IMG/VR virus record: IMGVR_UViG_3300034175_000063
Coordinates: 13,649-77,648 of that record
From: a virus
Reading direction: 5' to 3' (one strand)
DNA length: 64,000 nt
In this document: one piece after another, positions 1-64,000 of the stretch
How the letters are laid out: each line of letters opens with the position of its first letter
How positions within the stretch are numbered: position 1 is the stretch's first letter
Made by a program: the position numbers and the translations under genes
The notes under the pieces: model-generated
Databases searched by the model: none
The model's input: the letters and a program-made list of their open reading frames with translations, nothing else
What the model was told of the DNA's origin: nothing

Positions 1-2
1 CC

Positions 3-2015
3 ATGGCTCTGGCTGGCGTAGCGGGCCAGGAGGAGCGTCGCAAGGAGCACGGCAGGTTCGTGCCCAACCCGGCCGTCCGGGCCGCCCTGAAGGCGTTTTT
101 CACGTCCTACAAGGGCCGTCTGATCTGGCATAGCGCCGGCTACGACGTCAAAGTGATCATTTACACCCTCTGGATGAATGGTCCGGACGATACGGCCGGT
201 CTGCTTGAGGGACTGGAAATCATGTACCGGTTGGAAGGTCATGGCATCGACGACACCAAGATCATCACCTACCTGGCCACAAACTCCACTGCGGGCAACA
301 CCCTGGGCCTGAAAGCCAATGCCCAAGAGTTCGCCGGCAACTGGGGCAAGGAAGACATCAAGGACATCAAGCTGATCCCGCTCCCCGAGCTGCTGCAGTA
401 CAACGGGGTGGACTGCTTGTCGACCAACTTCGTCCATGCCAAGTATTGGGGCCGCATGGTCGCTGACCAGCAGCTGGACCTGTATCACGACTTCATGCTG
501 CCGAGCCAGAAGGTGATCACCCAGATCGAGCTGACCGGCATGCCGATGAGCCGGGCCAAGATCGACGAGATCGAGGTCAAGCTGACCGCCATCGACACCG
601 CCTTCCAGGCGGTTGTACGCAAGCAGCCGATCGTCGCCAGGTTTGAAGCCTGGAAGACGGACCAGTTGTGGCAGAAGGACTACGAGGAACGCCGCGACAA
701 AGCCAAGAATCCTGACAAGATCCTGCCGAAGGACCGGGCCGCATTCCCGCAGCACGTTTTCAATCCGGGCTCGGGGCCGCAGCTGCAGATCCTGCTGTAC
801 GACATGCTCGGGCTGCCAGTGGTGGACACCACCGAGACTGGTCTGCCGTCCACCGGCGAAGATACCCTGACCAAGCTGCTCGATCACCCGATCGGTGTGG
901 CCAACAAGGCACTGATCGAAGCATTGATCGGTATCAGCCAGGTCAGCACCATCCTGTCCACGTTCGTGCCGGCATTCAAGCGGGCCATCGACCGTGACGG
1001 CAGCGGCATCGTCTGGCTCCACGGGAACTTCAACGTGGGTGGGACAGTCTCGGGCCGGCTCAGCTCATCCGATCCGAACCTGCAGAACATCCCAGCGAAG
1101 AGCATCTTCGCCAAGCTGATCAAGGAAGCCTTCATGGGTCCGGCCGGATGGGTCTTCGCCGGCGCCGACTTCAACTCGCTTGAGGACATGATCTCGGCCT
1201 TGACCACCAAGGATCCAAACAAGCTGAAGGTCTACACCGACGGCTTCGATGGACACTGCCTGCGCGCGGCGTACTACTACCGTGACCAGCTGATGCACAT
1301 CGACGTGAACGATCCAGTGTCGGTGAACAGCATCAAGAAGACGCACGAGGATCTGCGTCAGGAATCGAAGATCCCTACCTTCGCCCTGACGTACCAAGGC
1401 ACCTACCACACCCTGATGAAAAATCTGGGCTGGCCACAGGAGAAGGCTCAACGCATCGAGCTCAACTACCACCAGATGTATGTGGTGTCCGACCAGTATG
1501 TGCAAGGCAAGCTGAAGGATGCAACCGTCACCGGCTACGTTACCGTGGCCTTCGGCCTGCGTGTCCGGACGCCGCTGCTGGGCCAGACGATCTGGGGTGC
1601 AGCACGCACCCCATACCAGGCCGCGGCCGAAGGTCGCACTGCCGGCAACGCGCTCGGCCAGTCCTACTGCATGTTGACCAGCCGATCCATGATCGACTTC
1701 ATGCAGAAAGTCTGGAAGTCGCCGTACCGGCTCGACATCAAGCCATGCGCAATGATCCACGACGCCAACTATGTGCTGTTCCGGGAAGATCCGGTCATCG
1801 CAGAATGGGTGAACCGTGAGCTGATCATCAGCATGCAATGGCAGAAGCTGCCGGAGATCCAGCACCCGACCGTGAAGCTCGGCGCCGCGCTGGAGATCTT
1901 CTGGCCAAGCTGGGCAAACGCCATCACCTTGCCGAACGGTGCCACTGCCGACGAGATCGTGGCCGTGTGCGTCAAGGCCAAGCACGACTACCTCAATCCG
2001 AAACCGAAACCATAG
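3..2015 (+). CDS. DNA polymerase, family A (N4 gp39-like); probably 5'-truncated by the window edge
   Basis: Exonuclease motifs (YDVK, YNGVD), GTVSGRLSSSDPNLQNIP, motif A ADFNSLE, motif B RQESKIPTFALTYQG, motif C IHDA. Confidence 0.95.
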   Translation: MALAGVAGQEERRKEHGRFVPNPAVRAALKAFFTSYKGRLIWHSAGYDVKVIIYTLWMNGPDDTAGLLEGLEIMYRLEGHGIDDTKIITYLATNSTAGNTLGLKANAQEFAGNWGKEDIKDIKLIPLPELLQYNGVDCLSTNFVHAKYWGRMVADQQLDLYHDFMLPSQKVITQIELTGMPMSRAKIDEIEVKLTAIDTAFQAVVRKQPIVARFEAWKTDQLWQKDYEERRDKAKNPDKILPKDRAAFPQHVFNPGSGPQLQILLYDMLGLPVVDTTETGLPSTGEDTLTKLLDHPIGVANKALIEALIGISQVSTILSTFVPAFKRAIDRDGSGIVWLHGNFNVGGTVSGRLSSSDPNLQNIPAKSIFAKLIKEAFMGPAGWVFAGADFNSLEDMISALTTKDPNKLKVYTDGFDGHCLRAAYYYRDQLMHIDVNDPVSVNSIKKTHEDLRQESKIPTFALTYQGTYHTLMKNLGWPQEKAQRIELNYHQMYVVSDQYVQGKLKDATVTGYVTVAFGLRVRTPLLGQTIWGAARTPYQAAAEGRTAGNALGQSYCMLTSRSMIDFMQKVWKSPYRLDIKPCAMIHDANYVLFREDPVIAEWVNRELIISMQWQKLPEIQHPTVKLGAALEIFWPSWANAITLPNGATADEIVAVCVKAKHDYLNPKPKP

Positions 2016-2023
2016 GAGGCCAC

Positions 2024-2233
2024 ATGGCCAGTTACACAATGATCGTCACGTTCGACGCTAACAACGTCGACATGGCCCTGGCCGTGCAGTCCGAGATATA
2101 CAACGGCATGCAGGATGCAATCGACAGTGGCGAGATCGAAGGCGTGGAGTTCTTCACGACTGAAGAGCCCATGGTCAAGTGCAAGCGTCCCCCGGAAGGG
2201 GTTGATCCATTTCCACCAGAGGTGAAAGCATGA
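2024..2233 (+). CDS. hypothetical protein (69 aa, MASYTMIVTF...)
   Basis: AGGAGG SD before ATG 2024; stop overlaps next start. Confidence 0.7.
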   Translation: MASYTMIVTFDANNVDMALAVQSEIYNGMQDAIDSGEIEGVEFFTTEEPMVKCKRPPEGVDPFPPEVKA

Positions 2234-2481
2234 TTCAACTGAGTTTGGTCCCCGAAGAGGATCTCACCATCGACGGCCGCGCCGTCATCGAAGATCAGGA
2301 TGGCAACATGGTAGCCCTGGTTGAAGAGCGCAAGGATGCAGTCGAGATCGTGAACGCATGCCGCGTCTACGATTCCTGGCTGAAGACCATGCTGTGGATC
2401 CATAACAACCCCGGCGTACATCAGAACAATATTCGTACCCAGGTGGCGGCCGACCTGAAGGAAGCGGGCCTACTACCATGA
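2230..2481 (+). CDS. hypothetical protein
   Basis: ATGA-coupled to both neighbours, phage-like codon use. Confidence 0.7.
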   Translation: MIQLSLVPEEDLTIDGRAVIEDQDGNMVALVEERKDAVEIVNACRVYDSWLKTMLWIHNNPGVHQNNIRTQVAADLKEAGLLP

Positions 2482-2756
2482 AGACCTTCGCCACCAAAAT
2501 CAATGACATCCCTTGCACGGTTGTGGTCACGCATTACGCGCCGGCCATTCCGGACAAGGTGTCTGGTCCCATGGAAGACGCCGAGGAGGGTAGCGACGTC
2601 GAGTTCGAGTTTTATCTGCTCGACGATCGCAACATCCGCGCCCCCTGGCTTTACCGCCAGGTCACCGAAGCAGATTTCAATCGCATCCTGGATGAGTTTG
2701 AAATCACCCTGCTGGAAGAGAAGCACCTTTACGGAGCTGACGACCATGACCGATAA
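2478..2756 (+). CDS. hypothetical phage protein
   Basis: Coupled ORF; acidic small protein with FEFYLLDDR..RAPWL motif. Confidence 0.7.
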   Translation: MKTFATKINDIPCTVVVTHYAPAIPDKVSGPMEDAEEGSDVEFEFYLLDDRNIRAPWLYRQVTEADFNRILDEFEITLLEEKHLYGADDHDR

Positions 2757-2985
2757 AAACTGCACCATCTGCAACAAGCCGATCGTCCTCGTGCCGTCGG
2801 CAGCCGAACGTGCTGCCAAAGACCTGGCCGGCAAATCGGCCAGCTATTACACCAGCCTGTTCACCACCCACAGTGAATGTGCTGTAGCGCAGCGTAGTGA
2901 ACAAGCCCGCCAGCTCATGGTTTCAGGCCAACACAAGGCGGCCAACTACGTTCATCCACACCTCAATACCGACTCACTCGAATAG
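2746..2985 (+). CDS. small putative Zn-binding protein (CxxC...HxxC)
   Basis: GGAG SD before ATG 2746; MTDKNCTICNKPIVLVPSAAERA...TTHSEC. Confidence 0.65.
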   Translation: MTDKNCTICNKPIVLVPSAAERAAKDLAGKSASYYTSLFTTHSECAVAQRSEQARQLMVSGQHKAANYVHPHLNTDSLE

Positions 2986-2996
2986 AAGGAATCACC

Positions 2997-5465
2997 ATGC
3001 AAGTTGCACACCAACAGGACCACATCACCCACGCTGTTATCGGAGGCGCGGCAACCATCGACTTCGGTATCAGCAGCAGCGCCGAGTTCTTCAACATCCT
3101 GTCCAGCACGCTGTACAAGGACCAGATCCTCGCCGTGGTGCGTGAAGTCCTGTGCAACGCATGGGATGCCCACATCGAAGCCGGCATCATCGACCGTGCG
3201 GTCGAGATCACCCTGCTCGAAGACAAGTTCACCATCCGTGACTTCGGCACCGGTATTCACCGCAATGACATGGGCCAGATCTACGGCACCTATGGCAACA
3301 GCACGAAGAAGAACGACGGTCAGCAGACGGGCGGCTTCGGCCTCGGCTGCAAAGCACCGTTCGCCTACACCGACCACTTCGAGGTGATCTCCCACCACGA
3401 CGGCGTACGCACGATCTACAACCTGAGCAAGTCGTCGGCCGCCGCCCGCGGCAAGCCGGGCATCGTCCCGATCGCTTCGTTCCCAACGACGGAATCGGGC
3501 CTGCAGGTGTCGATCGACATCCACAACGCCACCGACTTCAAACGCTTCCAGCGTCTCGTGCGTCGTATCGCTCGCAATGGCGACATGAACATGAAGGTGA
3601 ACGGCGATCAGATCAGCAAGCTCGGCTTCGACACCGTTGAATCGAACTACCTGATCACGCTGGACCAGCAGCAAGAAATCATGGACGCCGATGGCCAACG
3701 TATCATGGTCCGCTACGGCAATGTGATCTACCCGGTTGACCGGGCCGGCTCCATTTCTCTTGGCTTCGACCAGGTGGTCGGTCACCTCGACAAGCTGAAG
3801 GTCGGCCACAGCCGTTCGTACTCGATCATCTTCCAGGCACCGCCGCACTCCATCTCGGTCACCCCGAGCCGGGAATCGCTGTCGATGCAAGAGCACACCG
3901 TTGCAACGCTGAACGGTTTGTTTGCTGGCTTCATGGAAGAGGTCAATGGTGGCTTCGTTCCGGCCTGTCACGCCTACGCGGAAATGGCAGTAAAGATGGC
4001 CGTGGCCCAAACCATGCGCAAAGATCTGCTGTCGCGCGAATGTAAGCTGCCGTACGTCATGGACAAAAGCACGCCGAACAAGATCAGTGATTTGGTGACC
4101 ATGGCACGTCGCTACATGGAGTCGAACTACCCAAGTGGTTTGGCCTTCCGCAAGAAGGACATCACCTGGCGCCTCGAAGGCATGGCCGCGTCTGGCCAGC
4201 TGGACCGTGGCATGGTGCAGACCTTCATGCGTGAGCTGGCCAACGTGACGACGACGAAGAACTGCGACGAGTGGGACTTCCCGAAAGAGCAGCGGACCAT
4301 GTGGCTGCAGCGGCACGTCATCGCCCCGATCATCAACAAGATGGGCAAGGCTGGCATCGACTACACCCGGCTGTACGTTCTCGACAAAGAGGACACGCGG
4401 GTGCCGGACAACTACTACTACAAGGACAAGGAGCCAATCGCTTTGGCCACTGACGCTCGGCCAATGCATTTGTTCAACACGCTGCCGTACATGCGCAAGA
4501 TCGTGGTGGTCAGCACCTCGGCGAAGGGTATCCATGATCGCGCCAAGCGGCATGATGTGCTCAAGACCCTGGGCACCGAGCATGGCTACCTGTTCTTCAA
4601 AGCCAGCATGAAAAAGAAGGAGCGTGAAACGGAGCTCGCCTTCTTCAAGGCACTCGGCATGGTCGTGGTCGACCTCACATTCCGTCAGGAGTGGGAAGCT
4701 TCACCATCGCGCTCGAGCGGTCCCCGCAAACCAGCAAGGAAAGGATTGCCGTCACTGAAAGCGATGAAGCTGAGCGATGGCTCGGTCGACACGCAGCAGG
4801 TTAAGCAGGACACCGTTCTGCGTATCGTTAATCCGGAATTCTCGGTGTGCGTGTCACTGCGCAAAGAGAACCCCTCCAGCATGCTGGGCCGGTTCGATGG
4901 CAAGTGCACGTCGCACATCATTGACTTATGGGGCGACAAAGGCGTCATCATCAACAACTCAACGTTGCATGAGAAGGCCATCAAGGCCGGCGCCATGGAG
5001 CTCGAAGCCTATGTGGAAAAGAAGGTCGTTGAAGTCATGCTCAACAGCCCACGGATCCTCGAATACTGGGCTTTTGATCGTCAACGTGCGTGTGACCACT
5101 TCACGGTTTATAGCGATGAGGCGGCCGAGATGATCAAGGTCGTCTACAACAGTGAGCTGCTGCGCAACCAGTTCCAGCTGGTGAACAACCTCACCGACGA
5201 CGAGAAGAAGATCATCCCGTTGTACCGTACGTTGCAGCAGCTGCAGCGTTATGGCCTGTCGGCCGAAATGAAGGCGGTTGAAAAACTGCTGGCCGACGTG
5301 CCGATTGATCCTCTCAACGGTGTGCTCATCGAGAAGTTCCGGCACCCTAATCCGCTGCTTGCGGTGTTTGATAAAAAAGCCCTTACCCGCATGCTGCGCA
5401 AGGCTAGTCCTACCAGCCCACAAATCATAAAGATGACCCAGATCCTGGCCATCGCCCTTAACTAA
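2997..5465 (+). CDS. rIIA: rIIA-like protein
   Basis: N-terminal GHKL-type ATPase motifs (REVLCNAWDAH, IRDFGTGI, STK...GGFGLGCKAPFAY); paired with rIIB. Confidence 0.9.
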   Translation: MQVAHQQDHITHAVIGGAATIDFGISSSAEFFNILSSTLYKDQILAVVREVLCNAWDAHIEAGIIDRAVEITLLEDKFTIRDFGTGIHRNDMGQIYGTYGNSTKKNDGQQTGGFGLGCKAPFAYTDHFEVISHHDGVRTIYNLSKSSAAARGKPGIVPIASFPTTESGLQVSIDIHNATDFKRFQRLVRRIARNGDMNMKVNGDQISKLGFDTVESNYLITLDQQQEIMDADGQRIMVRYGNVIYPVDRAGSISLGFDQVVGHLDKLKVGHSRSYSIIFQAPPHSISVTPSRESLSMQEHTVATLNGLFAGFMEEVNGGFVPACHAYAEMAVKMAVAQTMRKDLLSRECKLPYVMDKSTPNKISDLVTMARRYMESNYPSGLAFRKKDITWRLEGMAASGQLDRGMVQTFMRELANVTTTKNCDEWDFPKEQRTMWLQRHVIAPIINKMGKAGIDYTRLYVLDKEDTRVPDNYYYKDKEPIALATDARPMHLFNTLPYMRKIVVVSTSAKGIHDRAKRHDVLKTLGTEHGYLFFKASMKKKERETELAFFKALGMVVVDLTFRQEWEASPSRSSGPRKPARKGLPSLKAMKLSDGSVDTQQVKQDTVLRIVNPEFSVCVSLRKENPSSMLGRFDGKCTSHIIDLWGDKGVIINNSTLHEKAIKAGAMELEAYVEKKVVEVMLNSPRILEYWAFDRQRACDHFTVYSDEAAEMIKVVYNSELLRNQFQLVNNLTDDEKKIIPLYRTLQQLQRYGLSAEMKAVEKLLADVPIDPLNGVLIEKFRHPNPLLAVFDKKALTRMLRKASPTSPQIIKMTQILAIALN

Positions 5466-5474
5466 GGAAACCCC

Positions 5475-7997
5475 ATGAATCATAAAACAATCCGCGTCGT
5501 TGCCGCGGTAGTGGATACGCGCAACCTCACGCTGTACAAAGAGGACGGCACCACCGTCGTCATCGCTCAAGGTGATGTACGCCTGCGCAAGATCGTCGAA
5601 CAGGCAGCACCACAGCTGGTCCGCAATGGCTGGGCCGACGTCGACATCAGCCAGCCCGAAGAACCTTCCTATGCGGACTTTGAAAAGGAGGGCAGCGGTG
5701 CTGTGAAATTCTTTCGCATCGCCAAGTCGAAGTTGAAGCAGCTTTTTGCTGCTGAACCTGCTCCTGTCGACATGACGCCGGTGCCACCGTTGTCCATCGG
5801 TCCCGTGCCTGTGTCGGCTTCGCCGACGGCACTTCCCGATGTCCTGCCGGTGACCCCAGCTGCTCTTACCACGGCGGCTGCACACCTGGAAATCATGCAG
5901 GCCAACGCCGACATGATCAGCGATACGCTGGGCGTGGCCCGTCAGAACTGGGTCAATGTGGTGGCAGCCGTTGCTGCGGCGCCTGGTGCTGACATCACGC
6001 CGGCACCGGTGGTGACCTCCAGCCCGTTCCCAGGTGTTGGCCAGGATGGTGATCCACAGGTGGATGACGAGCCAGAAGAAGAGGTCATCCAGCATGAACC
6101 TTCCGAGCCGGCCGTCAAGCACACCATGAACGTCGTCAACGAAATCCTGAAGCACGCCGTCCCGGTGAGCTCGCCGGAATTCCACGAAGAGACGGTGGCC
6201 AAGCAGGGCAACGTGGTGGAAGAATCGGGTAGCACCGACAAAGGCCACGGCGACGACAGCAAGCCCGACACCATCATCGCAGTGGTGGATGGCAAGGTGA
6301 TCCCCGGTATGGAACGCATCAAGACGCAGTTCGGTCGTGCAGCGAAGCTGGGCAGCACTGCCGGCGTCGAAGCATTCCTGAAGCGCCTGGCGTCCACCAT
6401 CGAAGCCCGGTCGCACTCGGTTGAAGACCTGCTCAAGTTCCTAGAGCGGGCCGATCTGCCGATCGCCGACGACGGCAGCATCCTGATCTACAAGGTGCTA
6501 CGCAAGAACAGCACCACCGGCAAGTACGTGGACTGTCACACCCGCAAGGTGGAACAGTTCGTCGGCGCCTACGTATGCATGGATCCGTCGCTGGTCGACC
6601 ACAACCGCAACAACGAGTGCAGCAATGGACTCCACGTCGCGCGCCGTGGTTACATTCGCAGCTTCAGCGGCGATGTGTGCGTGTTGGCCAAGCTGGCACC
6701 GGAAGATGTCATCACAATTCCGGTCTACGACGCCAACAAGATGCGTGTCTGCGGCTACCACATCATCGCTGAGCTTTCCCAGGCCCAGTACCAGCGTCTG
6801 CGGGAGAACCTGCCGATCACCAACACCGAAGACGGGCAGAAGTTGCTCGCCCAGATGATGGCCGGCAATCACATCCGTCGCACACATGAAGTCCGTATCA
6901 CGGGCGGCATGGGTGAAGGCGTGAAGACCACGGAGATCCCGGAACGCAAGGTCACCATGGCCGACATTCCAGCCTCCCTGGTTTCGGCAGCCGCCGACGC
7001 TATCGAGATCTTCGGTGACGACGAGCTCGAGCACTTCGCAGCACAGCAACGCGCAAGCGAGGCCGTGCCGGCGCCGGTGTCCGATATCCAGAATCGCGTG
7101 TTCGCCATCGTGCACGAGCAACTGGGTGTGGAGCTGGACGACATTGAGCTCGACTCGAACTTGTCGAGCGATCTTGGTGCTGACTCGCTGGACGAAGTGG
7201 AACTGGTGATGTGCATTGAAGACGAATTCAATGTGGAGATCCCCGATGAAGCCGCTGAAAGCGTCAACACCGTGGGCGACATCATCACCTACATCGAAAA
7301 GCGTCTTGGTGTGGTGCCTGCTGCACCGGTACACACGCCGGTCAAGCCGGCCCCCGTGCTGGCAGTAGCATTGTCCAACCCGGATGGTCCGCAGTCCGAC
7401 ACCCCAACCGATCCATTGGACGTGGTGAAGACCGTGGCCAAGGTGACCGAAGAGGTACAGCTCTCCCGCAAGGAGCAGGCAAAGGCTCTGTACGACGCCT
7501 GGAACACCGCAGCTGACGCCGACAAGGCTGACCGCTACGCAGCCCTGCTGGCATTCAAAAAGGCCGCCAAGAAGGGCTGGGACGTGCTGGGGATCCCTGA
7601 TCCCACGGTGAAGGTAAAAGGGACCGTCAAGGTTGCCCTGGCGCCGAAGCCGAACACCACGCCAAAGCTGTTCCCTGCAGTCGAGGAAGTGAAGCCAAAG
7701 CCAGCTCACGCTGATGCTGTGGCCAAGCTCGATCGCAAGGTGGTGAAAGGCGACAAGAGCTTGCCAGTGGCGTCCAAGACCCCTCCGATGCCGAAGGTAC
7801 AGCCCCCGGCTGAAACCAGCAAGGAAGATGGGCCGCCGAAGATGCGTATCGCCAAGCTGCTGGCCATTGGCCTGGACAGTGCCGGCATCGCAGCATCCGT
7901 GCTGGCCATCAAGAAGTCAGCGAAGAAGAGCTGGGAGATCCTGGGTGTATCCGAAGCCCAGGTCGCCGAGATCTTGAAGCAGACCGGGAAGTCCTAA
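5475..7997 (+). CDS. rIIB: rIIB-like protein carrying an internal acyl carrier protein domain
   Basis: rIIB core ([51 protein letters not shown]); ACP-like insert at aa 536-611. Confidence 0.88.
   Translation: [840 protein letters not shown]
7080..7307 (+). other. acyl carrier protein (AcpP-like) domain inside rIIB; phosphopantetheine-site Ser at 7185-7187
   Basis: [17 protein letters not shown]...[46 protein letters not shown] is collinear with bacterial AcpP; the Ser is residue 36 of the domain. Confidence 0.92.
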
Positions 7998-8003
7998 AAA
8001 CAG

Positions 8004-8029
8004 AAAAGCCCCCAGTGTATCGGGGGCTT
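8004..8029. terminator. intrinsic terminator between convergent rIIB and lysis module (T-tract on the minus strand)
   Basis: AAGCCCCC-8nt-GGGGGCTT stem with an A-run on its left. Confidence 0.75.
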
Positions 8030-8068
8030 CGCTGTAGATGGGATCACCTTCCTTTCGATGGGACGAAA

Positions 8069-8227
8069 TCAGTGGCCTTCGCAAGGGTGTCGGGCATCAC
8101 GCCCTTCATCATTGCAGTCTGGACAGAACGGTCGGTAGACGGCGCCATTGCCGCCTTCCGGCCTTTCATCCTCTTCCTTCTTGGCTTGACCGTTGACGAC
8201 GAGCAGCTGAGCAAGAAAGGACATCAT
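8069..8227 (-). CDS. 52-aa Cys/His-containing protein at the end of the lysis operon (absent from ORF track)
   Basis: GGAGG SD, ATGA overlap with o-spanin stop; MMSFLAQLLVVNGQ...FCPDCNDEGRDARHPCEGH. Confidence 0.6.
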   Translation of the reverse strand: MMSFLAQLLVVNGQAKKEEDERPEGGNGAVYRPFCPDCNDEGRDARHPCEGH

Positions 8228-8517
8228 TTTTTACCTCCAGCGAGCGCCGCGGTGCGGCATTCGTAGTATTGACCGGCTACCCGAGCCAGCATTGTGCTGG
8301 TCGTCCCAAACAGATCATCGGATAGGAGAGACAGTTCGGGGCACGCTGCCACCACTGTCGCGTCCGGCCCCACCTGCTTTGCCGGAGAGGGCATCGTTGA
8401 GCAACCGAAAAGCATCAGGATCATGCTTGCAATCCCGATACACAGGATTGTCTCGTACGATCGTTTCCACTTTTCCTTGAATGGTGGTATTGCGAACTTT
8501 AATTTTTGCAATTTCAC
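8224..8517 (-). CDS. o-spanin (Rz1-like lipoprotein)
   Basis: Overlaps i-spanin in another frame; lipobox LFGC; Pro-rich with CPEL and YYEC; AAGGAG SD before GTG 8517. Confidence 0.8.
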   Translation of the reverse strand: MKLQKLKFAIPPFKEKWKRSYETILCIGIASMILMLFGCSTMPSPAKQVGPDATVVAACPELSLLSDDLFGTTSTMLARVAGQYYECRTAALAGGKK

Positions 8518-8683
8518 TTGCGGCTCCTTGCCGTGCAATTTCACGAGTATCTTCGATAGCCTGTTTGATTTCGGCTGCTTTGGCCAATTGGCTGTCCTTA
8601 CCGACGCCGGTGCCGTACCAGTACGAACCGCCTATCGAAGCCACCCAGATAACAACTGCAGCTAACGCTGCCCACGGGTTCAT
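8315..8683 (-). CDS. i-spanin (Rz-like)
   Basis: Single N-terminal TM helix, helical periplasmic part, C-terminal Cys (PVYRDC); directly after endolysin. Confidence 0.82.
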   Translation of the reverse strand: MNPWAALAAVVIWVASIGGSYWYGTGVGKDSQLAKAAEIKQAIEDTREIARQGAASEIAKIKVRNTTIQGKVETIVRDNPVYRDCKHDPDAFRLLNDALSGKAGGAGRDSGGSVPRTVSPIR

Positions 8684-9198
8684 TGCGCCCCCATGCAGGT
8701 TTTGTAACGAGCCTGCTGGCGCTCCCATACGCCCCAGCATCGTTGATTGGGTCGACCGTTCACCAAGGTGGAACAGTCGTACCCGCCTGAGAACTTATAT
8801 GCCAACAGCGCCCCGCAAGCGCCTGCATAGTCGGCCCGCAGGAGCTTGGTCCGCATGGACGAGCCCGACCAGGCGCCCGTGCCGTATTGGTAGACCCAAT
8901 CCATGTAGGTGTCGTACTCGACCTGACTGAGCTGCACACCAGGCATCGAGTTGCGGAAGATGACTTCTTCCTTGGTGATGTGCACCTGGGCGACGCGCAG
9001 CGCGCGCACTGGGGTGACCTTCTGACCCATCTGGACCGGCTTGCCGTCTTCCCAGAAGGTAGAACCGTAGCCAACCGTTGGCCGGTCGTTCTTGGTGGGG
9101 ATCACAGCACTGTCGGTGAAGCCTTCATGCGACACCAGGCCGATAAAGGCCATGGCACTGAGCATGAGGCCGGCGACGGCCATACGTGGTTTACTCAT
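8680..9198 (-). CDS. SAR-type endolysin, GH24/T4-lysozyme family
   Basis: Weakly hydrophobic Ala/Gly-rich N-terminus, HEG...PTVGYGST, YQYGTGAW..SSM, CWGVWERQ. Confidence 0.88.
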   Translation of the reverse strand: MSKPRMAVAGLMLSAMAFIGLVSHEGFTDSAVIPTKNDRPTVGYGSTFWEDGKPVQMGQKVTPVRALRVAQVHITKEEVIFRNSMPGVQLSQVEYDTYMDWVYQYGTGAWSGSSMRTKLLRADYAGACGALLAYKFSGGYDCSTLVNGRPNQRCWGVWERQQARYKTCMGAQ

Positions 9199-9514
9199 CG
9201 ACAGTCTCCTCTTCAATAACTTCGACCAGCTTGACGCGCTTCTTGGCCGAAGAGCAGTAGCCCATGCTGGCCAACATCGGTCGGATCATTTTCTTCCACA
9301 GGTATTCGCTCAACGCCAGGAGCGACAGGACGAAAGCCAGGAAAGCAGCAGCATCGGTCCACGAGCTGATGCCAATGGCTGCCCAAACGAAGCCGATCTT
9401 GGCGCCCTGGCTGGCAACCACGTTGACGGTTGTTTCATTGAATTCGGTGCTCATAGGCTTCGCTTTAAATGTGGTGGATGACTGGTAACCGTATTTTACC
9501 TTGTTCGTAGGCAT
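9191..9514 (-). CDS. putative holin/pinholin
   Basis: Two hydrophobic segments, charged C-terminus, immediately upstream of endolysin; GGAG SD before ATG 9514, second ATG at 9454. Confidence 0.65.
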   Translation of the reverse strand: MPTNKVKYGYQSSTTFKAKPMSTEFNETTVNVVASQGAKIGFVWAAIGISSWTDAAAFLAFVLSLLALSEYLWKKMIRPMLASMGYCSSAKKRVKLVEVIEEETVDE

Positions 9515-9575
9515 TATTACTCCGAAGAATGAGTTGTTTAACGGAATTGTTGGATTCCGCACAGAAAGTACGCGA

Positions 9576-10031
9576 TTATGTCTCGTTGAACTGTTCGCTA
9601 ACAGACACAAGGCGCTTCACAACTTGATACAGCGCATTCGGTTCCATTCGCCACGGCTCATTGATGAGGAGCGCGGCAGCGATTGCTTCGGAGCAGAAAT
9701 ATTTATCGGCGCTATCAGATACGAACCCGATTGTTAGGTGGACATTACCCCACAGGTCGTACTTACTACCCTGGTGAACGACGAACCACTGTCGTGCAGC
9801 TGGTTCCCACTCAATTGGAAGCTCGATGAAGTCCCAATTGTCACCACCAAGTTCCATTTCTTTCCACCGAACGCCACCATCAGCAAACGACGATGAGGCA
9901 CACCAGCCCCCAGGAAAGCACAATTCCACATGGCTGTAAGGCCCACGGCCGCGGGATCGAACCAGGCGGTTATATACGCCGGCGACGCCGGGCCGTGTGC
10001 CCTTATAAAAGGCTATGCGAAAGGTATTCAT
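9576..10031 (-). CDS. permuted papain-like (YiiX/YaeF-type NlpC/P60) protein
   Basis: His motif YSHVEL precedes GSKYD and Cys motif YFCSE. Confidence 0.7.
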   Translation of the reverse strand: MNTFRIAFYKGTRPGVAGVYNRLVRSRGRGPYSHVELCFPGGWCASSSFADGGVRWKEMELGGDNWDFIELPIEWEPAARQWFVVHQGSKYDLWGNVHLTIGFVSDSADKYFCSEAIAAALLINEPWRMEPNALYQVVKRLVSVSEQFNET

Positions 10032-10039
10032 GCTGTTCC

Positions 10040-10534
10040 TTATGGGGCTGCTGGGTCCATGATGTTCACGTCTACATACACCGTTTTGTCTACAAAGCCA
10101 CCTGAGTCCGTGACACGACAATTCATCACGCAGCTGCCGGTAAAACCAAACTTACCGACGGCGTGGCGTACCTGGCCTGTTGCCGCATTATTAGTGATCA
10201 GCGTGAATCCACCAGCATTGCTGATGAACGTCCACAGATAAGTCTTGGCGCTGCCATTACCACCGGCTGTTACCGCAACTTGTGGATACCAGTTGCCTGT
10301 ATAAGCAGTGCCAGTAGCATAATCAGTGTCATCCACATCGTATCCAGCCACCGTCATCGGTGTGTAGGCCGACTTGCCATGCAGCTGCGACATGCTGATG
10401 GTTGTGCCGGCGCCCCCGGCGCCAGCCAGAGTGCGAATGCTGGCCAGATTCAGGTTGATACCGGCCTGGCCAATACCCAGTTCGATCCGAACCTGGTCCA
10501 TGGAAATGGGGTTGGGGGATGCGGGCAGAGTCAT
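10040..10534 (-). CDS. tail-fibre-associated protein, possible tip adhesin
   Basis: N-terminal MTLPAS..ISMDQVRIELG...IRTLAG...ISMSQLHGKS module followed by a beta-rich domain; downstream of the fibre. Confidence 0.6.
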   Translation of the reverse strand: MTLPASPNPISMDQVRIELGIGQAGINLNLASIRTLAGAGGAGTTISMSQLHGKSAYTPMTVAGYDVDDTDYATGTAYTGNWYPQVAVTAGGNGSAKTYLWTFISNAGGFTLITNNAATGQVRHAVGKFGFTGSCVMNCRVTDSGGFVDKTVYVDVNIMDPAAP

Positions 10535-11190
10535 TAGATCGTCTTCCCAATAACGTTAGCCGCGGCCACGATGCGGTTGAACTGTGCTTCAGCCAGCTCG
10601 ATCGTCTTCGCGTTCGAGATCAGGTACTTGTCCATCCGGAGATCTTCCAGTTCTTTGTTGGCCTTGCGCAGCTGCGCGGCCTGGCCCAGGATGATGTCGG
10701 TGGCCATGCGGTATGGGATCTTGATGTTGTCCGCAAAGCGTTTGATCCAGTCGTTCGGCACGCCGGCATAGCTGGTTGCCTTATAGCGTTTGGCTTCAGC
10801 CTCACGCTCGACATACCCCATCTGGAAGCGCATGGCCCGGCCGATAATCTCCCCGATCAGGTCATCGACTTGCTTGACCCAGGCAGCACGCCGCTGCGCT
10901 TCAGGAAGCGTGGCCATTGGCACCTCCACAGGCGGCAGCAGCTCAGCTTTCCTGGCTTCAAGCTTGGCGTTCAGCGTCGTGTACACGCTCTGGGCTGCAG
11001 CGATCTCGCCGGCCTTGTCCATATAATCGGACTGCGTGTACGGCTCTTCCCTTTCGGGAAGGGTGCATGGTGTGTGGCAGTGCGCGTCTTCGCGCATGTC
11101 ACCGTCAATGGCCAGCACGGTGAATTTCAAGGCGAAGAGCCGGCCCTCTACCAGAGTAGGCTCAACGTTGACGATTTGGTGAAAGATCAT
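10534..11190 (-). CDS. hypothetical protein, possible tail fibre assembly factor
   Basis: Coupled to the fibre gene; helical C-terminal half (Y.EREAEA..Y...VP.WI). Confidence 0.55.
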   Translation of the reverse strand: MIFHQIVNVEPTLVEGRLFALKFTVLAIDGDMREDAHCHTPCTLPEREEPYTQSDYMDKAGEIAAAQSVYTTLNAKLEARKAELLPPVEVPMATLPEAQRRAAWVKQVDDLIGEIIGRAMRFQMGYVEREAEAKRYKATSYAGVPNDWIKRFADNIKIPYRMATDIILGQAAQLRKANKELEDLRMDKYLISNAKTIELAEAQFNRIVAAANVIGKTI

Positions 11191-14100
11191 TTGGTTGCCT
11201 CGTTAATTTGTTTGCGTAGCTCGAGCACGAGCTTCACGCAGTTGTCGATCACGCGGTCTTGCTCTTGCAGCCGCAGTTTGAGGTAGCGGATTTCTTCGCT
11301 GTGCTCTTCCGACCGGATGGCCAGCTGCACCGTGGCCACAGCCGCGGCGCCGCCGTAGTTCAGCGTCAAGAACGTCTCGCCGTCGATATTTGGCGTGCCC
11401 TCGGATACTGCATGCGGTAGGATCGCTTGCACACCTTGAGCAGACAAACCTACCTGGGTGATTTTGCTGTCCAGGCGGTCATATGTGCCGTGCTTCACGC
11501 CGGCCCATAAAGCCACGAAGCCCTCTTGCACATCACGCCAGTTGGTCTTCAAGCGCTCGTCCGAGTAGGCCGTTACGTTGCCATATGCTGTGAAGTTCCC
11601 AGAGTGGCTGCAAGTCCAAGCCCATGCATTGTCGTTGACATAAACCCCCATCGTGCCACCGTCAGACATAAACGTGGCGTTGACGCTAGTGAAGTCGATA
11701 CCAGCATAGGTGTTCGTCACGCCGGTAACTGAGATAGAACCATAAGAGCCGCGATTCAGACCAGTAGTACCGATGCGATTAATAGTGTGAGGGAAAGCCG
11801 CCAATGTATCCGCGACACGCGCGGAGTCCACACGCACACCGTATGTCCCTGAACCATTCCAACCCATCAAGGTTGGATACGACTGCGACCATGGATTCTG
11901 TGCATTGATGCTATTGACCGCCGATCCAGAGGGTGAAGTGCTATTTGATGCGTCAAAAATCACATGGCTGTTGCCATAGTTTTTCCATCGCATCATCGCA
12001 GCCACGCCGATATCACCCGCCATATTTGACGGGTCCGTGTACACCAGATTTCCGCTATATGCGAGGAAGCCGCGCACCGATGCAGCCTGCGTCGACCGAT
12101 AGTAGTTGTCACCACGTTTGCACATAATCGAGGTCACAGTACCGGCGCCGCCGTTGATGCCCTCATCAGACATCAGCATGTAGGTGCCGCCCTGGATATA
12201 GCCGTTCGCATCCCGCATCACGACTGTACTAGGGCTGGCTGCTACCGACATCGGCAGATTACCAGCGTGCCACATGTCGTACCAGGTGTTCCAGGTACTG
12301 TCGATACCGTTACGGACACGCAAGTGGGGCATACCGCCGTTCTGACCCGTGCTGCCATAAGCCATCTGATACGAACAGCTACCAGTGCTTGCAGCAGTAC
12401 CATCCCAAGGTGCAAAGGTCATCACACCCGCATAACTGCCACCTGTACCAGTAGAGCCAGAGAGTACGAAGTCATAACGAACATGTTTGCCAATGGTCGG
12501 TAATTTGGTAGCTGCATCCCGATCACCATCGGCACAAATCAAATTGCCAGCAGTACCACCGATACTCAGCGCAGCAGCATTGCCAGTCAGGCCAGCACCA
12601 CTACCTGTGAACACACCTGCTCCGGTCACACTTGCTACGATATTGGAAGCACCATCACCAAATTTCGTACCCCCAGTACCCGAATAGAAACCAAGGTACA
12701 CAGCATATGTACCTGTGGCGGGGTCAATATGTACATTACCATTGGTCGTAGCAACGCTGGCTGTGGATGGGCCGTATGTCGGCACATTACCGAAAAAGAT
12801 ATTAGCACCCCAGGTAACATTGGGGCCGGTGCTCATACCAGTTGCCGAGTAAAGCTTGCCGGTAGATGGTGTGAAGTGCAGCTTTGCTGTGTTGTACTGG
12901 ACTACGTAACCACCACCACCACGATTCATCGTGAGGTATTCAACACCTGCGTAAGTTTCATCCGTGTTGATCGACACTTTGGCCGCGCCGTCCACGTTCT
13001 GGGCAGCGATATTTCCGCTGTCGATCACCGTACGCCAGGCAGTCCATACAGCCGCATTGCGACCACGGACAGCAATTTGACCAGTACGATAGTCACCGTA
13101 AATCTGATGCTGGTAGTCCCCGGAATTGTAGGCTTGGCCATACAGAGCACCGTCGGTCTGGCCCAGGATATTCATGCCAGTCACATAGGCGATACTATTC
13201 ACAGTCATGCCGTTACCACCGCCAGTAAGAGCAGCAGTGGCACTTCCATTGAAGAAGTCGGTAATACCGTGAGCAGACATCGCGGTTGGCTTTGCAGTCA
13301 GCCCAGAGAACGGCATCGTGCCGGCCGAAGTAGCATAGGTGGCATTGCCGCTGATGCTGACCGTACCGCTGCTGTGGGAGATCACACCACCATAATTGAA
13401 GAAGAAACCTTCAGTCGCATTGGCGTCGGCACCACCGATGGCCATGTAGACTGCACCACCCCATGCTGCGTTGCCCGGACGATAGGCGCCGATGCTGATG
13501 TGCTGAATATAGCCTTGGCCATTCAGGATCGTGGCACCGTGCATCATTTCGGTGTAGCTGGCTGAACCGAAAGGCACCGTGGTGTTGGTAAATCCGATCG
13601 GTGCGTTGGTGCCGTTCAAGCTGGTGATCGCAGCCACTGACGTGCCGGTGCGCGTGTTCAACGAACCGGTCATGTTGCCACCAGCCAGCGGCAGCTTTGC
13701 AGCCAGGCTGTTCGTCATGGTCGTAGCGAAATTAGCGTCATTGCCCAGGGCAGTGGCCAGCTCTTTGAGCGTGTCCAGTGCAGCTGGTGAAGCATCTACC
13801 AGGGCAGCGACCTTCGCGTCCACGTAGGTGATGTTGGCCTTCAAGTTCAGCGCGTTTTGCGTGGCCGTGCTTACTGGCTTGGCCAGGTCGGTCGTGTTCT
13901 CCACGTTCGGGATACCCAGGCTGGCTAAAGTCTGGTCACCAGTGTTCGAGCCGGACAACGTGACGATGCCCAGCTTCGTGCGGATCCCCGCGCCGGTTTC
14001 GTCACCAGTATTGGTGCCGCTGATCGACGGGATCGCCAGCTTGCTCAGAATCGTAGCGTTGGTTTCATCGCCAGTATTCGAGCCGGTCAACGCCGTGGCG

Positions 14101-15860
14101 CCCAGCTTGGTGCGGATACCTGCCGCCGTCTCGTCGCCGGTGTTCACGCCCGAGTTGGTGCCGGTGATGTCCGACAGCATGGCCACCGTGCCATCCTTGT
14201 CCGGAAAGGTCCAGGTGCGTGCCACCGTGGCCACACTGGTCAGGTAGGACACTACCGTGCCGGCCGCATTCTTCAAGGCGATCTTGAAGTTCGACAGTCC
14301 TGGGTAGCCGTTGGCCGTATCCTTCTCGGACAGCAGCTGACGCAGGTTGTCGGCCGTGGCCTGAGCTGTGCTCACTGGCTTGTTGATGTCCGACGTGTTG
14401 TCGACATTACCCAGGCCCACATCGGCCTTGGCGCCGGAGGTGGCCACCGATGCGAGCACCGGTTTATTCTTGATAAAGTCCTTGGCGCCTGCGTCAACCT
14501 GAGTCCAATCCGATGGGATCTGACCGGCCAGTGCTTGAGCAGCGGATACCGCAGCATCAGCAGCCGATTGGGATGCTTCAGCAGCTTTGGTCGTCGCAGT
14601 CCCTGCCGAACTGGCAGCAGCAGCTTCCGACAGGTCAGCCGCATCCGCCGAGGCCAGTGCTTCAGCGGCCTTGGTCGTGGCGGTCGTGGCATGGCCGGCA
14701 GCCGTGTTCCGGTAGGCCAGGGCATTTGCTTCTGACGTCGCCGATGCATTCTGGCTGGCCAGTGCGGCGCCGGCCGATGCAGCAGCGTTCGAGGCCGACA
14801 GGATCGCGCTGTTCAGCTGAGCCTGCGACTCTTCATCGTACGGGTGCCACGCCAGGTCGGATTCCCACTGGTAGATCTTGCCTTCAACGGTGTTCTCGTA
14901 GATGGCACCGACCTTCAGCACACCACCGTTGCCGTCCACCGTCGGCGCCACGGCGAATTTACCGAGGTAGATCTCGTTGAAGGCGAACAGCTGCGAGCTG
15001 AGCTGAGCAGCTTTGTCGATGGCCACATCACGAGCGGTGAGGGTCACATCCCGCGCAGCGACAGTAATGTCCTTGGCGGCGACCGCCGTATTCTTGGCCG
15101 AGACAGCCGTAGCTTCGCTGGCAGCAGCTGCATCACGAGCTGCAACGGCAACTGCTTCGCTGGCATCCGCATCCAAGGCCGACTGCACCGCAGCCGATGC
15201 TTGGGTAATGGCCACGCCAGCCTGGGCCAACGCTTCCGCGGCCGAGATAGCAGCTGCATTCTTGGAAGCCAAGGAAGCTGCAGCACGATCTTCGGCCAGT
15301 AGGGCCGAATCCGATGCCTCATTAGCTTGGGTCAACGCGATATCACGAGCATTCACCGCCGTAGCAGCCGCTGCTTGGGCCAGGTTCTGTGCCGTGACAG
15401 CCGCGTCGATCACGCCATCAGCGAAGTCGGCCGACAGATCAGCGGCCAGTGCCGCGGCAACAGCTGTGTCCCGTGCAGCAAGTGTGGCCGCCTTGGCGGT
15501 CAGAATCTGCAGCAGGGCCGCTTCGTCATAGGCCACGTCGCCCAATACCGCATCATCGTCGACGATCAGGTCTTGCAGACGCACCACCTCATCCGGGTTG
15601 TTCAACACCGGGACGTAGAAATGGTAATGCAGGGCCGCTTCGGTAATCGTGTCGTAGACCGTGACGTGGTAACGAGTGTTGCAGGGCATCAACTCCTGCA
15701 GGATTTTGCCGTCCATGCCGGTGATCGCCGTGATCAGGCGTGGCATGATCACCCCTGATACTTCTTCCTCGTAGTCGGAGCGCGTAAGACGGATCTCAAC
15801 ACGGGCGAACCCGATAGGAGCCCCTTCAGAGGTCAAGAAGTGGAAAAGAACTGGGGTCAT
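11187..15860 (-). CDS. long tail fibre with C-terminal intramolecular chaperone (peptidase S74-like)
   Basis: Ala-rich coiled-coil stalk, LGNVDNTSD.NKPVSTA and ALDTLKELATALGNDANFATT fibre motifs, Gly/Asn-rich tip, GNVTAYSDERLK autocleavage motif. Confidence 0.92.
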   Translation of the reverse strand: MTPVLFHFLTSEGAPIGFARVEIRLTRSDYEEEVSGVIMPRLITAITGMDGKILQELMPCNTRYHVTVYDTITEAALHYHFYVPVLNNPDEVVRLQDLIVDDDAVLGDVAYDEAALLQILTAKAATLAARDTAVAAALAADLSADFADGVIDAAVTAQNLAQAAAATAVNARDIALTQANEASDSALLAEDRAAASLASKNAAAISAAEALAQAGVAITQASAAVQSALDADASEAVAVAARDAAAASEATAVSAKNTAVAAKDITVAARDVTLTARDVAIDKAAQLSSQLFAFNEIYLGKFAVAPTVDGNGGVLKVGAIYENTVEGKIYQWESDLAWHPYDEESQAQLNSAILSASNAAASAGAALASQNASATSEANALAYRNTAAGHATTATTKAAEALASADAADLSEAAAASSAGTATTKAAEASQSAADAAVSAAQALAGQIPSDWTQVDAGAKDFIKNKPVLASVATSGAKADVGLGNVDNTSDINKPVSTAQATADNLRQLLSEKDTANGYPGLSNFKIALKNAAGTVVSYLTSVATVARTWTFPDKDGTVAMLSDITGTNSGVNTGDETAAGIRTKLGATALTGSNTGDETNATILSKLAIPSISGTNTGDETGAGIRTKLGIVTLSGSNTGDQTLASLGIPNVENTTDLAKPVSTATQNALNLKANITYVDAKVAALVDASPAALDTLKELATALGNDANFATTMTNSLAAKLPLAGGNMTGSLNTRTGTSVAAITSLNGTNAPIGFTNTTVPFGSASYTEMMHGATILNGQGYIQHISIGAYRPGNAAWGGAVYMAIGGADANATEGFFFNYGGVISHSSGTVSISGNATYATSAGTMPFSGLTAKPTAMSAHGITDFFNGSATAALTGGGNGMTVNSIAYVTGMNILGQTDGALYGQAYNSGDYQHQIYGDYRTGQIAVRGRNAAVWTAWRTVIDSGNIAAQNVDGAAKVSINTDETYAGVEYLTMNRGGGGYVVQYNTAKLHFTPSTGKLYSATGMSTGPNVTWGANIFFGNVPTYGPSTASVATTNGNVHIDPATGTYAVYLGFYSGTGGTKFGDGASNIVASVTGAGVFTGSGAGLTGNAAALSIGGTAGNLICADGDRDAATKLPTIGKHVRYDFVLSGSTGTGGSYAGVMTFAPWDGTAASTGSCSYQMAYGSTGQNGGMPHLRVRNGIDSTWNTWYDMWHAGNLPMSVAASPSTVVMRDANGYIQGGTYMLMSDEGINGGAGTVTSIMCKRGDNYYRSTQAASVRGFLAYSGNLVYTDPSNMAGDIGVAAMMRWKNYGNSHVIFDASNSTSPSGSAVNSINAQNPWSQSYPTLMGWNGSGTYGVRVDSARVADTLAAFPHTINRIGTTGLNRGSYGSISVTGVTNTYAGIDFTSVNATFMSDGGTMGVYVNDNAWAWTCSHSGNFTAYGNVTAYSDERLKTNWRDVQEGFVALWAGVKHGTYDRLDSKITQVGLSAQGVQAILPHAVSEGTPNIDGETFLTLNYGGAAAVATVQLAIRSEEHSEEIRYLKLRLQEQDRVIDNCVKLVLELRKQINEATK
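13929..14165 (-). repeat. four ~22-aa tandem repeats (G.NTGDE/QT...I..KL) in the tail fibre
   Basis: NTGDET three times and NTGDQT once at ~66-nt spacing. Confidence 0.8.
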
Positions 15861-15920
15861 TCAGGCTCCGTTGAGTAAATTACATGTTGCTATGGGGCAT
15901 ATTGTCCCACAACAACACGA

Positions 15921-16586
15921 TCAATAGTTGGTCACGTCGATAATGATGTGGCGATTTGGTGAGTAGACCGGCACTGACTGGTCGAAAGCGGACTGATTGG
16001 GGTCCATTGCCTGTTCCCAGTGCGACATGAGGATGTTGTTGATGGTGATGCCCCCAGCAATCTCTCTGATCATCCCCATTGTGATCTTCACGATGTTGTT
16101 ATTCCCATAATCATGGCCTTCGCTCTCAACCTTGAGCCACTGGTTCATGACGACGGCTGCGTATTTACGGTTCACGTTGTAGGTGAAGTTACCTTCACCC
16201 ACCGGGAAACCAACCATGGCCAGAGGCTTCTGGGCTGCGTCGAAGACCAGGGTTCCAGCCGCATTGAACACCTGGAAACCAAAATTGGAAGCCACAGGAA
16301 GCACTTGACCGAAAATATAGACAGTCACTGTCCGGTTCAACGCAGTTACAGCAAGCCTGGCTGTACCATTCATACGCCGGATGATCGCGCAATCGGTGTT
16401 ACTGACGATAGCCGCAATCTCACCACTGCTGATGTCAAAGTCACCGACCCAGTACGGGACATTGCTGCTCTCTTGCACCTTAATAGGACAGGCCACCGTT
16501 AATTTGCGCTTGAACGCAAATTGCGGATACACACCGTCGATCTGGTAACCACCAGCCGTGTTGAAGCATTGAAAACCGACAGTCAT
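15921..16586 (-). CDS. tail-tip accessory protein
   Basis: Duplicated GFQCFN/GFQVFN..G.LVFD motif typical of genes following J-like tip proteins. Confidence 0.7.
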   Translation of the reverse strand: MTVGFQCFNTAGGYQIDGVYPQFAFKRKLTVACPIKVQESSNVPYWVGDFDISSGEIAAIVSNTDCAIIRRMNGTARLAVTALNRTVTVYIFGQVLPVASNFGFQVFNAAGTLVFDAAQKPLAMVGFPVGEGNFTYNVNRKYAAVVMNQWLKVESEGHDYGNNNIVKITMGMIREIAGGITINNILMSHWEQAMDPNQSAFDQSVPVYSPNRHIIIDVTNY

Positions 16587-16894
16587 CGGACCCCCAAGAC
16601 GAGTAAACACCCCGGCATACCGATGCCTGGGGAATATGGGTGTCGCACCCAAGAAACAATGTTCCCGTTGAACGTGCACACCGGATAGGTGTTGTTGTTG
16701 ATCGTGGCGCCGTAGTAGCTAGGATCCTGCTGAAGCTGGGGAATAGCGAACGGGACACCCTGATCCAGGCCCACTACCGTGGCTGAGCCGTTCAAAGCAC
16801 TGGCGTCGATCACACCGATCAGCCGGCCGATCACCGAGGTCGTGTCGAAGATCGACACACCCTGGGCATCGAAGATTTCAAGACCCATCCCCAT
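16583..16894 (-). CDS. small tail-tip accessory protein
   Basis: MGLEIFDAQG..IFDT start motif; coupled to the J-like gene. Confidence 0.7.
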   Translation of the reverse strand: MGMGLEIFDAQGVSIFDTTSVIGRLIGVIDASALNGSATVVGLDQGVPFAIPQLQQDPSYYGATINNNTYPVCTFNGNIVSWVRHPYSPGIGMPGCLLVLGVR

Positions 16895-18549
16895 TACCAG
16901 ACCCCCATACGGACGCGCAGCACATTGTTACTGTCAAATACCTGCGTCAACCCGCCAGTCATAAGCGTGCGCGGCACGCCGGCGTAGCCTGGACTGATGT
17001 TGATCTGCTTGGCGATGATATTGTCGGCGTCCAGATATGCGACCTTGACCTTACCGTTCTCCACGATGAACGAACCCGACTCGTCCCGCAGCTTGCTGAA
17101 GGTGAGCTTGTTGATCACTGCTTCGTCGATGAATGTCTCTTGACCCGAGATGATGAACGGCTTACGCATGTTGGCGCCGGTTCGACCCACCCAGAACGAG
17201 TCCACATCGAAGCCAGCCTGAACAGTTGTGCCGTCGTTGTACGCGCCAAAGCCGCCAATCAAGCCGTTCACATTGAACTTGACCGTGTACAAAGCACCAA
17301 TGGCCGTGGTCTTACCGTTCACCGTGTCGATGTTGGTCTGCAGATTCGTCTGCACTGCAGCGATCTGGCCATTCAACGTAGACTGGGCCGTGGTGATCTG
17401 GCCAGATAGCACGTTGTCAGCCGCTGCTCGAGCGTTCGTCTCGGTCTGTACCGCAGCCGAGATTGCGGATGCCCGAGCTGTAGCTTCACCATTCACTGCC
17501 GAAGTAATGGCCGGTCCTACCGTAGCAAACTGCGTGTTGCGCGAAGACGTCTCAGCACTAACCGCATTGACCCGTGCAGTCGCTTCGGACTCGATCGCTG
17601 CCGTGTTCTGGCCAGCCTTGGTAAACAGGGTCGTGATGTCCGAGGCCAGCGCGCCGTCGGCGTTCGACCGAGCGGTTGCCTCCGACTGGATCGCTGCAGT
17701 GATCGCCGTGGTCGTGGCCCCATTGACCACAGCCGTCTTGGCGTAGAGGTCAGTGATCTGCGTCGCCGTGGCGCCGTCGGCAGTCACACGGGCATCCCGC
17801 TCGGTGATGACCGCAGCGTCGGCCTGGTTCACCCGAGTGAACAGCGTGACCACATCCGTGGCGATGGCTGTGTCCGCAGCGACCCGCAGGTTTCGTTCTT
17901 CGGTTACAGCTGCCACCACACCTGGGCCGACGCCGGCAGCCAGGACGTTGATCTGATTAACCAGGGCCGAGTCGCCCTCCGTGCGAGCAGTGGTTTCGTT
18001 TTGCACGATGACCATGGCACCTTCGAGCTGGGTGCCCAGCTGAGCGATGACACCTTGCAGCAGCTCGTTATCTTCCAGACGGTTCTCGATCTCACCAGTG
18101 ATCCGGTCGTCGATCGGCTGGATGCGCAGGATCTCCGTCTTCAACGCCATGGCCAACACACCCATGTCGATCTTGCCTGTCAATTCCTCGATCAGATCCT
18201 GAATCAGCGGCCGGGCCAAGGCAGTTGCCGGCCCGATCACCTCACCGTGGGTGCCGTTGACCGACACGAACTCGATCCAGTAGTAATACCGCAGGCCGAC
18301 ATTCACCTTGTCGTAGAAAAACCCACCGGAAACTTCGGCGTATTTCAGCGATTGGTTGAACTCTGGCAAAATACTACGATACAAAATCGTGTACGCCAGT
18401 GCGTGTGGGTTGGTCGTTGGATAAGTCCAGTTGACGTCAATCCCGCCGAATGCTGGCGTGGCTGTTAGCAAACTGACATTATCTGGATCCCCTGGCAACG
18501 GGCCGGACCACCCACCTGTACCGCAGACGCCTTCACTTGTGCAAGACAT
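16894..18549 (-). CDS. J-like tail tip/fibre protein (FnIII-like N-terminus, coiled coil, DUF1983-like C-terminus)
   Basis: YYYWIEFVSVNG, repeated AI.SEATAR..AD, PFIISGQETFIDEAVI, terminal VFDSNNVLRVRMGVW. Confidence 0.8.
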   Translation of the reverse strand: MSCTSEGVCGTGGWSGPLPGDPDNVSLLTATPAFGGIDVNWTYPTTNPHALAYTILYRSILPEFNQSLKYAEVSGGFFYDKVNVGLRYYYWIEFVSVNGTHGEVIGPATALARPLIQDLIEELTGKIDMGVLAMALKTEILRIQPIDDRITGEIENRLEDNELLQGVIAQLGTQLEGAMVIVQNETTARTEGDSALVNQINVLAAGVGPGVVAAVTEERNLRVAADTAIATDVVTLFTRVNQADAAVITERDARVTADGATATQITDLYAKTAVVNGATTTAITAAIQSEATARSNADGALASDITTLFTKAGQNTAAIESEATARVNAVSAETSSRNTQFATVGPAITSAVNGEATARASAISAAVQTETNARAAADNVLSGQITTAQSTLNGQIAAVQTNLQTNIDTVNGKTTAIGALYTVKFNVNGLIGGFGAYNDGTTVQAGFDVDSFWVGRTGANMRKPFIISGQETFIDEAVINKLTFSKLRDESGSFIVENGKVKVAYLDADNIIAKQINISPGYAGVPRTLMTGGLTQVFDSNNVLRVRMGVW

Positions 18550-18654
18550 TATTACTCCATTGCATGTTTATTTTCAGCATTATCGCACTATTCCATACAG
18601 GAAACCCACCAACTGAGCAACTTATCGTTGCTTAACAACCATAGAAGGATGCTC

Positions 18655-19632
18655 ATGATCACAATATCGGGCAAGAACGGCATTACAGCGAAGATCCTGG
18701 CCCACAGTATCTCGGCGGCAGGTAAGGAAATGGTCACCTGGGAGATTGAATACCCCCGGCTGATCCTTGCCGAGCTCAATACCCACCGTCAGCTGTCGCG
18801 TAACAGCTACAGCAGCCGTGCAGTACCATTCATGAAGATGCTGGAGCAGTTGGACGGCGAGCCAGTACGGTTCGGTGCCAATCAAGCCGGTATGCAGGAC
18901 AAAGGGGAAGATTTTGATGCACTGGTTGACATCGGGCCGACCATGCATATCGGTCACCCGTTCACGGTCAATCCCCAGACAGCTTGGTTGCGTGCCAAGG
19001 AAATGGCCATCAGCATCGCTAAGGCGTTCTTCGACGCCGGCTACCACAAGCAGGTCTACAACCGTCTGCTCGAATCGTTTCAGATGCAGAAGACCGTCCT
19101 CTCGGCCACCGAGGTAGATAATTTCTTCTGGCTTCGTGACGACGATGCTGCGGACCCGACGATCCGTGAGCTGGCGCGCGTCATGCGTGAAGCCAAGGAT
19201 GGAAGCACAGCTGCGCGATTGCAGCCGGGCGACTGGCACCTGCCGTATATCGAATGCTTCGCCGGCGAGTACGCTTTGAGCGACGAAGACTACACCGATG
19301 GCAAGTTCATCTCCCTGGAAGACGCCATCAAGGTGTCATGTGCTCGTTGTGCAGCGGTCAGCTACCGCAATGAGGGCTACGACCTGGCCAAGAGCCTGGA
19401 AGTCTACGACCGACTGGTCGGCAGCGAGCGTAAACACGCCTCTGCTTTCGAGCATCAGGCCACGCCGATGTTGTACAACGACTGCACTGAGCTCGTCGAT
19501 ATGCATCCGATGACGTGGGAAGCCGGCGTCACCCACATGGATCGTAGTCGCAAATTGTGGTCCGGAAACCTTCAGGGCTGGATCCAGTATCGTAAATTGA
19601 TACCAGGAGAGTGCTACGAAGCTGTTCACTAA
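18655..19632 (+). CDS. thyX: flavin-dependent thymidylate synthase
   Basis: ELNTHRQLSRNSYSSRAVP ThyX motif, HKQVYNRLLE, SCARCAAVSY, HASAFEHQA. Confidence 0.88.
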   Translation: MITISGKNGITAKILAHSISAAGKEMVTWEIEYPRLILAELNTHRQLSRNSYSSRAVPFMKMLEQLDGEPVRFGANQAGMQDKGEDFDALVDIGPTMHIGHPFTVNPQTAWLRAKEMAISIAKAFFDAGYHKQVYNRLLESFQMQKTVLSATEVDNFFWLRDDDAADPTIRELARVMREAKDGSTAARLQPGDWHLPYIECFAGEYALSDEDYTDGKFISLEDAIKVSCARCAAVSYRNEGYDLAKSLEVYDRLVGSERKHASAFEHQATPMLYNDCTELVDMHPMTWEAGVTHMDRSRKLWSGNLQGWIQYRKLIPGECYEAVH

Positions 19633-19750
19633 CACAGTTTTTAAGCAAGGGATGTATTTCCGCACGAAAATAAATCTCTTGTGCAACATGAAATCTTGGG
19701 TACTATAGGCGTTCTCCGCAGCACCTTTAGTTACCAAGTAGAAGCACCTT

Positions 19751-19793
19751 GAGCCGGCCATCCATCATTTCCTGGGGTGGTCGGCTCTTTTTT
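19751..19793 (+). terminator. intrinsic terminator between thyX and nrdJ
   Basis: GAGCCGGCCATCC / GGGTGGTCGGCTC stem followed by T6. Confidence 0.7.
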
Positions 19794-19821
19794 CGTCACC
19801 GCAGGAAAGAGAAAGAAAAAT

Positions 19822-22431
19822 ATGCAATCAACCCGTCAAAATACCTGGCGCCGGCCAGCAACTGTCTCGGCCCGCGTGTATGACAAGGGTATGGGGGAAG
19901 CGGTGGCCAACCGCACGGTGAATCGCAAGATCGACCGCCCAACATCCCGTACCCAGGTCATCGAAGTCCCGCGGCGCGACGACATCTCGCTCGATGATGA
20001 AGTCGCGGCATACTGTAAATCCCACAACCTGAAGATCGCTCCTGGTGCCGATGGCTACCATGTCGACAAGGGCGACCAAGAAACCGTTGTCATTACCCTC
20101 AACGTCATCGCCGACGTCGAGATCGAGAAGTGGGCCGACGTGGCTCATCGCGTTGCTTACGGCAATGCCATGCTCGATCCTCGCACCAACTGGGACCGCC
20201 GTGCTCCCGATTCCAGCGTCCTGCTGGCTCCCGTAGGCCCATCGGCCTTCAGTACCGAATTCGACGCAATGCACCACCACTTGCGTCAGGCATCCCTGCT
20301 GATGTCCGGCCGCCACCTGCAACATGGTGACGCCAACCAGATCAACCGCAACATGGAGGTGTTCACGAACTGCAGCACCTCGGCCATGTCGTTCCTGGAG
20401 TTTTATCTGCTGCTCAACGGCTCCGGCGTTGGCCGCTGCTATGACGACGCCATGATGCAAGTCGACTGGCGCCTGATGCCCACCGTGATCTGCACTATCG
20501 ACGGCCAGCACAAGGACGTTCAAACCGGCGAGATCACTGCCATGAGTAACCGGGATGCCCGCCATCTCTACGCTCACAAGACCATCCATGAATTCAAGGT
20601 TCCGGACAGTCGTGAAGGCTGGGCACAGGGCGCCGAGGTCGTTGAAACGATGACCTTCGCCGGCTGCTTCCGCAACGACGTCCTGATCCTGGACTTCAGT
20701 GGTGTTCGCCCACGCAATTCCCCGATCGCCGGCATGCAAGATCGTCCGGCCTCCGGCCCCGGCCCCCTCATGATTGCTATCTCCAAGGTAGCAGCCCTGC
20801 GTGACGCCGGCATGGACCCGTGGCGTGCCACGATGTACGCTGACCACTATTACGCTGAGTGCGTGCTGGTGGGTGGTGCTCGTCGTGCGGCCCGCATGGC
20901 CACCAAGTTCTGGACCGACAAGTCGATCTTCGGCTTCATTGAACTGAAACGTGGAGGCTTCCTGTGGAGCTCGAACAATTCGGTCATGGTCGACATGGAA
21001 TTCTGGGATGCGGTCAAGCACGTTGCTGCCCTGATGAAGGTCAACGGCTACGAGTTGATCGACAAGGGCGGGTTCCACAAACTGATCGGAAAGGACTGCT
21101 TCAATGAAACTCAAGTCCATGCCTGGAAAGTATTTCAGGCGGCCTGCGAGGCTTCATATCACGACGGCACTGGTGAGCCTGGCTTTATCACAGTGGAGCG
21201 TCTCACCTGGAACGGTGAAGGCAGCGAAAACCTGCTCGACGGTGAGTTCGCCGAATCGAAAAAGTACAAGCTGACACCTGAAGCAAAGCAGCTGGCCCGC
21301 GTGCTGGCCCAGGTCTGGTCGCGCATGAAGTACAAGGTCATCACCAATCCATGCGGTGAGATCGTACTGAACCTGCTGGGCGCCTACTGCGTCATCGCTG
21401 ATGTGGTGCCATTCCATGCTGGTACGGCTTACGCCAAGCCAGCAAAGGATGCAGGCGCCCGTGAGTGGATCGCCTACTGGAACAAGGTGGACGCCGACGC
21501 AGAAGATGCGTTCAAGGTGGCTGCGCGTGCCCTCATCCGGACCAACCTGATGGACAGCATGTACGGCAAGGAAGTAGCACGCACCAATCGCATTGGTGTG
21601 GGCATGACCGGCCTCCATGAGTATGCGTGGTCCCGTTTCAGCTTCGGCTGGAAGGATCTGGTCAACGAAAACGTCTCGAAAGAATTCTGGCTGATGCTGT
21701 CACGCTTCAAGCGTGCAGTCCAGCGTGAATCAGCCGAGTACGCCAAGATGATCGGCGTTGTGTGCCCGCACACTGACACGACCATGAAGCCGGCCGGCAC
21801 GACATCCAAGCTGTTCGGCCTGACCGAAGGCGCCCACCTGCCATCCATGGGTGAGTATCTTCGCTGGGTTCAGTTCCGCAACGATGACCCGCTGATCGAA
21901 ACCTACAAAGCCATGGGCTACCCGATCCGCAAGCTGCAGTCGTATAACGGCACCACCATCGTGGGCTTCCCTACCATCCCAACGATCTCCACGTTGGGTA
22001 TGGGCGACAAGCTGGTATTCGCCGGCGACGCCACTCCCGAAGAGCAGTACCAGTACCTTCGTCTGCTCGAGAAGTATTGGATCGTCGGCGTGGAAGAAGA
22101 CGGCGTGACCCCGCTCCGTGACACGGGCAACCAGGTCAGCTACACCCTGAAGTACAAGCCACAGGACACCGGGTTCCCCGAGTTCATGCGGACCTTGATG
22201 GAAGGACAGTCGACCATCCGCTGCTGCAGCGTCATGCCGCAGTCGGACACGTCGGCCTACGAGTATCTCCCGGAAGAGCCAGTGACCAAAGCTCGCTTCG
22301 AGGCCATTGTTGCGGCCATCAAAGCGGACGAGGAAGCCAGCGACGTCCAGGAAGAAGTTGGCATGGAACACGTCGACTGCGCGTCCGGAGCATGCCCGAT
22401 TAACTTCGGTGCCAACGTCAAGGACTCGTAA
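19822..22431 (+). CDS. nrdJ: ribonucleotide reductase, class II (adenosylcobalamin-dependent)
   Basis: FTNC, GSGVG, VPDSREGW, RPASGPGPL, GGARRAA, TNPCGEI finger loop, KPAGTTS, C-terminal CASGACP; no small subunit nearby. Confidence 0.9.
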   Translation: MQSTRQNTWRRPATVSARVYDKGMGEAVANRTVNRKIDRPTSRTQVIEVPRRDDISLDDEVAAYCKSHNLKIAPGADGYHVDKGDQETVVITLNVIADVEIEKWADVAHRVAYGNAMLDPRTNWDRRAPDSSVLLAPVGPSAFSTEFDAMHHHLRQASLLMSGRHLQHGDANQINRNMEVFTNCSTSAMSFLEFYLLLNGSGVGRCYDDAMMQVDWRLMPTVICTIDGQHKDVQTGEITAMSNRDARHLYAHKTIHEFKVPDSREGWAQGAEVVETMTFAGCFRNDVLILDFSGVRPRNSPIAGMQDRPASGPGPLMIAISKVAALRDAGMDPWRATMYADHYYAECVLVGGARRAARMATKFWTDKSIFGFIELKRGGFLWSSNNSVMVDMEFWDAVKHVAALMKVNGYELIDKGGFHKLIGKDCFNETQVHAWKVFQAACEASYHDGTGEPGFITVERLTWNGEGSENLLDGEFAESKKYKLTPEAKQLARVLAQVWSRMKYKVITNPCGEIVLNLLGAYCVIADVVPFHAGTAYAKPAKDAGAREWIAYWNKVDADAEDAFKVAARALIRTNLMDSMYGKEVARTNRIGVGMTGLHEYAWSRFSFGWKDLVNENVSKEFWLMLSRFKRAVQRESAEYAKMIGVVCPHTDTTMKPAGTTSKLFGLTEGAHLPSMGEYLRWVQFRNDDPLIETYKAMGYPIRKLQSYNGTTIVGFPTIPTISTLGMGDKLVFAGDATPEEQYQYLRLLEKYWIVGVEEDGVTPLRDTGNQVSYTLKYKPQDTGFPEFMRTLMEGQSTIRCCSVMPQSDTSAYEYLPEEPVTKARFEAIVAAIKADEEASDVQEEVGMEHVDCASGACPINFGANVKDS

Positions 22432-22434
22432 ACC

Positions 22435-22974
22435 ATGATCGAAACCTGGCGTCCCGTGCCCGACTATGAGGGTCTGTATGAGGTGTCCAACCTCGGTCAG
22501 ATCCGCTCCGTCGGCCGTGATGTCAGCAACAACCGGGGAGGGCTGCGTTACATGCCCGACCTGGTGCTGACATCACAGATCAACGCGAAGCGTGGCGGCT
22601 ATCACAGCGTCACGCTGAGCAAGGACGGGAGCAAGAAAACCGTCTATCTGCACCTTATGGTGCTGAGTGTCTTCGTCGGCCCGCGGCCCTCTCCAGAAAT
22701 GGAGGGATGCCACGGTGACGGCGACCCTGCAAACAACCAGTTGGATAACCTGCGCTGGGACACACCAGTGAACAACGCAGCCGACCGGAAGCTGCATGGC
22801 ACCCAGGTCAAGGGTGAAGACAGTAACAAGGCGGTGATCACCGCTGATCAGGTTCGTGAAATTCGACGGAGAGCAGAAGATGAGTCCTTCACCAGCATTG
22901 CAGCCGACCTCGGGATCTCCCGTCAACAAGTCGCCCGCATCGCCCGCGGAGAACAGTGGCAGCACGTTGTATAA
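22435..22974 (+). CDS. NUMOD4-HNH homing endonuclease
   Basis: ETWRPVPDYEGLYEVSNLGQIRS (NUMOD4), H.MVL..F, CHGDGDPANNQLDNLRW (HNH), C-terminal HTH. Confidence 0.92.
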   Translation: MIETWRPVPDYEGLYEVSNLGQIRSVGRDVSNNRGGLRYMPDLVLTSQINAKRGGYHSVTLSKDGSKKTVYLHLMVLSVFVGPRPSPEMEGCHGDGDPANNQLDNLRWDTPVNNAADRKLHGTQVKGEDSNKAVITADQVREIRRRAEDESFTSIAADLGISRQQVARIARGEQWQHVV

Positions 22975-23058
22975 ACTGTGGCCTGATTTGAAAATTCCAC
23001 CTATCAATCTGTGGAACGCTCCCCGATAATGACAACCTTTTTCCTCACTGGATCCTGA

Positions 23059-23535
23059 ATGAATTCCAAAGTCTGCACCTGCAAGAATTGCTTCAACAAC
23101 GCCATGATCGACCGCGATGTGTGCTTCAATTGCGATCGTGCAGTGACCGGTTTTACCGGCACGCTGCCCGAGAACAAGACCACCCTGCCTTACCACATCC
23201 CTTCGACGATTGCCCGTCCAAGCATCGACAATCCCGAGCGCCACCGTGCATCCGATCGTTCGCTGGCAGCACGCTATCCCCAGTATTACAAGCCGGTCGG
23301 CGACCTCAAGGAAGTCGACGTCTACGCCGTCTGCCAGCTGTTCCCGGTCGACGATCCTTCGGGCTGCATCAACCACGCCCGCAAGAAGCTGCTGATCCCC
23401 GGTGTCCGCACCGGTGGCAAAAGCATGCGCAAAGATGTTCAGGAAGCGATTGATTCTCTCAACCGCTGGATGCAGCTCAACCCTGAGCCGGCCGAGAAGA
23501 TGAAAGCCATCGACTTGACCCTGCAGCCAAAATAA
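23059..23535 (+). CDS. hypothetical phage protein (Cys-rich N-terminus, DUF3310-like helical C-terminus)
   Basis: YYK...VDVY.V..LF.V.DPSG...HA.KKLL..G.R.G.K...KD..EAID motif. Confidence 0.65.
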   Translation: MNSKVCTCKNCFNNAMIDRDVCFNCDRAVTGFTGTLPENKTTLPYHIPSTIARPSIDNPERHRASDRSLAARYPQYYKPVGDLKEVDVYAVCQLFPVDDPSGCINHARKKLLIPGVRTGGKSMRKDVQEAIDSLNRWMQLNPEPAEKMKAIDLTLQPK

Positions 23536-23619
23536 AAAAGGAGGCGTCGTCCCGACGCTCTTCCGACAATAACCGGGCCGGTGGCAACACCGCCCCTCCC
23601 AAATTCTACAAGGTGAATC

Positions 23620-24624
23620 ATGACGCAAGCGCGCTATATCAATACCTCATCCGTACCCCTGTCGATGGCGGTCTTTCTGGCCACCGACAACTACGACCAC
23701 GACGAGAAGACCATCTCGGCCACTTCCCTGATCAAGCCCCTGCGTCAGCTCATCCTGGGCGGCCGCGTGCCGCAAGAACTCAGCCTGCCTGACCTGGTGG
23801 GCATGGTTGCCTCCCGCGTCGGCTCGGCCATCCACGATGGTATCGAACGCAGCTGGCTGCACAACCACAAGCGCGCCATGGCAGCGTTGGGCTACCCTCA
23901 ACGCGTCATCGACCTGGTGGTGATCAACCCCACCAAGGAACAGCTGGCCGCCAACCCGGACCTGATCCCGGTGTACCTGGAACAGCGTGCACAGAAGCAG
24001 GTCGGCAACTACCTCGTGTCCGGCAAGTTCGACTTCGTTGGCCAAGGCCGGCTGGAGGACTTCAAGACCACCGGCACCTACTCGGCCATGTCCGGATCGA
24101 ACGACGCCAAGTACATCCTGCAGGGCAGCATCTACCGCTGGCTCAACCCCGACATCATCACCGATGACGAGATGAGCATCCAGTTCATCTTCACCGACTG
24201 GTCGGCGATGCAGGCCCGGCAGAATCCGAATTATCCGCAGAGCCGAATCCAAGAGCGCAAGCTCAAGCTGCTCAGCATCGAAGAGACGGATCGCTTCGTT
24301 CGCCAGAAGCTGTCGGACTTTGATGACCTGGTGGACCAGGACGAAGCGCAGCTGCCGCTGTGCACGGACGAAGAGCTGTGGCGCACCGAGCCAGTCTTCA
24401 AGTGGTACAAAAATCACACCCTGGAAACGGTGGCCTCGGCCGCCAAGTCGACCAAGAATTTCGACACCGAGCTCGAAGCTCGCACCCACATGCTGACCAT
24501 CGGCAAAGGGGCGGGCGTCGTCGTCACCAAACCTGGCCAGGTCAACGCCTGCAAGTATTGCCCAGGGTTCGCCGTCTGCTCGCAGAAGGATGCACTCATT
24601 GCAGCCGGCGACCTGGTACTCTAA
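23620..24624 (+). CDS. PD-(D/E)XK nuclease (N4 gp42-like)
   Basis: SGKFD...LEDFKTT, Q..IY, terminal CKYCPGFAVC; N4 synteny. Confidence 0.82.
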   Translation: MTQARYINTSSVPLSMAVFLATDNYDHDEKTISATSLIKPLRQLILGGRVPQELSLPDLVGMVASRVGSAIHDGIERSWLHNHKRAMAALGYPQRVIDLVVINPTKEQLAANPDLIPVYLEQRAQKQVGNYLVSGKFDFVGQGRLEDFKTTGTYSAMSGSNDAKYILQGSIYRWLNPDIITDDEMSIQFIFTDWSAMQARQNPNYPQSRIQERKLKLLSIEETDRFVRQKLSDFDDLVDQDEAQLPLCTDEELWRTEPVFKWYKNHTLETVASAAKSTKNFDTELEARTHMLTIGKGAGVVVTKPGQVNACKYCPGFAVCSQKDALIAAGDLVL

Positions 24625-24636
24625 AAGGAATCCCGC

Positions 24637-26802
24637 ATGAAAACCACTGATGAAATGGCCTTCCATCCGATCTCGGAAAAGCTGGTCGACATCCTGTGCA
24701 ACAAGACGCAGAACCAGAACCCATTGTTCTTCCGGGTGCTGGTCGGCTACTACTTCAGCATGATCGCATCGTCGATGCGCACCACGATCGTTACCCACGA
24801 CCGCGGCGACATCCCGGTCAACATGTACGCCCTGAACCTGGGCACATCCGGATCCGGCAAAGGCTTCTCGACGAACATCATCGAAAACGAAGTCATCAAC
24901 CGCTTCCGGAATCGCTTTCTTGAAGAAACGTTCCCACTGCTGGCCGAGCAGAACCTGCCCAAGCTGGCAGTGAAGCGCGCGGCCCGCAAGAGCGTCGATC
25001 CGGAAGAGGAACTCGTTCGCGTGCAGAAGGAATTCGATGAGCTGGGCACTCTGGTGTTCAGCTTCGACTCCGGCACGCCGGCCGCCATCAAGCAGATGCG
25101 GCACAAGCTGCTGATGGCTGATGCCGGCAGCGTCAACCTGCAGATCGACGAGATCGGTTCTAACCTGTTGGCCAGCGTCGACGTGCTCAACACCTACCTT
25201 GAACTGTACGACGTCGGCCGCATCAAGACGAAGCTGATCAAGAACACGGCGGAGAACAAGCGCAACGAAGAGATCCCCGGCCAGACGCCCACCAACATGA
25301 TGTTGTTCGGCACGCCGGCCAAGCTGCTCAACGGCGGCAAGGTCGAGGAAGAGCTGTACTCGATGCTGGAAACCGGCTACGCACGTCGCTGCTTCTTCGG
25401 CTACAGCAAAGCCAGTGACCAACCGAAGAAGCTGACGCCGAAGGAAATCTACGACCAGCTGACCGACAAGTCGTCGAACACCTGGATGGAAGACCTGGCC
25501 GACCGGCTCGATCAGCTGGCCGACATCATCAACGTCAACAAGCGCCTGGTCATGACGCTCGATACATCATTGCTGGTGATCGAGTACAAGACGAAGTGCG
25601 AAGAGATGGCCAACCTGCTGCCTGAGCACGAAGAGATCAAGAAAGCCGAGATCTCCCACCGCTATTTCAAGGCATTGAAGCTGGCCGGCGCCTACGCCTT
25701 CATCGACGATTCGCCGATCCTCACCGACGACCATTTCTACAATGCCGTCAAGCTGGCCGAGGAATCCGGAGAGGCGTTCGACAAGCTGCTCACCCGTGAC
25801 CGCAACTACGTCAAGCTGGCCAAGTATCTGGGCTCCGTGCAACGCGAAGTCACCCAGGCCGACCTGGTGGAAGACCTGCCGTTTTACCGCGGCGCGTCGG
25901 GCCAGAAGACCGAGATGCTGACCCTGGCCACAGCCTGGGGCTACAAGAACAGCATCATCATCAAGAAGTCGTTCAGCGATGGCATCGAATTCCTGCGGGG
26001 CGAAACCCTGAAGGAAAGCCATATCGACAGCATGATCGTGGCCTACAGCTCGGACATCACCGAGAACTACAGCAACGAGCGTGCCCCGTTCGACAAGCTG
26101 TTCAAGCTGACCCAGGCGCCGGGCATGCACTGGACGTCGCACCATCTAGTGGGCGGCTACCGCAACGAAGAGAATGCGATCCCTGGCTTCAATATGATCG
26201 TCATCGACGTTGATGGTACAGCCAACCTGAGCACCGTCAAGATGCTCATGGCTCAGCACAAGTTCATGATCTACACGACCAAGCGGCACACGGCAATTGA
26301 AAACCGTTTCCGCCTGATCATGCCGATCAATTACGAGCTGAAGATGGACGCCAAGGACTTCAAGGAGTTCATGGCCAACATCTTTGAATGGCTGCCGTTT
26401 GAAGTCGACGCGGCGACCAATCAGCGTGCTCGCAAGTGGATGAGCTGTGCCCAGGCGCTCGACGGTACTGATGGCCATTACGAATACAACGAAGGGGAGA
26501 TTCTCGACGCCCTGCCGTTCATTCCGAAAACCAGCAAGAACGAAGAGCGTAAGCAGCTGCTGCAGGACCAGCAGGGCATGGACAACCTGGAACGCTGGGT
26601 CATGAACAACATCGGCGACGGCAATCGTAATAACATGCTGCTCCGTTATGCGATGATCCTGGTGGATGCCGGCTTCCAAATGGAGCCGATTCGCCAGAAG
26701 GTGATGCACCTGAACGAACGCATCGCCGACAAGCTCGACGAAGCCGAGATCATGAGCACCATCATGGTGTCCATCGCCAAGGCCATCGCCAAGATGCCAT
26801 AG
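24637..26802 (+). CDS. DNA primase/replication protein (N4 gp43-like)
   Basis: GTSGSGKG P-loop, IDEIG, DVDG, YTTKRH, GNRNN PriCT-like end. Confidence 0.85.
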   Translation: MKTTDEMAFHPISEKLVDILCNKTQNQNPLFFRVLVGYYFSMIASSMRTTIVTHDRGDIPVNMYALNLGTSGSGKGFSTNIIENEVINRFRNRFLEETFPLLAEQNLPKLAVKRAARKSVDPEEELVRVQKEFDELGTLVFSFDSGTPAAIKQMRHKLLMADAGSVNLQIDEIGSNLLASVDVLNTYLELYDVGRIKTKLIKNTAENKRNEEIPGQTPTNMMLFGTPAKLLNGGKVEEELYSMLETGYARRCFFGYSKASDQPKKLTPKEIYDQLTDKSSNTWMEDLADRLDQLADIINVNKRLVMTLDTSLLVIEYKTKCEEMANLLPEHEEIKKAEISHRYFKALKLAGAYAFIDDSPILTDDHFYNAVKLAEESGEAFDKLLTRDRNYVKLAKYLGSVQREVTQADLVEDLPFYRGASGQKTEMLTLATAWGYKNSIIIKKSFSDGIEFLRGETLKESHIDSMIVAYSSDITENYSNERAPFDKLFKLTQAPGMHWTSHHLVGGYRNEENAIPGFNMIVIDVDGTANLSTVKMLMAQHKFMIYTTKRHTAIENRFRLIMPINYELKMDAKDFKEFMANIFEWLPFEVDAATNQRARKWMSCAQALDGTDGHYEYNEGEILDALPFIPKTSKNEERKQLLQDQQGMDNLERWVMNNIGDGNRNNMLLRYAMILVDAGFQMEPIRQKVMHLNERIADKLDEAEIMSTIMVSIAKAIAKMP

Positions 26803-26844
26803 TCATAAAGCGCAGGCGCCCTCCGGGCGCTTCTTCGACAATCT

Positions 26845-26871
26845 AGCAGGGCCGTTCGGTCCTGCTTTTTT
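26845..26871 (+). terminator. intrinsic terminator after primase
   Basis: AGCAGGGCC-GTTC-GGTCCTGCT followed by a T-run. Confidence 0.7.
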
Positions 26872-26887
26872 CACCTTTGGAGATCCA

Positions 26888-27625
26888 ATGTCCCAACAAC
26901 AAATCAATGACAACCTCGTGCTCATCGGCGGCAAATCCGCCACGGGCAAGTCGGCATCATTGCGTCTGCTCGAGAACCCAGAAGGCGTCGCCTACTGCAA
27001 CTGCGAGAGCGGCAAAAAGCTGCCCTTCAAGTCCAAGTTCCGCGAGTTCGTCATCACCGACCCGCTGCAGATCATCGAAGTCTTCGATTGGCTGGAGCAG
27101 CCGGAGCAAGCCCGCTATCACACGGTCGTCATCGACACGCTGACCTATCTGCTCGACATGTACGTCTCGATGTACGTCGCACCGCTGGCCGACGGGCGTG
27201 CCGCCTGGGGCCAGTTCGCTCAGTATTTCAAAAACCTGATGCAGCAGAAAGTCGCGGCCTGCTCGAAGAACGTGATCTTCCTGGCCCACACCCTGGAAAC
27301 GATGAACGAAGGTGAAATGATCATGGAGACGAAAGTCCCTGTTCAAGGTTCACTGAAGAACAACGGCATTGAGTCGTTCTTCTCCTGCGTTCTGTCGACC
27401 AAGAAGATGACCATCAAGGCATTGAAGGAGTTCGACAATCCTTTGCTGGTGATCACCGAGGAAGAACAGGCTTTGGGGTACAAACATGTATTCCAGACCC
27501 GTTTGACCAAAGAAACGAAGGACGAGCGCCTTCGTGGCCCGATGGGCATGTGGTCGGTGAAGGAAACTTACATCGACAACAATATGCAGCTGGTGTTGAA
27601 CCGCCTGCACGAATACTACGCTTGA
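26888..27625 (+). CDS. Sak4-like AAA ATPase (N4 gp44-like)
   Basis: GKSATGKS Walker A, VVIDT Walker B, IFLAH; next to ssb. Confidence 0.85.
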   Translation: MSQQQINDNLVLIGGKSATGKSASLRLLENPEGVAYCNCESGKKLPFKSKFREFVITDPLQIIEVFDWLEQPEQARYHTVVIDTLTYLLDMYVSMYVAPLADGRAAWGQFAQYFKNLMQQKVAACSKNVIFLAHTLETMNEGEMIMETKVPVQGSLKNNGIESFFSCVLSTKKMTIKALKEFDNPLLVITEEEQALGYKHVFQTRLTKETKDERLRGPMGMWSVKETYIDNNMQLVLNRLHEYYA

Positions 27626-27742
27626 ACCGCGTAGAGTTCTGTAATACACTGTTCAATTCCACCGAACACCGTTGAGTTGAGCAGAGCTTCACCAGTCTGC
27701 AACACCCACCCATTCCCAATTTATTTCTACAAGGAAACACAA

Positions 27743-28513
27743 ATGAACATGCTCGCAAATCTGAAACTCGCTGACGGCGTTGACGGTGAAGAAAAAGACG
27801 TCCTCGGCGGTGGCCGCGGTCCCCTGGAGTCGGACGCATACCCTGCGACGATCACCATGGCCTACATGAGCGAATCCGAAGGCGGCGCCACGGCCCTGAA
27901 CATCACGGCCATGACCGAAGACGGCAAGGAAATTCGCGGCGCCATCTACGTGACCTCGGGCCGTGCCAAAGGCCAGAAGACCACGTACGAAAAGGACGGC
28001 AAGACCTATCCGCTGCCTGGCTTCCTGCTGGTCAACAGCCTGTGCCAGCTGGCCACCGGCAAGGAAATCTCGCAGCTGGAAACCGAAGAAAAGGTCATCA
28101 AGCTGTACAACTTCGACGCCAAGGCTGAAGTCCCAACCAAGGTGCCTGTCGTTGTCGAGCTGCTGCAGAAGCAGATCGTCATCGGCCTGCTCAAGCAGAC
28201 CGTGGACAAGTCGGCCAAGAACGACGCCGGCGTCTACGTGGCCACGGGCGAAACCCGCGAAGAGAACGAGATCGACAAGTTCTTCTGCGCGCGTGACGGC
28301 TTTGAAAACCTGACGCTGACCGAAGTGAAGACCAAGGCAGCTGGTGGCGAAATCGAAAAGCCATTCCACGCCGACTGGGTTGAAAAGAACAAAGGCCAGA
28401 CCCGCAACAAAGCCAAGGGCGCTGCAGGTGGCGGCACGGCCGGTGCTCCAGGCAAAGCAGGCGCCGCGGCAGCAGGTGGCACTGCCAAGCCGAAGAGCTC
28501 GCTGTTCGGTTAA
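27743..28513 (+). CDS. ssb: single-stranded DNA-binding protein (N4 gp45-like)
   Basis: EKDVLGG, PLPGF, ETREENEIDKFF, Gly/Ala tail ending SLFG; N4 synteny. Confidence 0.88.
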   Translation: MNMLANLKLADGVDGEEKDVLGGGRGPLESDAYPATITMAYMSESEGGATALNITAMTEDGKEIRGAIYVTSGRAKGQKTTYEKDGKTYPLPGFLLVNSLCQLATGKEISQLETEEKVIKLYNFDAKAEVPTKVPVVVELLQKQIVIGLLKQTVDKSAKNDAGVYVATGETREENEIDKFFCARDGFENLTLTEVKTKAAGGEIEKPFHADWVEKNKGQTRNKAKGAAGGGTAGAPGKAGAAAAGGTAKPKSSLFG

Positions 28514-28558
28514 GCATCAAGAAGCACCCGGCCAGCAATGGCTGGCTGGTAGTTCAAG

Positions 28559-28584
28559 GTGCCCCAGAATACCGGGGCATTTTT
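28559..28584 (+). terminator. intrinsic terminator after ssb
   Basis: GTGCCCC-8nt-GGGGCAT followed by a T-run. Confidence 0.65.
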
Positions 28585-28600
28585 CACCCCACGAGGAATC

Positions 28601-28936
28601 ATGGATAACGACCAGAAGACCGAACACGCCATTCAGCGTGCCGGCATGACAGCCCCCCGTATCACCCCCGATCAGGTCAATGATCTGATGGCTCGCGTCC
28701 ACATCGACACCACGGTGTTGCCGGGCACGACCACCACGATCGGTTCCGCGAACCTGGTCAGCAAGGATGGCAAGCGCACCTTCTGCCTGGCGATCGGCCA
28801 CTCGGCCTGCGTCAGCCCGGAAAATTTCAGCGCCTCCATCGGTGCCGACATCGCCACCAGCAAAGCAACGCAGATGGCCAAGGACAAGCTGTGGGAACTC
28901 CTCGGCTTCGGCCTGTTCCAGGGGATGGACAAATGA
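28601..28936 (+). CDS. Phage gp49/66-family protein (Acb4-like nucleotide sponge candidate)
   Basis: TAPRITP, G.SACVSPENF...IG..IA...A.DKLWELLGF signature. Confidence 0.75.
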   Translation: MDNDQKTEHAIQRAGMTAPRITPDQVNDLMARVHIDTTVLPGTTTTIGSANLVSKDGKRTFCLAIGHSACVSPENFSASIGADIATSKATQMAKDKLWELLGFGLFQGMDK

Positions 28937-29529
28937 GCCTGCACCCTACCCGCCGCCCATTCGAGGCCCGCGTGATCGCAGAAAAATCCGAGCTCGACGT
29001 CCGCCTGTTCTCTCTGGAACAGTTCTTCCTGAGCGACCAGTTCACCAAGGTCGACGAACCAGAACAGTGGCGCTTGAAGCGTCAGTTCACGGCCATGGCC
29101 GAATACGCCAAGATCCTGGGCGAACGTATTGCAGCGTTCACCCCGGTTGAACCGGTCACCAATCTCGACAACCCTGGCCCGCGTGGCCATGAGAAGTCGA
29201 TCCCGGTGACCGAGCTCAATCCGGAACTGGCCGGCACGGCGTTGTTCAAGGAAGAAGTCCCGATCGGCGCCAAGCCAATCGAAGACATCGACACCTTCGC
29301 CATGATGGTCGACCAGTGGCACGGTAAGTGTATGGAGCAGGGCAACCGCCTGCTCGAGATCCCTGAAGGCACCGAGGTGACCGTTGAAAACCATGCGGAG
29401 CCGGGCAAGGTCATCCAGATGAACCTGGACGGCCCCTACCTACATGTGTTCCGTGTCGGCGTCGAGTCGGCCCTGAACGTGTTCAAGGATCTCCCTTTCG
29501 GCGCCAGCCTGGAAGACGCACCGCAATGA
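28933..29529 (+). CDS. fusion of a crAss001_48/Y16Q-like helical domain and a probable conserved N4-type C-terminal domain
   Basis: RVIAEKSELD.RL..L..F.....F......EQ..L..Q...M..Y..IL.ERIAAF, then linker, then F...V..WH......LLEIPEG...F..GV..AL.....LPF. Confidence 0.7.
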   Translation: MSLHPTRRPFEARVIAEKSELDVRLFSLEQFFLSDQFTKVDEPEQWRLKRQFTAMAEYAKILGERIAAFTPVEPVTNLDNPGPRGHEKSIPVTELNPELAGTALFKEEVPIGAKPIEDIDTFAMMVDQWHGKCMEQGNRLLEIPEGTEVTVENHAEPGKVIQMNLDGPYLHVFRVGVESALNVFKDLPFGASLEDAPQ

Positions 29530-30101
29530 GCCTGATCCGCGTGGTCGGCTTCGACCCATCACTGCGGAATTGGGGTGTGGCCAAGGGCAACATCGACATG
29601 GAAAAGGGCGTTCTCGTCCTCGATCATGTCGACGTCATCCAGCCCAGTCTTCCCACCGGCAAGCAGGTTCGTCAGAACTCGCTGGACCTGGAGGCAGCCA
29701 ACCAGCTCGCATCCATGGCCCTGAGCTTCGCAAAGGGCGCCCAGGCGATCTTTGTCGAAGTCCCGGTAGGAAGTCAGTCCGCTCGCGCGATGGCCTCCTA
29801 TGGCATCTGTGTGGGCGTCCTGGGGGCATTGCGGGCCACAGGCATTCCCTTCTTCGAGGTCACCCCGACCGAGGTGAAGCTGATTGCACGAAATCGCAAT
29901 GCCACCAAGCTCGAGATGATCGAGTGGGCAATGGCCCAGCACCCTGAAGCACCCTGGCCGATGTTCAAGCAGAACGGCGTCGTTCAGGTGAGCCAGGCAA
30001 AGGCCGAACACATGGCCGATGCCACCGCCGCCATTTATGCCGGCGTCCGCACCACCAGCTTCAAACAGTCGCTGCATCTGATGCAATTCAGGTCAGCATA
30101 A
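29526..30101 (+). CDS. ruvC: RuvC-like Holliday junction resolvase
   Basis: VVGFDPSLRNWG, IFVEVP, VTPTEVK, ATKLEMI, HMADA. Confidence 0.85.
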   Translation: MSLIRVVGFDPSLRNWGVAKGNIDMEKGVLVLDHVDVIQPSLPTGKQVRQNSLDLEAANQLASMALSFAKGAQAIFVEVPVGSQSARAMASYGICVGVLGALRATGIPFFEVTPTEVKLIARNRNATKLEMIEWAMAQHPEAPWPMFKQNGVVQVSQAKAEHMADATAAIYAGVRTTSFKQSLHLMQFRSA

Positions 30102-30133
30102 TTTAATCGCAGCACCGTCCTAAAGAGAGTCTC

Positions 30134-30730
30134 ATGAACATTACCCTCAAACAAGCTGACATCGAAAAGGCAGTTCGCCTGTACATCGAGCGTCAGGGCT
30201 TCCACCTGCTGAACAAAACCCTGTCCATCGACTTCTCGATGGGTCGCGGTGAGAACGGCTTGTCGGCGATCCTGACCATCGAAGACGCGGTGACCATCCC
30301 TGGCTACACCGACCAGACCGATCCGGTTGCTGGTATCAGCGCCGGCCCTTCGGCTGCAGTGCAAGCTCTGGCCGCGGCCGTCAGCCTGCCGGCAACCGAA
30401 ACGGTCAAGCCGACCCAGCCTGAAGGGCTGACCAAGCGCGCAGCCGATCAGGTCATCCTGCCAGGCGGCGGTGAAGTCAAGCCAATGCTGAAAGCAGCGG
30501 CCGATCCGGATCCTGTCGCGGTTGTCGTTGACGAAGTGGTCGAAGTGGCCAAGGTCGCACCGGCCACGCTGGCTGAAGTCGCTGAAGCCGGCATCGCCGT
30601 TGCTGCAGTGGCCACGCAGGAAACCGAAGCGGCCGCGGCTGCTCCAGTTGCTGAAGCCAAGGTTGCTGAAGCTGCTCCAGCTCCAGTCGCCGAAGCACAA
30701 GCGAAACCGACCACCTCGCTGTTCGGTTAA
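30134..30730 (+). CDS. N4-type hypothetical protein with Ala/Glu-rich tail ending SLFG
   Basis: MNITLKQADIEKAV...IDFSMGRGENGLSA; low-complexity C-terminus. Confidence 0.75.
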   Translation: MNITLKQADIEKAVRLYIERQGFHLLNKTLSIDFSMGRGENGLSAILTIEDAVTIPGYTDQTDPVAGISAGPSAAVQALAAAVSLPATETVKPTQPEGLTKRAADQVILPGGGEVKPMLKAAADPDPVAVVVDEVVEVAKVAPATLAEVAEAGIAVAAVATQETEAAAAAPVAEAKVAEAAPAPVAEAQAKPTTSLFG

Positions 30731-30736
30731 TCGCCC

Positions 30737-30913
30737 ATGAATGTCCTCAAGTGGTTTGGCTGCGTCATTGCAGCCATCCTCTTGGTGGCAATCGTGATTG
30801 GCGTATATGCGTTCATCCACATCATCATCGCGGTCGTGACCGTGGTGTTCCTGGTGTGGATGGCTGCCATCGGCATTCGCGCTTACTTCAAGAGCCGACC
30901 GCGTAAAATGTAA
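30737..30913 (+). CDS. small membrane protein (58 aa; absent from ORF track)
   Basis: MNVLKWFGCVIAAILLVAIVIGVYAFIHIIIAVVTVVFLVWMAAIGIRAYFKSRPRKM. Confidence 0.7.
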   Translation: MNVLKWFGCVIAAILLVAIVIGVYAFIHIIIAVVTVVFLVWMAAIGIRAYFKSRPRKM

Positions 30914-31027
30914 TTCGCTGCCCACCACCCAGATAGGCTGGGGGCAGATTCAACAGGATGGGGCACATCTACCTTCAAAAGACCGAAGGGCACGGGCGGG
31001 AACCCATTGTGGCGTGCTCCACCCTGT

Positions 31028-31665
31028 TGATGCAGGTCTTGTTAGTCGGCTGGACGACAATCCGTCCGTGAGTTCTTGTAACCTGGTGTGAAGCCGGGGA
31101 ACAGCCACTTCACCTACGAGGTTCTGATCTGAAACGCTTGTGACCCCTGATACGGGCATGGTTTAGCGCATCCATAAAACAGAGCATCAACACGTTAAGC
31201 AGCCCCGCGTCAGTGGGCAGCACCAACACCCGAGCGCCGGGACGGAGTAGGCCAGGAAATTTGTGGCCGAAACGTAGTCCCGCTACCTGTAGTCAAGGCA
31301 GGTCGCTCCGGTGTTGGAGATGGTGTAAGGCGCAAGCTGGCTGCGATGAAAGACCTGGGCTATTCCCCAGCGTGAAATAAGCACGTCCAGAGGACCGGGT
31401 TCGATTCCCGGTATTCAACTAGAGGTATGCGGTTCGAGTCCGCTCGCTGGCCGAGATTAGGTAAATGCCATAGGGGTTCGAGTCCCCTTGCCCGGTAGCT
31501 TTATGCTTTACGGGACACGGGTGGGAGGCGGCTTGTAGTAGAATCACCGAGCAGCGGACAAGTCCAGTCCATCGTGAGGGTAGGCCAGCTGGCATCCCAA
31601 GCAATAGCGTAAACAAGACCGTGGGGAGGGTGCAACATAGTTCCACGTTAAGCTACAGTGCATCA
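31028..31665 (+). ncRNA. candidate large ornate structured RNA (~640 nt, possibly starting at ~30918)
   Basis: No credible ORF; 5'/3' long-range pairings, nested multi-way junctions, three GGTTCGA(T/G)TCC T-loop hairpins, terminator immediately downstream. Confidence 0.7.
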
Positions 31666-31667
31666 TT

Positions 31668-31703
31668 AAAGCCCCGGTCCTCCTCACAGAGTCCGGGGCT
31701 TTT
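31668..31703. terminator. bidirectional intrinsic terminator between ncRNA region and vRNAP
   Basis: AAAGCCCCGG...CCGGGGCTTTT. Confidence 0.8.
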
Positions 31704-31707
31704 CTCA

Positions 31708-34700
31708 TTACTGCCCGTTGTACACCGCCGTGGTGAATGGTCCGGTCAGCAGGCCCACCGTGGTCACCGAATCCAACGAGCCGAAGTAGCTCAGCGCGCC
31801 GGCGTTAAACGGATTGCCGAAGTGGTGGATGAAGCTCGAGTCCATCACCGTCGGCTGGTCCCCCAACATGTGCTCGGCCGCCATCAAGGCGAGTACCCGG
31901 CCAGGCGAGTCCTTATAAATACGTGCAAGCACCTTCTGGATGCGAACATAGTATTTCGAGAACATGATCAACCCCGTGTCATTAGCGTACTGGATTTTCC
32001 GGTGCGTCGGGACGTCGTAGTTGATGAACGCTTCGGAAGCGCGCTGCACAGCTTGCTCATGGGTCATCGACTTGACGTCATGCTGGTACAGCGTGTACCG
32101 GGCCAGGAAGTCACTGATCTGCGTTGCGTAGCTCATCATCTTGTATGGCGCCGTGCTGTGGTGCATGGTGAGCAGCTGCACGCCTTTCAGGATGTGTGGG
32201 TTCACACCTTCGATGAAGCCGTCGACCTTTTCGTCGAACCGCGACTTGTACGAGTAGATGTCCTCATCGACGCCCACATCCTCAACGATGGTCGGCATCA
32301 GGCCGGCGTCGATCAGCGGACGGATCGGGTTGCGGGCCAGGCTGTCTTCCAAGCGTTGGATCAGGTAGGCGGCTTTGCTCGCATTCATGCCAGGTTCAAA
32401 GTGACCGATCGTCTGCTGGTGCTTCAAGGCGAACAGCTTGGCATTGTCCTGCTTGTATTCCCAGGCCGACTTGAACGCCACACGATGGCTGTCGAAGATC
32501 TGCTTCGGCGACACGCCCATCAAGAAAAGCTGCGACCAGTTCGACCGCAGGTTGCCCGTCATGGTCGACCACGATTTGACCACCAGGTTGGCCTTCGTCT
32601 CCTTGACGATCGCCTGCCAGATGTCTTCGGACTGGCGAGCACGCAGCTGGGCCTTGTCCTTGAAGGCATAGCTCATGATCTCGACGAACATGTTTTCGAC
32701 GAAGCTGCGCTGTGCCTTTTCCTTTTCAAACACCGTGCCGATGCTGAGCTTGCGATAGCCGAAGTTCATGTCGAGGATGTCGTTGCGGACCAGCATGCCA
32801 TCCTTGCCGAACAGGCTCTTGGCCAGCTGCTGGGTATCCCGCGGCAGCATGTCCCAGATTTCACGCAGCTGCGGATCAGCCGACGTCGGGCCGACCTGCA
32901 GATAGGCTTCCGGATGATCGGCAAAGTCCAGCTTGTACTGTTCGTGCAGAGCCTTGATGGCGTTGGCGTTCTGCACTTTCGACGCTACCTTGTCGAACGT
33001 GTTGCCGGCCATCGAGCCCAGCAGGTGATCGGTACGGTTGTCCCGGTTCAGCAGCTTGTCCTTGACGACGTTGCTCATCATGTAGCGGTAGTTGGTCACG
33101 TCACCGTTCGGGTTTAGCACTGGTGCCATGTGGGCTTCCTTGACCGCTGTTGGATCGAAGCCAGTACCAGTGAACATGCTTTGAATGGCCGGACGCTTAC
33201 CGATCCGGATCGCTGCCATGTTCATCGCGTTCTGCTGGCCAGCCACCGATACAGGGTGAGCACCGGTGATGACCTGGCTACCCTTGGCTTTGGAATCGGT
33301 CGTGCTGATGATGCCCGAGTTCCATTGTTTCAGGCCGCCGTCACGCAGCGAGTAGATCCGCTTTTGGTCAGATACCGGGTCCGCTGCGTCGCGCGGCAGG
33401 TAGCCGGGCATTGCCGTGTAACCTTTCTTGACCAGCTCGATACCCTCATCATCGGTGGCCATCACCACCGTCATGTAGGGATCGTAAATCTCCGGGACGT
33501 AGCCTTTCATCTGCAGGGCTTCACTGTCCGAGAACAACTTGTCCTTGCTCTCGGCCTGCAATGCCGTGTGGGTCTTCATGATCATCTCGATGCCATGGCC
33601 ACCGTCGGTGCGTGCTGCTTCAGCGGCAAACACCTCGGACAACATCTTCATGTCGACCCGGCTGGCGTACTTCAGCGCGTAGAGCGAAGCCAGACGATCA
33701 ATGATCGGGGCGGCAGCCAGAGCCTGGGCCGGCGTGACACTCATGCCCGTGCCATACAGGCGGGCGATGTTCCCGGCGTTCATCAGCTGGTGGGCCGTGG
33801 CCACGCGGCTGGTGGCCATGAAGTAGCCCAGCCCTTTCGCCGAGTTGATGTAGAACCGGTTCATCTTGCCACCGGCAACGAGCTGAGCTTCATGCGAGTC
33901 GATCTCCGTCTGCAGGTCACTCGTGCTGTTGACCAGGTTCTGCAGCTGGGCCACCGTGTAGGTGCCGAGCAGGGACTGCATGTCACCACGCAGGACCACC
34001 GCGGTGAGTGCTTTCTTCTGGTCGTCGGTCAGATCCTCACCTGCATTGACGAAGGATCCCGATACCGCTTTCGAGATGTTCGAGATGGTGTCCTTGCGGA
34101 TACCCTCCAAGTGCTTGGTGCCACGCAGCAGGAAGTGGTAGACCTTGTTCATGTCGGTTGCACCGCGTACTTCGTTCATCAGCGATGCTGCAACGCCGAG
34201 CTGGCCGGTCATCGTCTTGTCGCGCAAGCGAAGGTAGGCATCCATGATGGCGTCGACGCGATCGCCGGCAACCGCCGACATGACATTGCCACCCAGCTTC
34301 ACGAAGGCGTTACCGCTGTTCTGGAAGAAGGGCTTCTTGCCGAAGGCTTCCACCGCCGCGCGCACCGAGTCGCTCATGTCTTCGGCCGTGTCGGCGATGC
34401 GGTTCAGCGTCTGCGAGGCGCCGGACGTGATCCGGTTGTGACGCTTGGCTTCGATCTCGACCATCTGCTTGACCAGGGCGTTCAGCTTCTTGTCAGCCAT
34501 CTGGCCGCGGAAGGTCTTCGTCAGGCGGCCGGCCACCCAGCTCATGATCGTGTTGAAGATCTTGTTGAGCCGTTCGTTGAAACCCATGCTTGGATTGTTC
34601 GTGGCGCCGGTGGCAGTGTGAAACTGCAGTTGCTCGCGGAAGCCAGAATGCACCAGGCCCAGGGCGGCAAAGCGGCTCATGTAATCGGACTTGCCGGTGG

Positions 34701-37700
34701 CATCCTGCTTGATGGCGAAGACGAAATCGTAGAGTGCCTTGGCCTGATCCTTTTCGATCTGGGTGGCCGTGGTCCAGTCGCCCTTGTGGAAGGATTCGAC
34801 CGTCAGCTTGGCCCGGACCTCGTTGTAGAGGCGGGTCATTTCCTTGTAGGCGACCGTCATCACACCGTCGTTGTGCGACAGTGCAGTGCGCATCGTGGCT
34901 TCTACCTGCTCCAGGACGAAAGCTTCCTGATCGGTGAAACCGAAACCAGCAGCCAGAGACTCGGATGCGAACGGGGCCACGCCGGTGCTCAGTGCATCAG
35001 CGTAGACATCCAGCGGATCCTGTGCGGTCTGCTCCATGAGAGCGGCCTTGAAGGAACCGAAGGGACCATACACCGACTTCACCAGCGTTGACAACAGCCC
35101 TTGCAGGTGCGTGCTGTGTTCAGCCGAGATCTGGGCGCCGTTGTTCGACTGGGCCAGCGCAGCGTAGATGTCCAGGGTCGACAGGTCACGCACGTTTGCG
35201 GCGCCAGGCGTCGAGATGGCCAGGGTTACCGGGCCGGCTGCTGCCGGTTTGTTTTGCTGCGCTGCCTGCTCGAACAAGCCAGACACATTCGACAAGAACG
35301 TGGTCATACCGCTGCTCATTGCAGCGTTGGGACGACCGAAGAACAGAGCTGTAATCTTGTCGATAAATGCGGCCATTGCCGTGATCAGGCGGTTGCCACC
35401 GGTCTTCGACGTGTAGCTGATGGCGGCCATTACATCGTTCTGGAACTCAGCGTTGGTCATGCCGTAGGCAATGAACTCGTCCAGGTTCTCAAAGACACGG
35501 GAGTAATACGCGATGCGGTCTGGCGACTCGCTGCTGGCCACGTATTGCTTGGCCATTTCCATCAACGCTTCGAGCTCTTCGACCAGCTTCAGTGCATCAC
35601 TGGTATAGGGCTTGGCCGGCTTCTCTCCTTCGTTGTTAATGATCTCACCATCGCGGATCGCCTGCTCAGCGCGCGTCGTCTGCACCAATGCAGCGTGCAC
35701 CATCTCGTGCAGCAGTACCTCGTTGTCGAGGCCCGAGTACACAAAGTCGTCGGACATCACGTAGATGGCTTGGTTTTCAATGCCGTCAGCTACGTTTATA
35801 TACATGCCGCGGGCATTCTGGCTGATCTCGTGGTGGATCAGGTCAGCCGGTACGGTGTCCTTGGTGATGTATTTCACCACCATGTTGCCGGCGACAGTGC
35901 GCTCCAGCTGTGACAGCAGCTTCATGCTAAAGTCGTCCTTCATGGTCTTGCGCAGCAGGGCCACCACTTCCTTGACGGTTTGATTCGGCTTGGCCTTAAA
36001 TGCTGCGGTTAGCTTAGGATCATAACGGCCGAGAGGCTTGCCCAGTTGAGCAACTGGGTTGGCGTTCACCGGCTTGGTTTCCATCTCCGGGTCGGCTTTC
36101 GCTGCTCCCTTTTTCTCTTTGGCCGGGCGGCTGGCCATCTCAGCCTTGATCGCTGCTTCCAGCTTATCTGACACCGAGGTGAGGGCCGAGCGGTCGACGT
36201 CTGAAACACCGACCTCAAGCGCCGAGCGCAGCGAGGCCGCCGAGGAACGGTGGGAAGACTCGACAGCGAAGGCACCACCCTCCATCGCATATTGATTCAC
36301 CGCCGTCATGGTCGACATCGTGTCCAGCTTCATGCTGTCGGCACGATAGGCCATGCTCTGGGCCAGCTCAGCCTGCAGGTACAGCACGCCTTCAGGTGGG
36401 ACATCGTGCTTCTCAGCGAAGGTCACCAGCGACTTGGCCAGCTTGGCCATGGTCGCATCCGATACCTTGCCGGCCGCCAGCATAGCATTCAGTCCACGCA
36501 CCGTGCGCAGCAGAGCGTTCTTCACCTCGTTCGCCGGCGAGTAGTTCAGCATGGTGTCCCAGGTCGCTTCGTTCATGCGACGTGCTGTCTCAACGATGCC
36601 GCCGACACCGTGACCCTGTGCATCGTGGATGTTGAGGGCTTGGCCATCGACGTTCGCACGCACCGAGATAGCCGAGTCGGCCGAGTGCATCGACACTGGG
36701 ACCATGGCCACACCTGGGCCGGCTGGCGTTGTCTCATAGCCGTGCACCTGGGTGCTCTTGCTACCATCTTCAAATGGCTGGCCGAACTTCACCACATTCT
36801 GGTAGGTGTCCTTGTCCGAGAGCTTGCGCTCGGCTTTGGCCACCATGATGCCTGCCTCCAGGTCTTTCGATTCTTGGGACATCGGCGTGTTCATCACCGG
36901 CAGCAGGGCGGCCGTCTGCTTGCGCAGTTCAACTTCCTGAGCGTTGGTGAGATCGTGGATCGGCACACCGGTCTTCGGATTCACTGCCATCTTGCCGTCG
37001 GCGACCAGCTGCGTGATCATCTCTTCGCGCATGCCCTGGTACACAGCGTTGTAGACTTCAAACGTCAGCTGTGCTGTCTTGTTGAACTCGGTACGTTGGG
37101 CGATGAAGACCTCGAAGTCCTGCTTCATGGTTTCTTCCACGGCCACGCCGAGCGAGTCCTTGAAGGCGCCCTTGAGTGTCTTGATCTGCTGGCTGGTGAA
37201 CTCGTGTTCCATCAGGTCGATGTTGGTCGGCAGCCGCACACCCATCACCTCCAGGTGCAGCAGGATTTCGCCTGGTGTCATCTCGCCTTCTTCAATCGCC
37301 GTGTAGATCGAGTCGACGAAGTTGTCGGCCATCGAGTCCACTGCGTTGTTCACCGACGAACCGAAGACCATCGCGGTCAGCGGGGTCTTGATGATGTTCC
37401 GGCCTGCCTTTTGCACGACGCCTTTGCTGTCGGCCAGCTCGCCAGTGAAGGCGTAGATCGAAGCCATGAGCTCAGGATCCAGGTTGGCAGCATTGATCGC
37501 CTGCGTCATGTGCAGGGCCGTGTTCTCGTACAGATCGAAGTTCTCCGGCGCGTCGCGCCAGGTGTTGTATTCGATATGGTCGTTGCCTTGCTCGAAGAAG
37601 CCACCGCGGTTCAGTAGGGCGTACATCTCCTTGACCGTGTTGGCCGCGCCCAGCAGCAGATGCGACAGCATCGGGCCGTTGGTCACACCGTCCACCTCGG

Positions 37701-40700
37701 CCATCATCTGCGTGGTGAACTCGGTGGCGCCGGCCTTCTTGGCCACTGTCATCTGGGCCATGGCCATCAGCGCATCAAGCGAGTGCATGTCCTCACCACC
37801 AGCCTTCACGCCGGCCACCAGCACTGCCTGATCGTTCTCGGACAGCACACCGCTTTCGGTGCCGGTCAGCGACTTAACGAGCACGGCCACGGCTGCTTTG
37901 ATCTCTGGCTTGGCGACCAGCTTGTTGAAGTCGGCGAGGGCTTTTTCCTTGCTCTTCTTGTCGGTCTTGACGCCCAGTCCTTCTGCAACGCGCAGCTTGA
38001 AATTCGTCATGGCTGCGGTATCGCCGAAGGCAATCTTCGTTTCCCAGGCCGAACGGTACAGCATGTGACGGTGGATCTTGCTGGTCTGTGGATTGATCAT
38101 GTTCGTGGCGATACCGACACGCTGCTGCATCCAGACAGAGTGTTCAAAGTACATGGCCGCGTCACTACCGACTTCACCGACGTAGTTCATGAACCGCTCG
38201 AGCTCGCGTGCCAGGCCATCATTCTTGGCCTGCAGGGACTTGCGGCGGCTCTTGTGCACGACCTTGTTCGGGTCTTCCTGACCTGCGATCTGCAGCATGG
38301 TGTCCGGGGACACCTGGCCGGCCAGGTTGAACATGTCGGCCCGGACATAGCTCGCCTCGGCGTCATCACGACGCACCTGCTCAGCCAGCTCCGAAGGGAT
38401 GGCCATGCTGGTGTTGCGGGTGGTCTTCTGCTTCGATTCCACCGGTGACGACGACGGCGCCTTCAGTGCCGGCTCCACGCCGAACAGCTTGTCGAGGATC
38501 CCGTTCGTTCCCTTGTTGGCTTGGAAAATCGCTTCGGCCTGCTCACCGAGTTTGCCATCGGCACGGGCCAGCTTCAGGAAGTAGAACTTCGCATTGGTCT
38601 GGGTTTTGTCGCTCTTCGTCAGTTCAGCCATTTCCTGGCCGGTGATCGTGTTGCGGGTCAGGATACCCTGGTCCAGCAGCAGCTTCATGGCATGGGCACC
38701 GATCGACGCTTCCAGATCGGCCTGCAGGTTACGCGGAGCGGAAGCCAAGGATTTAAGACCAAGGGCCGCAACAATCCGCTGGCCGAGTGCATTGGCCACG
38801 ATGTTCTGACGTACGCCGATGTGCTCCAGTGCGTTGTATTCAAGCGTCGACACCGGTGCAGATTCATCCCGACCGAGGATGGCATTGATGTCTTCCTTGG
38901 TGTTGAGCTCCGGACGTGTGGCCGCTTCAGCGACCCAGCTAAATGCACCGTAGGCGATTGCCGTCATGGTGTTCTCATCGAGCTTGCCGTCGGCGTTCAT
39001 CAGGAACTGGATCGGGTCTTCAAAACCGTAGCCGGGATTGCCCTTCCGCAGGTTGGCCGTGATGTTACCGGCCCATGCCGTGGCCGTGGCCAGGAAGGTT
39101 TTCAGTACCAGCTTTTGCTCATCGCTTGGGGCTTCCTTCGACGACAGGAATTCCGACAGCTTGAAGCCTTCGGCCTTGTTCTTCCATGCCGAGAGGAAGT
39201 CGACCAGCTTAGCCAGCGGACGCTGGGTGCCGGTGTCTTCATTGCCGGCCGACTGGACGAAGTGTGCCCCGACCAGGTTCTGTTCCTGGTATGGCAGCGA
39301 GGTGTCATGTGCGACGTCGAAGACGGTGAGCGTGGTGGTCTTTTCCTTGACCTCCTGGGTCGCCGCAGCTTCAGGCGTGGCCGTCTCTGCAGCGGGCGCT
39401 GGGTTCGCTTCGCTCACCGCTGGCTGCTCGACTGCTGCCGCCTTCGCTGCTGCTTCCCGTGCCTCACGTTGGGCTTTGGATTTGGCCAGGTTGTCAGCGA
39501 CACGCTGGTCCTTGTCGTTGCCGGCCAGGACGTTTTTCTTCGGCTCGGCCGATGCCTCATTATTTGCATCTGGTGCAGATTTCTTGCGTGACTCGATCAC
39601 GTAGCCCGACTTGTCGGCTTTGCGTGTGGCCTTCAGGCTCTCACCCAGGAAGTTGTCGTATAGATACTTCTCCGCTTCCAGCGACGTGGCGAATTCCTTG
39701 CCGACGTGGACGACTTTTTCTTTCTTCTCAGACTTAGGGGGAGCTTCAGCGGTGGGGAGTTCAGCTGGTACAGCTGGACGTGCGGTGTCCTCCTCAATTT
39801 CTGGGGTACTGATATTACCGGAGGGTACATTGTCTTGCTTGGAGGATTCGGATTGTACGCCAAATTTCAAAGATGTGGCGGAATTCATTTCGGTATGGGT
39901 GGCACGCAACGCTTTCGCCTCGTTGGCGATCTCGTTGACCAGGCGCCCGGAGTTCAGGGCCAGGCCGCCGTTGGCACGGAGATCCTTTTCCTTGAAGGTG
40001 CCAGGCGGGTGGGATTCCCATTTCTTGTCCGTCTTGTTGTAGACGATCTGGGCGCCCATACCGTAGTCGGCCATGGCCTCGCGGGCGGTGGCTGCCTTGT
40101 CTTCGTGGTTGATGGCGAACGTCTCCAGCCCGGTCATGGCACGGTCGGCCGACACCTGGCTGTTCGAGGCGATCGCTGCTGCGATGCGCGAGCGGTATTG
40201 CGAGATGCCGACGTTCTTGGCAGAGCCAAACAACACCTCTTGCGACACCTTCGACTGGGTAGACAGGGCGTTCTCGGCCTGACGAGCATCGCTGAACACG
40301 CGAAGATGCGCACGCTGCGAATCCGTCAGCGAGTTGGTGGTGTCATCAGCCAGCTGCAACGCTGCTGTGTGGGACAGAGCATCCGGCTGCGACATCGACA
40401 GGTTCACCAGTCGGGTAGCAGCGGTGTTGTCGGCCGCTGCTGCGGTGACCAGCGTGCCTACTTCTTCCGGCGTGGCCACTGCCTCATTGGCGTTGACCAG
40501 TCCACCCATGAAGTTGCGGCCGGCTGAGAGCTGGCGATCCAGAGCGGACAGCACAGCACGCGACTTGCTCGCTGCCTGGGTGTCGGTGGCGTCAGCCAGC
40601 ACATCCTTCCAGCCGTCGCGGAAGTCCTGCAGTTCGGCGATCTTGACCGCATCGGTAGTCTTGGCGATCTCCGTCTCGTAGAAGCTGACCTTGGCTTTCG

Positions 40701-42078
40701 CCTCGGCGACGCTGGCCGGCGAGAAAGTATCGGCATCGTTCTGTGCCTTGGCATGCTGTTCTTCGATCTGGGACAGCAGCTCGCCGGCGCGCTTCAGGTT
40801 CTCGGCTTTGATTTCCGGGGTCGTTTCCGGACGCATGGCGTGGGCAACCAGCACACCCATGCCGCGGGAGAGGTCGTAGTCACGGCTCTTCGGATCCACG
40901 AAGCTGGTAATGTCGTTGCTGGCCACTGCAGCAGCGACCCGTTGACGAGTCTCAGCAGTGGTCACACGCTCTTGAGTTTCCTTGGCCACGGTGTTCGCGC
41001 TCTTGTGCAGCGAACCCATGCCGACGCCCATGGCAGTACCTGCCACCAGGCCGGCGCCTGCGGCATTGCCGACGCCCTTCATGTAATCTTCCTCGCCCAT
41101 GGCGATGTTCGTGAAGAACTGCTCCTGTGCCGACTGCGGGAGCTCTTCGGTCACGCCTTCAGAGAAGCCTTCCTTCCCGATCTTGGCCAGCTTCGAGCCC
41201 TTCAGCGTACGTGCACCGGTGGCGATGTCGGTTGCTGCATCACCGAACACTTTGTTCGAGACAGCACCGATGGCGGCGGTGGTAGCACCAGCGGCCAAGG
41301 CCGGCAGAGCATAGTCCTCGTATTCACGGCCAGCGGCCTGTGCCTTATCAGCGACCGTACCAGCTGCTTGAGCACCTTCAACACCTGCACCAATGGCCGA
41401 CAGGCGGAAACCAGCAGCCTCAATAGCTGCCTTTGCAGCGGCGCCACCGGCTTCAGTGCTCAGGGCAGCCGTTTCGGCCATGCCTACACGGCCGGCTGCG
41501 ATCGCAGCTTCACTGGCCAGACGTCCTTCGACGGTTGCCATGGCGGCCTTGGCCGCGATACCACGCGCGGCAGCACCGGCCACACCCATACCGGCCAGCA
41601 TGGCAGGCAGGGATTCGGTCACGGTGCCCAGGATCGAGCGAGGATTGGCCAGCGAGGTCAGCACGGTGTCGCTGAAGCCTTCGGCTTCGGCTACCTTCTG
41701 ATCGGAAGCTTTCTGTGCAGCACTCAGGTGTTCACCCAACGCTTCGTTGGTGGCAGCTGGATCGTAGCCGATGGCACGCATACCCTCGCCGACGGCACCA
41801 CCAGTGGCCAAACTACCCAGGCCAACCACCGAAGCACCCAGGTTCACCACACCTTGACCCAGCTTGATGCCGACGTCACCGACCGTACCCACCAGGTCAG
41901 TTTGACGAACTTCCGGGTTGGCGTTACGCAGCATCCGCTCTTTGAGCGAAGTCTGGTACACCGAGTCCAGTGCAGCCATCTTGGTCTGACGGGCAGCAGT
42001 AATCTCGGCCATCTTCTGGTCGAGCAGTTCTTCGCTGGCTTTAGGCGCAGATGGGCTGGTGTAGACTGGATTGGTCAT
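31708..42078 (-). CDS. virion-encapsidated RNA polymerase (N4 gp50-like), 3456 aa
   Basis: Size, position, motifs INPQTSKIHR, EVDGVTNGP, RNIIKTPLTAMVFG, NIHDA; no Cys seen; AGGA SD before ATG 42078. Confidence 0.95.
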   Translation of the reverse strand: MTNPVYTSPSAPKASEELLDQKMAEITAARQTKMAALDSVYQTSLKERMLRNANPEVRQTDLVGTVGDVGIKLGQGVVNLGASVVGLGSLATGGAVGEGMRAIGYDPAATNEALGEHLSAAQKASDQKVAEAEGFSDTVLTSLANPRSILGTVTESLPAMLAGMGVAGAAARGIAAKAAMATVEGRLASEAAIAAGRVGMAETAALSTEAGGAAAKAAIEAAGFRLSAIGAGVEGAQAAGTVADKAQAAGREYEDYALPALAAGATTAAIGAVSNKVFGDAATDIATGARTLKGSKLAKIGKEGFSEGVTEELPQSAQEQFFTNIAMGEEDYMKGVGNAAGAGLVAGTAMGVGMGSLHKSANTVAKETQERVTTAETRQRVAAAVASNDITSFVDPKSRDYDLSRGMGVLVAHAMRPETTPEIKAENLKRAGELLSQIEEQHAKAQNDADTFSPASVAEAKAKVSFYETEIAKTTDAVKIAELQDFRDGWKDVLADATDTQAASKSRAVLSALDRQLSAGRNFMGGLVNANEAVATPEEVGTLVTAAAADNTAATRLVNLSMSQPDALSHTAALQLADDTTNSLTDSQRAHLRVFSDARQAENALSTQSKVSQEVLFGSAKNVGISQYRSRIAAAIASNSQVSADRAMTGLETFAINHEDKAATAREAMADYGMGAQIVYNKTDKKWESHPPGTFKEKDLRANGGLALNSGRLVNEIANEAKALRATHTEMNSATSLKFGVQSESSKQDNVPSGNISTPEIEEDTARPAVPAELPTAEAPPKSEKKEKVVHVGKEFATSLEAEKYLYDNFLGESLKATRKADKSGYVIESRKKSAPDANNEASAEPKKNVLAGNDKDQRVADNLAKSKAQREAREAAAKAAAVEQPAVSEANPAPAAETATPEAAATQEVKEKTTTLTVFDVAHDTSLPYQEQNLVGAHFVQSAGNEDTGTQRPLAKLVDFLSAWKNKAEGFKLSEFLSSKEAPSDEQKLVLKTFLATATAWAGNITANLRKGNPGYGFEDPIQFLMNADGKLDENTMTAIAYGAFSWVAEAATRPELNTKEDINAILGRDESAPVSTLEYNALEHIGVRQNIVANALGQRIVAALGLKSLASAPRNLQADLEASIGAHAMKLLLDQGILTRNTITGQEMAELTKSDKTQTNAKFYFLKLARADGKLGEQAEAIFQANKGTNGILDKLFGVEPALKAPSSSPVESKQKTTRNTSMAIPSELAEQVRRDDAEASYVRADMFNLAGQVSPDTMLQIAGQEDPNKVVHKSRRKSLQAKNDGLARELERFMNYVGEVGSDAAMYFEHSVWMQQRVGIATNMINPQTSKIHRHMLYRSAWETKIAFGDTAAMTNFKLRVAEGLGVKTDKKSKEKALADFNKLVAKPEIKAAVAVLVKSLTGTESGVLSENDQAVLVAGVKAGGEDMHSLDALMAMAQMTVAKKAGATEFTTQMMAEVDGVTNGPMLSHLLLGAANTVKEMYALLNRGGFFEQGNDHIEYNTWRDAPENFDLYENTALHMTQAINAANLDPELMASIYAFTGELADSKGVVQKAGRNIIKTPLTAMVFGSSVNNAVDSMADNFVDSIYTAIEEGEMTPGEILLHLEVMGVRLPTNIDLMEHEFTSQQIKTLKGAFKDSLGVAVEETMKQDFEVFIAQRTEFNKTAQLTFEVYNAVYQGMREEMITQLVADGKMAVNPKTGVPIHDLTNAQEVELRKQTAALLPVMNTPMSQESKDLEAGIMVAKAERKLSDKDTYQNVVKFGQPFEDGSKSTQVHGYETTPAGPGVAMVPVSMHSADSAISVRANVDGQALNIHDAQGHGVGGIVETARRMNEATWDTMLNYSPANEVKNALLRTVRGLNAMLAAGKVSDATMAKLAKSLVTFAEKHDVPPEGVLYLQAELAQSMAYRADSMKLDTMSTMTAVNQYAMEGGAFAVESSHRSSAASLRSALEVGVSDVDRSALTSVSDKLEAAIKAEMASRPAKEKKGAAKADPEMETKPVNANPVAQLGKPLGRYDPKLTAAFKAKPNQTVKEVVALLRKTMKDDFSMKLLSQLERTVAGNMVVKYITKDTVPADLIHHEISQNARGMYINVADGIENQAIYVMSDDFVYSGLDNEVLLHEMVHAALVQTTRAEQAIRDGEIINNEGEKPAKPYTSDALKLVEELEALMEMAKQYVASSESPDRIAYYSRVFENLDEFIAYGMTNAEFQNDVMAAISYTSKTGGNRLITAMAAFIDKITALFFGRPNAAMSSGMTTFLSNVSGLFEQAAQQNKPAAAGPVTLAISTPGAANVRDLSTLDIYAALAQSNNGAQISAEHSTHLQGLLSTLVKSVYGPFGSFKAALMEQTAQDPLDVYADALSTGVAPFASESLAAGFGFTDQEAFVLEQVEATMRTALSHNDGVMTVAYKEMTRLYNEVRAKLTVESFHKGDWTTATQIEKDQAKALYDFVFAIKQDATGKSDYMSRFAALGLVHSGFREQLQFHTATGATNNPSMGFNERLNKIFNTIMSWVAGRLTKTFRGQMADKKLNALVKQMVEIEAKRHNRITSGASQTLNRIADTAEDMSDSVRAAVEAFGKKPFFQNSGNAFVKLGGNVMSAVAGDRVDAIMDAYLRLRDKTMTGQLGVAASLMNEVRGATDMNKVYHFLLRGTKHLEGIRKDTISNISKAVSGSFVNAGEDLTDDQKKALTAVVLRGDMQSLLGTYTVAQLQNLVNSTSDLQTEIDSHEAQLVAGGKMNRFYINSAKGLGYFMATSRVATAHQLMNAGNIARLYGTGMSVTPAQALAAAPIIDRLASLYALKYASRVDMKMLSEVFAAEAARTDGGHGIEMIMKTHTALQAESKDKLFSDSEALQMKGYVPEIYDPYMTVVMATDDEGIELVKKGYTAMPGYLPRDAADPVSDQKRIYSLRDGGLKQWNSGIISTTDSKAKGSQVITGAHPVSVAGQQNAMNMAAIRIGKRPAIQSMFTGTGFDPTAVKEAHMAPVLNPNGDVTNYRYMMSNVVKDKLLNRDNRTDHLLGSMAGNTFDKVASKVQNANAIKALHEQYKLDFADHPEAYLQVGPTSADPQLREIWDMLPRDTQQLAKSLFGKDGMLVRNDILDMNFGYRKLSIGTVFEKEKAQRSFVENMFVEIMSYAFKDKAQLRARQSEDIWQAIVKETKANLVVKSWSTMTGNLRSNWSQLFLMGVSPKQIFDSHRVAFKSAWEYKQDNAKLFALKHQQTIGHFEPGMNASKAAYLIQRLEDSLARNPIRPLIDAGLMPTIVEDVGVDEDIYSYKSRFDEKVDGFIEGVNPHILKGVQLLTMHHSTAPYKMMSYATQISDFLARYTLYQHDVKSMTHEQAVQRASEAFINYDVPTHRKIQYANDTGLIMFSKYYVRIQKVLARIYKDSPGRVLALMAAEHMLGDQPTVMDSSFIHHFGNPFNAGALSYFGSLDSVTTVGLLTGPFTTAVYNGQ

Positions 42079-42156
42079 GGTATTCCTGGTTGATTCGGGT
42101 GAGAGCCCATTATATACAAGTTGCACTGGGTCAAGTAGTCTTGACCCAGATTTACT

Positions 42157-43671
42157 TTACAAACCGGCTTCTTTTCGTGCTTCGCGGACTTGCTTCTGCT
42201 GTGCACGGGTCAAGACGCCGGATTCTTCCTTGTCGTCGATCCAGTTGAGAGCCTTCTGGATATCAGCACGCGGAGCACCACGCTTGAGCATGCCGACGGT
42301 GGCATCGAAGTTCTCGGTGACATCCGCAACACGGGCAGCCTGTGCTTGTTCACGGCGGTTCGGGTTCGAGCCAGCAGCCATGTCGGCCTTCAGCTTGAAC
42401 TCGTTGACTACCGCGTCCTTGCGACGCTGCTCTTCCACCGATGCCTGACGCAGCCGGGCCTCACGGTCCACTGGGGCCGGTTGTACCGGGGCTGCTGGCT
42501 GTGCCGGCGCCGCTTCTGCTGGTGCAGCTGCTGGACGATTGCCACGGAGGTTGCCATACAGACCAGCCTCGTTTACCTTCATCCGGTCACGGAGGCGGCC
42601 GGCTTGGCCTTCCAGGGCCAGGCTTCGTGCTTCCAAGGCTTTCGCCTGCAGAGCCGAACCACCCGACAACGCATCAGCAGTGTCGTTGACTTCACCACGA
42701 ATGTGGCTGTCACTGCGCCACCAGCGTTGGTATGTACCCATCACCGAGGAGAGCGCATCCGACGTCAGCATGTTCGGATTTTTGATCTTCATTTCGTTGA
42801 AGGCCAAATAGGCAGAACGCTTGGCGGCCGCATCCGTCATTTTACCGATCTCATCGACGATAACCTTGGTGCCTTCAGCCGATGCAGCCGACATCTTCGA
42901 CACTTCACCGATCTTGGAGATCGTTTCACCGTACAGCTGCTCCAGCTTGTTCTGCTGGTCGAGTGCCTGGGTACGCTGATTCAAAGCCAGATTGCCTTGA
43001 GCGATACGCACCTGTGCCGAAGAGTTGGCCAACTGCCCTTCAGCCATACGTTGACCGTGTGCCATGTTCTTCAGGTTGGCTTCATGCGTCGACTGGCTGC
43101 GGACCCAGCCCTTCTTCTCTTCGTCCCACACCTGATCTTCATGGGTGTTGGTACGCAGGAATCCTTCCAGCTCGGAGCCGTGCTTGCCGCCCAAGGCAGC
43201 GTACTCAGCACGATACTTCTCGATGAGCTCAGGATTCTTGGCTTGCACCGCCGACTTGAACTTGTCCATGACCGGTGCGGTCTTCTCGTTCAGCATGGCG
43301 TTGTTGAAGTCGACACCCATCTTGACCTGCTTGTAACGCGAGTCGAGCAAGCCTTCCGCGGCGCCGCGCACCTGATCATGATTGATGGCGTTGCCATAGC
43401 CGGCCTTGAGCTGGTCTACTGCACCACTGGCGATCGCTGCCTGCAGTTCTTCCGGCGTCTTGCCCAGCTGACCCAGCTTGTTCAGGAAATCCTGGGTGTT
43501 GTTGGTCTTGATGGCCACGTCATTCTTGGCCTGGATGTCTTCGCTCTTGCCGATCTGCGCTTGCACGCCGTCGAAGGCACCATTCAGGCTGCGTTGGGCC
43601 GAGTCCATTGCACGCCAGGCGGTACTTGCATCCGCCTGATTTACGTTCTGCCAAGTAATTGGTTGACCCAT
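42157..43671 (-). CDS. virion/ejection protein (N4 gp51-like)
   Basis: PITWQNV N-terminus, helical; position next to vRNAP. Confidence 0.7.
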   Translation of the reverse strand: MGQPITWQNVNQADASTAWRAMDSAQRSLNGAFDGVQAQIGKSEDIQAKNDVAIKTNNTQDFLNKLGQLGKTPEELQAAIASGAVDQLKAGYGNAINHDQVRGAAEGLLDSRYKQVKMGVDFNNAMLNEKTAPVMDKFKSAVQAKNPELIEKYRAEYAALGGKHGSELEGFLRTNTHEDQVWDEEKKGWVRSQSTHEANLKNMAHGQRMAEGQLANSSAQVRIAQGNLALNQRTQALDQQNKLEQLYGETISKIGEVSKMSAASAEGTKVIVDEIGKMTDAAAKRSAYLAFNEMKIKNPNMLTSDALSSVMGTYQRWWRSDSHIRGEVNDTADALSGGSALQAKALEARSLALEGQAGRLRDRMKVNEAGLYGNLRGNRPAAAPAEAAPAQPAAPVQPAPVDREARLRQASVEEQRRKDAVVNEFKLKADMAAGSNPNRREQAQAARVADVTENFDATVGMLKRGAPRADIQKALNWIDDKEESGVLTRAQQKQVREARKEAGL

Positions 43672-43672
43672 A

Positions 43673-44143
43673 TTAGATCCCGTTCTTCTTCATGTAGTCG
43701 CCGACCGACTGGTAGGCGCTTGGATTGCTGGCCACGCGGGCTCGCTGGCGGTCTTCGAGCTGCGAGTTCACGGTTTTCTGCTGGGCACCGAAGTTCAGTT
43801 CAAACTGCTTCTTCGATTGGGCCAGCTGATCCTTGGCCAGGCCATACTGCTTCATACCCATCCAGGCGTTGCCCAGTCCTTGCAGCACGCCGATGGCCGT
43901 GCCGCCCCAGCCTTGGGTGGTGACACCGTTCTCGGTCGAGCCAAGGAAACCGGAGTCCTTGCCCCAGCTCTTGAGGCTGTCGAACATGCCACCACCGCCA
44001 CCGATCGTGCCATTGCCCGACGAAGCGAAGTCGATGCCGGCCAGTGCCGGATTTTGCAGCGATCCCAGGTAATCAGTACCGCCGAATTGCGATTGTTGGA
44101 ATACTGGCGACGTGCCACCATTCCACAAATTAGGTGTTCCCAT
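43673..44143 (-). CDS. virion protein (N4 gp52-like)
   Basis: GWGG.A.G...G.G....GMKQYGLAK..L, N.QLEDRQRARVASN..AYQSV..YM. Confidence 0.8.
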   Translation of the reverse strand: MGTPNLWNGGTSPVFQQSQFGGTDYLGSLQNPALAGIDFASSGNGTIGGGGGMFDSLKSWGKDSGFLGSTENGVTTQGWGGTAIGVLQGLGNAWMGMKQYGLAKDQLAQSKKQFELNFGAQQKTVNSQLEDRQRARVASNPSAYQSVGDYMKKNGI

Positions 44144-46376
44144 AAAAATTTTCTCCTAGAGTTTGTGTGAGGGTAGGCAGTGTGAGCTGAACATCGCAAT
44201 ACGACGAGATCGCATCATTACCAATAGGCCCAATGTTACCGGAATGCACGGTTCGTTGATAGAAGTCATGAGCGGTTTCACCGAAAATAATGATCGGATC
44301 TACACGAATACTGCCATTTAGGAGGGCTTGAGCATCCTTCAACCGCTGTTCTTCGTGAGTCACGAAGGTTTTGAATGACTCAGCTTCCTTCTGGAGCAGC
44401 TCCATCGAGTTCTGGACGTTCTCCTGGATACCCGAGGTGATGCCTGTGCTCAGCTGCAGCAACTCCGATGCCCACGGCGCTCCGGCGATCGACCCTGCAT
44501 CAAATGCCTGGTAGGCGCCGTACAGCGCAGCGATGATGGCCACGATGATGGCGATCTTGATGCCTACCGCTTTCACGAACAGCTTGATGATGTACGCCAT
44601 CAGCAACTGCTGGAGGATCTTCATCAGGATTGCGTAGACCACCGCTAGGATGGCCGCCGTTGTACCGATGGCCACCGCCGCAATGAGCAGTTTGATGGTC
44701 GAACCCCACGACAGAATGGTGATGATGATGGCCACAATGATCATCAGGTACTTGAACCAGCCCTGCTGATACCACTTGATCTCTTGGACCACCCGGCTGT
44801 TGAAAATGTAATGCAACGACCGGGCGTACAGCGTCTCACGTTGGGGGATCGAGTAATGCATGGTGATCGACCGATCAATCGGGATCAGCAGGAACTCATC
44901 GTTCTCATCAGCGGTCACGTTGTATTCGTTGTAAATATGGTACACCTGACGTAGGTTGATGATCCGCACCTCTTCGTACACGGTCGCCGAGATCTGCTTC
45001 CGATAGAAGTGGTACTTCACCTTGGTCGTCCACGTCTCCGGCAGACCGGTCTGGGCATTCTTGCCCGTCTCAACCTGGTCCTCATTGCCCCACCCCATCG
45101 CATAGGTGCCGACGGCGCCGATGTTACCCGGCGTCTTCACCTTGAAAATGTTCCGGAAACCGAGGCCCATCTTGAACTTGGCATCCTGGATGATCGTTTG
45201 AGCATCGAATACGGAGCTATCGAGCGCCTTCCAGATGAATCCATCTGGCTTCTTCACGATCGGCTTCAGCGTTCCACCGGTGACAGCATACTGGGCCGAG
45301 AAATACTCGAACAGGTAGCGCATCTCCAGCTGCTCTGTCGTCACGGCCGGCACGCACATCATCATCATGGCTTGCTCGATGTGCTGGATGTCCGGGTTCT
45401 CGTGGATCGCGTCCGTCACATCCTGATAGTTCATGTTCAGGTACTTGGCCAGCTTCACGCTGGTCTTGTACTGGGCCGATTCCTTGTCGACGTCGACACG
45501 CTCCTTGTTGAACCGGAAGTAAAGCCAAGGGAAATAGCTGCCCGTGTTCTCATACGTCGGCTTGTACATCACGTCGATGGTCGGGTGACCGCCCGAATCA
45601 TCCTGGTATGACCAGTACGCCGGCACGCCGTTGCGGGTGTACTTCACCTGGTAGTAGCTGGCCGAGTCATCGACAGCTGCGATCGTGATGTTGAACTTGT
45701 CGGTCTGCACCACGCCGGCCGCGTCCGTCCAGCAGTATTCCACCCGCAGGTAGTCGCTGTTCACGGTCGCATCGACCTCGAATGGGCTCACCATGCGAAG
45801 CTTGCCGGTTTCCCAAGTCTGTCCTGGACGATCGGGGCTCGGGCCGGCCGACGGCTGGATGCCCCACTGGGACAGCGAACCATTCTCCATTTCGGCCAAG
45901 GTGGCATCAGCCACCACGACGATCATGTCCTTCAGGAAGACTGGCCGGCCTTTGGCCGTGCTCAAGGCACCCAGCTGATTGGTGATCGGGTTATACCCGT
46001 GCACCGCCATGAGCTGTGTCCAACCGTAATGCAGGTTGTTGAAGGCGCCGTAGTGGAAGTAATCCACGGTCACCGGGCCACCGGCCGCGGCTTCGATGAT
46101 GCCCATCACCACTGGCTTGCTGGTCTGGGTGCTCACGTTGGTCGCCTTCGGCAAACCATTGACGTAAGCACGCTTGCCATATTCGTAGTACCGATGCGCA
46201 CGCAGGCCAATAGCCGAGGTCAGCTCCTCCATGGCGTGTTCGATCATCTGCTCGTCCGATTCCACCAGCGATTTCATCGCTCCGGTGAGAATCGAATCCG
46301 GCAGGGCACTATCCTCAATCACTCGTGTGATGGACGTGGCCACGTATGTCTTGTACTTGCTGCTGAATAAACCCAC
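44130..46376 (-). CDS. N4 gp53-like structural protein with C-terminal TM segments
   Basis: MGLFSSK start, KWYQQGWF followed by hydrophobic helices; synteny. Confidence 0.78.
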   Translation of the reverse strand: MGLFSSKYKTYVATSITRVIEDSALPDSILTGAMKSLVESDEQMIEHAMEELTSAIGLRAHRYYEYGKRAYVNGLPKATNVSTQTSKPVVMGIIEAAAGGPVTVDYFHYGAFNNLHYGWTQLMAVHGYNPITNQLGALSTAKGRPVFLKDMIVVVADATLAEMENGSLSQWGIQPSAGPSPDRPGQTWETGKLRMVSPFEVDATVNSDYLRVEYCWTDAAGVVQTDKFNITIAAVDDSASYYQVKYTRNGVPAYWSYQDDSGGHPTIDVMYKPTYENTGSYFPWLYFRFNKERVDVDKESAQYKTSVKLAKYLNMNYQDVTDAIHENPDIQHIEQAMMMMCVPAVTTEQLEMRYLFEYFSAQYAVTGGTLKPIVKKPDGFIWKALDSSVFDAQTIIQDAKFKMGLGFRNIFKVKTPGNIGAVGTYAMGWGNEDQVETGKNAQTGLPETWTTKVKYHFYRKQISATVYEEVRIINLRQVYHIYNEYNVTADENDEFLLIPIDRSITMHYSIPQRETLYARSLHYIFNSRVVQEIKWYQQGWFKYLMIIVAIIITILSWGSTIKLLIAAVAIGTTAAILAVVYAILMKILQQLLMAYIIKLFVKAVGIKIAIIVAIIAALYGAYQAFDAGSIAGAPWASELLQLSTGITSGIQENVQNSMELLQKEAESFKTFVTHEEQRLKDAQALLNGSIRVDPIIIFGETAHDFYQRTVHSGNIGPIGNDAISSYCDVQLTLPTLTQTLGENFYGNT

Positions 46377-46392
46377 GACATCTCCTGCAGAT

Positions 46393-46422
46393 AAAAAGAA
46401 GGGGGACCACTCGGCCCCCCTT
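46393..46422 (-). terminator. intrinsic terminator after gp54-like gene
   Basis: AAGGGGG/CCCCCTT stem with a T-run on the minus strand. Confidence 0.6.
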
Positions 46423-46439
46423 GTCTGGTGTGACGCTAG

Positions 46440-47189
46440 TTAGGCGCCGACACCGATGAGCAGCTTGTTCACTGCTCGGCCCACCGCCGAGTCGTTCAGC
46501 ATGTTGGTGTTGTCGGCCACCGTGGCTTCGTCCGTCATTCGACGTGCATTCCAGGTGTCGACCATCACCTTCGCTGCTTTCTGCTCAGCGTCGCGCGTGA
46601 AGCCCTCGGTCTGAGCGGTGTACAGCGCCTTCTGCTTGCCGATCACGCTGTTGGCATCCACACCGAGCTCCAGTACCTGGGCCTTTTCGGTTGCCGTCTT
46701 CTGAATCAGCAGCTGGATCTCAGCCGTGGTCTTCAGGTTGGTGTTCACCAGCAGGTCATACTCAGCTTCGAGCTTGCACTTCTGGGCCGTCAGGACCGTA
46801 CCTTCGATGACCGAGTTCAGCGTTTGCTGGGTGGTCAGCGCGGTTTGTGCCGTGATCTGCAACACTTCAGCTGCGATCTTGGCCTTGCCGGCTTCGAGGA
46901 TTTCACGCTCGATATTCGCCTTCAGCACTTCGACTTCGGCCAGGATAATTTGCTGGGCGAGCAGTTGAGCTTGCAGGGCAACTTGACGCTTCTGTACCAC
47001 GAAGGCCATCGAGTTGGCCAGAACCTGGTCCAACGCACCCAGATAGACCGTGGCGTATTCTGGACCCTTGATCCGACCCTTGTTGAATTCGAGTTCCAGA
47101 TGGGACTTCATCGAAGCCATCAGTTTGTCGAACACGCCATCCCCGGAGGGGAGGCCAGTGGTCAGTTCAGTGAGTGGAATTTCAGTCAT
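46440..47189 (-). CDS. N4 gp54-like structural protein
   Basis: G.GVFDKLM.S...HL..EF.KGRI.G.EYA.VY, IGKQKALY..Q..GF.RDAEQK. Confidence 0.82.
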   Translation of the reverse strand: MTEIPLTELTTGLPSGDGVFDKLMASMKSHLELEFNKGRIKGPEYATVYLGALDQVLANSMAFVVQKRQVALQAQLLAQQIILAEVEVLKANIEREILEAGKAKIAAEVLQITAQTALTTQQTLNSVIEGTVLTAQKCKLEAEYDLLVNTNLKTTAEIQLLIQKTATEKAQVLELGVDANSVIGKQKALYTAQTEGFTRDAEQKAAKVMVDTWNARRMTDEATVADNTNMLNDSAVGRAVNKLLIGVGA

Positions 47190-47221
47190 GTTCTATCCGA
47201 GTGAGTTGAGTAGACCGACGC

Positions 47222-48025
<804 letters not shown>

Positions 48026-48074
48026 GATGGTCCTATGAATGAGGTTCAGCGTTGTTCGTTGAGACTGAGTTCAG

Positions 48075-48098
48075 AAAAGGGAGGGGTTTCCCCCTCCC
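48075..48098 (-). terminator. intrinsic terminator after major capsid gene
   Basis: GGGAGGGG/CCCCTCCC stem followed by TTTT on the minus strand. Confidence 0.75.
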
Positions 48099-48106
48099 CC
48101 TGGCTA

Positions 48107-49282
48107 TTACAGCTTGGCCGCGGTCTTGATCAGGGCGATACGCTCAGGGCGCAGGGCCATGAAACCGTAGTACCACTTGATCGACATGAAGCCGGTTTCG
48201 CCGTACGGGTCGTTGCGATCGGCCGTCTCGTCACCCGGCTTCTTGTGGGTGATCTTGAACTTCACGGTCTTGCCGTCGGTTTGGAAACCGATGGTGGTGA
48301 ACGACTCGTCGCCGACAACCAGCAGCGGGAAGACGTCGTACTTGTTCGCCGTCTCGTAGCAGGTTGCGTCAGCCGAAGCGTCGGCGCCAGCGCCAGCCCA
48401 CTTCATCATTTCCGGCACGATGACGATGCGGAACTTGTCCACGGCGCCCTCTTCGCCCAGCACGGTGTTACCACCAGCTGCATACTTCTCGACCGAGATG
48501 TAGGCCGGCTCGTTGTGCAGGTCTTTCATGGCGCGGAAGGTCGGGATCATTTCCGAACCGGCGTACATGATGCGAGCTGCAGGCAGCACGCGGGTGTCGA
48601 CCAGACGGGTGCCGGTGATCACGGTCGTGTGCTTCGGCGTGCGGTTGTTGTCGAGGTCGATCGACAGGCGCATCAGGTCAGTGTACGACACGATGTCGTC
48701 GCCGCCGACGGTGACGTTCGACACGGCGTTACCAGCGAACTTCACGGTGCCAGCGTTGTTGATCAGGTCGATCTGCAGCGCATCTTCGGTGATTTCGTTC
48801 GCACCGTTGATCATCTCGCGGTTGACGTGCTGGAGCAGGTCAGCGTCCGAGTCGAAGTCCACCGATTCCTGGGTGTATTCGTCGAAGAAACCGAACTTCT
48901 CGAAGGTGCCTTCGATGGTCTTGCGCTTGAAGCCGACGCGGTTGACGCGGCCGCCAGTTTCGGACAGCACAGGCATCTTGCCCGAGATGGTGCCGATGTC
49001 CTTGGACGAACCGTACAGGTTGCCGTTGGCGATCACTGCACCAGCGGCGTTCAAGCCCTGGTCGTTGATGTTGGCGTCGTCGAGCAGCGGCAAGTAGTGA
49101 TACTTGACGATTTTCTTGCCCATGTTCTTAGGCATGGACGTGACGTCGGCCAGCTGCGTGAAGAACTGCAGCTTGCGTGCTTCGATCAGTGCCTGCTTCT
49201 GGAAATACTGATCCATCAGCTGTGGGCTCATGGTCGACAGGTTGCCTGGGGCGTTACCGCCGTTATATTGACGTGCAGTCAT
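48107..49282 (-). CDS. major capsid protein (N4 gp56-like)
   Basis: MPKNMGKKI..YHY.PLLDD.N.NDQG, GNLYGSSKD.G.I, GGRVNRVGF, DPYGETGF.SIKWYYG. Confidence 0.95.
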   Translation of the reverse strand: MTARQYNGGNAPGNLSTMSPQLMDQYFQKQALIEARKLQFFTQLADVTSMPKNMGKKIVKYHYLPLLDDANINDQGLNAAGAVIANGNLYGSSKDIGTISGKMPVLSETGGRVNRVGFKRKTIEGTFEKFGFFDEYTQESVDFDSDADLLQHVNREMINGANEITEDALQIDLINNAGTVKFAGNAVSNVTVGGDDIVSYTDLMRLSIDLDNNRTPKHTTVITGTRLVDTRVLPAARIMYAGSEMIPTFRAMKDLHNEPAYISVEKYAAGGNTVLGEEGAVDKFRIVIVPEMMKWAGAGADASADATCYETANKYDVFPLLVVGDESFTTIGFQTDGKTVKFKITHKKPGDETADRNDPYGETGFMSIKWYYGFMALRPERIALIKTAAKL

Positions 49283-49319
49283 GGTGATACCTTTCAGTGT
49301 GTATATAAAGTGGGTTGGT

Positions 49320-50654
49320 TCAGAACTTAAATTGCTTCATGTCGTCATCCGACATGGCCAGAGGGTTAAAGTCGGCTGGAACCGAGTTGCCCGCTGGAGC
49401 AGCAGCCTTGGTGCCGCTTGCTTGGCGCCGCTTGTCTTTCAGCTTGTCGTCTTCCACCTGCTTAGGTTTTGGTGGCACGATTACTGGCGCCGTGGCTTTG
49501 GTTTCCTTCTTCGACTGGGAGCTACCCGGTGTCAGATGGTTGAACCCGCCGCGCGCGTTGATCGCATCACCCACTTTCTGATAGGCTTGGAGGTCGGACA
49601 GACCCTTCAGTCGGCCAAAGGTACGCTCGCTTTCGATTTCCGCCGCTACGATATCGAAGATCCCGACGCTGATGTGGTCGTTGATCAGTCGAATCACCTG
49701 CGGATTCTCAGCTACTTCACTCTTGGACGACTTGTCCCACTGGTTGGCTACCACATCCAATGTCCGTGCGTAGTGCTCGCTGCCTTTGATGTCGGCGAGA
49801 ACTTCGTCCAGTTCCATTGACTGATCGTCAACCGTGTGGTTGCCAGGCTTGTACTCGCTGGCTTTGGCCGCGGACAGATCCAGAGGATCCATCTTGCGAT
49901 CAAGAATTAACTTGTTGATGGCGTTGGTGTCGCCCTTGTGCAGGTCGATGAGGAAGCCCAGCTGGGATTCGTCCATCAAGCCAGCACCCTCGAGCATCTT
50001 CACCAGCTTCAGGCTCGGCTTCAGGCCGGCCATCTTCTTGTTGTAGTTGGCGCCCATCTGCATCAGCTGGATGGCGTCATCGACGCTCTTCACTGTGATG
50101 TCACGGCCATTGGCCTTGAATGGAGCAGTCAACCGCTCATATGCTGCTTTGTAGTCGATGGCGCCGCTCTCGTCCTTGGCGTCTTCGACGCCGGACTTCG
50201 CTTTGCCATCGCCTTCGTCCTTTACTTCTTCTTTCTTGCCGTCGGCAGCTGCGGCTTTATCGTCGGCAGCTTTGCCGTCCGTGCCTGCAGCAGCTTTGTC
50301 TGCCGCACTCGCCGCATCTGCAGCACGGCTTGCCACATCAGCCGCCTTGTCGGCTTCGCTTTTGCCACTGTCTTCATCGCCAGCACCCTTGCCGGCAGGA
50401 TTGCCAGCGGTAACATCCACGTCATCCGAATCGAGAGCTGCGGCAGCTGCTGCCGTGGCGGCTTTCTCTTCGTCCGTTTCTTCTTCGTTGCCGGCATCAG
50501 CCGCGGGTTTGTCCGCAGGTGCAGCAGCCATCGAAGGGGTGTTCAGCTTGGCCATGTCTTCATCGGACATGTCCAGGAAGTTGTTCACCTCCTGGTTGTC
50601 GTCGTCGCCCGTGCCCAGGTCGTCGTCGATTTGGTCGTTGTTCTGGGTGCCCAT
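49320..50654 (-). CDS. N4 gp57-like protein (often labelled tape measure; scaffold-like)
   Basis: Acidic disordered N-half, APFKANG, LMQMGANY.KKM, NPLAMSDDD end. Confidence 0.82.
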   Translation of the reverse strand: MGTQNNDQIDDDLGTGDDDNQEVNNFLDMSDEDMAKLNTPSMAAAPADKPAADAGNEEETDEEKAATAAAAAALDSDDVDVTAGNPAGKGAGDEDSGKSEADKAADVASRAADAASAADKAAAGTDGKAADDKAAAADGKKEEVKDEGDGKAKSGVEDAKDESGAIDYKAAYERLTAPFKANGRDITVKSVDDAIQLMQMGANYNKKMAGLKPSLKLVKMLEGAGLMDESQLGFLIDLHKGDTNAINKLILDRKMDPLDLSAAKASEYKPGNHTVDDQSMELDEVLADIKGSEHYARTLDVVANQWDKSSKSEVAENPQVIRLINDHISVGIFDIVAAEIESERTFGRLKGLSDLQAYQKVGDAINARGGFNHLTPGSSQSKKETKATAPVIVPPKPKQVEDDKLKDKRRQASGTKAAAPAGNSVPADFNPLAMSDDDMKQFKF

Positions 50655-51010
50655 TATTCACCACCCTTGGTGGTGGACTCGTCGCGCATTTCTTCGAGGG
50701 TTGCTTCGCCCTCTTCGATCGACTTGTCGGCCAGGCCGGCTGCATGCAGGATGGTCTGGAAATACTGGTTCAGGTTGGAGATCGAATCCATCTGACGGAT
50801 GATCGACGCCTGCTTCTCTGGGGTCTGGCATGCTGGGTCGCCTTTGGCGTGCACGAGGCGCACAGCTTCGGCTTCAAAGTAGCCCTGCTTGATGACCTTC
50901 TGGAAGTCACGGTTGGTGATCAGACGTTCCAGTGCGGTGCCTAGAGCTTTCTGCTCCTTGGCATCCTTTACTGTCCGTTCGATTGCGTTGATCTCGTCTT
51001 GATTGCTCAT
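50654..51010 (-). CDS. N4 gp58-like protein
   Basis: LERL..NRDF.KVI..GYF..EAVRLV. Confidence 0.8.
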   Translation of the reverse strand: MSNQDEINAIERTVKDAKEQKALGTALERLITNRDFQKVIKQGYFEAEAVRLVHAKGDPACQTPEKQASIIRQMDSISNLNQYFQTILHAAGLADKSIEEGEATLEEMRDESTTKGGE

Positions 51011-51095
51011 GTAGGTTCTACCAGTGCTGTTAAGAGTTAATAGAAAGTGGTTACAACGACGTCACTATAACCACTTTCTTGTTGAAGTGCAGCAA

Positions 51096-53324
51096 TTATT
51101 TGCTCTTGGGCACCTGTTTTGCAGCTTTTACGTCCAAATTGTGCTGGATGATGGCTAATTGGGCAGCCGACTGGTGCTGAACCGTGGATTTTTCCAGTTC
51201 ACGGGCCTGATGCACACCCGATTCCTGCTCGACGTACTCCAAGTTCTTCAGGTCGGTGTCCGACTTGACATGCTCAGCCTTCACCTGCTCAGTACCAGCC
51301 TTGGCCGTGTGCAGTACAGCGGTCGCGCCCAGCGATGCAGCCTTGGCCTGTTCGGTAGCGATTTGTGCCTGCAACAGTGCGATCTGCAGCTGCTGCAACT
51401 GCTGTTGAACGGGGTCCGGCTGCGGTTGGAACATCTCGATCTTCTTGGCCAGCTCCGGCATCTTGCGTAGACGGGCGATATCCGACAGGATCATCTTCGT
51501 CATCTCAGGATCCATGTTCGGCCCCATGGTTTGGAGCATCATGGCCAGTTCCTGGGCCTTCTTCTCGTCTTCCTCGGCGGTGGACACACCCAGCTTCAGG
51601 TCGAAGTTGCCCGGCAGGTCATCTTTGCGCACGGCAACGAAATCTTCGTTGGTCACACGGATGACTTCTTCCGGTTCGAGGAACTCGGCATTCATGGAGA
51701 TGATCTTCCGACCGATTGCCATCAAGCCAGCAGAGAAACGACGCAGGATTCCGAGCTCGCGCTTGGACGCCGCATCCAATGCACCGCGGACGCCGGCCGC
51801 GACCTGGCCCAGCGAGTTGCCGGAGACGCCCTGGCTGAACGACTTCACGCCGGTGAGCGATTCGGCTTCCATGTTCTGCAGGTTCAGCATCTGGCCGGCC
51901 GACTGTGGGATCTCGGCGTAGGTATGCATGTGCACGCCCACCCGTGGATCGACGTTGCCGTTGTATTCGTAGTCCTTGCCCTCCAGCCACTTCTTCTTGT
52001 TCGTGGCGTCGAGCATGTCCTTGCGCATACCGGTCTGGCCGTTGGCCGACTTGGCCATGATGTCGATCATGCCCCGTGTTACGGCGCCGGCGATCTTCTG
52101 GTTGTCCTCGATCAGCACTCCATCAGGTTCACCATGAGTCTGGCGACGCACCGGCAGGTACTGGATGATGACGAACGGCAGCTGCTTGTCCGGGAACGGA
52201 TTCTCGGTCAGGCGGATCAGGATGTCACCGACCCAGGCGGCCACGATAGGGACGGTTTTGCCATCATTGTGGATGTCCCAGAAGCCCCAGTATTCGTGGA
52301 CCACGATCTTCTTGCGTGGCTCGTCGGTGAAGTTGAAGCTCATCGACGTCAGGTCGCCGCGATGATCGGGCTCGTTCAGCGGGCCGTTGTTGGCCACCTG
52401 GATCTGGTCCAGATTGCTGTACTTGCCGTCTTTACGCAGGATCGACAGCGAAGATTCAAAGCTGTGGATGATGAAACCAGCCTTCTCCACATCGCCCTGG
52501 CACGTCGGATCGACGATGACATTGCGGTAGTCGCAGACTTCGACGGTAGGTCGGTTCTGCAGGGTACGTTTCTTGGTGATCAGCTCCTGGCCGGTCAGCT
52601 CGGGACGGTAAGGCTGTCCGGTTTCCTGGGAAATCCGCAGGGCTTCCTTCATTTCCAGCGGCACGTCGGTGTCGAACTGGGAAGGGGATTCCTTCTGCAT
52701 CGCGTCGATGGTGATGAGCACTTCACCATAGCTCGGGTCGAGCACGTATTGGAAGATCGGAGTAACCTCCTGATATTCCTCTTCGACAAACTCCCAGCCC
52801 ACCTTGACGATGGCCGTACCTTCGTCCACCGCGGTACGAACCAGGGTGTCGATGAAGTTGACCTTGTTGATCTTGGTGTTGAACTGGTTGTTCAGCAGTA
52901 GTTCGTTCTGCTGCGCCGCTTTACGGTCCTCCCATGAGACTGGTCGCACCTTGAACACATCATCAGTGGACAGGTACGGCTCGGATAGGGCGGCATAACG
53001 CCATTCAGCCTGCTTCCGGATCAGCTTGGGCACGATAGTGGAGTTGCCCTTGGGCGCCACGACCTTTGCTTTACCGGTTACGTTCAGATTGTCAAGCCAT
53101 CCACCAATTTTTGTTTCTTGACTGGAATGACTGTTTCGGGCATCCTGCAAGTCTTGCTTGAGGTCACGGATCGTAGGCGGGTTCTTCCAGTTGGTGAGCC
53201 CCGCTTTAGGCGCACCTGCGTCCGTGATGCCCCCATCATCGTCGTCCTCCGCGTTAATGTCGACACGAAGGTCTTCATCTGGTTGGTTGAGGGGGTTTTT
53301 GCTGAGTTGTGCTTGATCAATCAT
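51096..53324 (-). CDS. portal protein (N4 gp59-like)
   Basis: PKLIRKQAEWRYAALSEP, V.VHEYWG.WDI, GAVTRGMID.M..SANGQ, AESLTGVKSFS.G; start at 53324 tentative. Confidence 0.93.
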   Translation of the reverse strand: MIDQAQLSKNPLNQPDEDLRVDINAEDDDDGGITDAGAPKAGLTNWKNPPTIRDLKQDLQDARNSHSSQETKIGGWLDNLNVTGKAKVVAPKGNSTIVPKLIRKQAEWRYAALSEPYLSTDDVFKVRPVSWEDRKAAQQNELLLNNQFNTKINKVNFIDTLVRTAVDEGTAIVKVGWEFVEEEYQEVTPIFQYVLDPSYGEVLITIDAMQKESPSQFDTDVPLEMKEALRISQETGQPYRPELTGQELITKKRTLQNRPTVEVCDYRNVIVDPTCQGDVEKAGFIIHSFESSLSILRKDGKYSNLDQIQVANNGPLNEPDHRGDLTSMSFNFTDEPRKKIVVHEYWGFWDIHNDGKTVPIVAAWVGDILIRLTENPFPDKQLPFVIIQYLPVRRQTHGEPDGVLIEDNQKIAGAVTRGMIDIMAKSANGQTGMRKDMLDATNKKKWLEGKDYEYNGNVDPRVGVHMHTYAEIPQSAGQMLNLQNMEAESLTGVKSFSQGVSGNSLGQVAAGVRGALDAASKRELGILRRFSAGLMAIGRKIISMNAEFLEPEEVIRVTNEDFVAVRKDDLPGNFDLKLGVSTAEEDEKKAQELAMMLQTMGPNMDPEMTKMILSDIARLRKMPELAKKIEMFQPQPDPVQQQLQQLQIALLQAQIATEQAKAASLGATAVLHTAKAGTEQVKAEHVKSDTDLKNLEYVEQESGVHQARELEKSTVQHQSAAQLAIIQHNLDVKAAKQVPKSK

Positions 53325-53389
53325 AATTGGCCCATGGGAATGATGGGCGATTATCCCATAGAAATCGTTTCTGTAAAGGAATCTGTTGC

Positions 53390-53812
53390 ATGAAAGTATT
53401 AGCCTACCACTCAAACTTCCGTATGCCGACCAAAGGCACCACCGGTGCCGGTGCATTCGACATCTACATGCCTGAAGCCGGCATGGCCCATGAAGTGCAT
53501 ACGGTGAAGGTGCCTTTAGGCTTTGCAGCAGAGGTTCCTGCAGGACATGTGGCGTTGTTGCTCCCTCGTTCGGGTGCCGGCGCCAACAAAGGACTCGAAC
53601 TGAACAACACCTGTGGCGTAATCGACTCGGACTACCGTGGCGAGTGGGTTGCTGCCATCAAGGTCAAGAACTTCCCTGGCTTCAGCTGGGAAGCAGGTGA
53701 GCGGATCCTTCAATTCATTGTGGTTCCGATCGCCGACGTCACCCTCGAGCGCGTTCACGCACTCACGCCAACCAGCCGGAACACTGGCGGGTTCGGATCC
53801 ACCGGCGCTTAA
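53390..53812 (+). CDS. dut: trimeric dUTPase
   Basis: Five motifs: AGAFDI, PRSG, GVIDSDYRGE, GERILQ, RNTGGFGSTG. Confidence 0.93.
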   Translation: MKVLAYHSNFRMPTKGTTGAGAFDIYMPEAGMAHEVHTVKVPLGFAAEVPAGHVALLLPRSGAGANKGLELNNTCGVIDSDYRGEWVAAIKVKNFPGFSWEAGERILQFIVVPIADVTLERVHALTPTSRNTGGFGSTGA

Positions 53813-53825
53813 TGCCACATCAAAT

Positions 53826-53858
53826 AGAAAACGGCCCCGTCTGGGGCCGCTTTTCTTT
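53826..53858. terminator. bidirectional terminator between dut and gp67-like gene
   Basis: AGAAAA-CGGCCCC-GTCT-GGGGCCG-CTTTTCTTT. Confidence 0.75.
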
Positions 53859-53870
53859 GGTCAACGCAGA

Positions 53871-54620
53871 TTAACGCCAGCCACCCCGCTCGGCCCGCGT
53901 ATTGCCGGCCAACGAGTCGATTTCAACACCCTCATTCTCCAGCCGCTGGCATTCACCCTCGAATCGGGCCGCCCAGTTATTGCCGGCGTTGAATTCCTGC
54001 CCCATTCCGATCGGATTGTGTACCCGCGACGCAACAAAGTAGAGCAACGCCTGGGTGTAGGCTGCCGGCAGCTCGATGTTCGTCAGCTGCGGGTCATAGA
54101 ACCCCACCTTCGGCACGAAGTTCGGGTGGTTCGCCTGGTAGTCGATCACCAGGTTGGCTGTCCGGTACTCTTTCGCCAGCTCGGTGCCGGGATTCACGAC
54201 GTCGATAGGCACCCGAATGCTTTCCAGCGTCGGCGTCACGATGGAGAAGTGGTCCATGTAGTCGTTCAGGTTGAACGCATCGCCGTTGTCGGTCGTGATC
54301 GTCAGGATCTTGAGCAGATCATCGCGGAATGGGTCGTCTACCGTGTCCTTGATGTAGCGAACCGGCTCCAGTGAGTTCAGCCCCTGCACCGCGAACTTGC
54401 TGTGCAGCTGATACGTGGTCCGATCAGGGCTCAGCTCGACCACCAGCTGATTGCGCTTCAGGTCAAAGCGACGATACAGCGTGGTCAGGCCGAGCAAGAC
54501 GTGGTTGCCGACGGCACGGTAGTTCGCCTCGCTGATTTCGCCGGCTGCCCCGCCGCCCATGGCCACCTGCGAGAGCTCGCCCTGGGTCAGCTGCTCGAAA
54601 ATTTGAGAAAGTTTTTGCAT
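53871..54620 (-). CDS. head-tail adaptor/virion protein (N4 gp67-like)
   Basis: L..GELSQ, LGLT.LY.RF.L, AL..FVASR, N.R.ERGGW end; next to terminase. Confidence 0.8.
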   Translation of the reverse strand: MQKLSQIFEQLTQGELSQVAMGGGAAGEISEANYRAVGNHVLLGLTTLYRRFDLKRNQLVVELSPDRTTYQLHSKFAVQGLNSLEPVRYIKDTVDDPFRDDLLKILTITTDNGDAFNLNDYMDHFSIVTPTLESIRVPIDVVNPGTELAKEYRTANLVIDYQANHPNFVPKVGFYDPQLTNIELPAAYTQALLYFVASRVHNPIGMGQEFNAGNNWAARFEGECQRLENEGVEIDSLAGNTRAERGGWR

Positions 54621-54634
54621 ATTTGCCTTATAAA

Positions 54635-56302
54635 TTAAACAACGTAAGAGGACATTCGATCCGGGGCACTGTCGTTACCCTCGATTTCCCACATTCCACC
54701 TCCGTCGTTCTCGGAAACCGGGGCTTCCTCGGACGGTTTGAAGGCATGCATCAGCGGCAGCATCGAGATCGTGTCGATGAAGTCGTCGTGCTTGGACCGG
54801 AACCCTGACACGGCCACCAGTTCCAGTTCGTTCATGGCTTCGAGCATCGGTGCTGTCTTCTTGAGCTCGATCGGGAAGTAGATTTTACCGGCCTTGAACA
54901 GGGGCACGGCCACGTTGAAGCGGGCCATCTTGTTCGTGTTCGGCCGGATGCCTGGTTGCCCATTGTTCAGCTCCGAAACCAGAGTGAAATAGATGTTCTT
55001 GGCCAGCATCTGGTCCTGGATCCACGGGATGAAGCCGGCCTGCTGCCCGGACACCTCAATGCCCACGCCCTGGGGTCGCCATTTCTGGCCCAGCCGGAAG
55101 AGGTCGGTCATGTTCACCCCCATGTCCTGTCGCTTGCATACCCCGTCCACCCAGAACCAGTCGCCGTTCGAGTTGTAGGCCCACACGCTGATCACCGAAT
55201 AGTCGGCCGCCTGCTTCTCGGACGTCGCAAAGTCGGTTGTGATGAAGTAGTTGAACTTGGACTTGTTCTGCAGGATCGTCTCAAGGCGATACCAGCGGAT
55301 GTCCTCATCCTTGATGAGGCGGTCTTCCTCGCTCATGATTCGGAGCATCAGCTCCTGGTTGAACGTCTCGACCTTACCCAGCTTCACGGCATCGTCGTAC
55401 TGCTTCTTCACGTACTCGTAGGTGAAGCGGTCGGGCCAGCTGCCGCGGAACTCCTCCTTCGTGCAAGGATACTTCTCGCACACAGGGAACACGTTGACTG
55501 CCCATGCTCCGGACTCAACTGCCTTGTACAGCGGATCCTTTGCGTTAAAGGGCGTACCAGACCAGATGATCATGTTCTTGCTTGGGTGAAGCGCGTAGTT
55601 CACCGCTTTGTACACGGTGTCCTCCACTGCAGAGATCACGGTCGCTGACCGAGCGTCTTCATCGCTAATCAAGTCATCGAGTACGGCCAGGCCCGGTCGC
55701 TTACCCATCTCCTTCGCACCACGCACACCGGTCTTGGCGCCATAGCCCTTGACGATGAACATCTTGCCGTCGGCATTGCGGAAGGCCCAACGAATATCGG
55801 TGAAGTGGGCTTCAGGGATGTACTGCTTGAGGAAGTCGGAATTATCCCAGCGGAATTCCAAGTTCTTCCGCATGTTCTTGACCCCGTTCTCGATCGAGTC
55901 GGAGACGTAGAGAGCCAGGTCGATACGGCCGAAGCCGGGGATCTCGCCATAGCAGGCGATGTACAGGAACAGGTACTCACCCATCAGGGTGGTCTTGGCG
56001 ATACCTCGGTGGCACAGGTTGATGATCCGGCTGCCACCCTTGGTCAGGGTGTCCAGCATGTGGTAGTGGACCAGTGGTGTCTTGTGCTCCTCGCCTTCCA
56101 CACCGTTCACCAGCTTGATGAAGGTGATGAACTCAAGAGCGAACTCGCTCGGGACGTACTTCGGGTCCACCGAATAGCTCGTGCTGTTCAGGTAGTCTTC
56201 CACCTTCCACGGTGAAGCCGCCTCCAGTGCTGCGGCCACCGGCCCGGTGCCGACGGCGACTGCCAGGGCTAGAGCCGCGGCGGCGTTGGTGAGTCCGATC
56301 AT
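54635..56302 (-). CDS. terL: terminase large subunit (N4 gp68-like)
   Basis: HRGIAKTT Walker A, AVLDD Walker B, GTPF, TTDFATS, HDDFID nuclease motifs. Confidence 0.93.
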   Translation of the reverse strand: MIGLTNAAAALALAVAVGTGPVAAALEAASPWKVEDYLNSTSYSVDPKYVPSEFALEFITFIKLVNGVEGEEHKTPLVHYHMLDTLTKGGSRIINLCHRGIAKTTLMGEYLFLYIACYGEIPGFGRIDLALYVSDSIENGVKNMRKNLEFRWDNSDFLKQYIPEAHFTDIRWAFRNADGKMFIVKGYGAKTGVRGAKEMGKRPGLAVLDDLISDEDARSATVISAVEDTVYKAVNYALHPSKNMIIWSGTPFNAKDPLYKAVESGAWAVNVFPVCEKYPCTKEEFRGSWPDRFTYEYVKKQYDDAVKLGKVETFNQELMLRIMSEEDRLIKDEDIRWYRLETILQNKSKFNYFITTDFATSEKQAADYSVISVWAYNSNGDWFWVDGVCKRQDMGVNMTDLFRLGQKWRPQGVGIEVSGQQAGFIPWIQDQMLAKNIYFTLVSELNNGQPGIRPNTNKMARFNVAVPLFKAGKIYFPIELKKTAPMLEAMNELELVAVSGFRSKHDDFIDTISMLPLMHAFKPSEEAPVSENDGGGMWEIEGNDSAPDRMSSYVV

Positions 56303-56484
56303 CGGCCCTCCGAAAAGTAGATAGTTGCAATATAGATAAACATCCCGATGAAGATCGGGACAACCCACCAGGAGTGCGTCAGTATCGCCAGAGCCACGCC
56401 GATGGCGCTAGAGGAAACCAATGACAGCACCAGTCCGGCCACCACATGCTTACTCTTCTGGTTTGGCGTCAGCCGGCCCCTCAT
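56299..56484 (-). CDS. small membrane protein
   Basis: Two hydrophobic segments; ATGA overlaps on both sides. Confidence 0.65.
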   Translation of the reverse strand: MRGRLTPNQKSKHVVAGLVLSLVSSSAIGVALAILTHSWWVVPIFIGMFIYIATIYFSEGR

Positions 56485-57182
56485 GGTCGTACTACCTGGG
56501 CATCACCCATGTCAATGATGTTGAGCCGGCTATGGGCAGTCTGCTCGGCGTTCATCGCCCCAGCTTCGATCATCAACCGTTGTTGACGTGACAACTCCAG
56601 CGTAGTCGCCCGCAGCTGAGCAATCGCGCTATCCTCCTTGACCCCGATGTCCATCTCGACCTTGATCGTCTCCGGCATCTTCAGCGCCCCCATCAAATGG
56701 GCCGCCGCATCACTCCGTACCTTCTCGCTCTTGGCGTTCATCATCAGGTCGGCCTGCACATTCAACGCCCGCTGGTACATATCCTGATTCAGCACGTAGC
56801 TCGGCACCAGGGTCTGGGCCATGATCAGGTTCACCAGCTTGCCCTTGTTGTACGCGGTCACATAGCTGGCAATATCCTTCGCCGTCACCCCGGCCGCGAC
56901 AAACGCCGCATACTTATCCGGAAACGTCTTCGTATAGGCATCAATGTTCGTGCAGCCCAGCAGCTTGTGGCTCACATACTTCACCGCCTCGATATAACTC
57001 TCGATCTTGAACTTACCATCGTTCATCACGCTGGTGTAGCTGACCAAGTTCTCTCGATACTGCTCATACAAGCCAGGATCAGCGAGTGTCAGGTTGATCT
57101 GGTCGATCAGCGCCTGATTAACGCACCGCTTCACCTTGGGAGGCAGAGCATCCTGGAACTGTTCGACTGTGAGTGCTGTCAT
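56481..57182 (-). CDS. N4 gp69-like protein (probable terminase small subunit)
   Basis: Y..AVKYVS.KL.G.TN..AY..TFP, YNKGKLVN.I, SEKVRSDAA. Confidence 0.82.
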   Translation of the reverse strand: MTALTVEQFQDALPPKVKRCVNQALIDQINLTLADPGLYEQYRENLVSYTSVMNDGKFKIESYIEAVKYVSHKLLGCTNIDAYTKTFPDKYAAFVAAGVTAKDIASYVTAYNKGKLVNLIMAQTLVPSYVLNQDMYQRALNVQADLMMNAKSEKVRSDAAAHLMGALKMPETIKVEMDIGVKEDSAIAQLRATTLELSRQQRLMIEAGAMNAEQTAHSRLNIIDMGDAQVVRP

Positions 57183-57438
57183 TGGTAGAACCCCGTTGTT
57201 GGTGTATCGGCCTGCTATCGGCCACGATGAACGGGATTGTACAGTGGAAAGATGCGGATGGGAAACAATGTCGCGGGTTTTGTGCAAAATGTTGCTAATT
57301 TTTTACCCCAACTTTTGAGGGGGGAGATGATCTGGGTACGGGTGCAGTGCTGAGGTCCAGGAGCCCAAGAACCAAAACCACCCCCCCGGCAAATGTCAAA
57401 ACTCAAATAGGGATCCTACTCAATCTCATGATTGCATC

Positions 57439-57455
57439 GCGCTCCGCGCATGTAG
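57439..57455 (+). promoter_or_regulatory. vRNAP hairpin promoter 1
   Basis: GCGC-TCC-GCGC then ATGTAG; template loop C-GGA-G as in N4 promoters; predicted +1 G at 57455. Confidence 0.8.
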
Positions 57456-57505
57456 TGGTTGGTTCGATCAGCCAATCTTCATTCACTTAGCTAAGGAGTA
57501 TTACC

Positions 57506-57736
57506 ATGGGTCACGCATTCACTGCACTGTTCGCCTTCTTCACTCAGCTGTTCGGTGCTGCCGAGAAGACTGCATCCGCTCTCAACAACCTGGCTACCTG
57601 GGCTGATGAGTCATCGGGTGTGTTCGTCGACGAGTCACGTCACAAGCGCAAAGAGCTGCTCAAAGCACAAGAGCGCGAAGCTGTCATCACCGCTGCACCA
57701 GTACCAACGCCAGCATTACCGCAACCAGCACCGTAA
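57506..57736 (+). CDS. early hypothetical protein
   Basis: AAGGAG SD; first ORF after promoter 1. Confidence 0.75.
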   Translation: MGHAFTALFAFFTQLFGAAEKTASALNNLATWADESSGVFVDESRHKRKELLKAQEREAVITAAPVPTPALPQPAP

Positions 57737-57740
57737 TACC

Positions 57741-57774
57741 GCAGCGTCGCTCACCTTCGGGTGAGCTTCGCTGT
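57741..57774 (+). terminator. stable C(UUCG)G hairpin after the first early gene (terminator or processing site)
   Basis: GCAGCG..GCTCACC-TTCG-GGTGAGC..CGCTGT; no T-tract. Confidence 0.5.
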
Positions 57775-57869
57775 CTACACATTACACACTACACACCACC
57801 ATAGACAGTACCAGCGCCACCGGTGCCTCAAGTTCCTATGGACAGGTGCGCTCGGCGGGAGAGAGTCTC

Positions 57870-57886
57870 GACCTCCGGTCATGTGG
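57870..57886 (+). promoter_or_regulatory. vRNAP hairpin promoter 2
   Basis: GACC-TCC-GGTC then ATGTGG; predicted +1 G at 57886. Confidence 0.8.
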
Positions 57887-58242
57887 TGAATAGCAGTCCC
57901 TAATCACCATCACCTTTCTTGGAATTCACCCATGCATTCATCACGGTCAGTGAGCACTCACTTACGTCGCAGATCTGATGGACAGTGGAGGGCAGGTGTC
58001 ATACTGCACTGTAACTTACCCACCATCACCCTGATCCCATCCATTTCCATCCCTTTCCCCATTCCGATAGGACACCGATATACTATGCCTCATCATCCCC
58101 ATGCCAAGCTCGTTGTTGTCTTCTGTATGGCCTTCACAGTCGCATCACTTGTGCTCAAGCTGTTCTAAGTTGTCATAACTTCATGCCCTCATATAAGAGG
58201 GTGGCCAATAGTTGTCTATCCATCAATATTAGGAGTCTTACC

Positions 58243-58446
58243 ATGGCATCCGTCACCCTCAAGAACACCAAGGCCGAGCTCTTCGCTGAAGTCCAACGCC
58301 TTCAAGCATTGCTGGCTGCTGCATCCGCTGTCGCCGCACCTATCGTCCGTCGTCCCAACCAGCCTCAGTGGCAGGTTGACCGTGCTATCGCTATGGCCTC
58401 TGCCCGTCAGCAGGCTATGTCCCTCAACTCCGTTGTCAAAGTCTAA
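58243..58446 (+). CDS. early hypothetical protein
   Basis: AGGAG SD before ATG 58243. Confidence 0.7.
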   Translation: MASVTLKNTKAELFAEVQRLQALLAAASAVAAPIVRRPNQPQWQVDRAIAMASARQQAMSLNSVVKV

Positions 58447-58456
58447 GGCTCACATC

Positions 58457-58600
58457 ATGTCCGCACTCCACACCATCACCACCAATGTCCATGGCACCAA
58501 CGTACCTGCTACGCCTGTAGCCGCTGTTGTACCTGCTGCTGCTCCGATCGTGGCTGCTCCTGTACAGGCTGCATCCATCCTCGAACAGCACTGGGGCTAA
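58457..58600 (+). CDS. small Ala/Pro-rich early peptide
   Basis: ATG 58457, GCT-rich codon use like its neighbours. Confidence 0.5.
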   Translation: MSALHTITTNVHGTNVPATPVAAVVPAAAPIVAAPVQAASILEQHWG

Positions 58601-58604
58601 CACC

Positions 58605-58919
58605 ATGGCTGCCGAAGAGATCAAGCCAGACTTCAGGAATGCTCCGATCACCGCGCCCTATGCACGGGACATGGTGCTCGAGGCTCACAGGCTCCTGTTG
58701 CCTCACCATCCCTACGCAGAAGACATCATCTTCGTCGAGATCTTCGAGGTGCCTGGCATGGCCTTGCACAACGAGGAAGGCGTGATCTTCTATCACCCTC
58801 ACATCGTCATGCAGATACCGCTGGATAACCTGTGCCAGATCCTTTCTCAGATCCTTCATGAGTATGGAATGCACATCAGTGAGCTTCATGCTCCACCACC
58901 GGGCACGGTACTGCATTAG
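58605..58919 (+). CDS. early hypothetical protein
   Basis: ATG 58605; IFYHP...ILHEYGMH. Confidence 0.6.
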   Translation: MAAEEIKPDFRNAPITAPYARDMVLEAHRLLLPHHPYAEDIIFVEIFEVPGMALHNEEGVIFYHPHIVMQIPLDNLCQILSQILHEYGMHISELHAPPPGTVLH

Positions 58920-58935
58920 TCCTGTCTAAGCTACT

Positions 58936-58953
58936 TGGCCTCCGGCCATGTGG
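58936..58953 (+). promoter_or_regulatory. vRNAP hairpin promoter 3
   Basis: TGGCC-TCC-GGCCA then TGTGG; predicted +1 G at 58953. Confidence 0.82.
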
Positions 58954-59013
58954 TGGAGATCTGCTCCAAACCCAATCACCCTCATATCCACTCATATCTA
59001 AGGAATCACTATC

Positions 59014-59298
59014 ATGGCATTCGAGAAAAACGGCAACACCAAAGGCGCTGACAACGGCATTCCTGCTAACAAGAAGGCTGTCGGCTTCATCAACTTCTAC
59101 CTGCCGACCACCGGTGGTAGCCGCCGCAAAGTCGGTGCGATCCCGTGCCGCGAGATGTACAGCAACGAGCGCGCGCTGGCCGAGTGGTTCGCTGTCGATC
59201 CGGCTGGCCGTGCCGAGATCTTCCTGAAGCAGTTGCAGGTGGAATACAACGCTTCGACTCCGGCCGAAGATACCGCCTTCGACCTCCCTGACGCTTAA
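59014..59298 (+). CDS. gp2/Drc-like ssDNA-binding RNAP II co-activator
   Basis: KA.GFINFYLPT..G.RRK.GAIP motif; early position upstream of RNAP II. Confidence 0.7.
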   Translation: MAFEKNGNTKGADNGIPANKKAVGFINFYLPTTGGSRRKVGAIPCREMYSNERALAEWFAVDPAGRAEIFLKQLQVEYNASTPAEDTAFDLPDA

Positions 59299-59312
59299 TC
59301 CCACGTCGGGCC

Positions 59313-59351
59313 GCCACTATCCCCTTCTGGGGATGGTGGCTGTTCTTTTTT
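59313..59351 (+). terminator. intrinsic terminator
   Basis: GCCACTATCCCC-TTCT-GGGGATGGTGGC followed by a T-rich tract. Confidence 0.7.
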
Positions 59352-59383
59352 ACACACAGACAGTGGAATACATAATGACAGGC

Positions 59384-59401
59384 TGTCCTCCGGACATGCT
59401 G
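59384..59401 (+). promoter_or_regulatory. vRNAP hairpin promoter 4
   Basis: TGTCC-TCC-GGACA then TGCTG; predicted +1 G at 59401. Confidence 0.78.
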
Positions 59402-59436
59402 TGGTGTTCCCTTATATCTCATTGAAGGAGTTGATT

Positions 59437-59808
59437 ATGATCTTCGTATTCGGTAGTAATCTCGGTGGTATCCATGGTGCCGGCGCAGCACGTCACGCAT
59501 GGGAGCATGAGGGTGCAATCCTGCATCAAGGCATTGGCCATCACGGTAATAGCTATGCTATTCCGACCAAGGACAAAACCATTCGCCACAGCTTGCCGCT
59601 GGTAGAAATAAAGGGCTACGTCGATGATTTCATCGAATATGCCCGTGCTCATCCTGAATTTCAGTTCATGGTGACGCGCATTGGATGCGGCTTAGCCGGA
59701 TTCACCAATGAACAGATTGCTCCACTGTTCGTCAATGCACCAAAGAACTGCTACTTCGATAAAGACTGGCGCATATTCATGCTGGATGCCTATTTCTGGA
59801 ACGCTTAA
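59437..59808 (+). CDS. conserved phage protein with IFVFGSN..G.HGAGAA motif (macrodomain-like fold suspected)
   Basis: IFVFGSNLGGIHGAGAA, SYAIPTK, F.VTRIGCGLAG, IAPLF. Confidence 0.75.
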   Translation: MIFVFGSNLGGIHGAGAARHAWEHEGAILHQGIGHHGNSYAIPTKDKTIRHSLPLVEIKGYVDDFIEYARAHPEFQFMVTRIGCGLAGFTNEQIAPLFVNAPKNCYFDKDWRIFMLDAYFWNA

Positions 59809-59820
59809 AGGAGCCTCATC

Positions 59821-60018
59821 ATGGCGATCGACGCATCAAAATATAACTCAGAGATCTCGTACAACATTGGTGACGCATTTAGTCCCGATGGTGCGCGAGC
59901 ATTCGAGATCATGTACAAATGCGACACGATTAGCCTGATCGTGTTGCCTGAACAAGCTAATAAACTGGCCGCAATTCTTAATGAGCTGGGCTGTATCCAC
60001 TCGCCATCAGAAATATAA
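59821..60018 (+). CDS. hypothetical protein
   Basis: AAGGAG SD. Confidence 0.6.
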   Translation: MAIDASKYNSEISYNIGDAFSPDGARAFEIMYKCDTISLIVLPEQANKLAAILNELGCIHSPSEI

Positions 60019-60028
60019 GGAGATTCAA

Positions 60029-60943
60029 ATGTCCCATGCCATCATTCAAGAGCACAACGAGAAGCGATTCAATCGCAAGCACATCGACGGTTATATCCGC
60101 GAAGCGATTCAATCTGATCCTGTTATGCAGGAGAAGATAAGTCTGGGCGTCCGTCTGGTCAATGACTACATTCAGAAAGCCAATAACCTCGAGTATTACA
60201 ACTCGAAGAATATCAGGGTGGTCCAGTTGATTAACATGGACATCCACACCCTGGTCACCGACATATTCGTTGGTGTGGCCTATAGCCAGCGCCCAGAGCT
60301 GTTCACCAGCGTCACTGCACAGATGGCTGCCCGTCTTCGCTTTAGCGATAAGACAGAGGCCATCATCACCACTGCCGAACTCATGGCTGTGCTCTGCAAC
60401 ACCGATGCATTCGACATCACCAAACCAGCGAAGATGGCATCCCTGCACATCGTTTCACGCATTCCGCTGTCCGATAAACTGGTCACCTTCATCGAAGAGT
60501 CCCAGTTTCTGCCTCCTATGGTGGTCCCACCACTGGAATTGACCTCCAATTTCTGTTCCGGATACCTCACCCACAACGATTCGTTGATACTGGGTAGCGG
60601 TAATCACCATGATGGCGACATCTGCTTGGATGTTCTCAACACCATGAACGCTGTTGAGCTGTCATTGGACCTCGAGTTTCTCTCCTCAGTCGAGGAAGAA
60701 CCTAATTCACCACTGGTGAATCAAGACCAGCTTGATAACTGGAAGCAATTCAAGATTCACTCGTATCGCTTCTACAGTCTCATTGCCTCACAAGGCAACG
60801 TGTTTCACATGACCCATAAGGTCGACAAGCGTGGCCGGGCGTACAGCCAAGGCTATCACATCAATCCGCAGGGCTCGGCATTCAAGAAAGCGAGTATCGA
60901 GCTGGCCAATCCCGAATATATTGAAGGTGTGCCATGCATATAG
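60029..60943 (+). CDS. RNA polymerase II subunit 1 (N4 gp15-like)
   Basis: LPPMVVPP, SGYLT, HHDGDICLD, THKVDKRGRAYSQGYHINPQG. Confidence 0.92.
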   Translation: MSHAIIQEHNEKRFNRKHIDGYIREAIQSDPVMQEKISLGVRLVNDYIQKANNLEYYNSKNIRVVQLINMDIHTLVTDIFVGVAYSQRPELFTSVTAQMAARLRFSDKTEAIITTAELMAVLCNTDAFDITKPAKMASLHIVSRIPLSDKLVTFIEESQFLPPMVVPPLELTSNFCSGYLTHNDSLILGSGNHHDGDICLDVLNTMNAVELSLDLEFLSSVEEEPNSPLVNQDQLDNWKQFKIHSYRFYSLIASQGNVFHMTHKVDKRGRAYSQGYHINPQGSAFKKASIELANPEYIEGVPCI

Positions 60944-61200
60944 AGAATCATCGACTGCTGATATTCAAACCAGATAATGAAGTGGAGGTGTATGAAGGTA
61001 ATAAATTACCGAATCCCGCTCATTATCCAGTGGGTACGTGGTGCCGTTCCCGCAATGGCACCATTGTAGGCTCCGGCTGGATACAGCTGGTGCAATACAC
61101 CATGCCCAAGTCCATAGCATGGGAATACTATGACGCAGATGCTCCGGATCTGGCCCATCTTACGAAATACATGAAGATGATGGCGTTGGTGATGCCATGA
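60934..61200 (+). CDS. hypothetical protein between RNAP II subunits
   Basis: Overlap-coupled, lower-GC ORF. Confidence 0.6.
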   Translation: MHIENHRLLIFKPDNEVEVYEGNKLPNPAHYPVGTWCRSRNGTIVGSGWIQLVQYTMPKSIAWEYYDADAPDLAHLTKYMKMMALVMP

Positions 61201-61421
61201 TTACCGTCTTCTATGGTTATCAGGTCTATGGCCAGTATGAAAATGACTGGCGTAAGTTACGTAAGCTTATACCACCCACGGATCCTGTCTATCAGGAAGC
61301 CTTTGTATATTCACGGGGTAATAACCCCAACGCCGATTGGTATCGCATGGATGGTACTCCAGTGTTACTGGAGGACGTACCAAAGCGACTCCGCATGCTT
61401 CAACTCGTATTGAACCTATAA
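61197..61421 (+). CDS. hypothetical protein between RNAP II subunits
   Basis: ATGA-coupled; WYRMDGTPVLLEDVPK. Confidence 0.6.
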   Translation: MITVFYGYQVYGQYENDWRKLRKLIPPTDPVYQEAFVYSRGNNPNADWYRMDGTPVLLEDVPKRLRMLQLVLNL

Positions 61422-61438
61422 CCTACAAGGAAACTATC

Positions 61439-62686
61439 ATGGCAATGACCAAATTCACCGGCTGGCAATACCTGCTCATCGACCTCGCCAATACCTTCGG
61501 CCTCGATAAGCTGCTGTTTGAAGACCGCATCAAGTGGGCTGAATCCAACCTGCACCAGCTTGAGCTGCTGAACGACAAAGCTGACACCGTTCCGCTGTAT
61601 CGCAAGGCCACCATGGCCATCCGTAAGGTGCTGCGTGGTGAGCCTACTGGTCACCTCGTTGCCCTTGATGCCTGCTGCTCAGGCATTCAGGTCATGTCGG
61701 CCCTCACTGGCTGCATCACCGGTGCCACTCATACTGGCCTGGTCGACCCTACGGTACGTGCTGATGCATATACCAAGACCACCGAGTTCATGAACGATGA
61801 GCTGGGCGGCGGGCTCGTAGTGTCCCGCGGCGATGCCAAGGATGCACTCATGACCTCGTTCTATGGCTCTAAGGCCAAGCCGAAGGAGATCTTCGGTGCC
61901 GATACACCTGAACTCAACGCCTTCTACACGGCGATGAACAAGGTGGCACCGGGCGCATGGGAGCTCTTGCAGGATCTGCTGGGCTCATGGCAGCCGTTCG
62001 CACTGAAGCACAGCTGGCAGCTGCCGGACGGATTCAATGCCGTGGTCAAGGTCATGGAAGCCAAACAGACAAGGATTGAGGTCGACGAGCTCGATCACAG
62101 CACTTTCACCTATGACTACTATGTCAACGAGGGCACCAAGACCGGCCTCTCGCTGGTCGCCAACGTGGTGCACAGCGTCGATGCCTACGTCCTGCGTGGG
62201 ATCCATCGCCGCTGCAACTACAACCCTGCCGTCATCGGCCAGGCCATCGACGCAATCAACACCGTACTCGTATTGCGCACGGAAACTGGCATTCAGCAAG
62301 AGAAAGTAGTTGCCGGAACCAAAGTTGCGTATTACATTGAGCAGTATCAACGTAGTTCCATGGCAGACGTGGTAATCGCACCACATATTACTGCCAGCAA
62401 TGCCCACCAATTGAGCACCGCTCATCTGGTGGCGCTGCAATCCGTCATCAATTCGATGCTGGTGCACAGCCCGTTCGACGTCGTAACGGTCCACGATGAA
62501 TTCAAATGTGGTGCAAATCACATGAACCACCTGCGCCAGCACTACATCAACATCTTTGCCGAACTGGCCGAAAGCAAGCTGCTATCGGACTTGCTGTCCC
62601 AGATCCACGGTACGCCATGCGTCTTCAAGAAGCTGTCGACCAATCTGGGATCGCTGATCCGTAATTCCAACTATGCATTATCTTGA
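61439..62686 (+). CDS. RNA polymerase II subunit 2 (N4 gp16-like)
   Basis: Motif A LDACCSGIQ, motif B RGDAKDALMTSFYGS, ANVVHSVDA, motif C VHDEF. Confidence 0.93.
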   Translation: MAMTKFTGWQYLLIDLANTFGLDKLLFEDRIKWAESNLHQLELLNDKADTVPLYRKATMAIRKVLRGEPTGHLVALDACCSGIQVMSALTGCITGATHTGLVDPTVRADAYTKTTEFMNDELGGGLVVSRGDAKDALMTSFYGSKAKPKEIFGADTPELNAFYTAMNKVAPGAWELLQDLLGSWQPFALKHSWQLPDGFNAVVKVMEAKQTRIEVDELDHSTFTYDYYVNEGTKTGLSLVANVVHSVDAYVLRGIHRRCNYNPAVIGQAIDAINTVLVLRTETGIQQEKVVAGTKVAYYIEQYQRSSMADVVIAPHITASNAHQLSTAHLVALQSVINSMLVHSPFDVVTVHDEFKCGANHMNHLRQHYINIFAELAESKLLSDLLSQIHGTPCVFKKLSTNLGSLIRNSNYALS

Positions 62687-62699
62687 AAGGAACATACCA

Positions 62700-63038
62700 A
62701 TGACCGAAACAGAAACTGATCTAGCCGTACTCGAACGAGCATGGGCTGACCAACTGCCCCACTGGGTACTGCGCAAGGCCACACCCGGCCTGTACGAAGT
62801 GGGCTGCAACCTGCCCACGCGCGACGGCCGACGTATGGGCAACGCCCACATCGTCAAAGCCGAGCCTGACAAGCTCGGCCTCGGCCGCATGTACTACAGC
62901 TGCCTCACCGACGCTGGCAGCAAGTTCGTGATGAACAGCAGCGAGCTCGCTGAATGCTTCTGGCCCCCAAAATGGGTCAGCGACGTCAACGAGATCGTGC
63001 GCAAGTTCGACCGCAACGATCAGCCTGAACCAGATTGA
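62700..63038 (+). CDS. hypothetical protein
   Basis: AAGGAA SD; LPTRDGRRMGNA motif. Confidence 0.65.
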   Translation: MTETETDLAVLERAWADQLPHWVLRKATPGLYEVGCNLPTRDGRRMGNAHIVKAEPDKLGLGRMYYSCLTDAGSKFVMNSSELAECFWPPKWVSDVNEIVRKFDRNDQPEPD

Positions 63039-63095
63039 TTTGGGTCCAGCGGAGCAGTTGAGGAGCCGCCCGTCCGGGCGGTCTGTGAGCTGGTT

Positions 63096-63128
63096 GAGGT
63101 GAGCCCATTCGGGTTCACCTCTTTTTTT
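63096..63128 (+). terminator. intrinsic terminator
   Basis: GAGGTGAGCCC-ATTC-GGGTTCACCTC followed by T7. Confidence 0.85.
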
Positions 63129-63165
63129 ATCAGCGATTTCATCTTAACCACATTGGATACTTCAC

Positions 63166-63342
63166 ATGAACAAGACAGTCATTCCAAGTACAGGGCCACT
63201 GTCCGTCAAGTGTCCTCTGTGCGGAGCAGCACCAGGTAACAAGTGCATCACAGTCAACCAACACACAATCAGCGTAGCCGGCAAGATAAACCATCTTACC
63301 CGTGTGCGTCTCTCTCAAGGCTTAAAAAGGACTTCATCATGA
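63166..63342 (+). CDS. 58-aa zinc-finger protein (absent from ORF track)
   Basis: CPLCGAAPGNKC...H.TR; stop overlaps ATG 63339. Confidence 0.65.
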   Translation: MNKTVIPSTGPLSVKCPLCGAAPGNKCITVNQHTISVAGKINHLTRVRLSQGLKRTSS

Positions 63343-63938
63343 CACCTGAACAGCTGTGGAAGTCCCTGGAACCCCAGGTAGAAGAAATCGAGCGTGAGCT
63401 CATGAGCCGTGAGAACATCGCCGACGCCATGTTCGATGCCATGCTGACCGGCGCCGGCCTCTACAGCATCGGCGTGGATCCTGCATCCATGACCATGGTG
63501 CTGGCCCATGTCCGTCAATCCGACGTCATGATCAGCGGTCACCCTGACCAGATGCAGCCTACCGGCCGGCAGCCGGGCCTCGTGATCATCGACGAGTGCG
63601 AACCACTCATGTCGGCTGAGCTGGAAGAGATGCTGATCCAGCTGGGCCGCAGTAGCAAAGGCAACGCCCTTGGCCAAGGCATCATCGTCATCGGTGGTGA
63701 CGGCTACTCCGATCGGGGGTTCATCGAATTCAAGACGAGCAGCCGGCGTCGCGCCGGTTCGTTGGCCCTCGCTGCGCTGGCCATGGAGGCGATCGCAATG
63801 CCGGATATCAGCTGGCTGATGAAGGCTGAGCCGCCACCAGGCGACCCATGGCATCAGAAACCATTGTCAAAAAAGAACTATGCAGCTCCGAGACAGTCTT
63901 TCCGGGGTCGCATGAGAAGTGTGAACCGAAACCGGTGA
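63339..63938 (+). CDS. hypothetical protein
   Basis: AAGGA SD before ATG 63339; basic C-terminus. Confidence 0.65.
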   Translation: MTPEQLWKSLEPQVEEIERELMSRENIADAMFDAMLTGAGLYSIGVDPASMTMVLAHVRQSDVMISGHPDQMQPTGRQPGLVIIDECEPLMSAELEEMLIQLGRSSKGNALGQGIIVIGGDGYSDRGFIEFKTSSRRRAGSLALAALAMEAIAMPDISWLMKAEPPPGDPWHQKPLSKKNYAAPRQSFRGRMRSVNRNR

Positions 63939-64000
63939 AACTTCTAAACCGATAACCTAACTGGTCGAAAAGTCGATTTTTCTACTATATCCAACCGGTA

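Follow-up and report, generated by a model that had tools for sequence, protein, structure and literature searches.

The rIIA and rIIB genes are among the oldest genes of molecular genetics. The mode of action of RIIA and RIIB against RexAB is unclear (bioRxiv 10.1101/2023.05.28.542683), and RIIB by itself is toxic and sets off a bacterial gasdermin defence (bioRxiv 10.1101/2023.05.28.542683; PMC13716836). Bacterial AcpP is a free-standing protein of ~80 aa that serves the fatty-acid synthase, whereas the acyl carrier protein (ACP) described here is embedded in an 840-aa phage rIIB protein. Phages with free-standing ACPs are also known (e.g. Vi01-like phages, phiRSL1, P-HM2 and BCSR5); these ACPs are AcpP-like and 42–53% identical to the embedded domain, but they have genes of their own, a long way from rII. 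In PhiSH19, RIIB lies at 2.8 kb and the ACP at 80 kb (PMC3220722), and rIIB is found near the free-standing ACP gene in none of 95 viral ACP loci.

We analysed a window of 64,000 nt, i.e. the whole stretch from position 13,649 to 77,648 of IMG/VR record IMGVR_UViG_3300034175_000063; all coordinates are those of the window. The phage comes from a soil crust (biocrust) metagenome. Its genome is complete (77,648 bp with direct terminal repeats, 100% complete), and a 3,472-aa ORF matches phrog_2206 at 2,029 bits, which corresponds to the giant virion RNA polymerase. This polymerase and a ~70–80 kb genome with terminal repeats are both present, and the phage is N4-type (Schitoviridae-like). The rII locus contains the following features:

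2997..5465, + strand: rIIA, 822 aa (phrog_2979, E 1.9e-172; N-terminal GHKL/HATPase domain)
5475..7997, + strand: rIIB ORF with the insertion, 840 aa (phrog_2886, PF26926 and PF00550)
6117..6929, + strand: conserved rIIB core, aa 215–485 (alignments; AF2 model)
6930..7061, + strand: native variable linker before the insertion, aa 486–529 (alignments with P0002, P0003 and L165)
7062..7340, + strand: inserted block, 279 nt or 93 aa (pairwise alignment with L165 rIIB)
7080..7307, + strand: AcpP-type ACP domain, aa 536–611, four helices (PF00550, TIGR00517 and NF002148 above cut-off)
7185..7187, + strand: codon TCG of S571, Ser36 of the ACP domain, in the DSL motif (alignment; invariant S36 column)
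7341..7994, + strand: C-terminal rIIB tail (conserved among N4-type relatives in the alignment)

The 840-aa ORF is rIIB: the family profile matches over the core, and the gene adjoins a GHKL-ATPase rIIA. The ORF matches phrog_2886 over aa 1–837 (E 3.1e-154, a 552-position profile) and phrog_609 (E 1e-31), and carries a precomputed PF26926 match. Its immediate upstream partner gene, rIIA, ends 9 nt before the rIIB start and matches PF13589 (HATPase_c_3) over aa 47–154 (E 3.8e-9). Residues K340, D353, C382, H387, Y393 and R424 of the rIIB core are invariant in alignments of N4-type and T4-type rIIB. The AF2 model of the core (pLDDT 82, pTM 0.79) returned nothing at E ≤ 0.001 in a Foldseek search of the PDB and a top Z of 3.9 in a wide VIA-align search; proteins of the ADP-ribosyltransferase (ART) fold (Arr, Scabin, PARP10/13/15 and Rhs toxins) recur among the hits, but as weak matches (Z 2.3–3.8, Foldseek E > 0.5). 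Two KK.AKK.W..LG motifs lie in the C-terminal tail, together with a borderline hydrophobic helix at aa 792–813 (7848–7913; Kyte–Doolittle maximum 1.69 over 19 residues).

Residues 536–611 of rIIB are a complete, intact AcpP-type ACP in frame with the surrounding protein. The original prediction had placed an ACP here, between Ala/Pro linkers and with no flanking stop, and the peptide, the linkers and the stop-free flanks are found as it described them. The PP-binding scan that it proposed gives a match to PF00550 at E 1.3e-13 and 51.4 bits (cut-off 20.8); the domain also scores 88.7 bits against NCBIfam TIGR00517 acyl_carrier (cut-off 70.45) and 95.5 bits against NF002148 (cut-off 71), and the E-values of these family matches rule out a chance match. 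Its predicted gapless alignment to E. coli AcpP is reproduced by phmmer against PDB sequences, in which the domain aligns without gaps to solved ACPs, including residues 2–73 to residues 2–73 of the E. coli chain. The DSL serine lies at domain position 36, as claimed, at the start of helix II (DLGADSLD), and the Glu reported at position 39 of the retained helix II is likewise read in the alignment, at a place where ACPs differ from one another. Ser36 of the DSL motif is the canonical 4'-phosphopantetheine attachment site. Compared with the 30 nearest free-standing ACPs, the domain keeps all 16 invariant and all nine nearly invariant columns, which makes recognition by host AcpS plausible.

The predicted structure agrees with this assignment. 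AF2 models the domain as four helices (domain pLDDT 86–91), and Foldseek superimposes the model on type II ACPs with TM 0.89–0.96 and rmsd 0.5–1.0 Å; structures of ACPs bound to AcpS, FabD, FabH, FabZ, LpxD and MukB are among the matches, at TM ~0.9. The Ala/Pro linkers on either side are modelled as disordered (pLDDT below 50–61). A complex prediction for the rIIB core and the ACP domain scored 0.00, which is evidence neither way.

The insertion is real DNA. The inserted block consists of AVPAPV, the ACP and an 11-residue segment (followed by V), with boundaries accurate to within a few residues, and it interrupts the disordered, Ala/Pro-rich linker that joins the rIIB core to the C-terminal tail. 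A related contig in run X2 has 108 nt in place of the 387 nt at 6974–7360, a net difference of 279 nt. The genome is metagenome-derived and short-read assemblies may be chimeric, and hence bacterial acpP reads might have been joined to the phage contig by misassembly or a frameshift artefact; we regard this as hardly credible. An independent Logan assembly, probably from the source sample, contains a 4,868-nt contig (depth 18) that reproduces 6500–7900 with no differences and spans both junctions at uniform depth, which bears on the junction check that had been called for. Both junctions are in frame inside one 840-aa ORF, terminal repeats close the genome, bacterial acpP sequences reach at most 64% identity to the domain, and GC3 (0.71 against 0.745 for the whole rIIB gene) and codon usage (fit within 0.35 SD) agree with the phage. 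A second sample contains an identical 146-nt piece of the ACP, while the single 151-nt piece in run X3 (6821–6971) lies upstream of the insert and is uninformative on the ACP. A GC dip at 7100–7299 is confined to codon position 2 and reflects acidic composition; we therefore rejected it as a sign of foreign DNA.

We then considered where the ACP came from. The original prediction took the SDI start as betaproteobacterial and as a hint of capture from the host. This is not supported: the nearest named AcpPs are instead those of alphaproteobacterial Hyphomicrobiales (59–62% identity), which start with MSDI. No free-standing match exceeds 64% identity among 5.8 billion proteins, so that no donor can be named. 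The ACP of P0125 shares the unusual features DEVEL.MCIEDEF and TYIE.KL with the insert and groups with it on the ACP tree (95/84). As a donor, P0125 was rejected (only 56% identity, and absent from IMG/VR).

Among N4-type relatives, the insert appears to be confined to this phage. The original prediction had suggested searching rIIB homologues for the same insert: only one of the 120 listed rIIB protein homologues, the present one, matches PF00550, and none of the 119 others nor any of the 31 IMG/VR N4-type rIIB loci carries an ACP, although T4-type homologues, discussed below, do. No further N4-type fusion came up when metagenomes were scanned with a query that crosses the junction, by a pattern method that is insensitive. 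The rIIB of relative L165 (753 aa, 75% identity to the 840-aa protein) lacks the insert, and L165 occurs in the same biocrust samples as the ACP-carrying phage. Both the length and the sequence of the linker differ widely from relative to relative; the part at 6930..7061 is homologous in them, but its DNA has strongly diverged. Judged from these alignments, the ACP seems to have been gained within one N4-type phage lineage.

A single N4-type genome with the insert, relatives without it in the same samples and a highly variable linker are also what would be expected if a captured ACP gene fragment were a neutral or nearly neutral passenger, settled in an insertion-tolerant disordered linker with no role in rII function. 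We consider this unlikely. The ACP is complete and in frame, keeps all conserved columns and sits on a short branch of the ACP tree (0.23); its codon usage is fully ameliorated, indicating that the insert is not brand new, yet the domain shows no decay. It is intact and appears to be under constraint in the one N4-type genome that carries it. The recurrence of the pairing across rIIB lineages would also be improbable for a random passenger.

The original prediction knew of no described rIIB–ACP fusion, and the papers searched contain neither an N4-type nor a T4-type case, but the architecture is not unique. Twelve T4-type rIIB cluster representatives from metagenomes (e.g. P0249, P0274 and P0303) carry an ACP C-terminal to the core among the best 150 listed, a list ranked by an ACP-containing query and thus yielding no frequency. 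On the rIIB core tree these fusions are scattered, although the same ranking may exaggerate the scatter; the 13 fusions (12 T4-type and the N4-type one) need 12 changes, at least four of them forced by strongly supported branches. The T4-type fusion ACPs are long-branched and are not the nearest relatives of the N4-type insert, which scores 93 bits against free-standing ACPs and at most 75.5 bits against any fusion ACP. By these trees and scores, the pairing of rIIB with an ACP arose separately in N4-type and T4-type phages. The serine is kept in 10 of the 13 fused ACPs and replaced by Ala, Asp or Glu in the other three, all of them T4-type and degenerate, with helix II retained.

Relying on these observations, we propose as our leading, still tentative, reading that the ACP might well act as a tethered mimic of AcpP, through which rII docks onto host proteins that are ACP clients. 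Specifically, (i) the N4-type lineage would have gained a whole AcpP-type ACP, starting at residue 2 and reaching almost to the C-terminus, inserted in frame into the rIIB linker; (ii) through the acidic helix II of this ACP, carried by a flexible arm, the rIIA/rIIB complex would dock onto host proteins that ordinarily bind AcpP, among them AcpS, the inner-membrane-located Fab, Pls and Lpx enzymes and further AcpP clients; and (iii) docking would either link rII action to the acyl-ACP and envelope-lipid network of the host, or place it there, or else titrate an AcpP-dependent factor. Since the serine is kept in the N4-type ACP, host AcpS probably makes the holo form. Some independent fusions have lost the serine, so that the prosthetic group is unlikely to be an essential feature common to all. 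Modification by the host, docking and any consequence for lysis or defence are inferred.

Alternatively, the domain could be a true carrier: host AcpS would convert it to the holo form, host enzymes would load an acyl or other group, and the arm would present this group to the rIIB core or rIIA for a reaction, or for membrane association or lipid sensing. The intact Ser36 and whole AcpS/Fab recognition surface, the serine retained in most fusion ACPs, the Ala/Pro arms resembling those of swinging-arm carrier domains, and the invariant Cys, His, Asp and Lys of the rIIB core, which could be catalytic, all agree with such a role. We nevertheless find it somewhat doubtful. The three serine-less fusion ACPs suggest that a carrier or lipid-anchor role is not the common function, which favours docking or a decoy, the second option of the original prediction. 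The rIIB core has no recognisable acyl-transfer fold. Type II ACPs bury the acyl chain in the helical bundle and hence are poor membrane anchors. Furthermore, the phage genome contains no fatty-acid synthesis genes and no PPTase, AMP-binding enzyme, acyltransferase, malonyl transacylase, ketosynthase or AcpH. The lack of a PPTase or loading enzyme argues against a carrier role and, as dependence on the host, for docking.

Several observations also speak against docking. The serine-less cases, being T4-type and degenerate, may not speak for the intact N4-type domain. The ACP lies in a length-variable linker, which could well accommodate a passenger domain. All sampled N4-type relatives, including one in the same samples, manage without it, and only one N4-type genome has the insert, with rIIB absent from the vicinity of the 95 viral ACP loci. 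A broader possibility, which we rate as rather speculative, is that the recurrent fusion reveals how rIIB acts in general, i.e. through host ACP. Unfused rIIB, that of T4 included, would then bind or modify host AcpP, or else a complex of AcpP clients, at the inner membrane; by this long-sought molecular handle rII would counter Rex-type abortive infection and set off RIIB-sensing defences.

Independently recurring domain fusion is a classic sign of functional partnership, and the N4-type insertion adds a separate fusion origin in a different phage family. This case offers an unusually pristine ACP, mapped boundaries and a natural ACP-less relative in the same soil crusts, and the hypothesis that rII works through the host acyl-ACP network is therefore testable. 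Together, the N4-type and T4-type pairings are a testable lead on the long-mysterious mechanism of the rII proteins.

In brief, the locus combines features of several known systems. With bacterial AcpP, the ACP domain shares full length, the DSL Ser36, the acidic helix II and the four-helix fold, and structure alignments put it at 51–53% identity to E. coli AcpP. E2 lipoyl domains and the tandem ACPs of the PUFA synthase PfaA likewise combine a small carrier domain with flexible Ala/Pro-rich linkers, and the ACP region weakly matches the PfaA ACP region profile TIGR02813; rIIB has no recognisable catalytic partner domains, however, and the likeness to swinging-arm enzymes is architectural only. 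With phage T4 RIIB (PF26926 Phage_T4_rIIB; PHROG 609 / 2886), the protein shares a homologous core with a C-S-x-G-L-H motif and a gene order in which rIIB directly follows the GHKL-ATPase rIIA, but it is much longer (840 aa against ~250–400 aa for the T4-type homologues recovered) and adds long Ala/Pro linkers, an N4-type C-terminal tail and the embedded ACP. The T4-type fusions have the same order of rIIB core then ACP, but belong to a different rIIB clade (21–29% core identity), and their ACP is terminal in P0274 and P0303, whereas that of the N4-type protein is internal.

The phage in the window is N4-type, and its source record, of which the window covers 13649-77648, has direct terminal repeats and is rated 100% complete (77,648 bp). 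The relevant genes and sites are:

3-2012: DNA polymerase
2997-5465 (+): rIIA with a GHKL ATPase domain (phrog_2979, E 2e-172)
5475-7997 (+): rIIB, 840 aa (phrog_2886, E 3e-154)
7062-7340: inserted block of 93 aa in rIIB, i.e. AVPAPV, the acyl carrier protein (ACP) and an 11-residue segment (V), with boundaries from comparison with the relative L165
7185-7187: codon of S571, the DSL serine at ACP domain position 36 (phmmer alignment to E. coli AcpP)
7530-7590 (aa ~690-711) and 7905-7970 (aa ~811-832): two copies of a basic motif in the rIIB C-terminal tail
8315-9610 (-): lysis cassette, i.e. Rz-like spanin (8318-8740), endolysin (8683-9216) and holin (9194-9610)
31711-42126 (-): virion RNA polymerase, 3,472 aa (phrog_2206, 2,029 bits)

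The lysis cassette is convergent to rIIB and begins ~320 nt past the rIIB stop codon.

Our results confirm the predicted ACP domain at rIIB aa 536-611 (7080-7307), which exceeds the cut-offs of PF00550 (PP-binding; 51 bits vs 20.8), TIGR00517 (AcpP equivalog; 88.7 vs 70.45 bits) and NF002148 (95.5 vs 71 bits). The insert corresponds to a full-length AcpP, starting at residue 2 and running nearly to the C-terminus. A phmmer search of PDB sequences aligns it without gaps to solved ACPs (E. coli AcpP 2-73 on 2-73), and the predicted position of the serine is upheld. In an alignment with 30 free-standing ACPs, it keeps 16/16 invariant and 9/9 nearly invariant columns. An AlphaFold model of the linker-ACP-linker segment has four helices (pLDDT 86-91; linkers below 50-61), and in Foldseek this predicted structure resembles type II ACPs (TM 0.89-0.96, rmsd 0.5-1.0 Å), including AcpP in complex with AcpS, FabD, FabH, FabZ, LpxD and MukB.

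The ACP segment is real DNA. A Logan contig, made by a different assembler from what is likely the source sample (a biocrust metagenome), spans both junctions and, at depth 18, shows 0 differences from the window over 6500-7900; in a second biocrust sample, 146 nt of the ACP region recur identically. GC dips at 7100-7299 through codon position 2 alone (0.25); GC3 there is 0.71 vs 0.745 for the rIIB gene, and the ACP codon-usage fit lies 0.35 SD off the mean for rIIA/rIIB windows of 76 codons. We regard an assembly chimera as extremely improbable.

Among the best 120 rIIB homologues from 5.8 billion proteins, PF00550 occurs only in the window's own protein, and in the closest homologues (P0002 at 73% identity, and P0003) an alignment gap coincides exactly with the ACP. 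A custom ACP HMM likewise found no ACP in 31 IMG/VR N4-type rIIB loci (0/31). The closest of these, L165 (77.7-kb genome; IMGVR_UViG_3300035156_000138, 1501-3762), encodes a 753-aa, 75% identical rIIB, and comparison with it places the inserted block between ...QQRASE and KPAPVL.... A related contig in biocrust run X2 has 108 nt in place of 6974-7360 (net 279 nt). The ACP is thus an insertion gained within the lineage of this phage. Loose-end sequences of runs X1 and X2 match L165, so an ACP-less, L165-type phage is present alongside the ACP-bearing one, and at least two biocrust samples contain this natural plus/minus pair. They are distinct lineages rather than strains of one, because overall GC is 48% in L165 vs 57% in the ACP-bearing phage. 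The linker before the insert (6974-7061) is homologous to that of L165 as protein and is the most DNA-diverged part of the gene; in L165 it is the gene's most AT-rich part (GC 0.39, GC3 0.27). Frequent recombination at this site, or relaxed constraint on it, may be the cause. We think it unlikely that an ACP keeping its invariant columns is a neutral passenger, carried in a linker that tolerates insertions.

No free-standing ACP found exceeds 64% identity to the insert, too distant to name any as the donor, and the nearest ones are taxonomically scattered. The best named GTDB matches (59-62% identity) are from alphaproteobacterial Hyphomicrobiales (Methylobacterium, Microvirga and Beijerinckiaceae), whose AcpPs begin MSDIAERVKK.... 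The SDI start, originally read as betaproteobacterial, is therefore alpha-like. P0125, a 92-aa free-standing ACP, groups with the insert in the tree (support 95/84) and shares the unusual residues DEVEL.MCIEDEF and TYIE.KL; identity is only 56%, and IMG/VR yielded no genome for it. The genera of the nearest named AcpPs, including a soil-crust Microvirga isolate (BSC39), are typical of biocrust, a faint hint that the phage host may be a Hyphomicrobiales bacterium.

The rIIB core (6117-6929) is modelled confidently (pLDDT 82), and structural searches against the PDB gave no reliable relative; weak fold matches (Z 2.3-3.8) are mostly of the ADP-ribosyltransferase fold (Arr, Scabin, PARP10/13/15 and Rhs ART toxins). 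K340, D353, C382, H387, Y393 and R424 are invariant in the N4-type and T4-type rIIB clades. In the tail, both basic motif copies (17 and 19 residues) are conserved in all N4-type relatives, with a conserved helix of borderline hydrophobicity (aa 792-813; KD 1.69) ahead of the second. How RIIA/RIIB act against RexAB has been called unclear (bioRxiv 10.1101/2023.05.28.542683). RIIB by itself is reported to be toxic and to set off a gasdermin defence (bioRxiv 10.1101/2023.05.28.542683; PMC13716836).

P0249 (471 aa; PF26926 + PF00550), identified by a region search, is a T4-type rIIB with an ACP directly after the core. Exhaustive phmmer with P0249 gave 2,090 representatives at E < 1e-30, and custom ACP and core HMMs detected 11 further fusions among the top 150, a list ranked by an ACP-containing query and hence giving no fusion frequency. 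Every fused T4-type representative found carries its ACP on the C-terminal side of the core. The serine is kept in 10/13 fusion ACPs and replaced in P0252 (Ala), P0278 (Asp) and P0347 (Glu), all three retaining the acidic helix II pattern. A holo form is thus probably no shared requirement of these fusions, although the window's ACP is likely to become holo. Any modification must be host-made, because no PPTase, second ACP, AMP-binding enzyme, acyltransferase, malonyl transacylase, ketosynthase or AcpH was found in the phage genome. A true carrier, in which the ACP bears an acyl group for a putative rII reaction, would use the serine that this phage keeps; we consider it rather doubtful, if somewhat less so than a passenger. 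Our preferred reading, held at a little under even chances, is that the flexible arm would hold an AcpP look-alike through which the rII complex could dock onto host AcpP-client proteins.

Mapped onto a tree of 157 rIIB cores, the 13 fusions require 12 changes, of which strongly supported branches force at least four, and they cluster no more than shuffled labels do. The window's ACP has a branch of 0.23 vs 0.8-8.7 for T4-type fusion ACPs, and scores 93 bits against free-standing ACPs vs at most 75.5 bits against any fusion ACP. With its short branch and its nearness to free-standing ACPs, the N4-type insertion is an independent event. No rIIB neighbour was seen at 95 viral loci of free-standing phage ACP genes. 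Another ACP fusion, P0241 (627 aa, 7.6-kb ENA contig), is not an rIIB: it has tandem, near-identical AcpP-type ACPs (aa 3-73 and 88-156) and a C-terminal domain listed as PF27347, with Gly-rich hydrophobic stretches. The rIIB and ACP families are both known; their combination was absent from the literature searched, and the window's rIIB is the first N4-type case found, with an origin independent of the T4-type fusions.

Follow-up and report, generated by a model that had tools for sequence, protein, structure and literature searches.

An N4-like phage with a non-coding RNA island in its tRNA slot: probably a string of exchangeable RNA modules, with a candidate double T-arm RNA family of phages

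Introduction

What is encoded by a gap of 794 nt (positions 30914-31707) at the junction of convergent genes in an N4-like phage is the question raised by the locus described here. The window, which is the whole stretch of DNA that was analysed, comprises 64,000 nucleotides and corresponds to bases 13649-77648 of a 77,648-bp IMG/VR virus record that ends in direct terminal repeats. A sequence-only reading of the window had placed a single ornate RNA of ~640 nt in this gap, either of the GOLLD/ROOL class or of a new one, and the sequence features that it listed are all found where it had placed them. GOLLD and ROOL are long non-coding RNAs of phages, which often lie beside tRNAs or contain them. 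It is risky to infer a large ornate RNA when only one sequence is considered, and chance long-range complementarity is to be expected at such a length. The answer given below is built on the relatives of the locus, on the modules that they share, and on one of these modules that occurs far beyond the N4-like phages.

Locus and coding content

The gap is bordered by the stop codon of a 3472-aa ORF on the minus strand (31708-42126), which is the virion RNA polymerase (vRNAP) of the N4 type. The last gene before the gap is a hydrophobic 58-aa ORF on the + strand with its stop at 30913, and upstream of it are found a RuvC-like resolvase and a protein with a Gam-like domain. The island as a whole (30914..31707, + strand) hence lies between the last + strand gene of the middle region and the vRNAP stop on the minus strand. 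The nearest cultured phages are the Pseudomonas phages Littlefix, LUZ7, and LIT1, with only ~41% identity in the vRNAP C-terminus. There is also a graded set of vRNAP relatives with 54-79% identity. Among the public sequencing runs, a biocrust metagenome is the best DNA match for the stretch; no RNA run is listed among the public runs carrying it, the single run labelled RNA-Seq being probably DNA.

The claim that the gap holds no credible ORF was borne out. The ORFs within it are short only (33-75 aa), and four that were tested (54-75 aa) gave no credible PHROG or Pfam match, the sole match being sub-threshold and irrelevant. Nor was the stretch resolved into tRNAs, ARAGORN having found no tRNA or tmRNA gene across the 64-kb window. 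Rfam 15 likewise returned no family, including GOLLD, ROOL, and tmRNA, in a cmscan of the window at gathering scores, and at E≤10 a cmscan of 30850-31750 yielded nothing beyond noise, with no match to GOLLD, ROOL, or a tRNA model. Scanning of 31400-31560 was equally limited to noise at E≤10. The top match to the tmRNA clan in the gap scored 9.9 bits and covered a T-loop alone. No sigma-70 promoter was found in a scan of the gap, and no recognisable internal promoter or terminator.

The location was correctly described as a tRNA slot. Among 75 N4-like loci, 12 have a tRNA that lies ≤2.5 kb past the vRNAP stop and points the same way as the island, which justifies the name, and both of the closest relatives (L001 and L002) have a tRNA-Tyr in the equivalent slot.

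The stretch is a genuine non-coding structured-RNA locus on the + strand. The strand is assigned by G-U pairs and compensatory changes, and the T-loops read correctly on the + strand alone. Since both strands fold about equally well (z-scores of the whole gap of -2.8 and -3.1), it is the comparative evidence rather than the folding energy that picks the strand.

Hairpins, long-range pairing, and folding energy

Three T-arm hairpins occur within 95 nt (31394-31412, 31429-31443, and 31472-31488), outside any cloverleaf as had been claimed. A scan for T-arms (G-C closing pair, 7-nt UUYRANN loop, ≥4 bp) found four matches on the + strand of the 64-kb window, three of them in the island, whereas shuffled sequence gives ~1.5 on both strands together. 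The repeat CACGTTAAGC was rightly reported to be present twice, with exactly two copies at 31191 and 31644, and to be followed by a terminator (hairpin 31669-31704). As a 10-mer with one mismatch allowed, it shows no enrichment (3 window-wide against 2.7 expected).

Complementary segments do exist at the two ends, as the sequence-only reading had stated. For complementary 7-mers separated by over 100 nt, 24 were counted where 16.6 are expected (p ~0.11), and for 9-mers there is a mild long-range excess (5 against 1.1, p ~0.03). The minimum free energy (MFE) fold of the gap contains the helix 31035/31612. This long-range complementarity is weak evidence for one RNA. The only sub-stretch that folds clearly better than its shuffles is 30914-31030 (-54.7 kcal/mol, z = -4.4, equalled by none of 200 shuffles), which holds two hairpins together. 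One is a predicted 5' hairpin (30918..30947, + strand) right after the stop of the 58-aa ORF; similar hairpins with a loop of the GAUAG type are found at the equivalent position in L139 and L129. The other is a predicted long imperfect hairpin (30950..31030, + strand), which competes with the closing stem of module A described below. Modules C, D, and T0 folded singly are no better than shuffles (T0, z = -0.35).

Relatives and exchange of modules

A profile from 20 vRNAP homologues retrieved 79 N4-like loci, and blastn and nhmmer comparison of the gap with these loci gave matches in four only. L001 and L002, whose vRNAP C-termini are 93% identical at the amino-acid level, are near relatives; they keep positions 31536-31704 (~91% identical by blastn) along with the hairpin of motif H. 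In both of them the order is H, a true tRNA-Tyr, a 68-codon ORF, a non-canonical tRNA-like element, and D. The order in L139 is B, H, an extra stem-closed domain, A, a second H, and C, with no D, so that A and B stand in the reverse of their order in the window. L128 has B and C, and L129 has D. There are two further relatives among Logan contigs. In one of them (~90-95% identity) position 31029 is joined to 31472, the 442 nt of 31030-31471 being replaced by 266 other letters; the second matches from 31427 on and diverges immediately upstream. The breakpoints in the relatives fall at module edges.

At least five separately closed modules (A, H, B, C, and D) show compensatory changes in relatives, the covariation of A, B, and D being drawn from 2-4 sequences each. 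Module A (31025..31192, + strand, ~168 nt) has a 9-bp closing stem, TGTTGATGC/GCATCAACA, and is common to the window and L139 only (80% identity). In L139 it is closed by an unrelated 9-bp stem, TGTAGGTAC/GTACCTGCA. Its 45 predicted pairs include 4 compensatory ones, as judged from the two sequences only. Motif H (31191..31221, + strand) consists of ACGUUAA and a hairpin with a conserved 9-nt loop, CGCGUCAGU; the loop CGCRUYAGU is kept in four copies, one each in the window and L001 and two in L139, every one of them on a different stem. Module B (31223..31317, + strand), common to the window, L139, and L128, is a three-way junction: its closing stem has 14 bp, one arm contains an internal loop, and a hairpin carries the invariant loop GUAGUCAAGG. 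The domain that had been proposed at 31223-31317 is hence real: RNAalifold on the three homologous sequences gives 29 pairs, of which 7 are changed on both sides and 2 are imperfect.

Module D (31536..31625, + strand) is common to the window, L001/L002, and L129 only. Its conserved single-stranded blocks CCGAGCAGC, AUCGUGAGGGUAG, and CCCAAGCAAUAGCGUAAAC flank covarying hairpins at 31556-31570 and 31584-31593, where GGAC/GUCC alternates with GGAG/CUCC and GCC/GGC with CCC/GGG; 3 of its 17 pairs are compensatory. The 3' tail (31626..31668, + strand), which carries the second CACGTTAAGC copy at 31644-31653, is conserved at ~95% in L001/L002 and absent from L129.

Searches by pattern did not widen these families. 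The module B loop pattern found the two known relatives and one coding chance match (L243) in IMG/VR and no others, and at least 119 matches in metagenome contigs, none of which is homologous by nhmmer. Matches of the module D pattern were confined to the clade of the window itself. The pattern GTTAAGCNGCCCCGC gave at least 119 matches in IMG/VR, mostly chance-like, and no homologue apart from the known relative L007.

The long-range helices that were proposed to close one large RNA fared differently from the modules. Covariation among homologues is present within modules, but the two closing helices that would join the ends are not conserved in the relatives. For GGTCTTGTT/AACAAGACC, L001 and L002 keep the 3' side without the 5' side, the 5' side in L139 pairs within module A in a locus that has no D, and the D of L129 differs at AACAAGACC (31612). 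In module A, CUUGU of GGTCTTGTT pairs locally with ACGAG, with one compensatory change. Of the proposed AGCTGGC/GCCAGCT domain, the strand GCCAGCT (31584) belongs to a local hairpin with covariation in L129 and L001.

These observations bear directly on the explanation by a single large ornate RNA that spans 640-790 nt and belongs to the GOLLD/ROOL class or a new one, in which the modules would be domains and a variable part would tolerate tRNA insertion. The single terminator, the lack of a recognisable internal promoter or terminator, the mild 9-mer excess, and the presence of the 31035/31612 helix in the MFE fold are in line with it, as are a size, a phage location, and a tRNA association like those of GOLLD. 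However, GOLLD and ROOL are unmatched even at E≤10, the closing helices are not kept, L139 inverts the module order, the content differs in every relative, and unrelated phages have module C by itself, beside tRNAs or in short gaps. An ornate RNA of this kind is hence considered rather unlikely. What remains of the earlier claim is a structured non-coding RNA; the fixed architecture and the GOLLD/ROOL class are not supported, as modules are reordered or replaced and no match is found.

Rather, the island is probably a string of independently folded, exchangeable RNA modules in a tRNA slot and not one global fold. This beads-on-a-string reading follows from the lack of conservation of the proposed global fold in L001, L139, and L129.

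T0 region and the terminator

The T0 region (31318..31423, + strand) contains two hairpins, one like an anticodon arm and the other like a variable arm, and a canonical T-arm (31394-31412) that is followed by 7 nt resembling the 3' strand of an acceptor stem. It has no homologue by nhmmer among the N4-like loci and received no tRNA call. Judged by its parts, T0 looks like a decayed or rebuilt long-arm tRNA without the 5' acceptor strand and the D-arm. A circularly permuted tRNA made from T0 and C was also considered and rejected, the acceptor strands not being complementary.

The resemblance of T0 to a truncated long-arm tRNA, along with the intact tRNAs in the same slot of the relatives, is what could be expected if the island were made of functionless, decaying remnants of a former tRNA gene cluster. 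Such decay is very improbable against the compensatory substitutions that keep the helices of A, B, C, and D, and against the conservation of module C across phage groups with no other shared nucleotide similarity.

The island ends in an intrinsic terminator (31669..31704) made of a GCCCCGG...CCGGGGC hairpin of 9+3 bp, followed by UUUUCU on the + strand and preceded by an A-rich 5' flank. It was missed by a simple terminator scanner owing to its long loop, and it is kept in L001 with compensatory changes from C-G to U-A. The terminator is probably bidirectional, serving the convergent transcription units.

Module C

Module C (31424..31535, + strand) is a double T-arm RNA unit. Its left boundary at 31427 and the breakpoint at 31472 are visible in metagenomic relatives. 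On the + strand it contains the T-arm hairpin T1 (31429-31443), a D-arm-like linker, UCGCUGGCCGAGAUUAGGUAAAUGCCAU (31444-31471), the T-arm hairpin T2 (31472-31488), a variable hairpin (31491-31514), a 3' segment containing GGU (31515-31528), and the helix P1 (31449-31453 / 31529-31533), which has 5 bp in the window, one of them a G-U pair. The double T-arm phage RNA family was defined by T1, the linker UCGCUGRCCGAGAUU(n)GGUAAR, T2, and P1, in which UGRCC of the linker pairs with a 3' GGYCA; all four elements are present in the window copy at 31429-31533. The covariance model R1 scores the window copy at 77 bits (E = 6e-20), a copy that was itself among the seeds of the model.

In 33 of 33 distinct units the 4-bp stem of T1 is paired, with four pair types at each of three positions and a conserved U-U at the fifth position. 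The T2 stem, 4-5 bp long, covaries. Each of the two loops reads UUCRANU and has a G-C closing pair. P1 occurs in matched variants (UGACC/GGUCA, UUGCC/GGCAA, UUACC/GGUAA, UAACC/GGUUA, and UCGCC/GGCGA), and 19 of 31 units contain the complement of their own P1 pentamer, the rate for foreign pentamers being 16%. Across the three helices of nine short units, 96.4% of cells are paired, compared with ≤48% in slid controls, and the covariation is 0.50 against 0.13 in shuffles, with 0 of 500 shuffles as high. A local D-stem in the linker (GGC/GCC) works in the window alone, so P1 was preferred. The 3' strand usually precedes a U-run or the next tRNA.

The linker UGGCCGAG...GGU.AA has the sequence of a D-arm carried by tRNAs of this set of phage loci, such as ATGGCCGAGTGGTTTAAGGC, and a second conserved GGU sits before the 3' strand of P1. 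By analogy with the tRNA elbow, each T-loop could be capped by a GG. Across unrelated phages, 24 linker and loop positions are invariant, part of this invariance being forced by the search pattern.

The distribution of module C is wide among phages. A 43-nt stretch of it matches enterobacterial phages at 93% identity. The search pattern GTTCRANTCN{8,14}CCGAGATTN{0,3}GGTAA found 38 loci in IMG/VR on contigs of 40 kb-412 kb, and all 38 look genuine; each has the T1 hairpin and the CUCGCUG context, and all but one have the second T-arm. By blastn against 50,697 phage records, ~59 GenBank phages match module C. Among the matches listed, these carriers are Rosemountvirus-like phages of 52-57 kb that infect Salmonella and E. 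coli, and the GenBank records have no feature over module C or a small hypothetical ORF only. The cultured carriers include BP63, UPF_BP2, ZCSE2, and fHy-Eco03; in BP63 the module is located within a gap of 486 nt that has no annotation. Of 19 pattern matches in 185,579 bacterial and archaeal genomes, 18 are chance matches without the hairpin context, and the single genuine one lies on a MAG contig that is Rosemountvirus-like. When the 79 N4-like loci were searched with model R1, module C appeared only in the window, L139, and L128, with one weak match besides. The association with tRNAs is close: 10 of 40 units begin 0-1 nt past a tRNA 3' end, and in 3 units another tRNA follows ~65-70 nt later.

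Judged from its sequence distribution, module C belongs to a phage-restricted family that is horizontally mobile between phage groups. The family is widespread and uncatalogued, with predicted small RNAs of ~105-140 nt and no Rfam match; full-text literature searches yielded no description of the motif.

The same distribution is of consequence for the possibility that the island acts solely in cis as a 3'-UTR, with its hairpins as processing or stabilising signals like t-elements and terminators and with no role in trans. The island does end a + strand operon directly ahead of a probably bidirectional terminator, and lone T-arms such as that of T0 resemble the tRNA-like processing signals of organelles. 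Nevertheless, ~700 nt of conserved sequence and structure far exceed what a 3' end needs, and the invariant positions of module C persist despite different flanking genes, albeit partly forced by the pattern. A purely cis-acting island is therefore judged improbable.

A possible function

The whole island would be transcribed as a single unit from the + strand, up to the intrinsic terminator, and would encode a row of structured RNA modules (A, H, B, T0, C, and D). In phages with tRNA arrays, the 5' end of module C may be freed by RNase Z or RNase E, and RNase P would cut the next tRNA; excision by these tRNA-processing enzymes is proposed from their established roles. In the phage of the window, RNase P and RNase Z may not separate the modules, since no true tRNA flanks them, and the island could persist there as one long RNA.

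Module C may mimic the tRNA elbow, with a T-loop docked on a D-loop-like GG, and such a mimic could engage or titrate a host factor that reads the elbow, whether an enzyme that modifies or processes tRNAs or a defence protein directed at them. Mimicry of the elbow towards a host factor is the favoured function, held tentatively and by analogy. The fuller proposal is likewise possible at best: module C would be a phage-specific double-elbow tRNA mimic, released by RNase P/RNase Z, that titrates or redirects an elbow-reading host protein, and the island a set of swappable effector cassettes. The suggestion of a tRNA-related RNA that is possibly a mimic thus survives in a modified form, as a modular island with a double T-arm family whose function we infer. 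Its more specific version, a decoy against anticodon nucleases, lacks a basis, because the conserved parts are T-arms and a D-arm-like loop and not anticodon loops.

Phage tRNA genes are now viewed as counter-measures against host defences directed at tRNAs. If the elbow mimicry is true, non-decoding tRNA-shaped RNAs would extend this contest to pure RNA mimicry, and the N4-like island would be an array of RNA effectors swapped between phages like protein anti-defence genes. An anonymous gap of ~790 nt has in any case become a set of parts with coordinates and secondary structures, one of which belongs to a widespread, uncatalogued RNA family. The occurrence of module C in easily grown phages of Salmonella and E. 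coli opens its function to ordinary phage genetics and RNA biochemistry.

Comparison with known systems

YrlA, a Y RNA of bacteria and mycobacteriophages, is the small RNA with which module C invites comparison. It has a T arm, a closed acceptor stem, a D arm, and a GNCGAAN0-1G motif, and its gene lies ≤4 kb from that of Ro60 on the same strand (Chen et al., 2014, PMC4201824). YrlA RNAs also occur in phages (PMC4201824; bioRxiv 10.1101/312249). Module C is similar as a small RNA of ~110 nt that occurs in phages and cannot decode, with a canonical T stem-loop, a D-loop-like GG element, and a terminal helix beside a short purine-rich motif of the CGA type. Hence it could be imagined as a YrlA-like Y RNA that tethers the host Ro60/Rsr protein to an effector, with the CCGAG stem as the Ro60 site and the T-arms as the effector module; the T-arms, the D-arm-like loop, the CCGAG block by the terminal helix, and the 3' U-run would all have a place in it. 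In contrast to YrlA, the block NCCGAGAUU of module C reads NCCGAG, not GNCGAA, and lies behind the first T-arm rather than near the 5' end. The order of the parts differs as well: T1 opens the unit at its very 5' end, there is a second T-arm, and a clear closed acceptor stem is missing. RF02553 (YrlA; gathering score 69 bits) has no match at E≤10 in the phage genome and none at E≤0.1 in five other module C loci. The TROVE/Ro60 domain PF05731 is absent from 11 of 11 carrier phages, namely that of the window and 10 others, 9 of these being ≥90% complete. Further, the module C family is absent from bacterial chromosomes, with no genuine copy in bacterial genomes. There is accordingly little chance that module C is a Y RNA.

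The island is similar to GOLLD and ROOL in being a large non-coding phage locus of comparable length in a tRNA-associated slot. It differs from them in having no Rfam match at E≤10 and no conserved global architecture, its modules moving independently.

The species 1 and 2 RNAs of phage T4 are reportedly small stable RNAs that are co-transcribed with the phage tRNA cluster and freed from it by tRNA-processing enzymes. They resemble module C as tRNA-sized RNAs in phage tRNA arrays, module C adjoining a tRNA in a quarter of its 40 units; among the matches listed by blastn of module C against the phage records, however, no sequence relation to them was seen.

Compared with tRNA itself, module C is without a cloverleaf, an acceptor stem with a CCA end, and an anticodon arm. 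What it shares with tRNA are T-arms with a closing pair of the G53-C61 type and a UUCRANU loop, a D-arm signature, and its location in the tRNA slot.

Modular organization of the island

The gene-free structured-RNA island of the window is built of modules, and a domain of an N4-like locus that shares some of them, L139:2897-3037 on the minus strand of that locus, is one more cassette of the same island type; it is closed by a 15-bp stem (CCUACACAUAGUCUG/CAGACUAUGUGUAGG) and has nothing equivalent in the window. The heptamer ACGTTAA, or a variant with one mismatch, is repeated at module junctions in the islands of the window, L139, L128 (another such N4-like locus) and L001 (a near relative carrying a tRNA-Tyr). 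In the window it lies ahead of hairpin H at 31192-31198 and close to the 3' tail at 31645-31651, and it may mark the border of a cassette, serve as a processing site or belong to a promoter.

An additional element is found downstream of module C, the double T-arm RNA unit. In one subgroup of this module (L216, L218, L221, L229 and L232) the motif UGAC(A/U)G stands directly 3' of P1, the closing helix, and is followed downstream by a covarying hairpin with a GAAAGA loop. The same element is present at about 18310-18340 of the N4-like relative L129, where the rest of module C is absent.

In the window, the 5' side of the T-arm of segment T0 (31390-31399, GAGGACCGGG) and the terminator's 5' arm (31673-31682, CCCGGTCCTC) are perfectly complementary over 10 nt. 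This pairing is not conserved in L001, which is without T0, and the complementarity may reflect either chance or an anti-termination pairing.

tRNA-like elements and tRNAs

L001 harbors two further elements on the minus strand of the locus. The first, a tRNA-like element of 115 nt (L001:5781-5895) in the same orientation as the island, shows acceptor-type pairing of 7 positions; its T-arm is canonical and its CCA end is encoded, while a stem of about 10 bp with a loop of about 20 nt takes the place of the anticodon arm. It was called neither by ARAGORN nor by the Rfam tRNA model. An ORF of 68 codons (L001:5906-6112, also minus strand), which belongs to the island as found in the near relatives, is flanked by this element and the tRNA-Tyr. 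The second element, of 87 nt (L001:5503-5589), is situated between the island terminator and the vRNAP stop. It has an acceptor-like stem of 7 bp (GGGGCAG/CUGCUCC) and ends in ACCA, but lacks a canonical T-loop; the corresponding position of the window is empty.

Among the phage loci L126-L242, ARAGORN labels the tRNAs with a GGCCGAG-type D-arm as His, Asn, Gln or Ser, an indication that those phages have long-arm tRNA bodies bearing unusual anticodons.

Genomic setting and cultured N4-like phages

Upstream of the island, the gene at 28891-29529 of the window encodes a protein whose C-terminal domain is Mu Gam-like, and the gene at 29526-30101 a RuvC-like Holliday junction resolvase. Among cultured N4-like phages, unannotated gaps lie close to the vRNAP stop in LUZ7 (about 400 nt, L006:5251-5648) and Littlefix (about 690 nt, L005:4507-5192). 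Neither gap has similarity to modules A-D, and the gap region of Littlefix near the vRNAP stop contains a tRNA-Arg.
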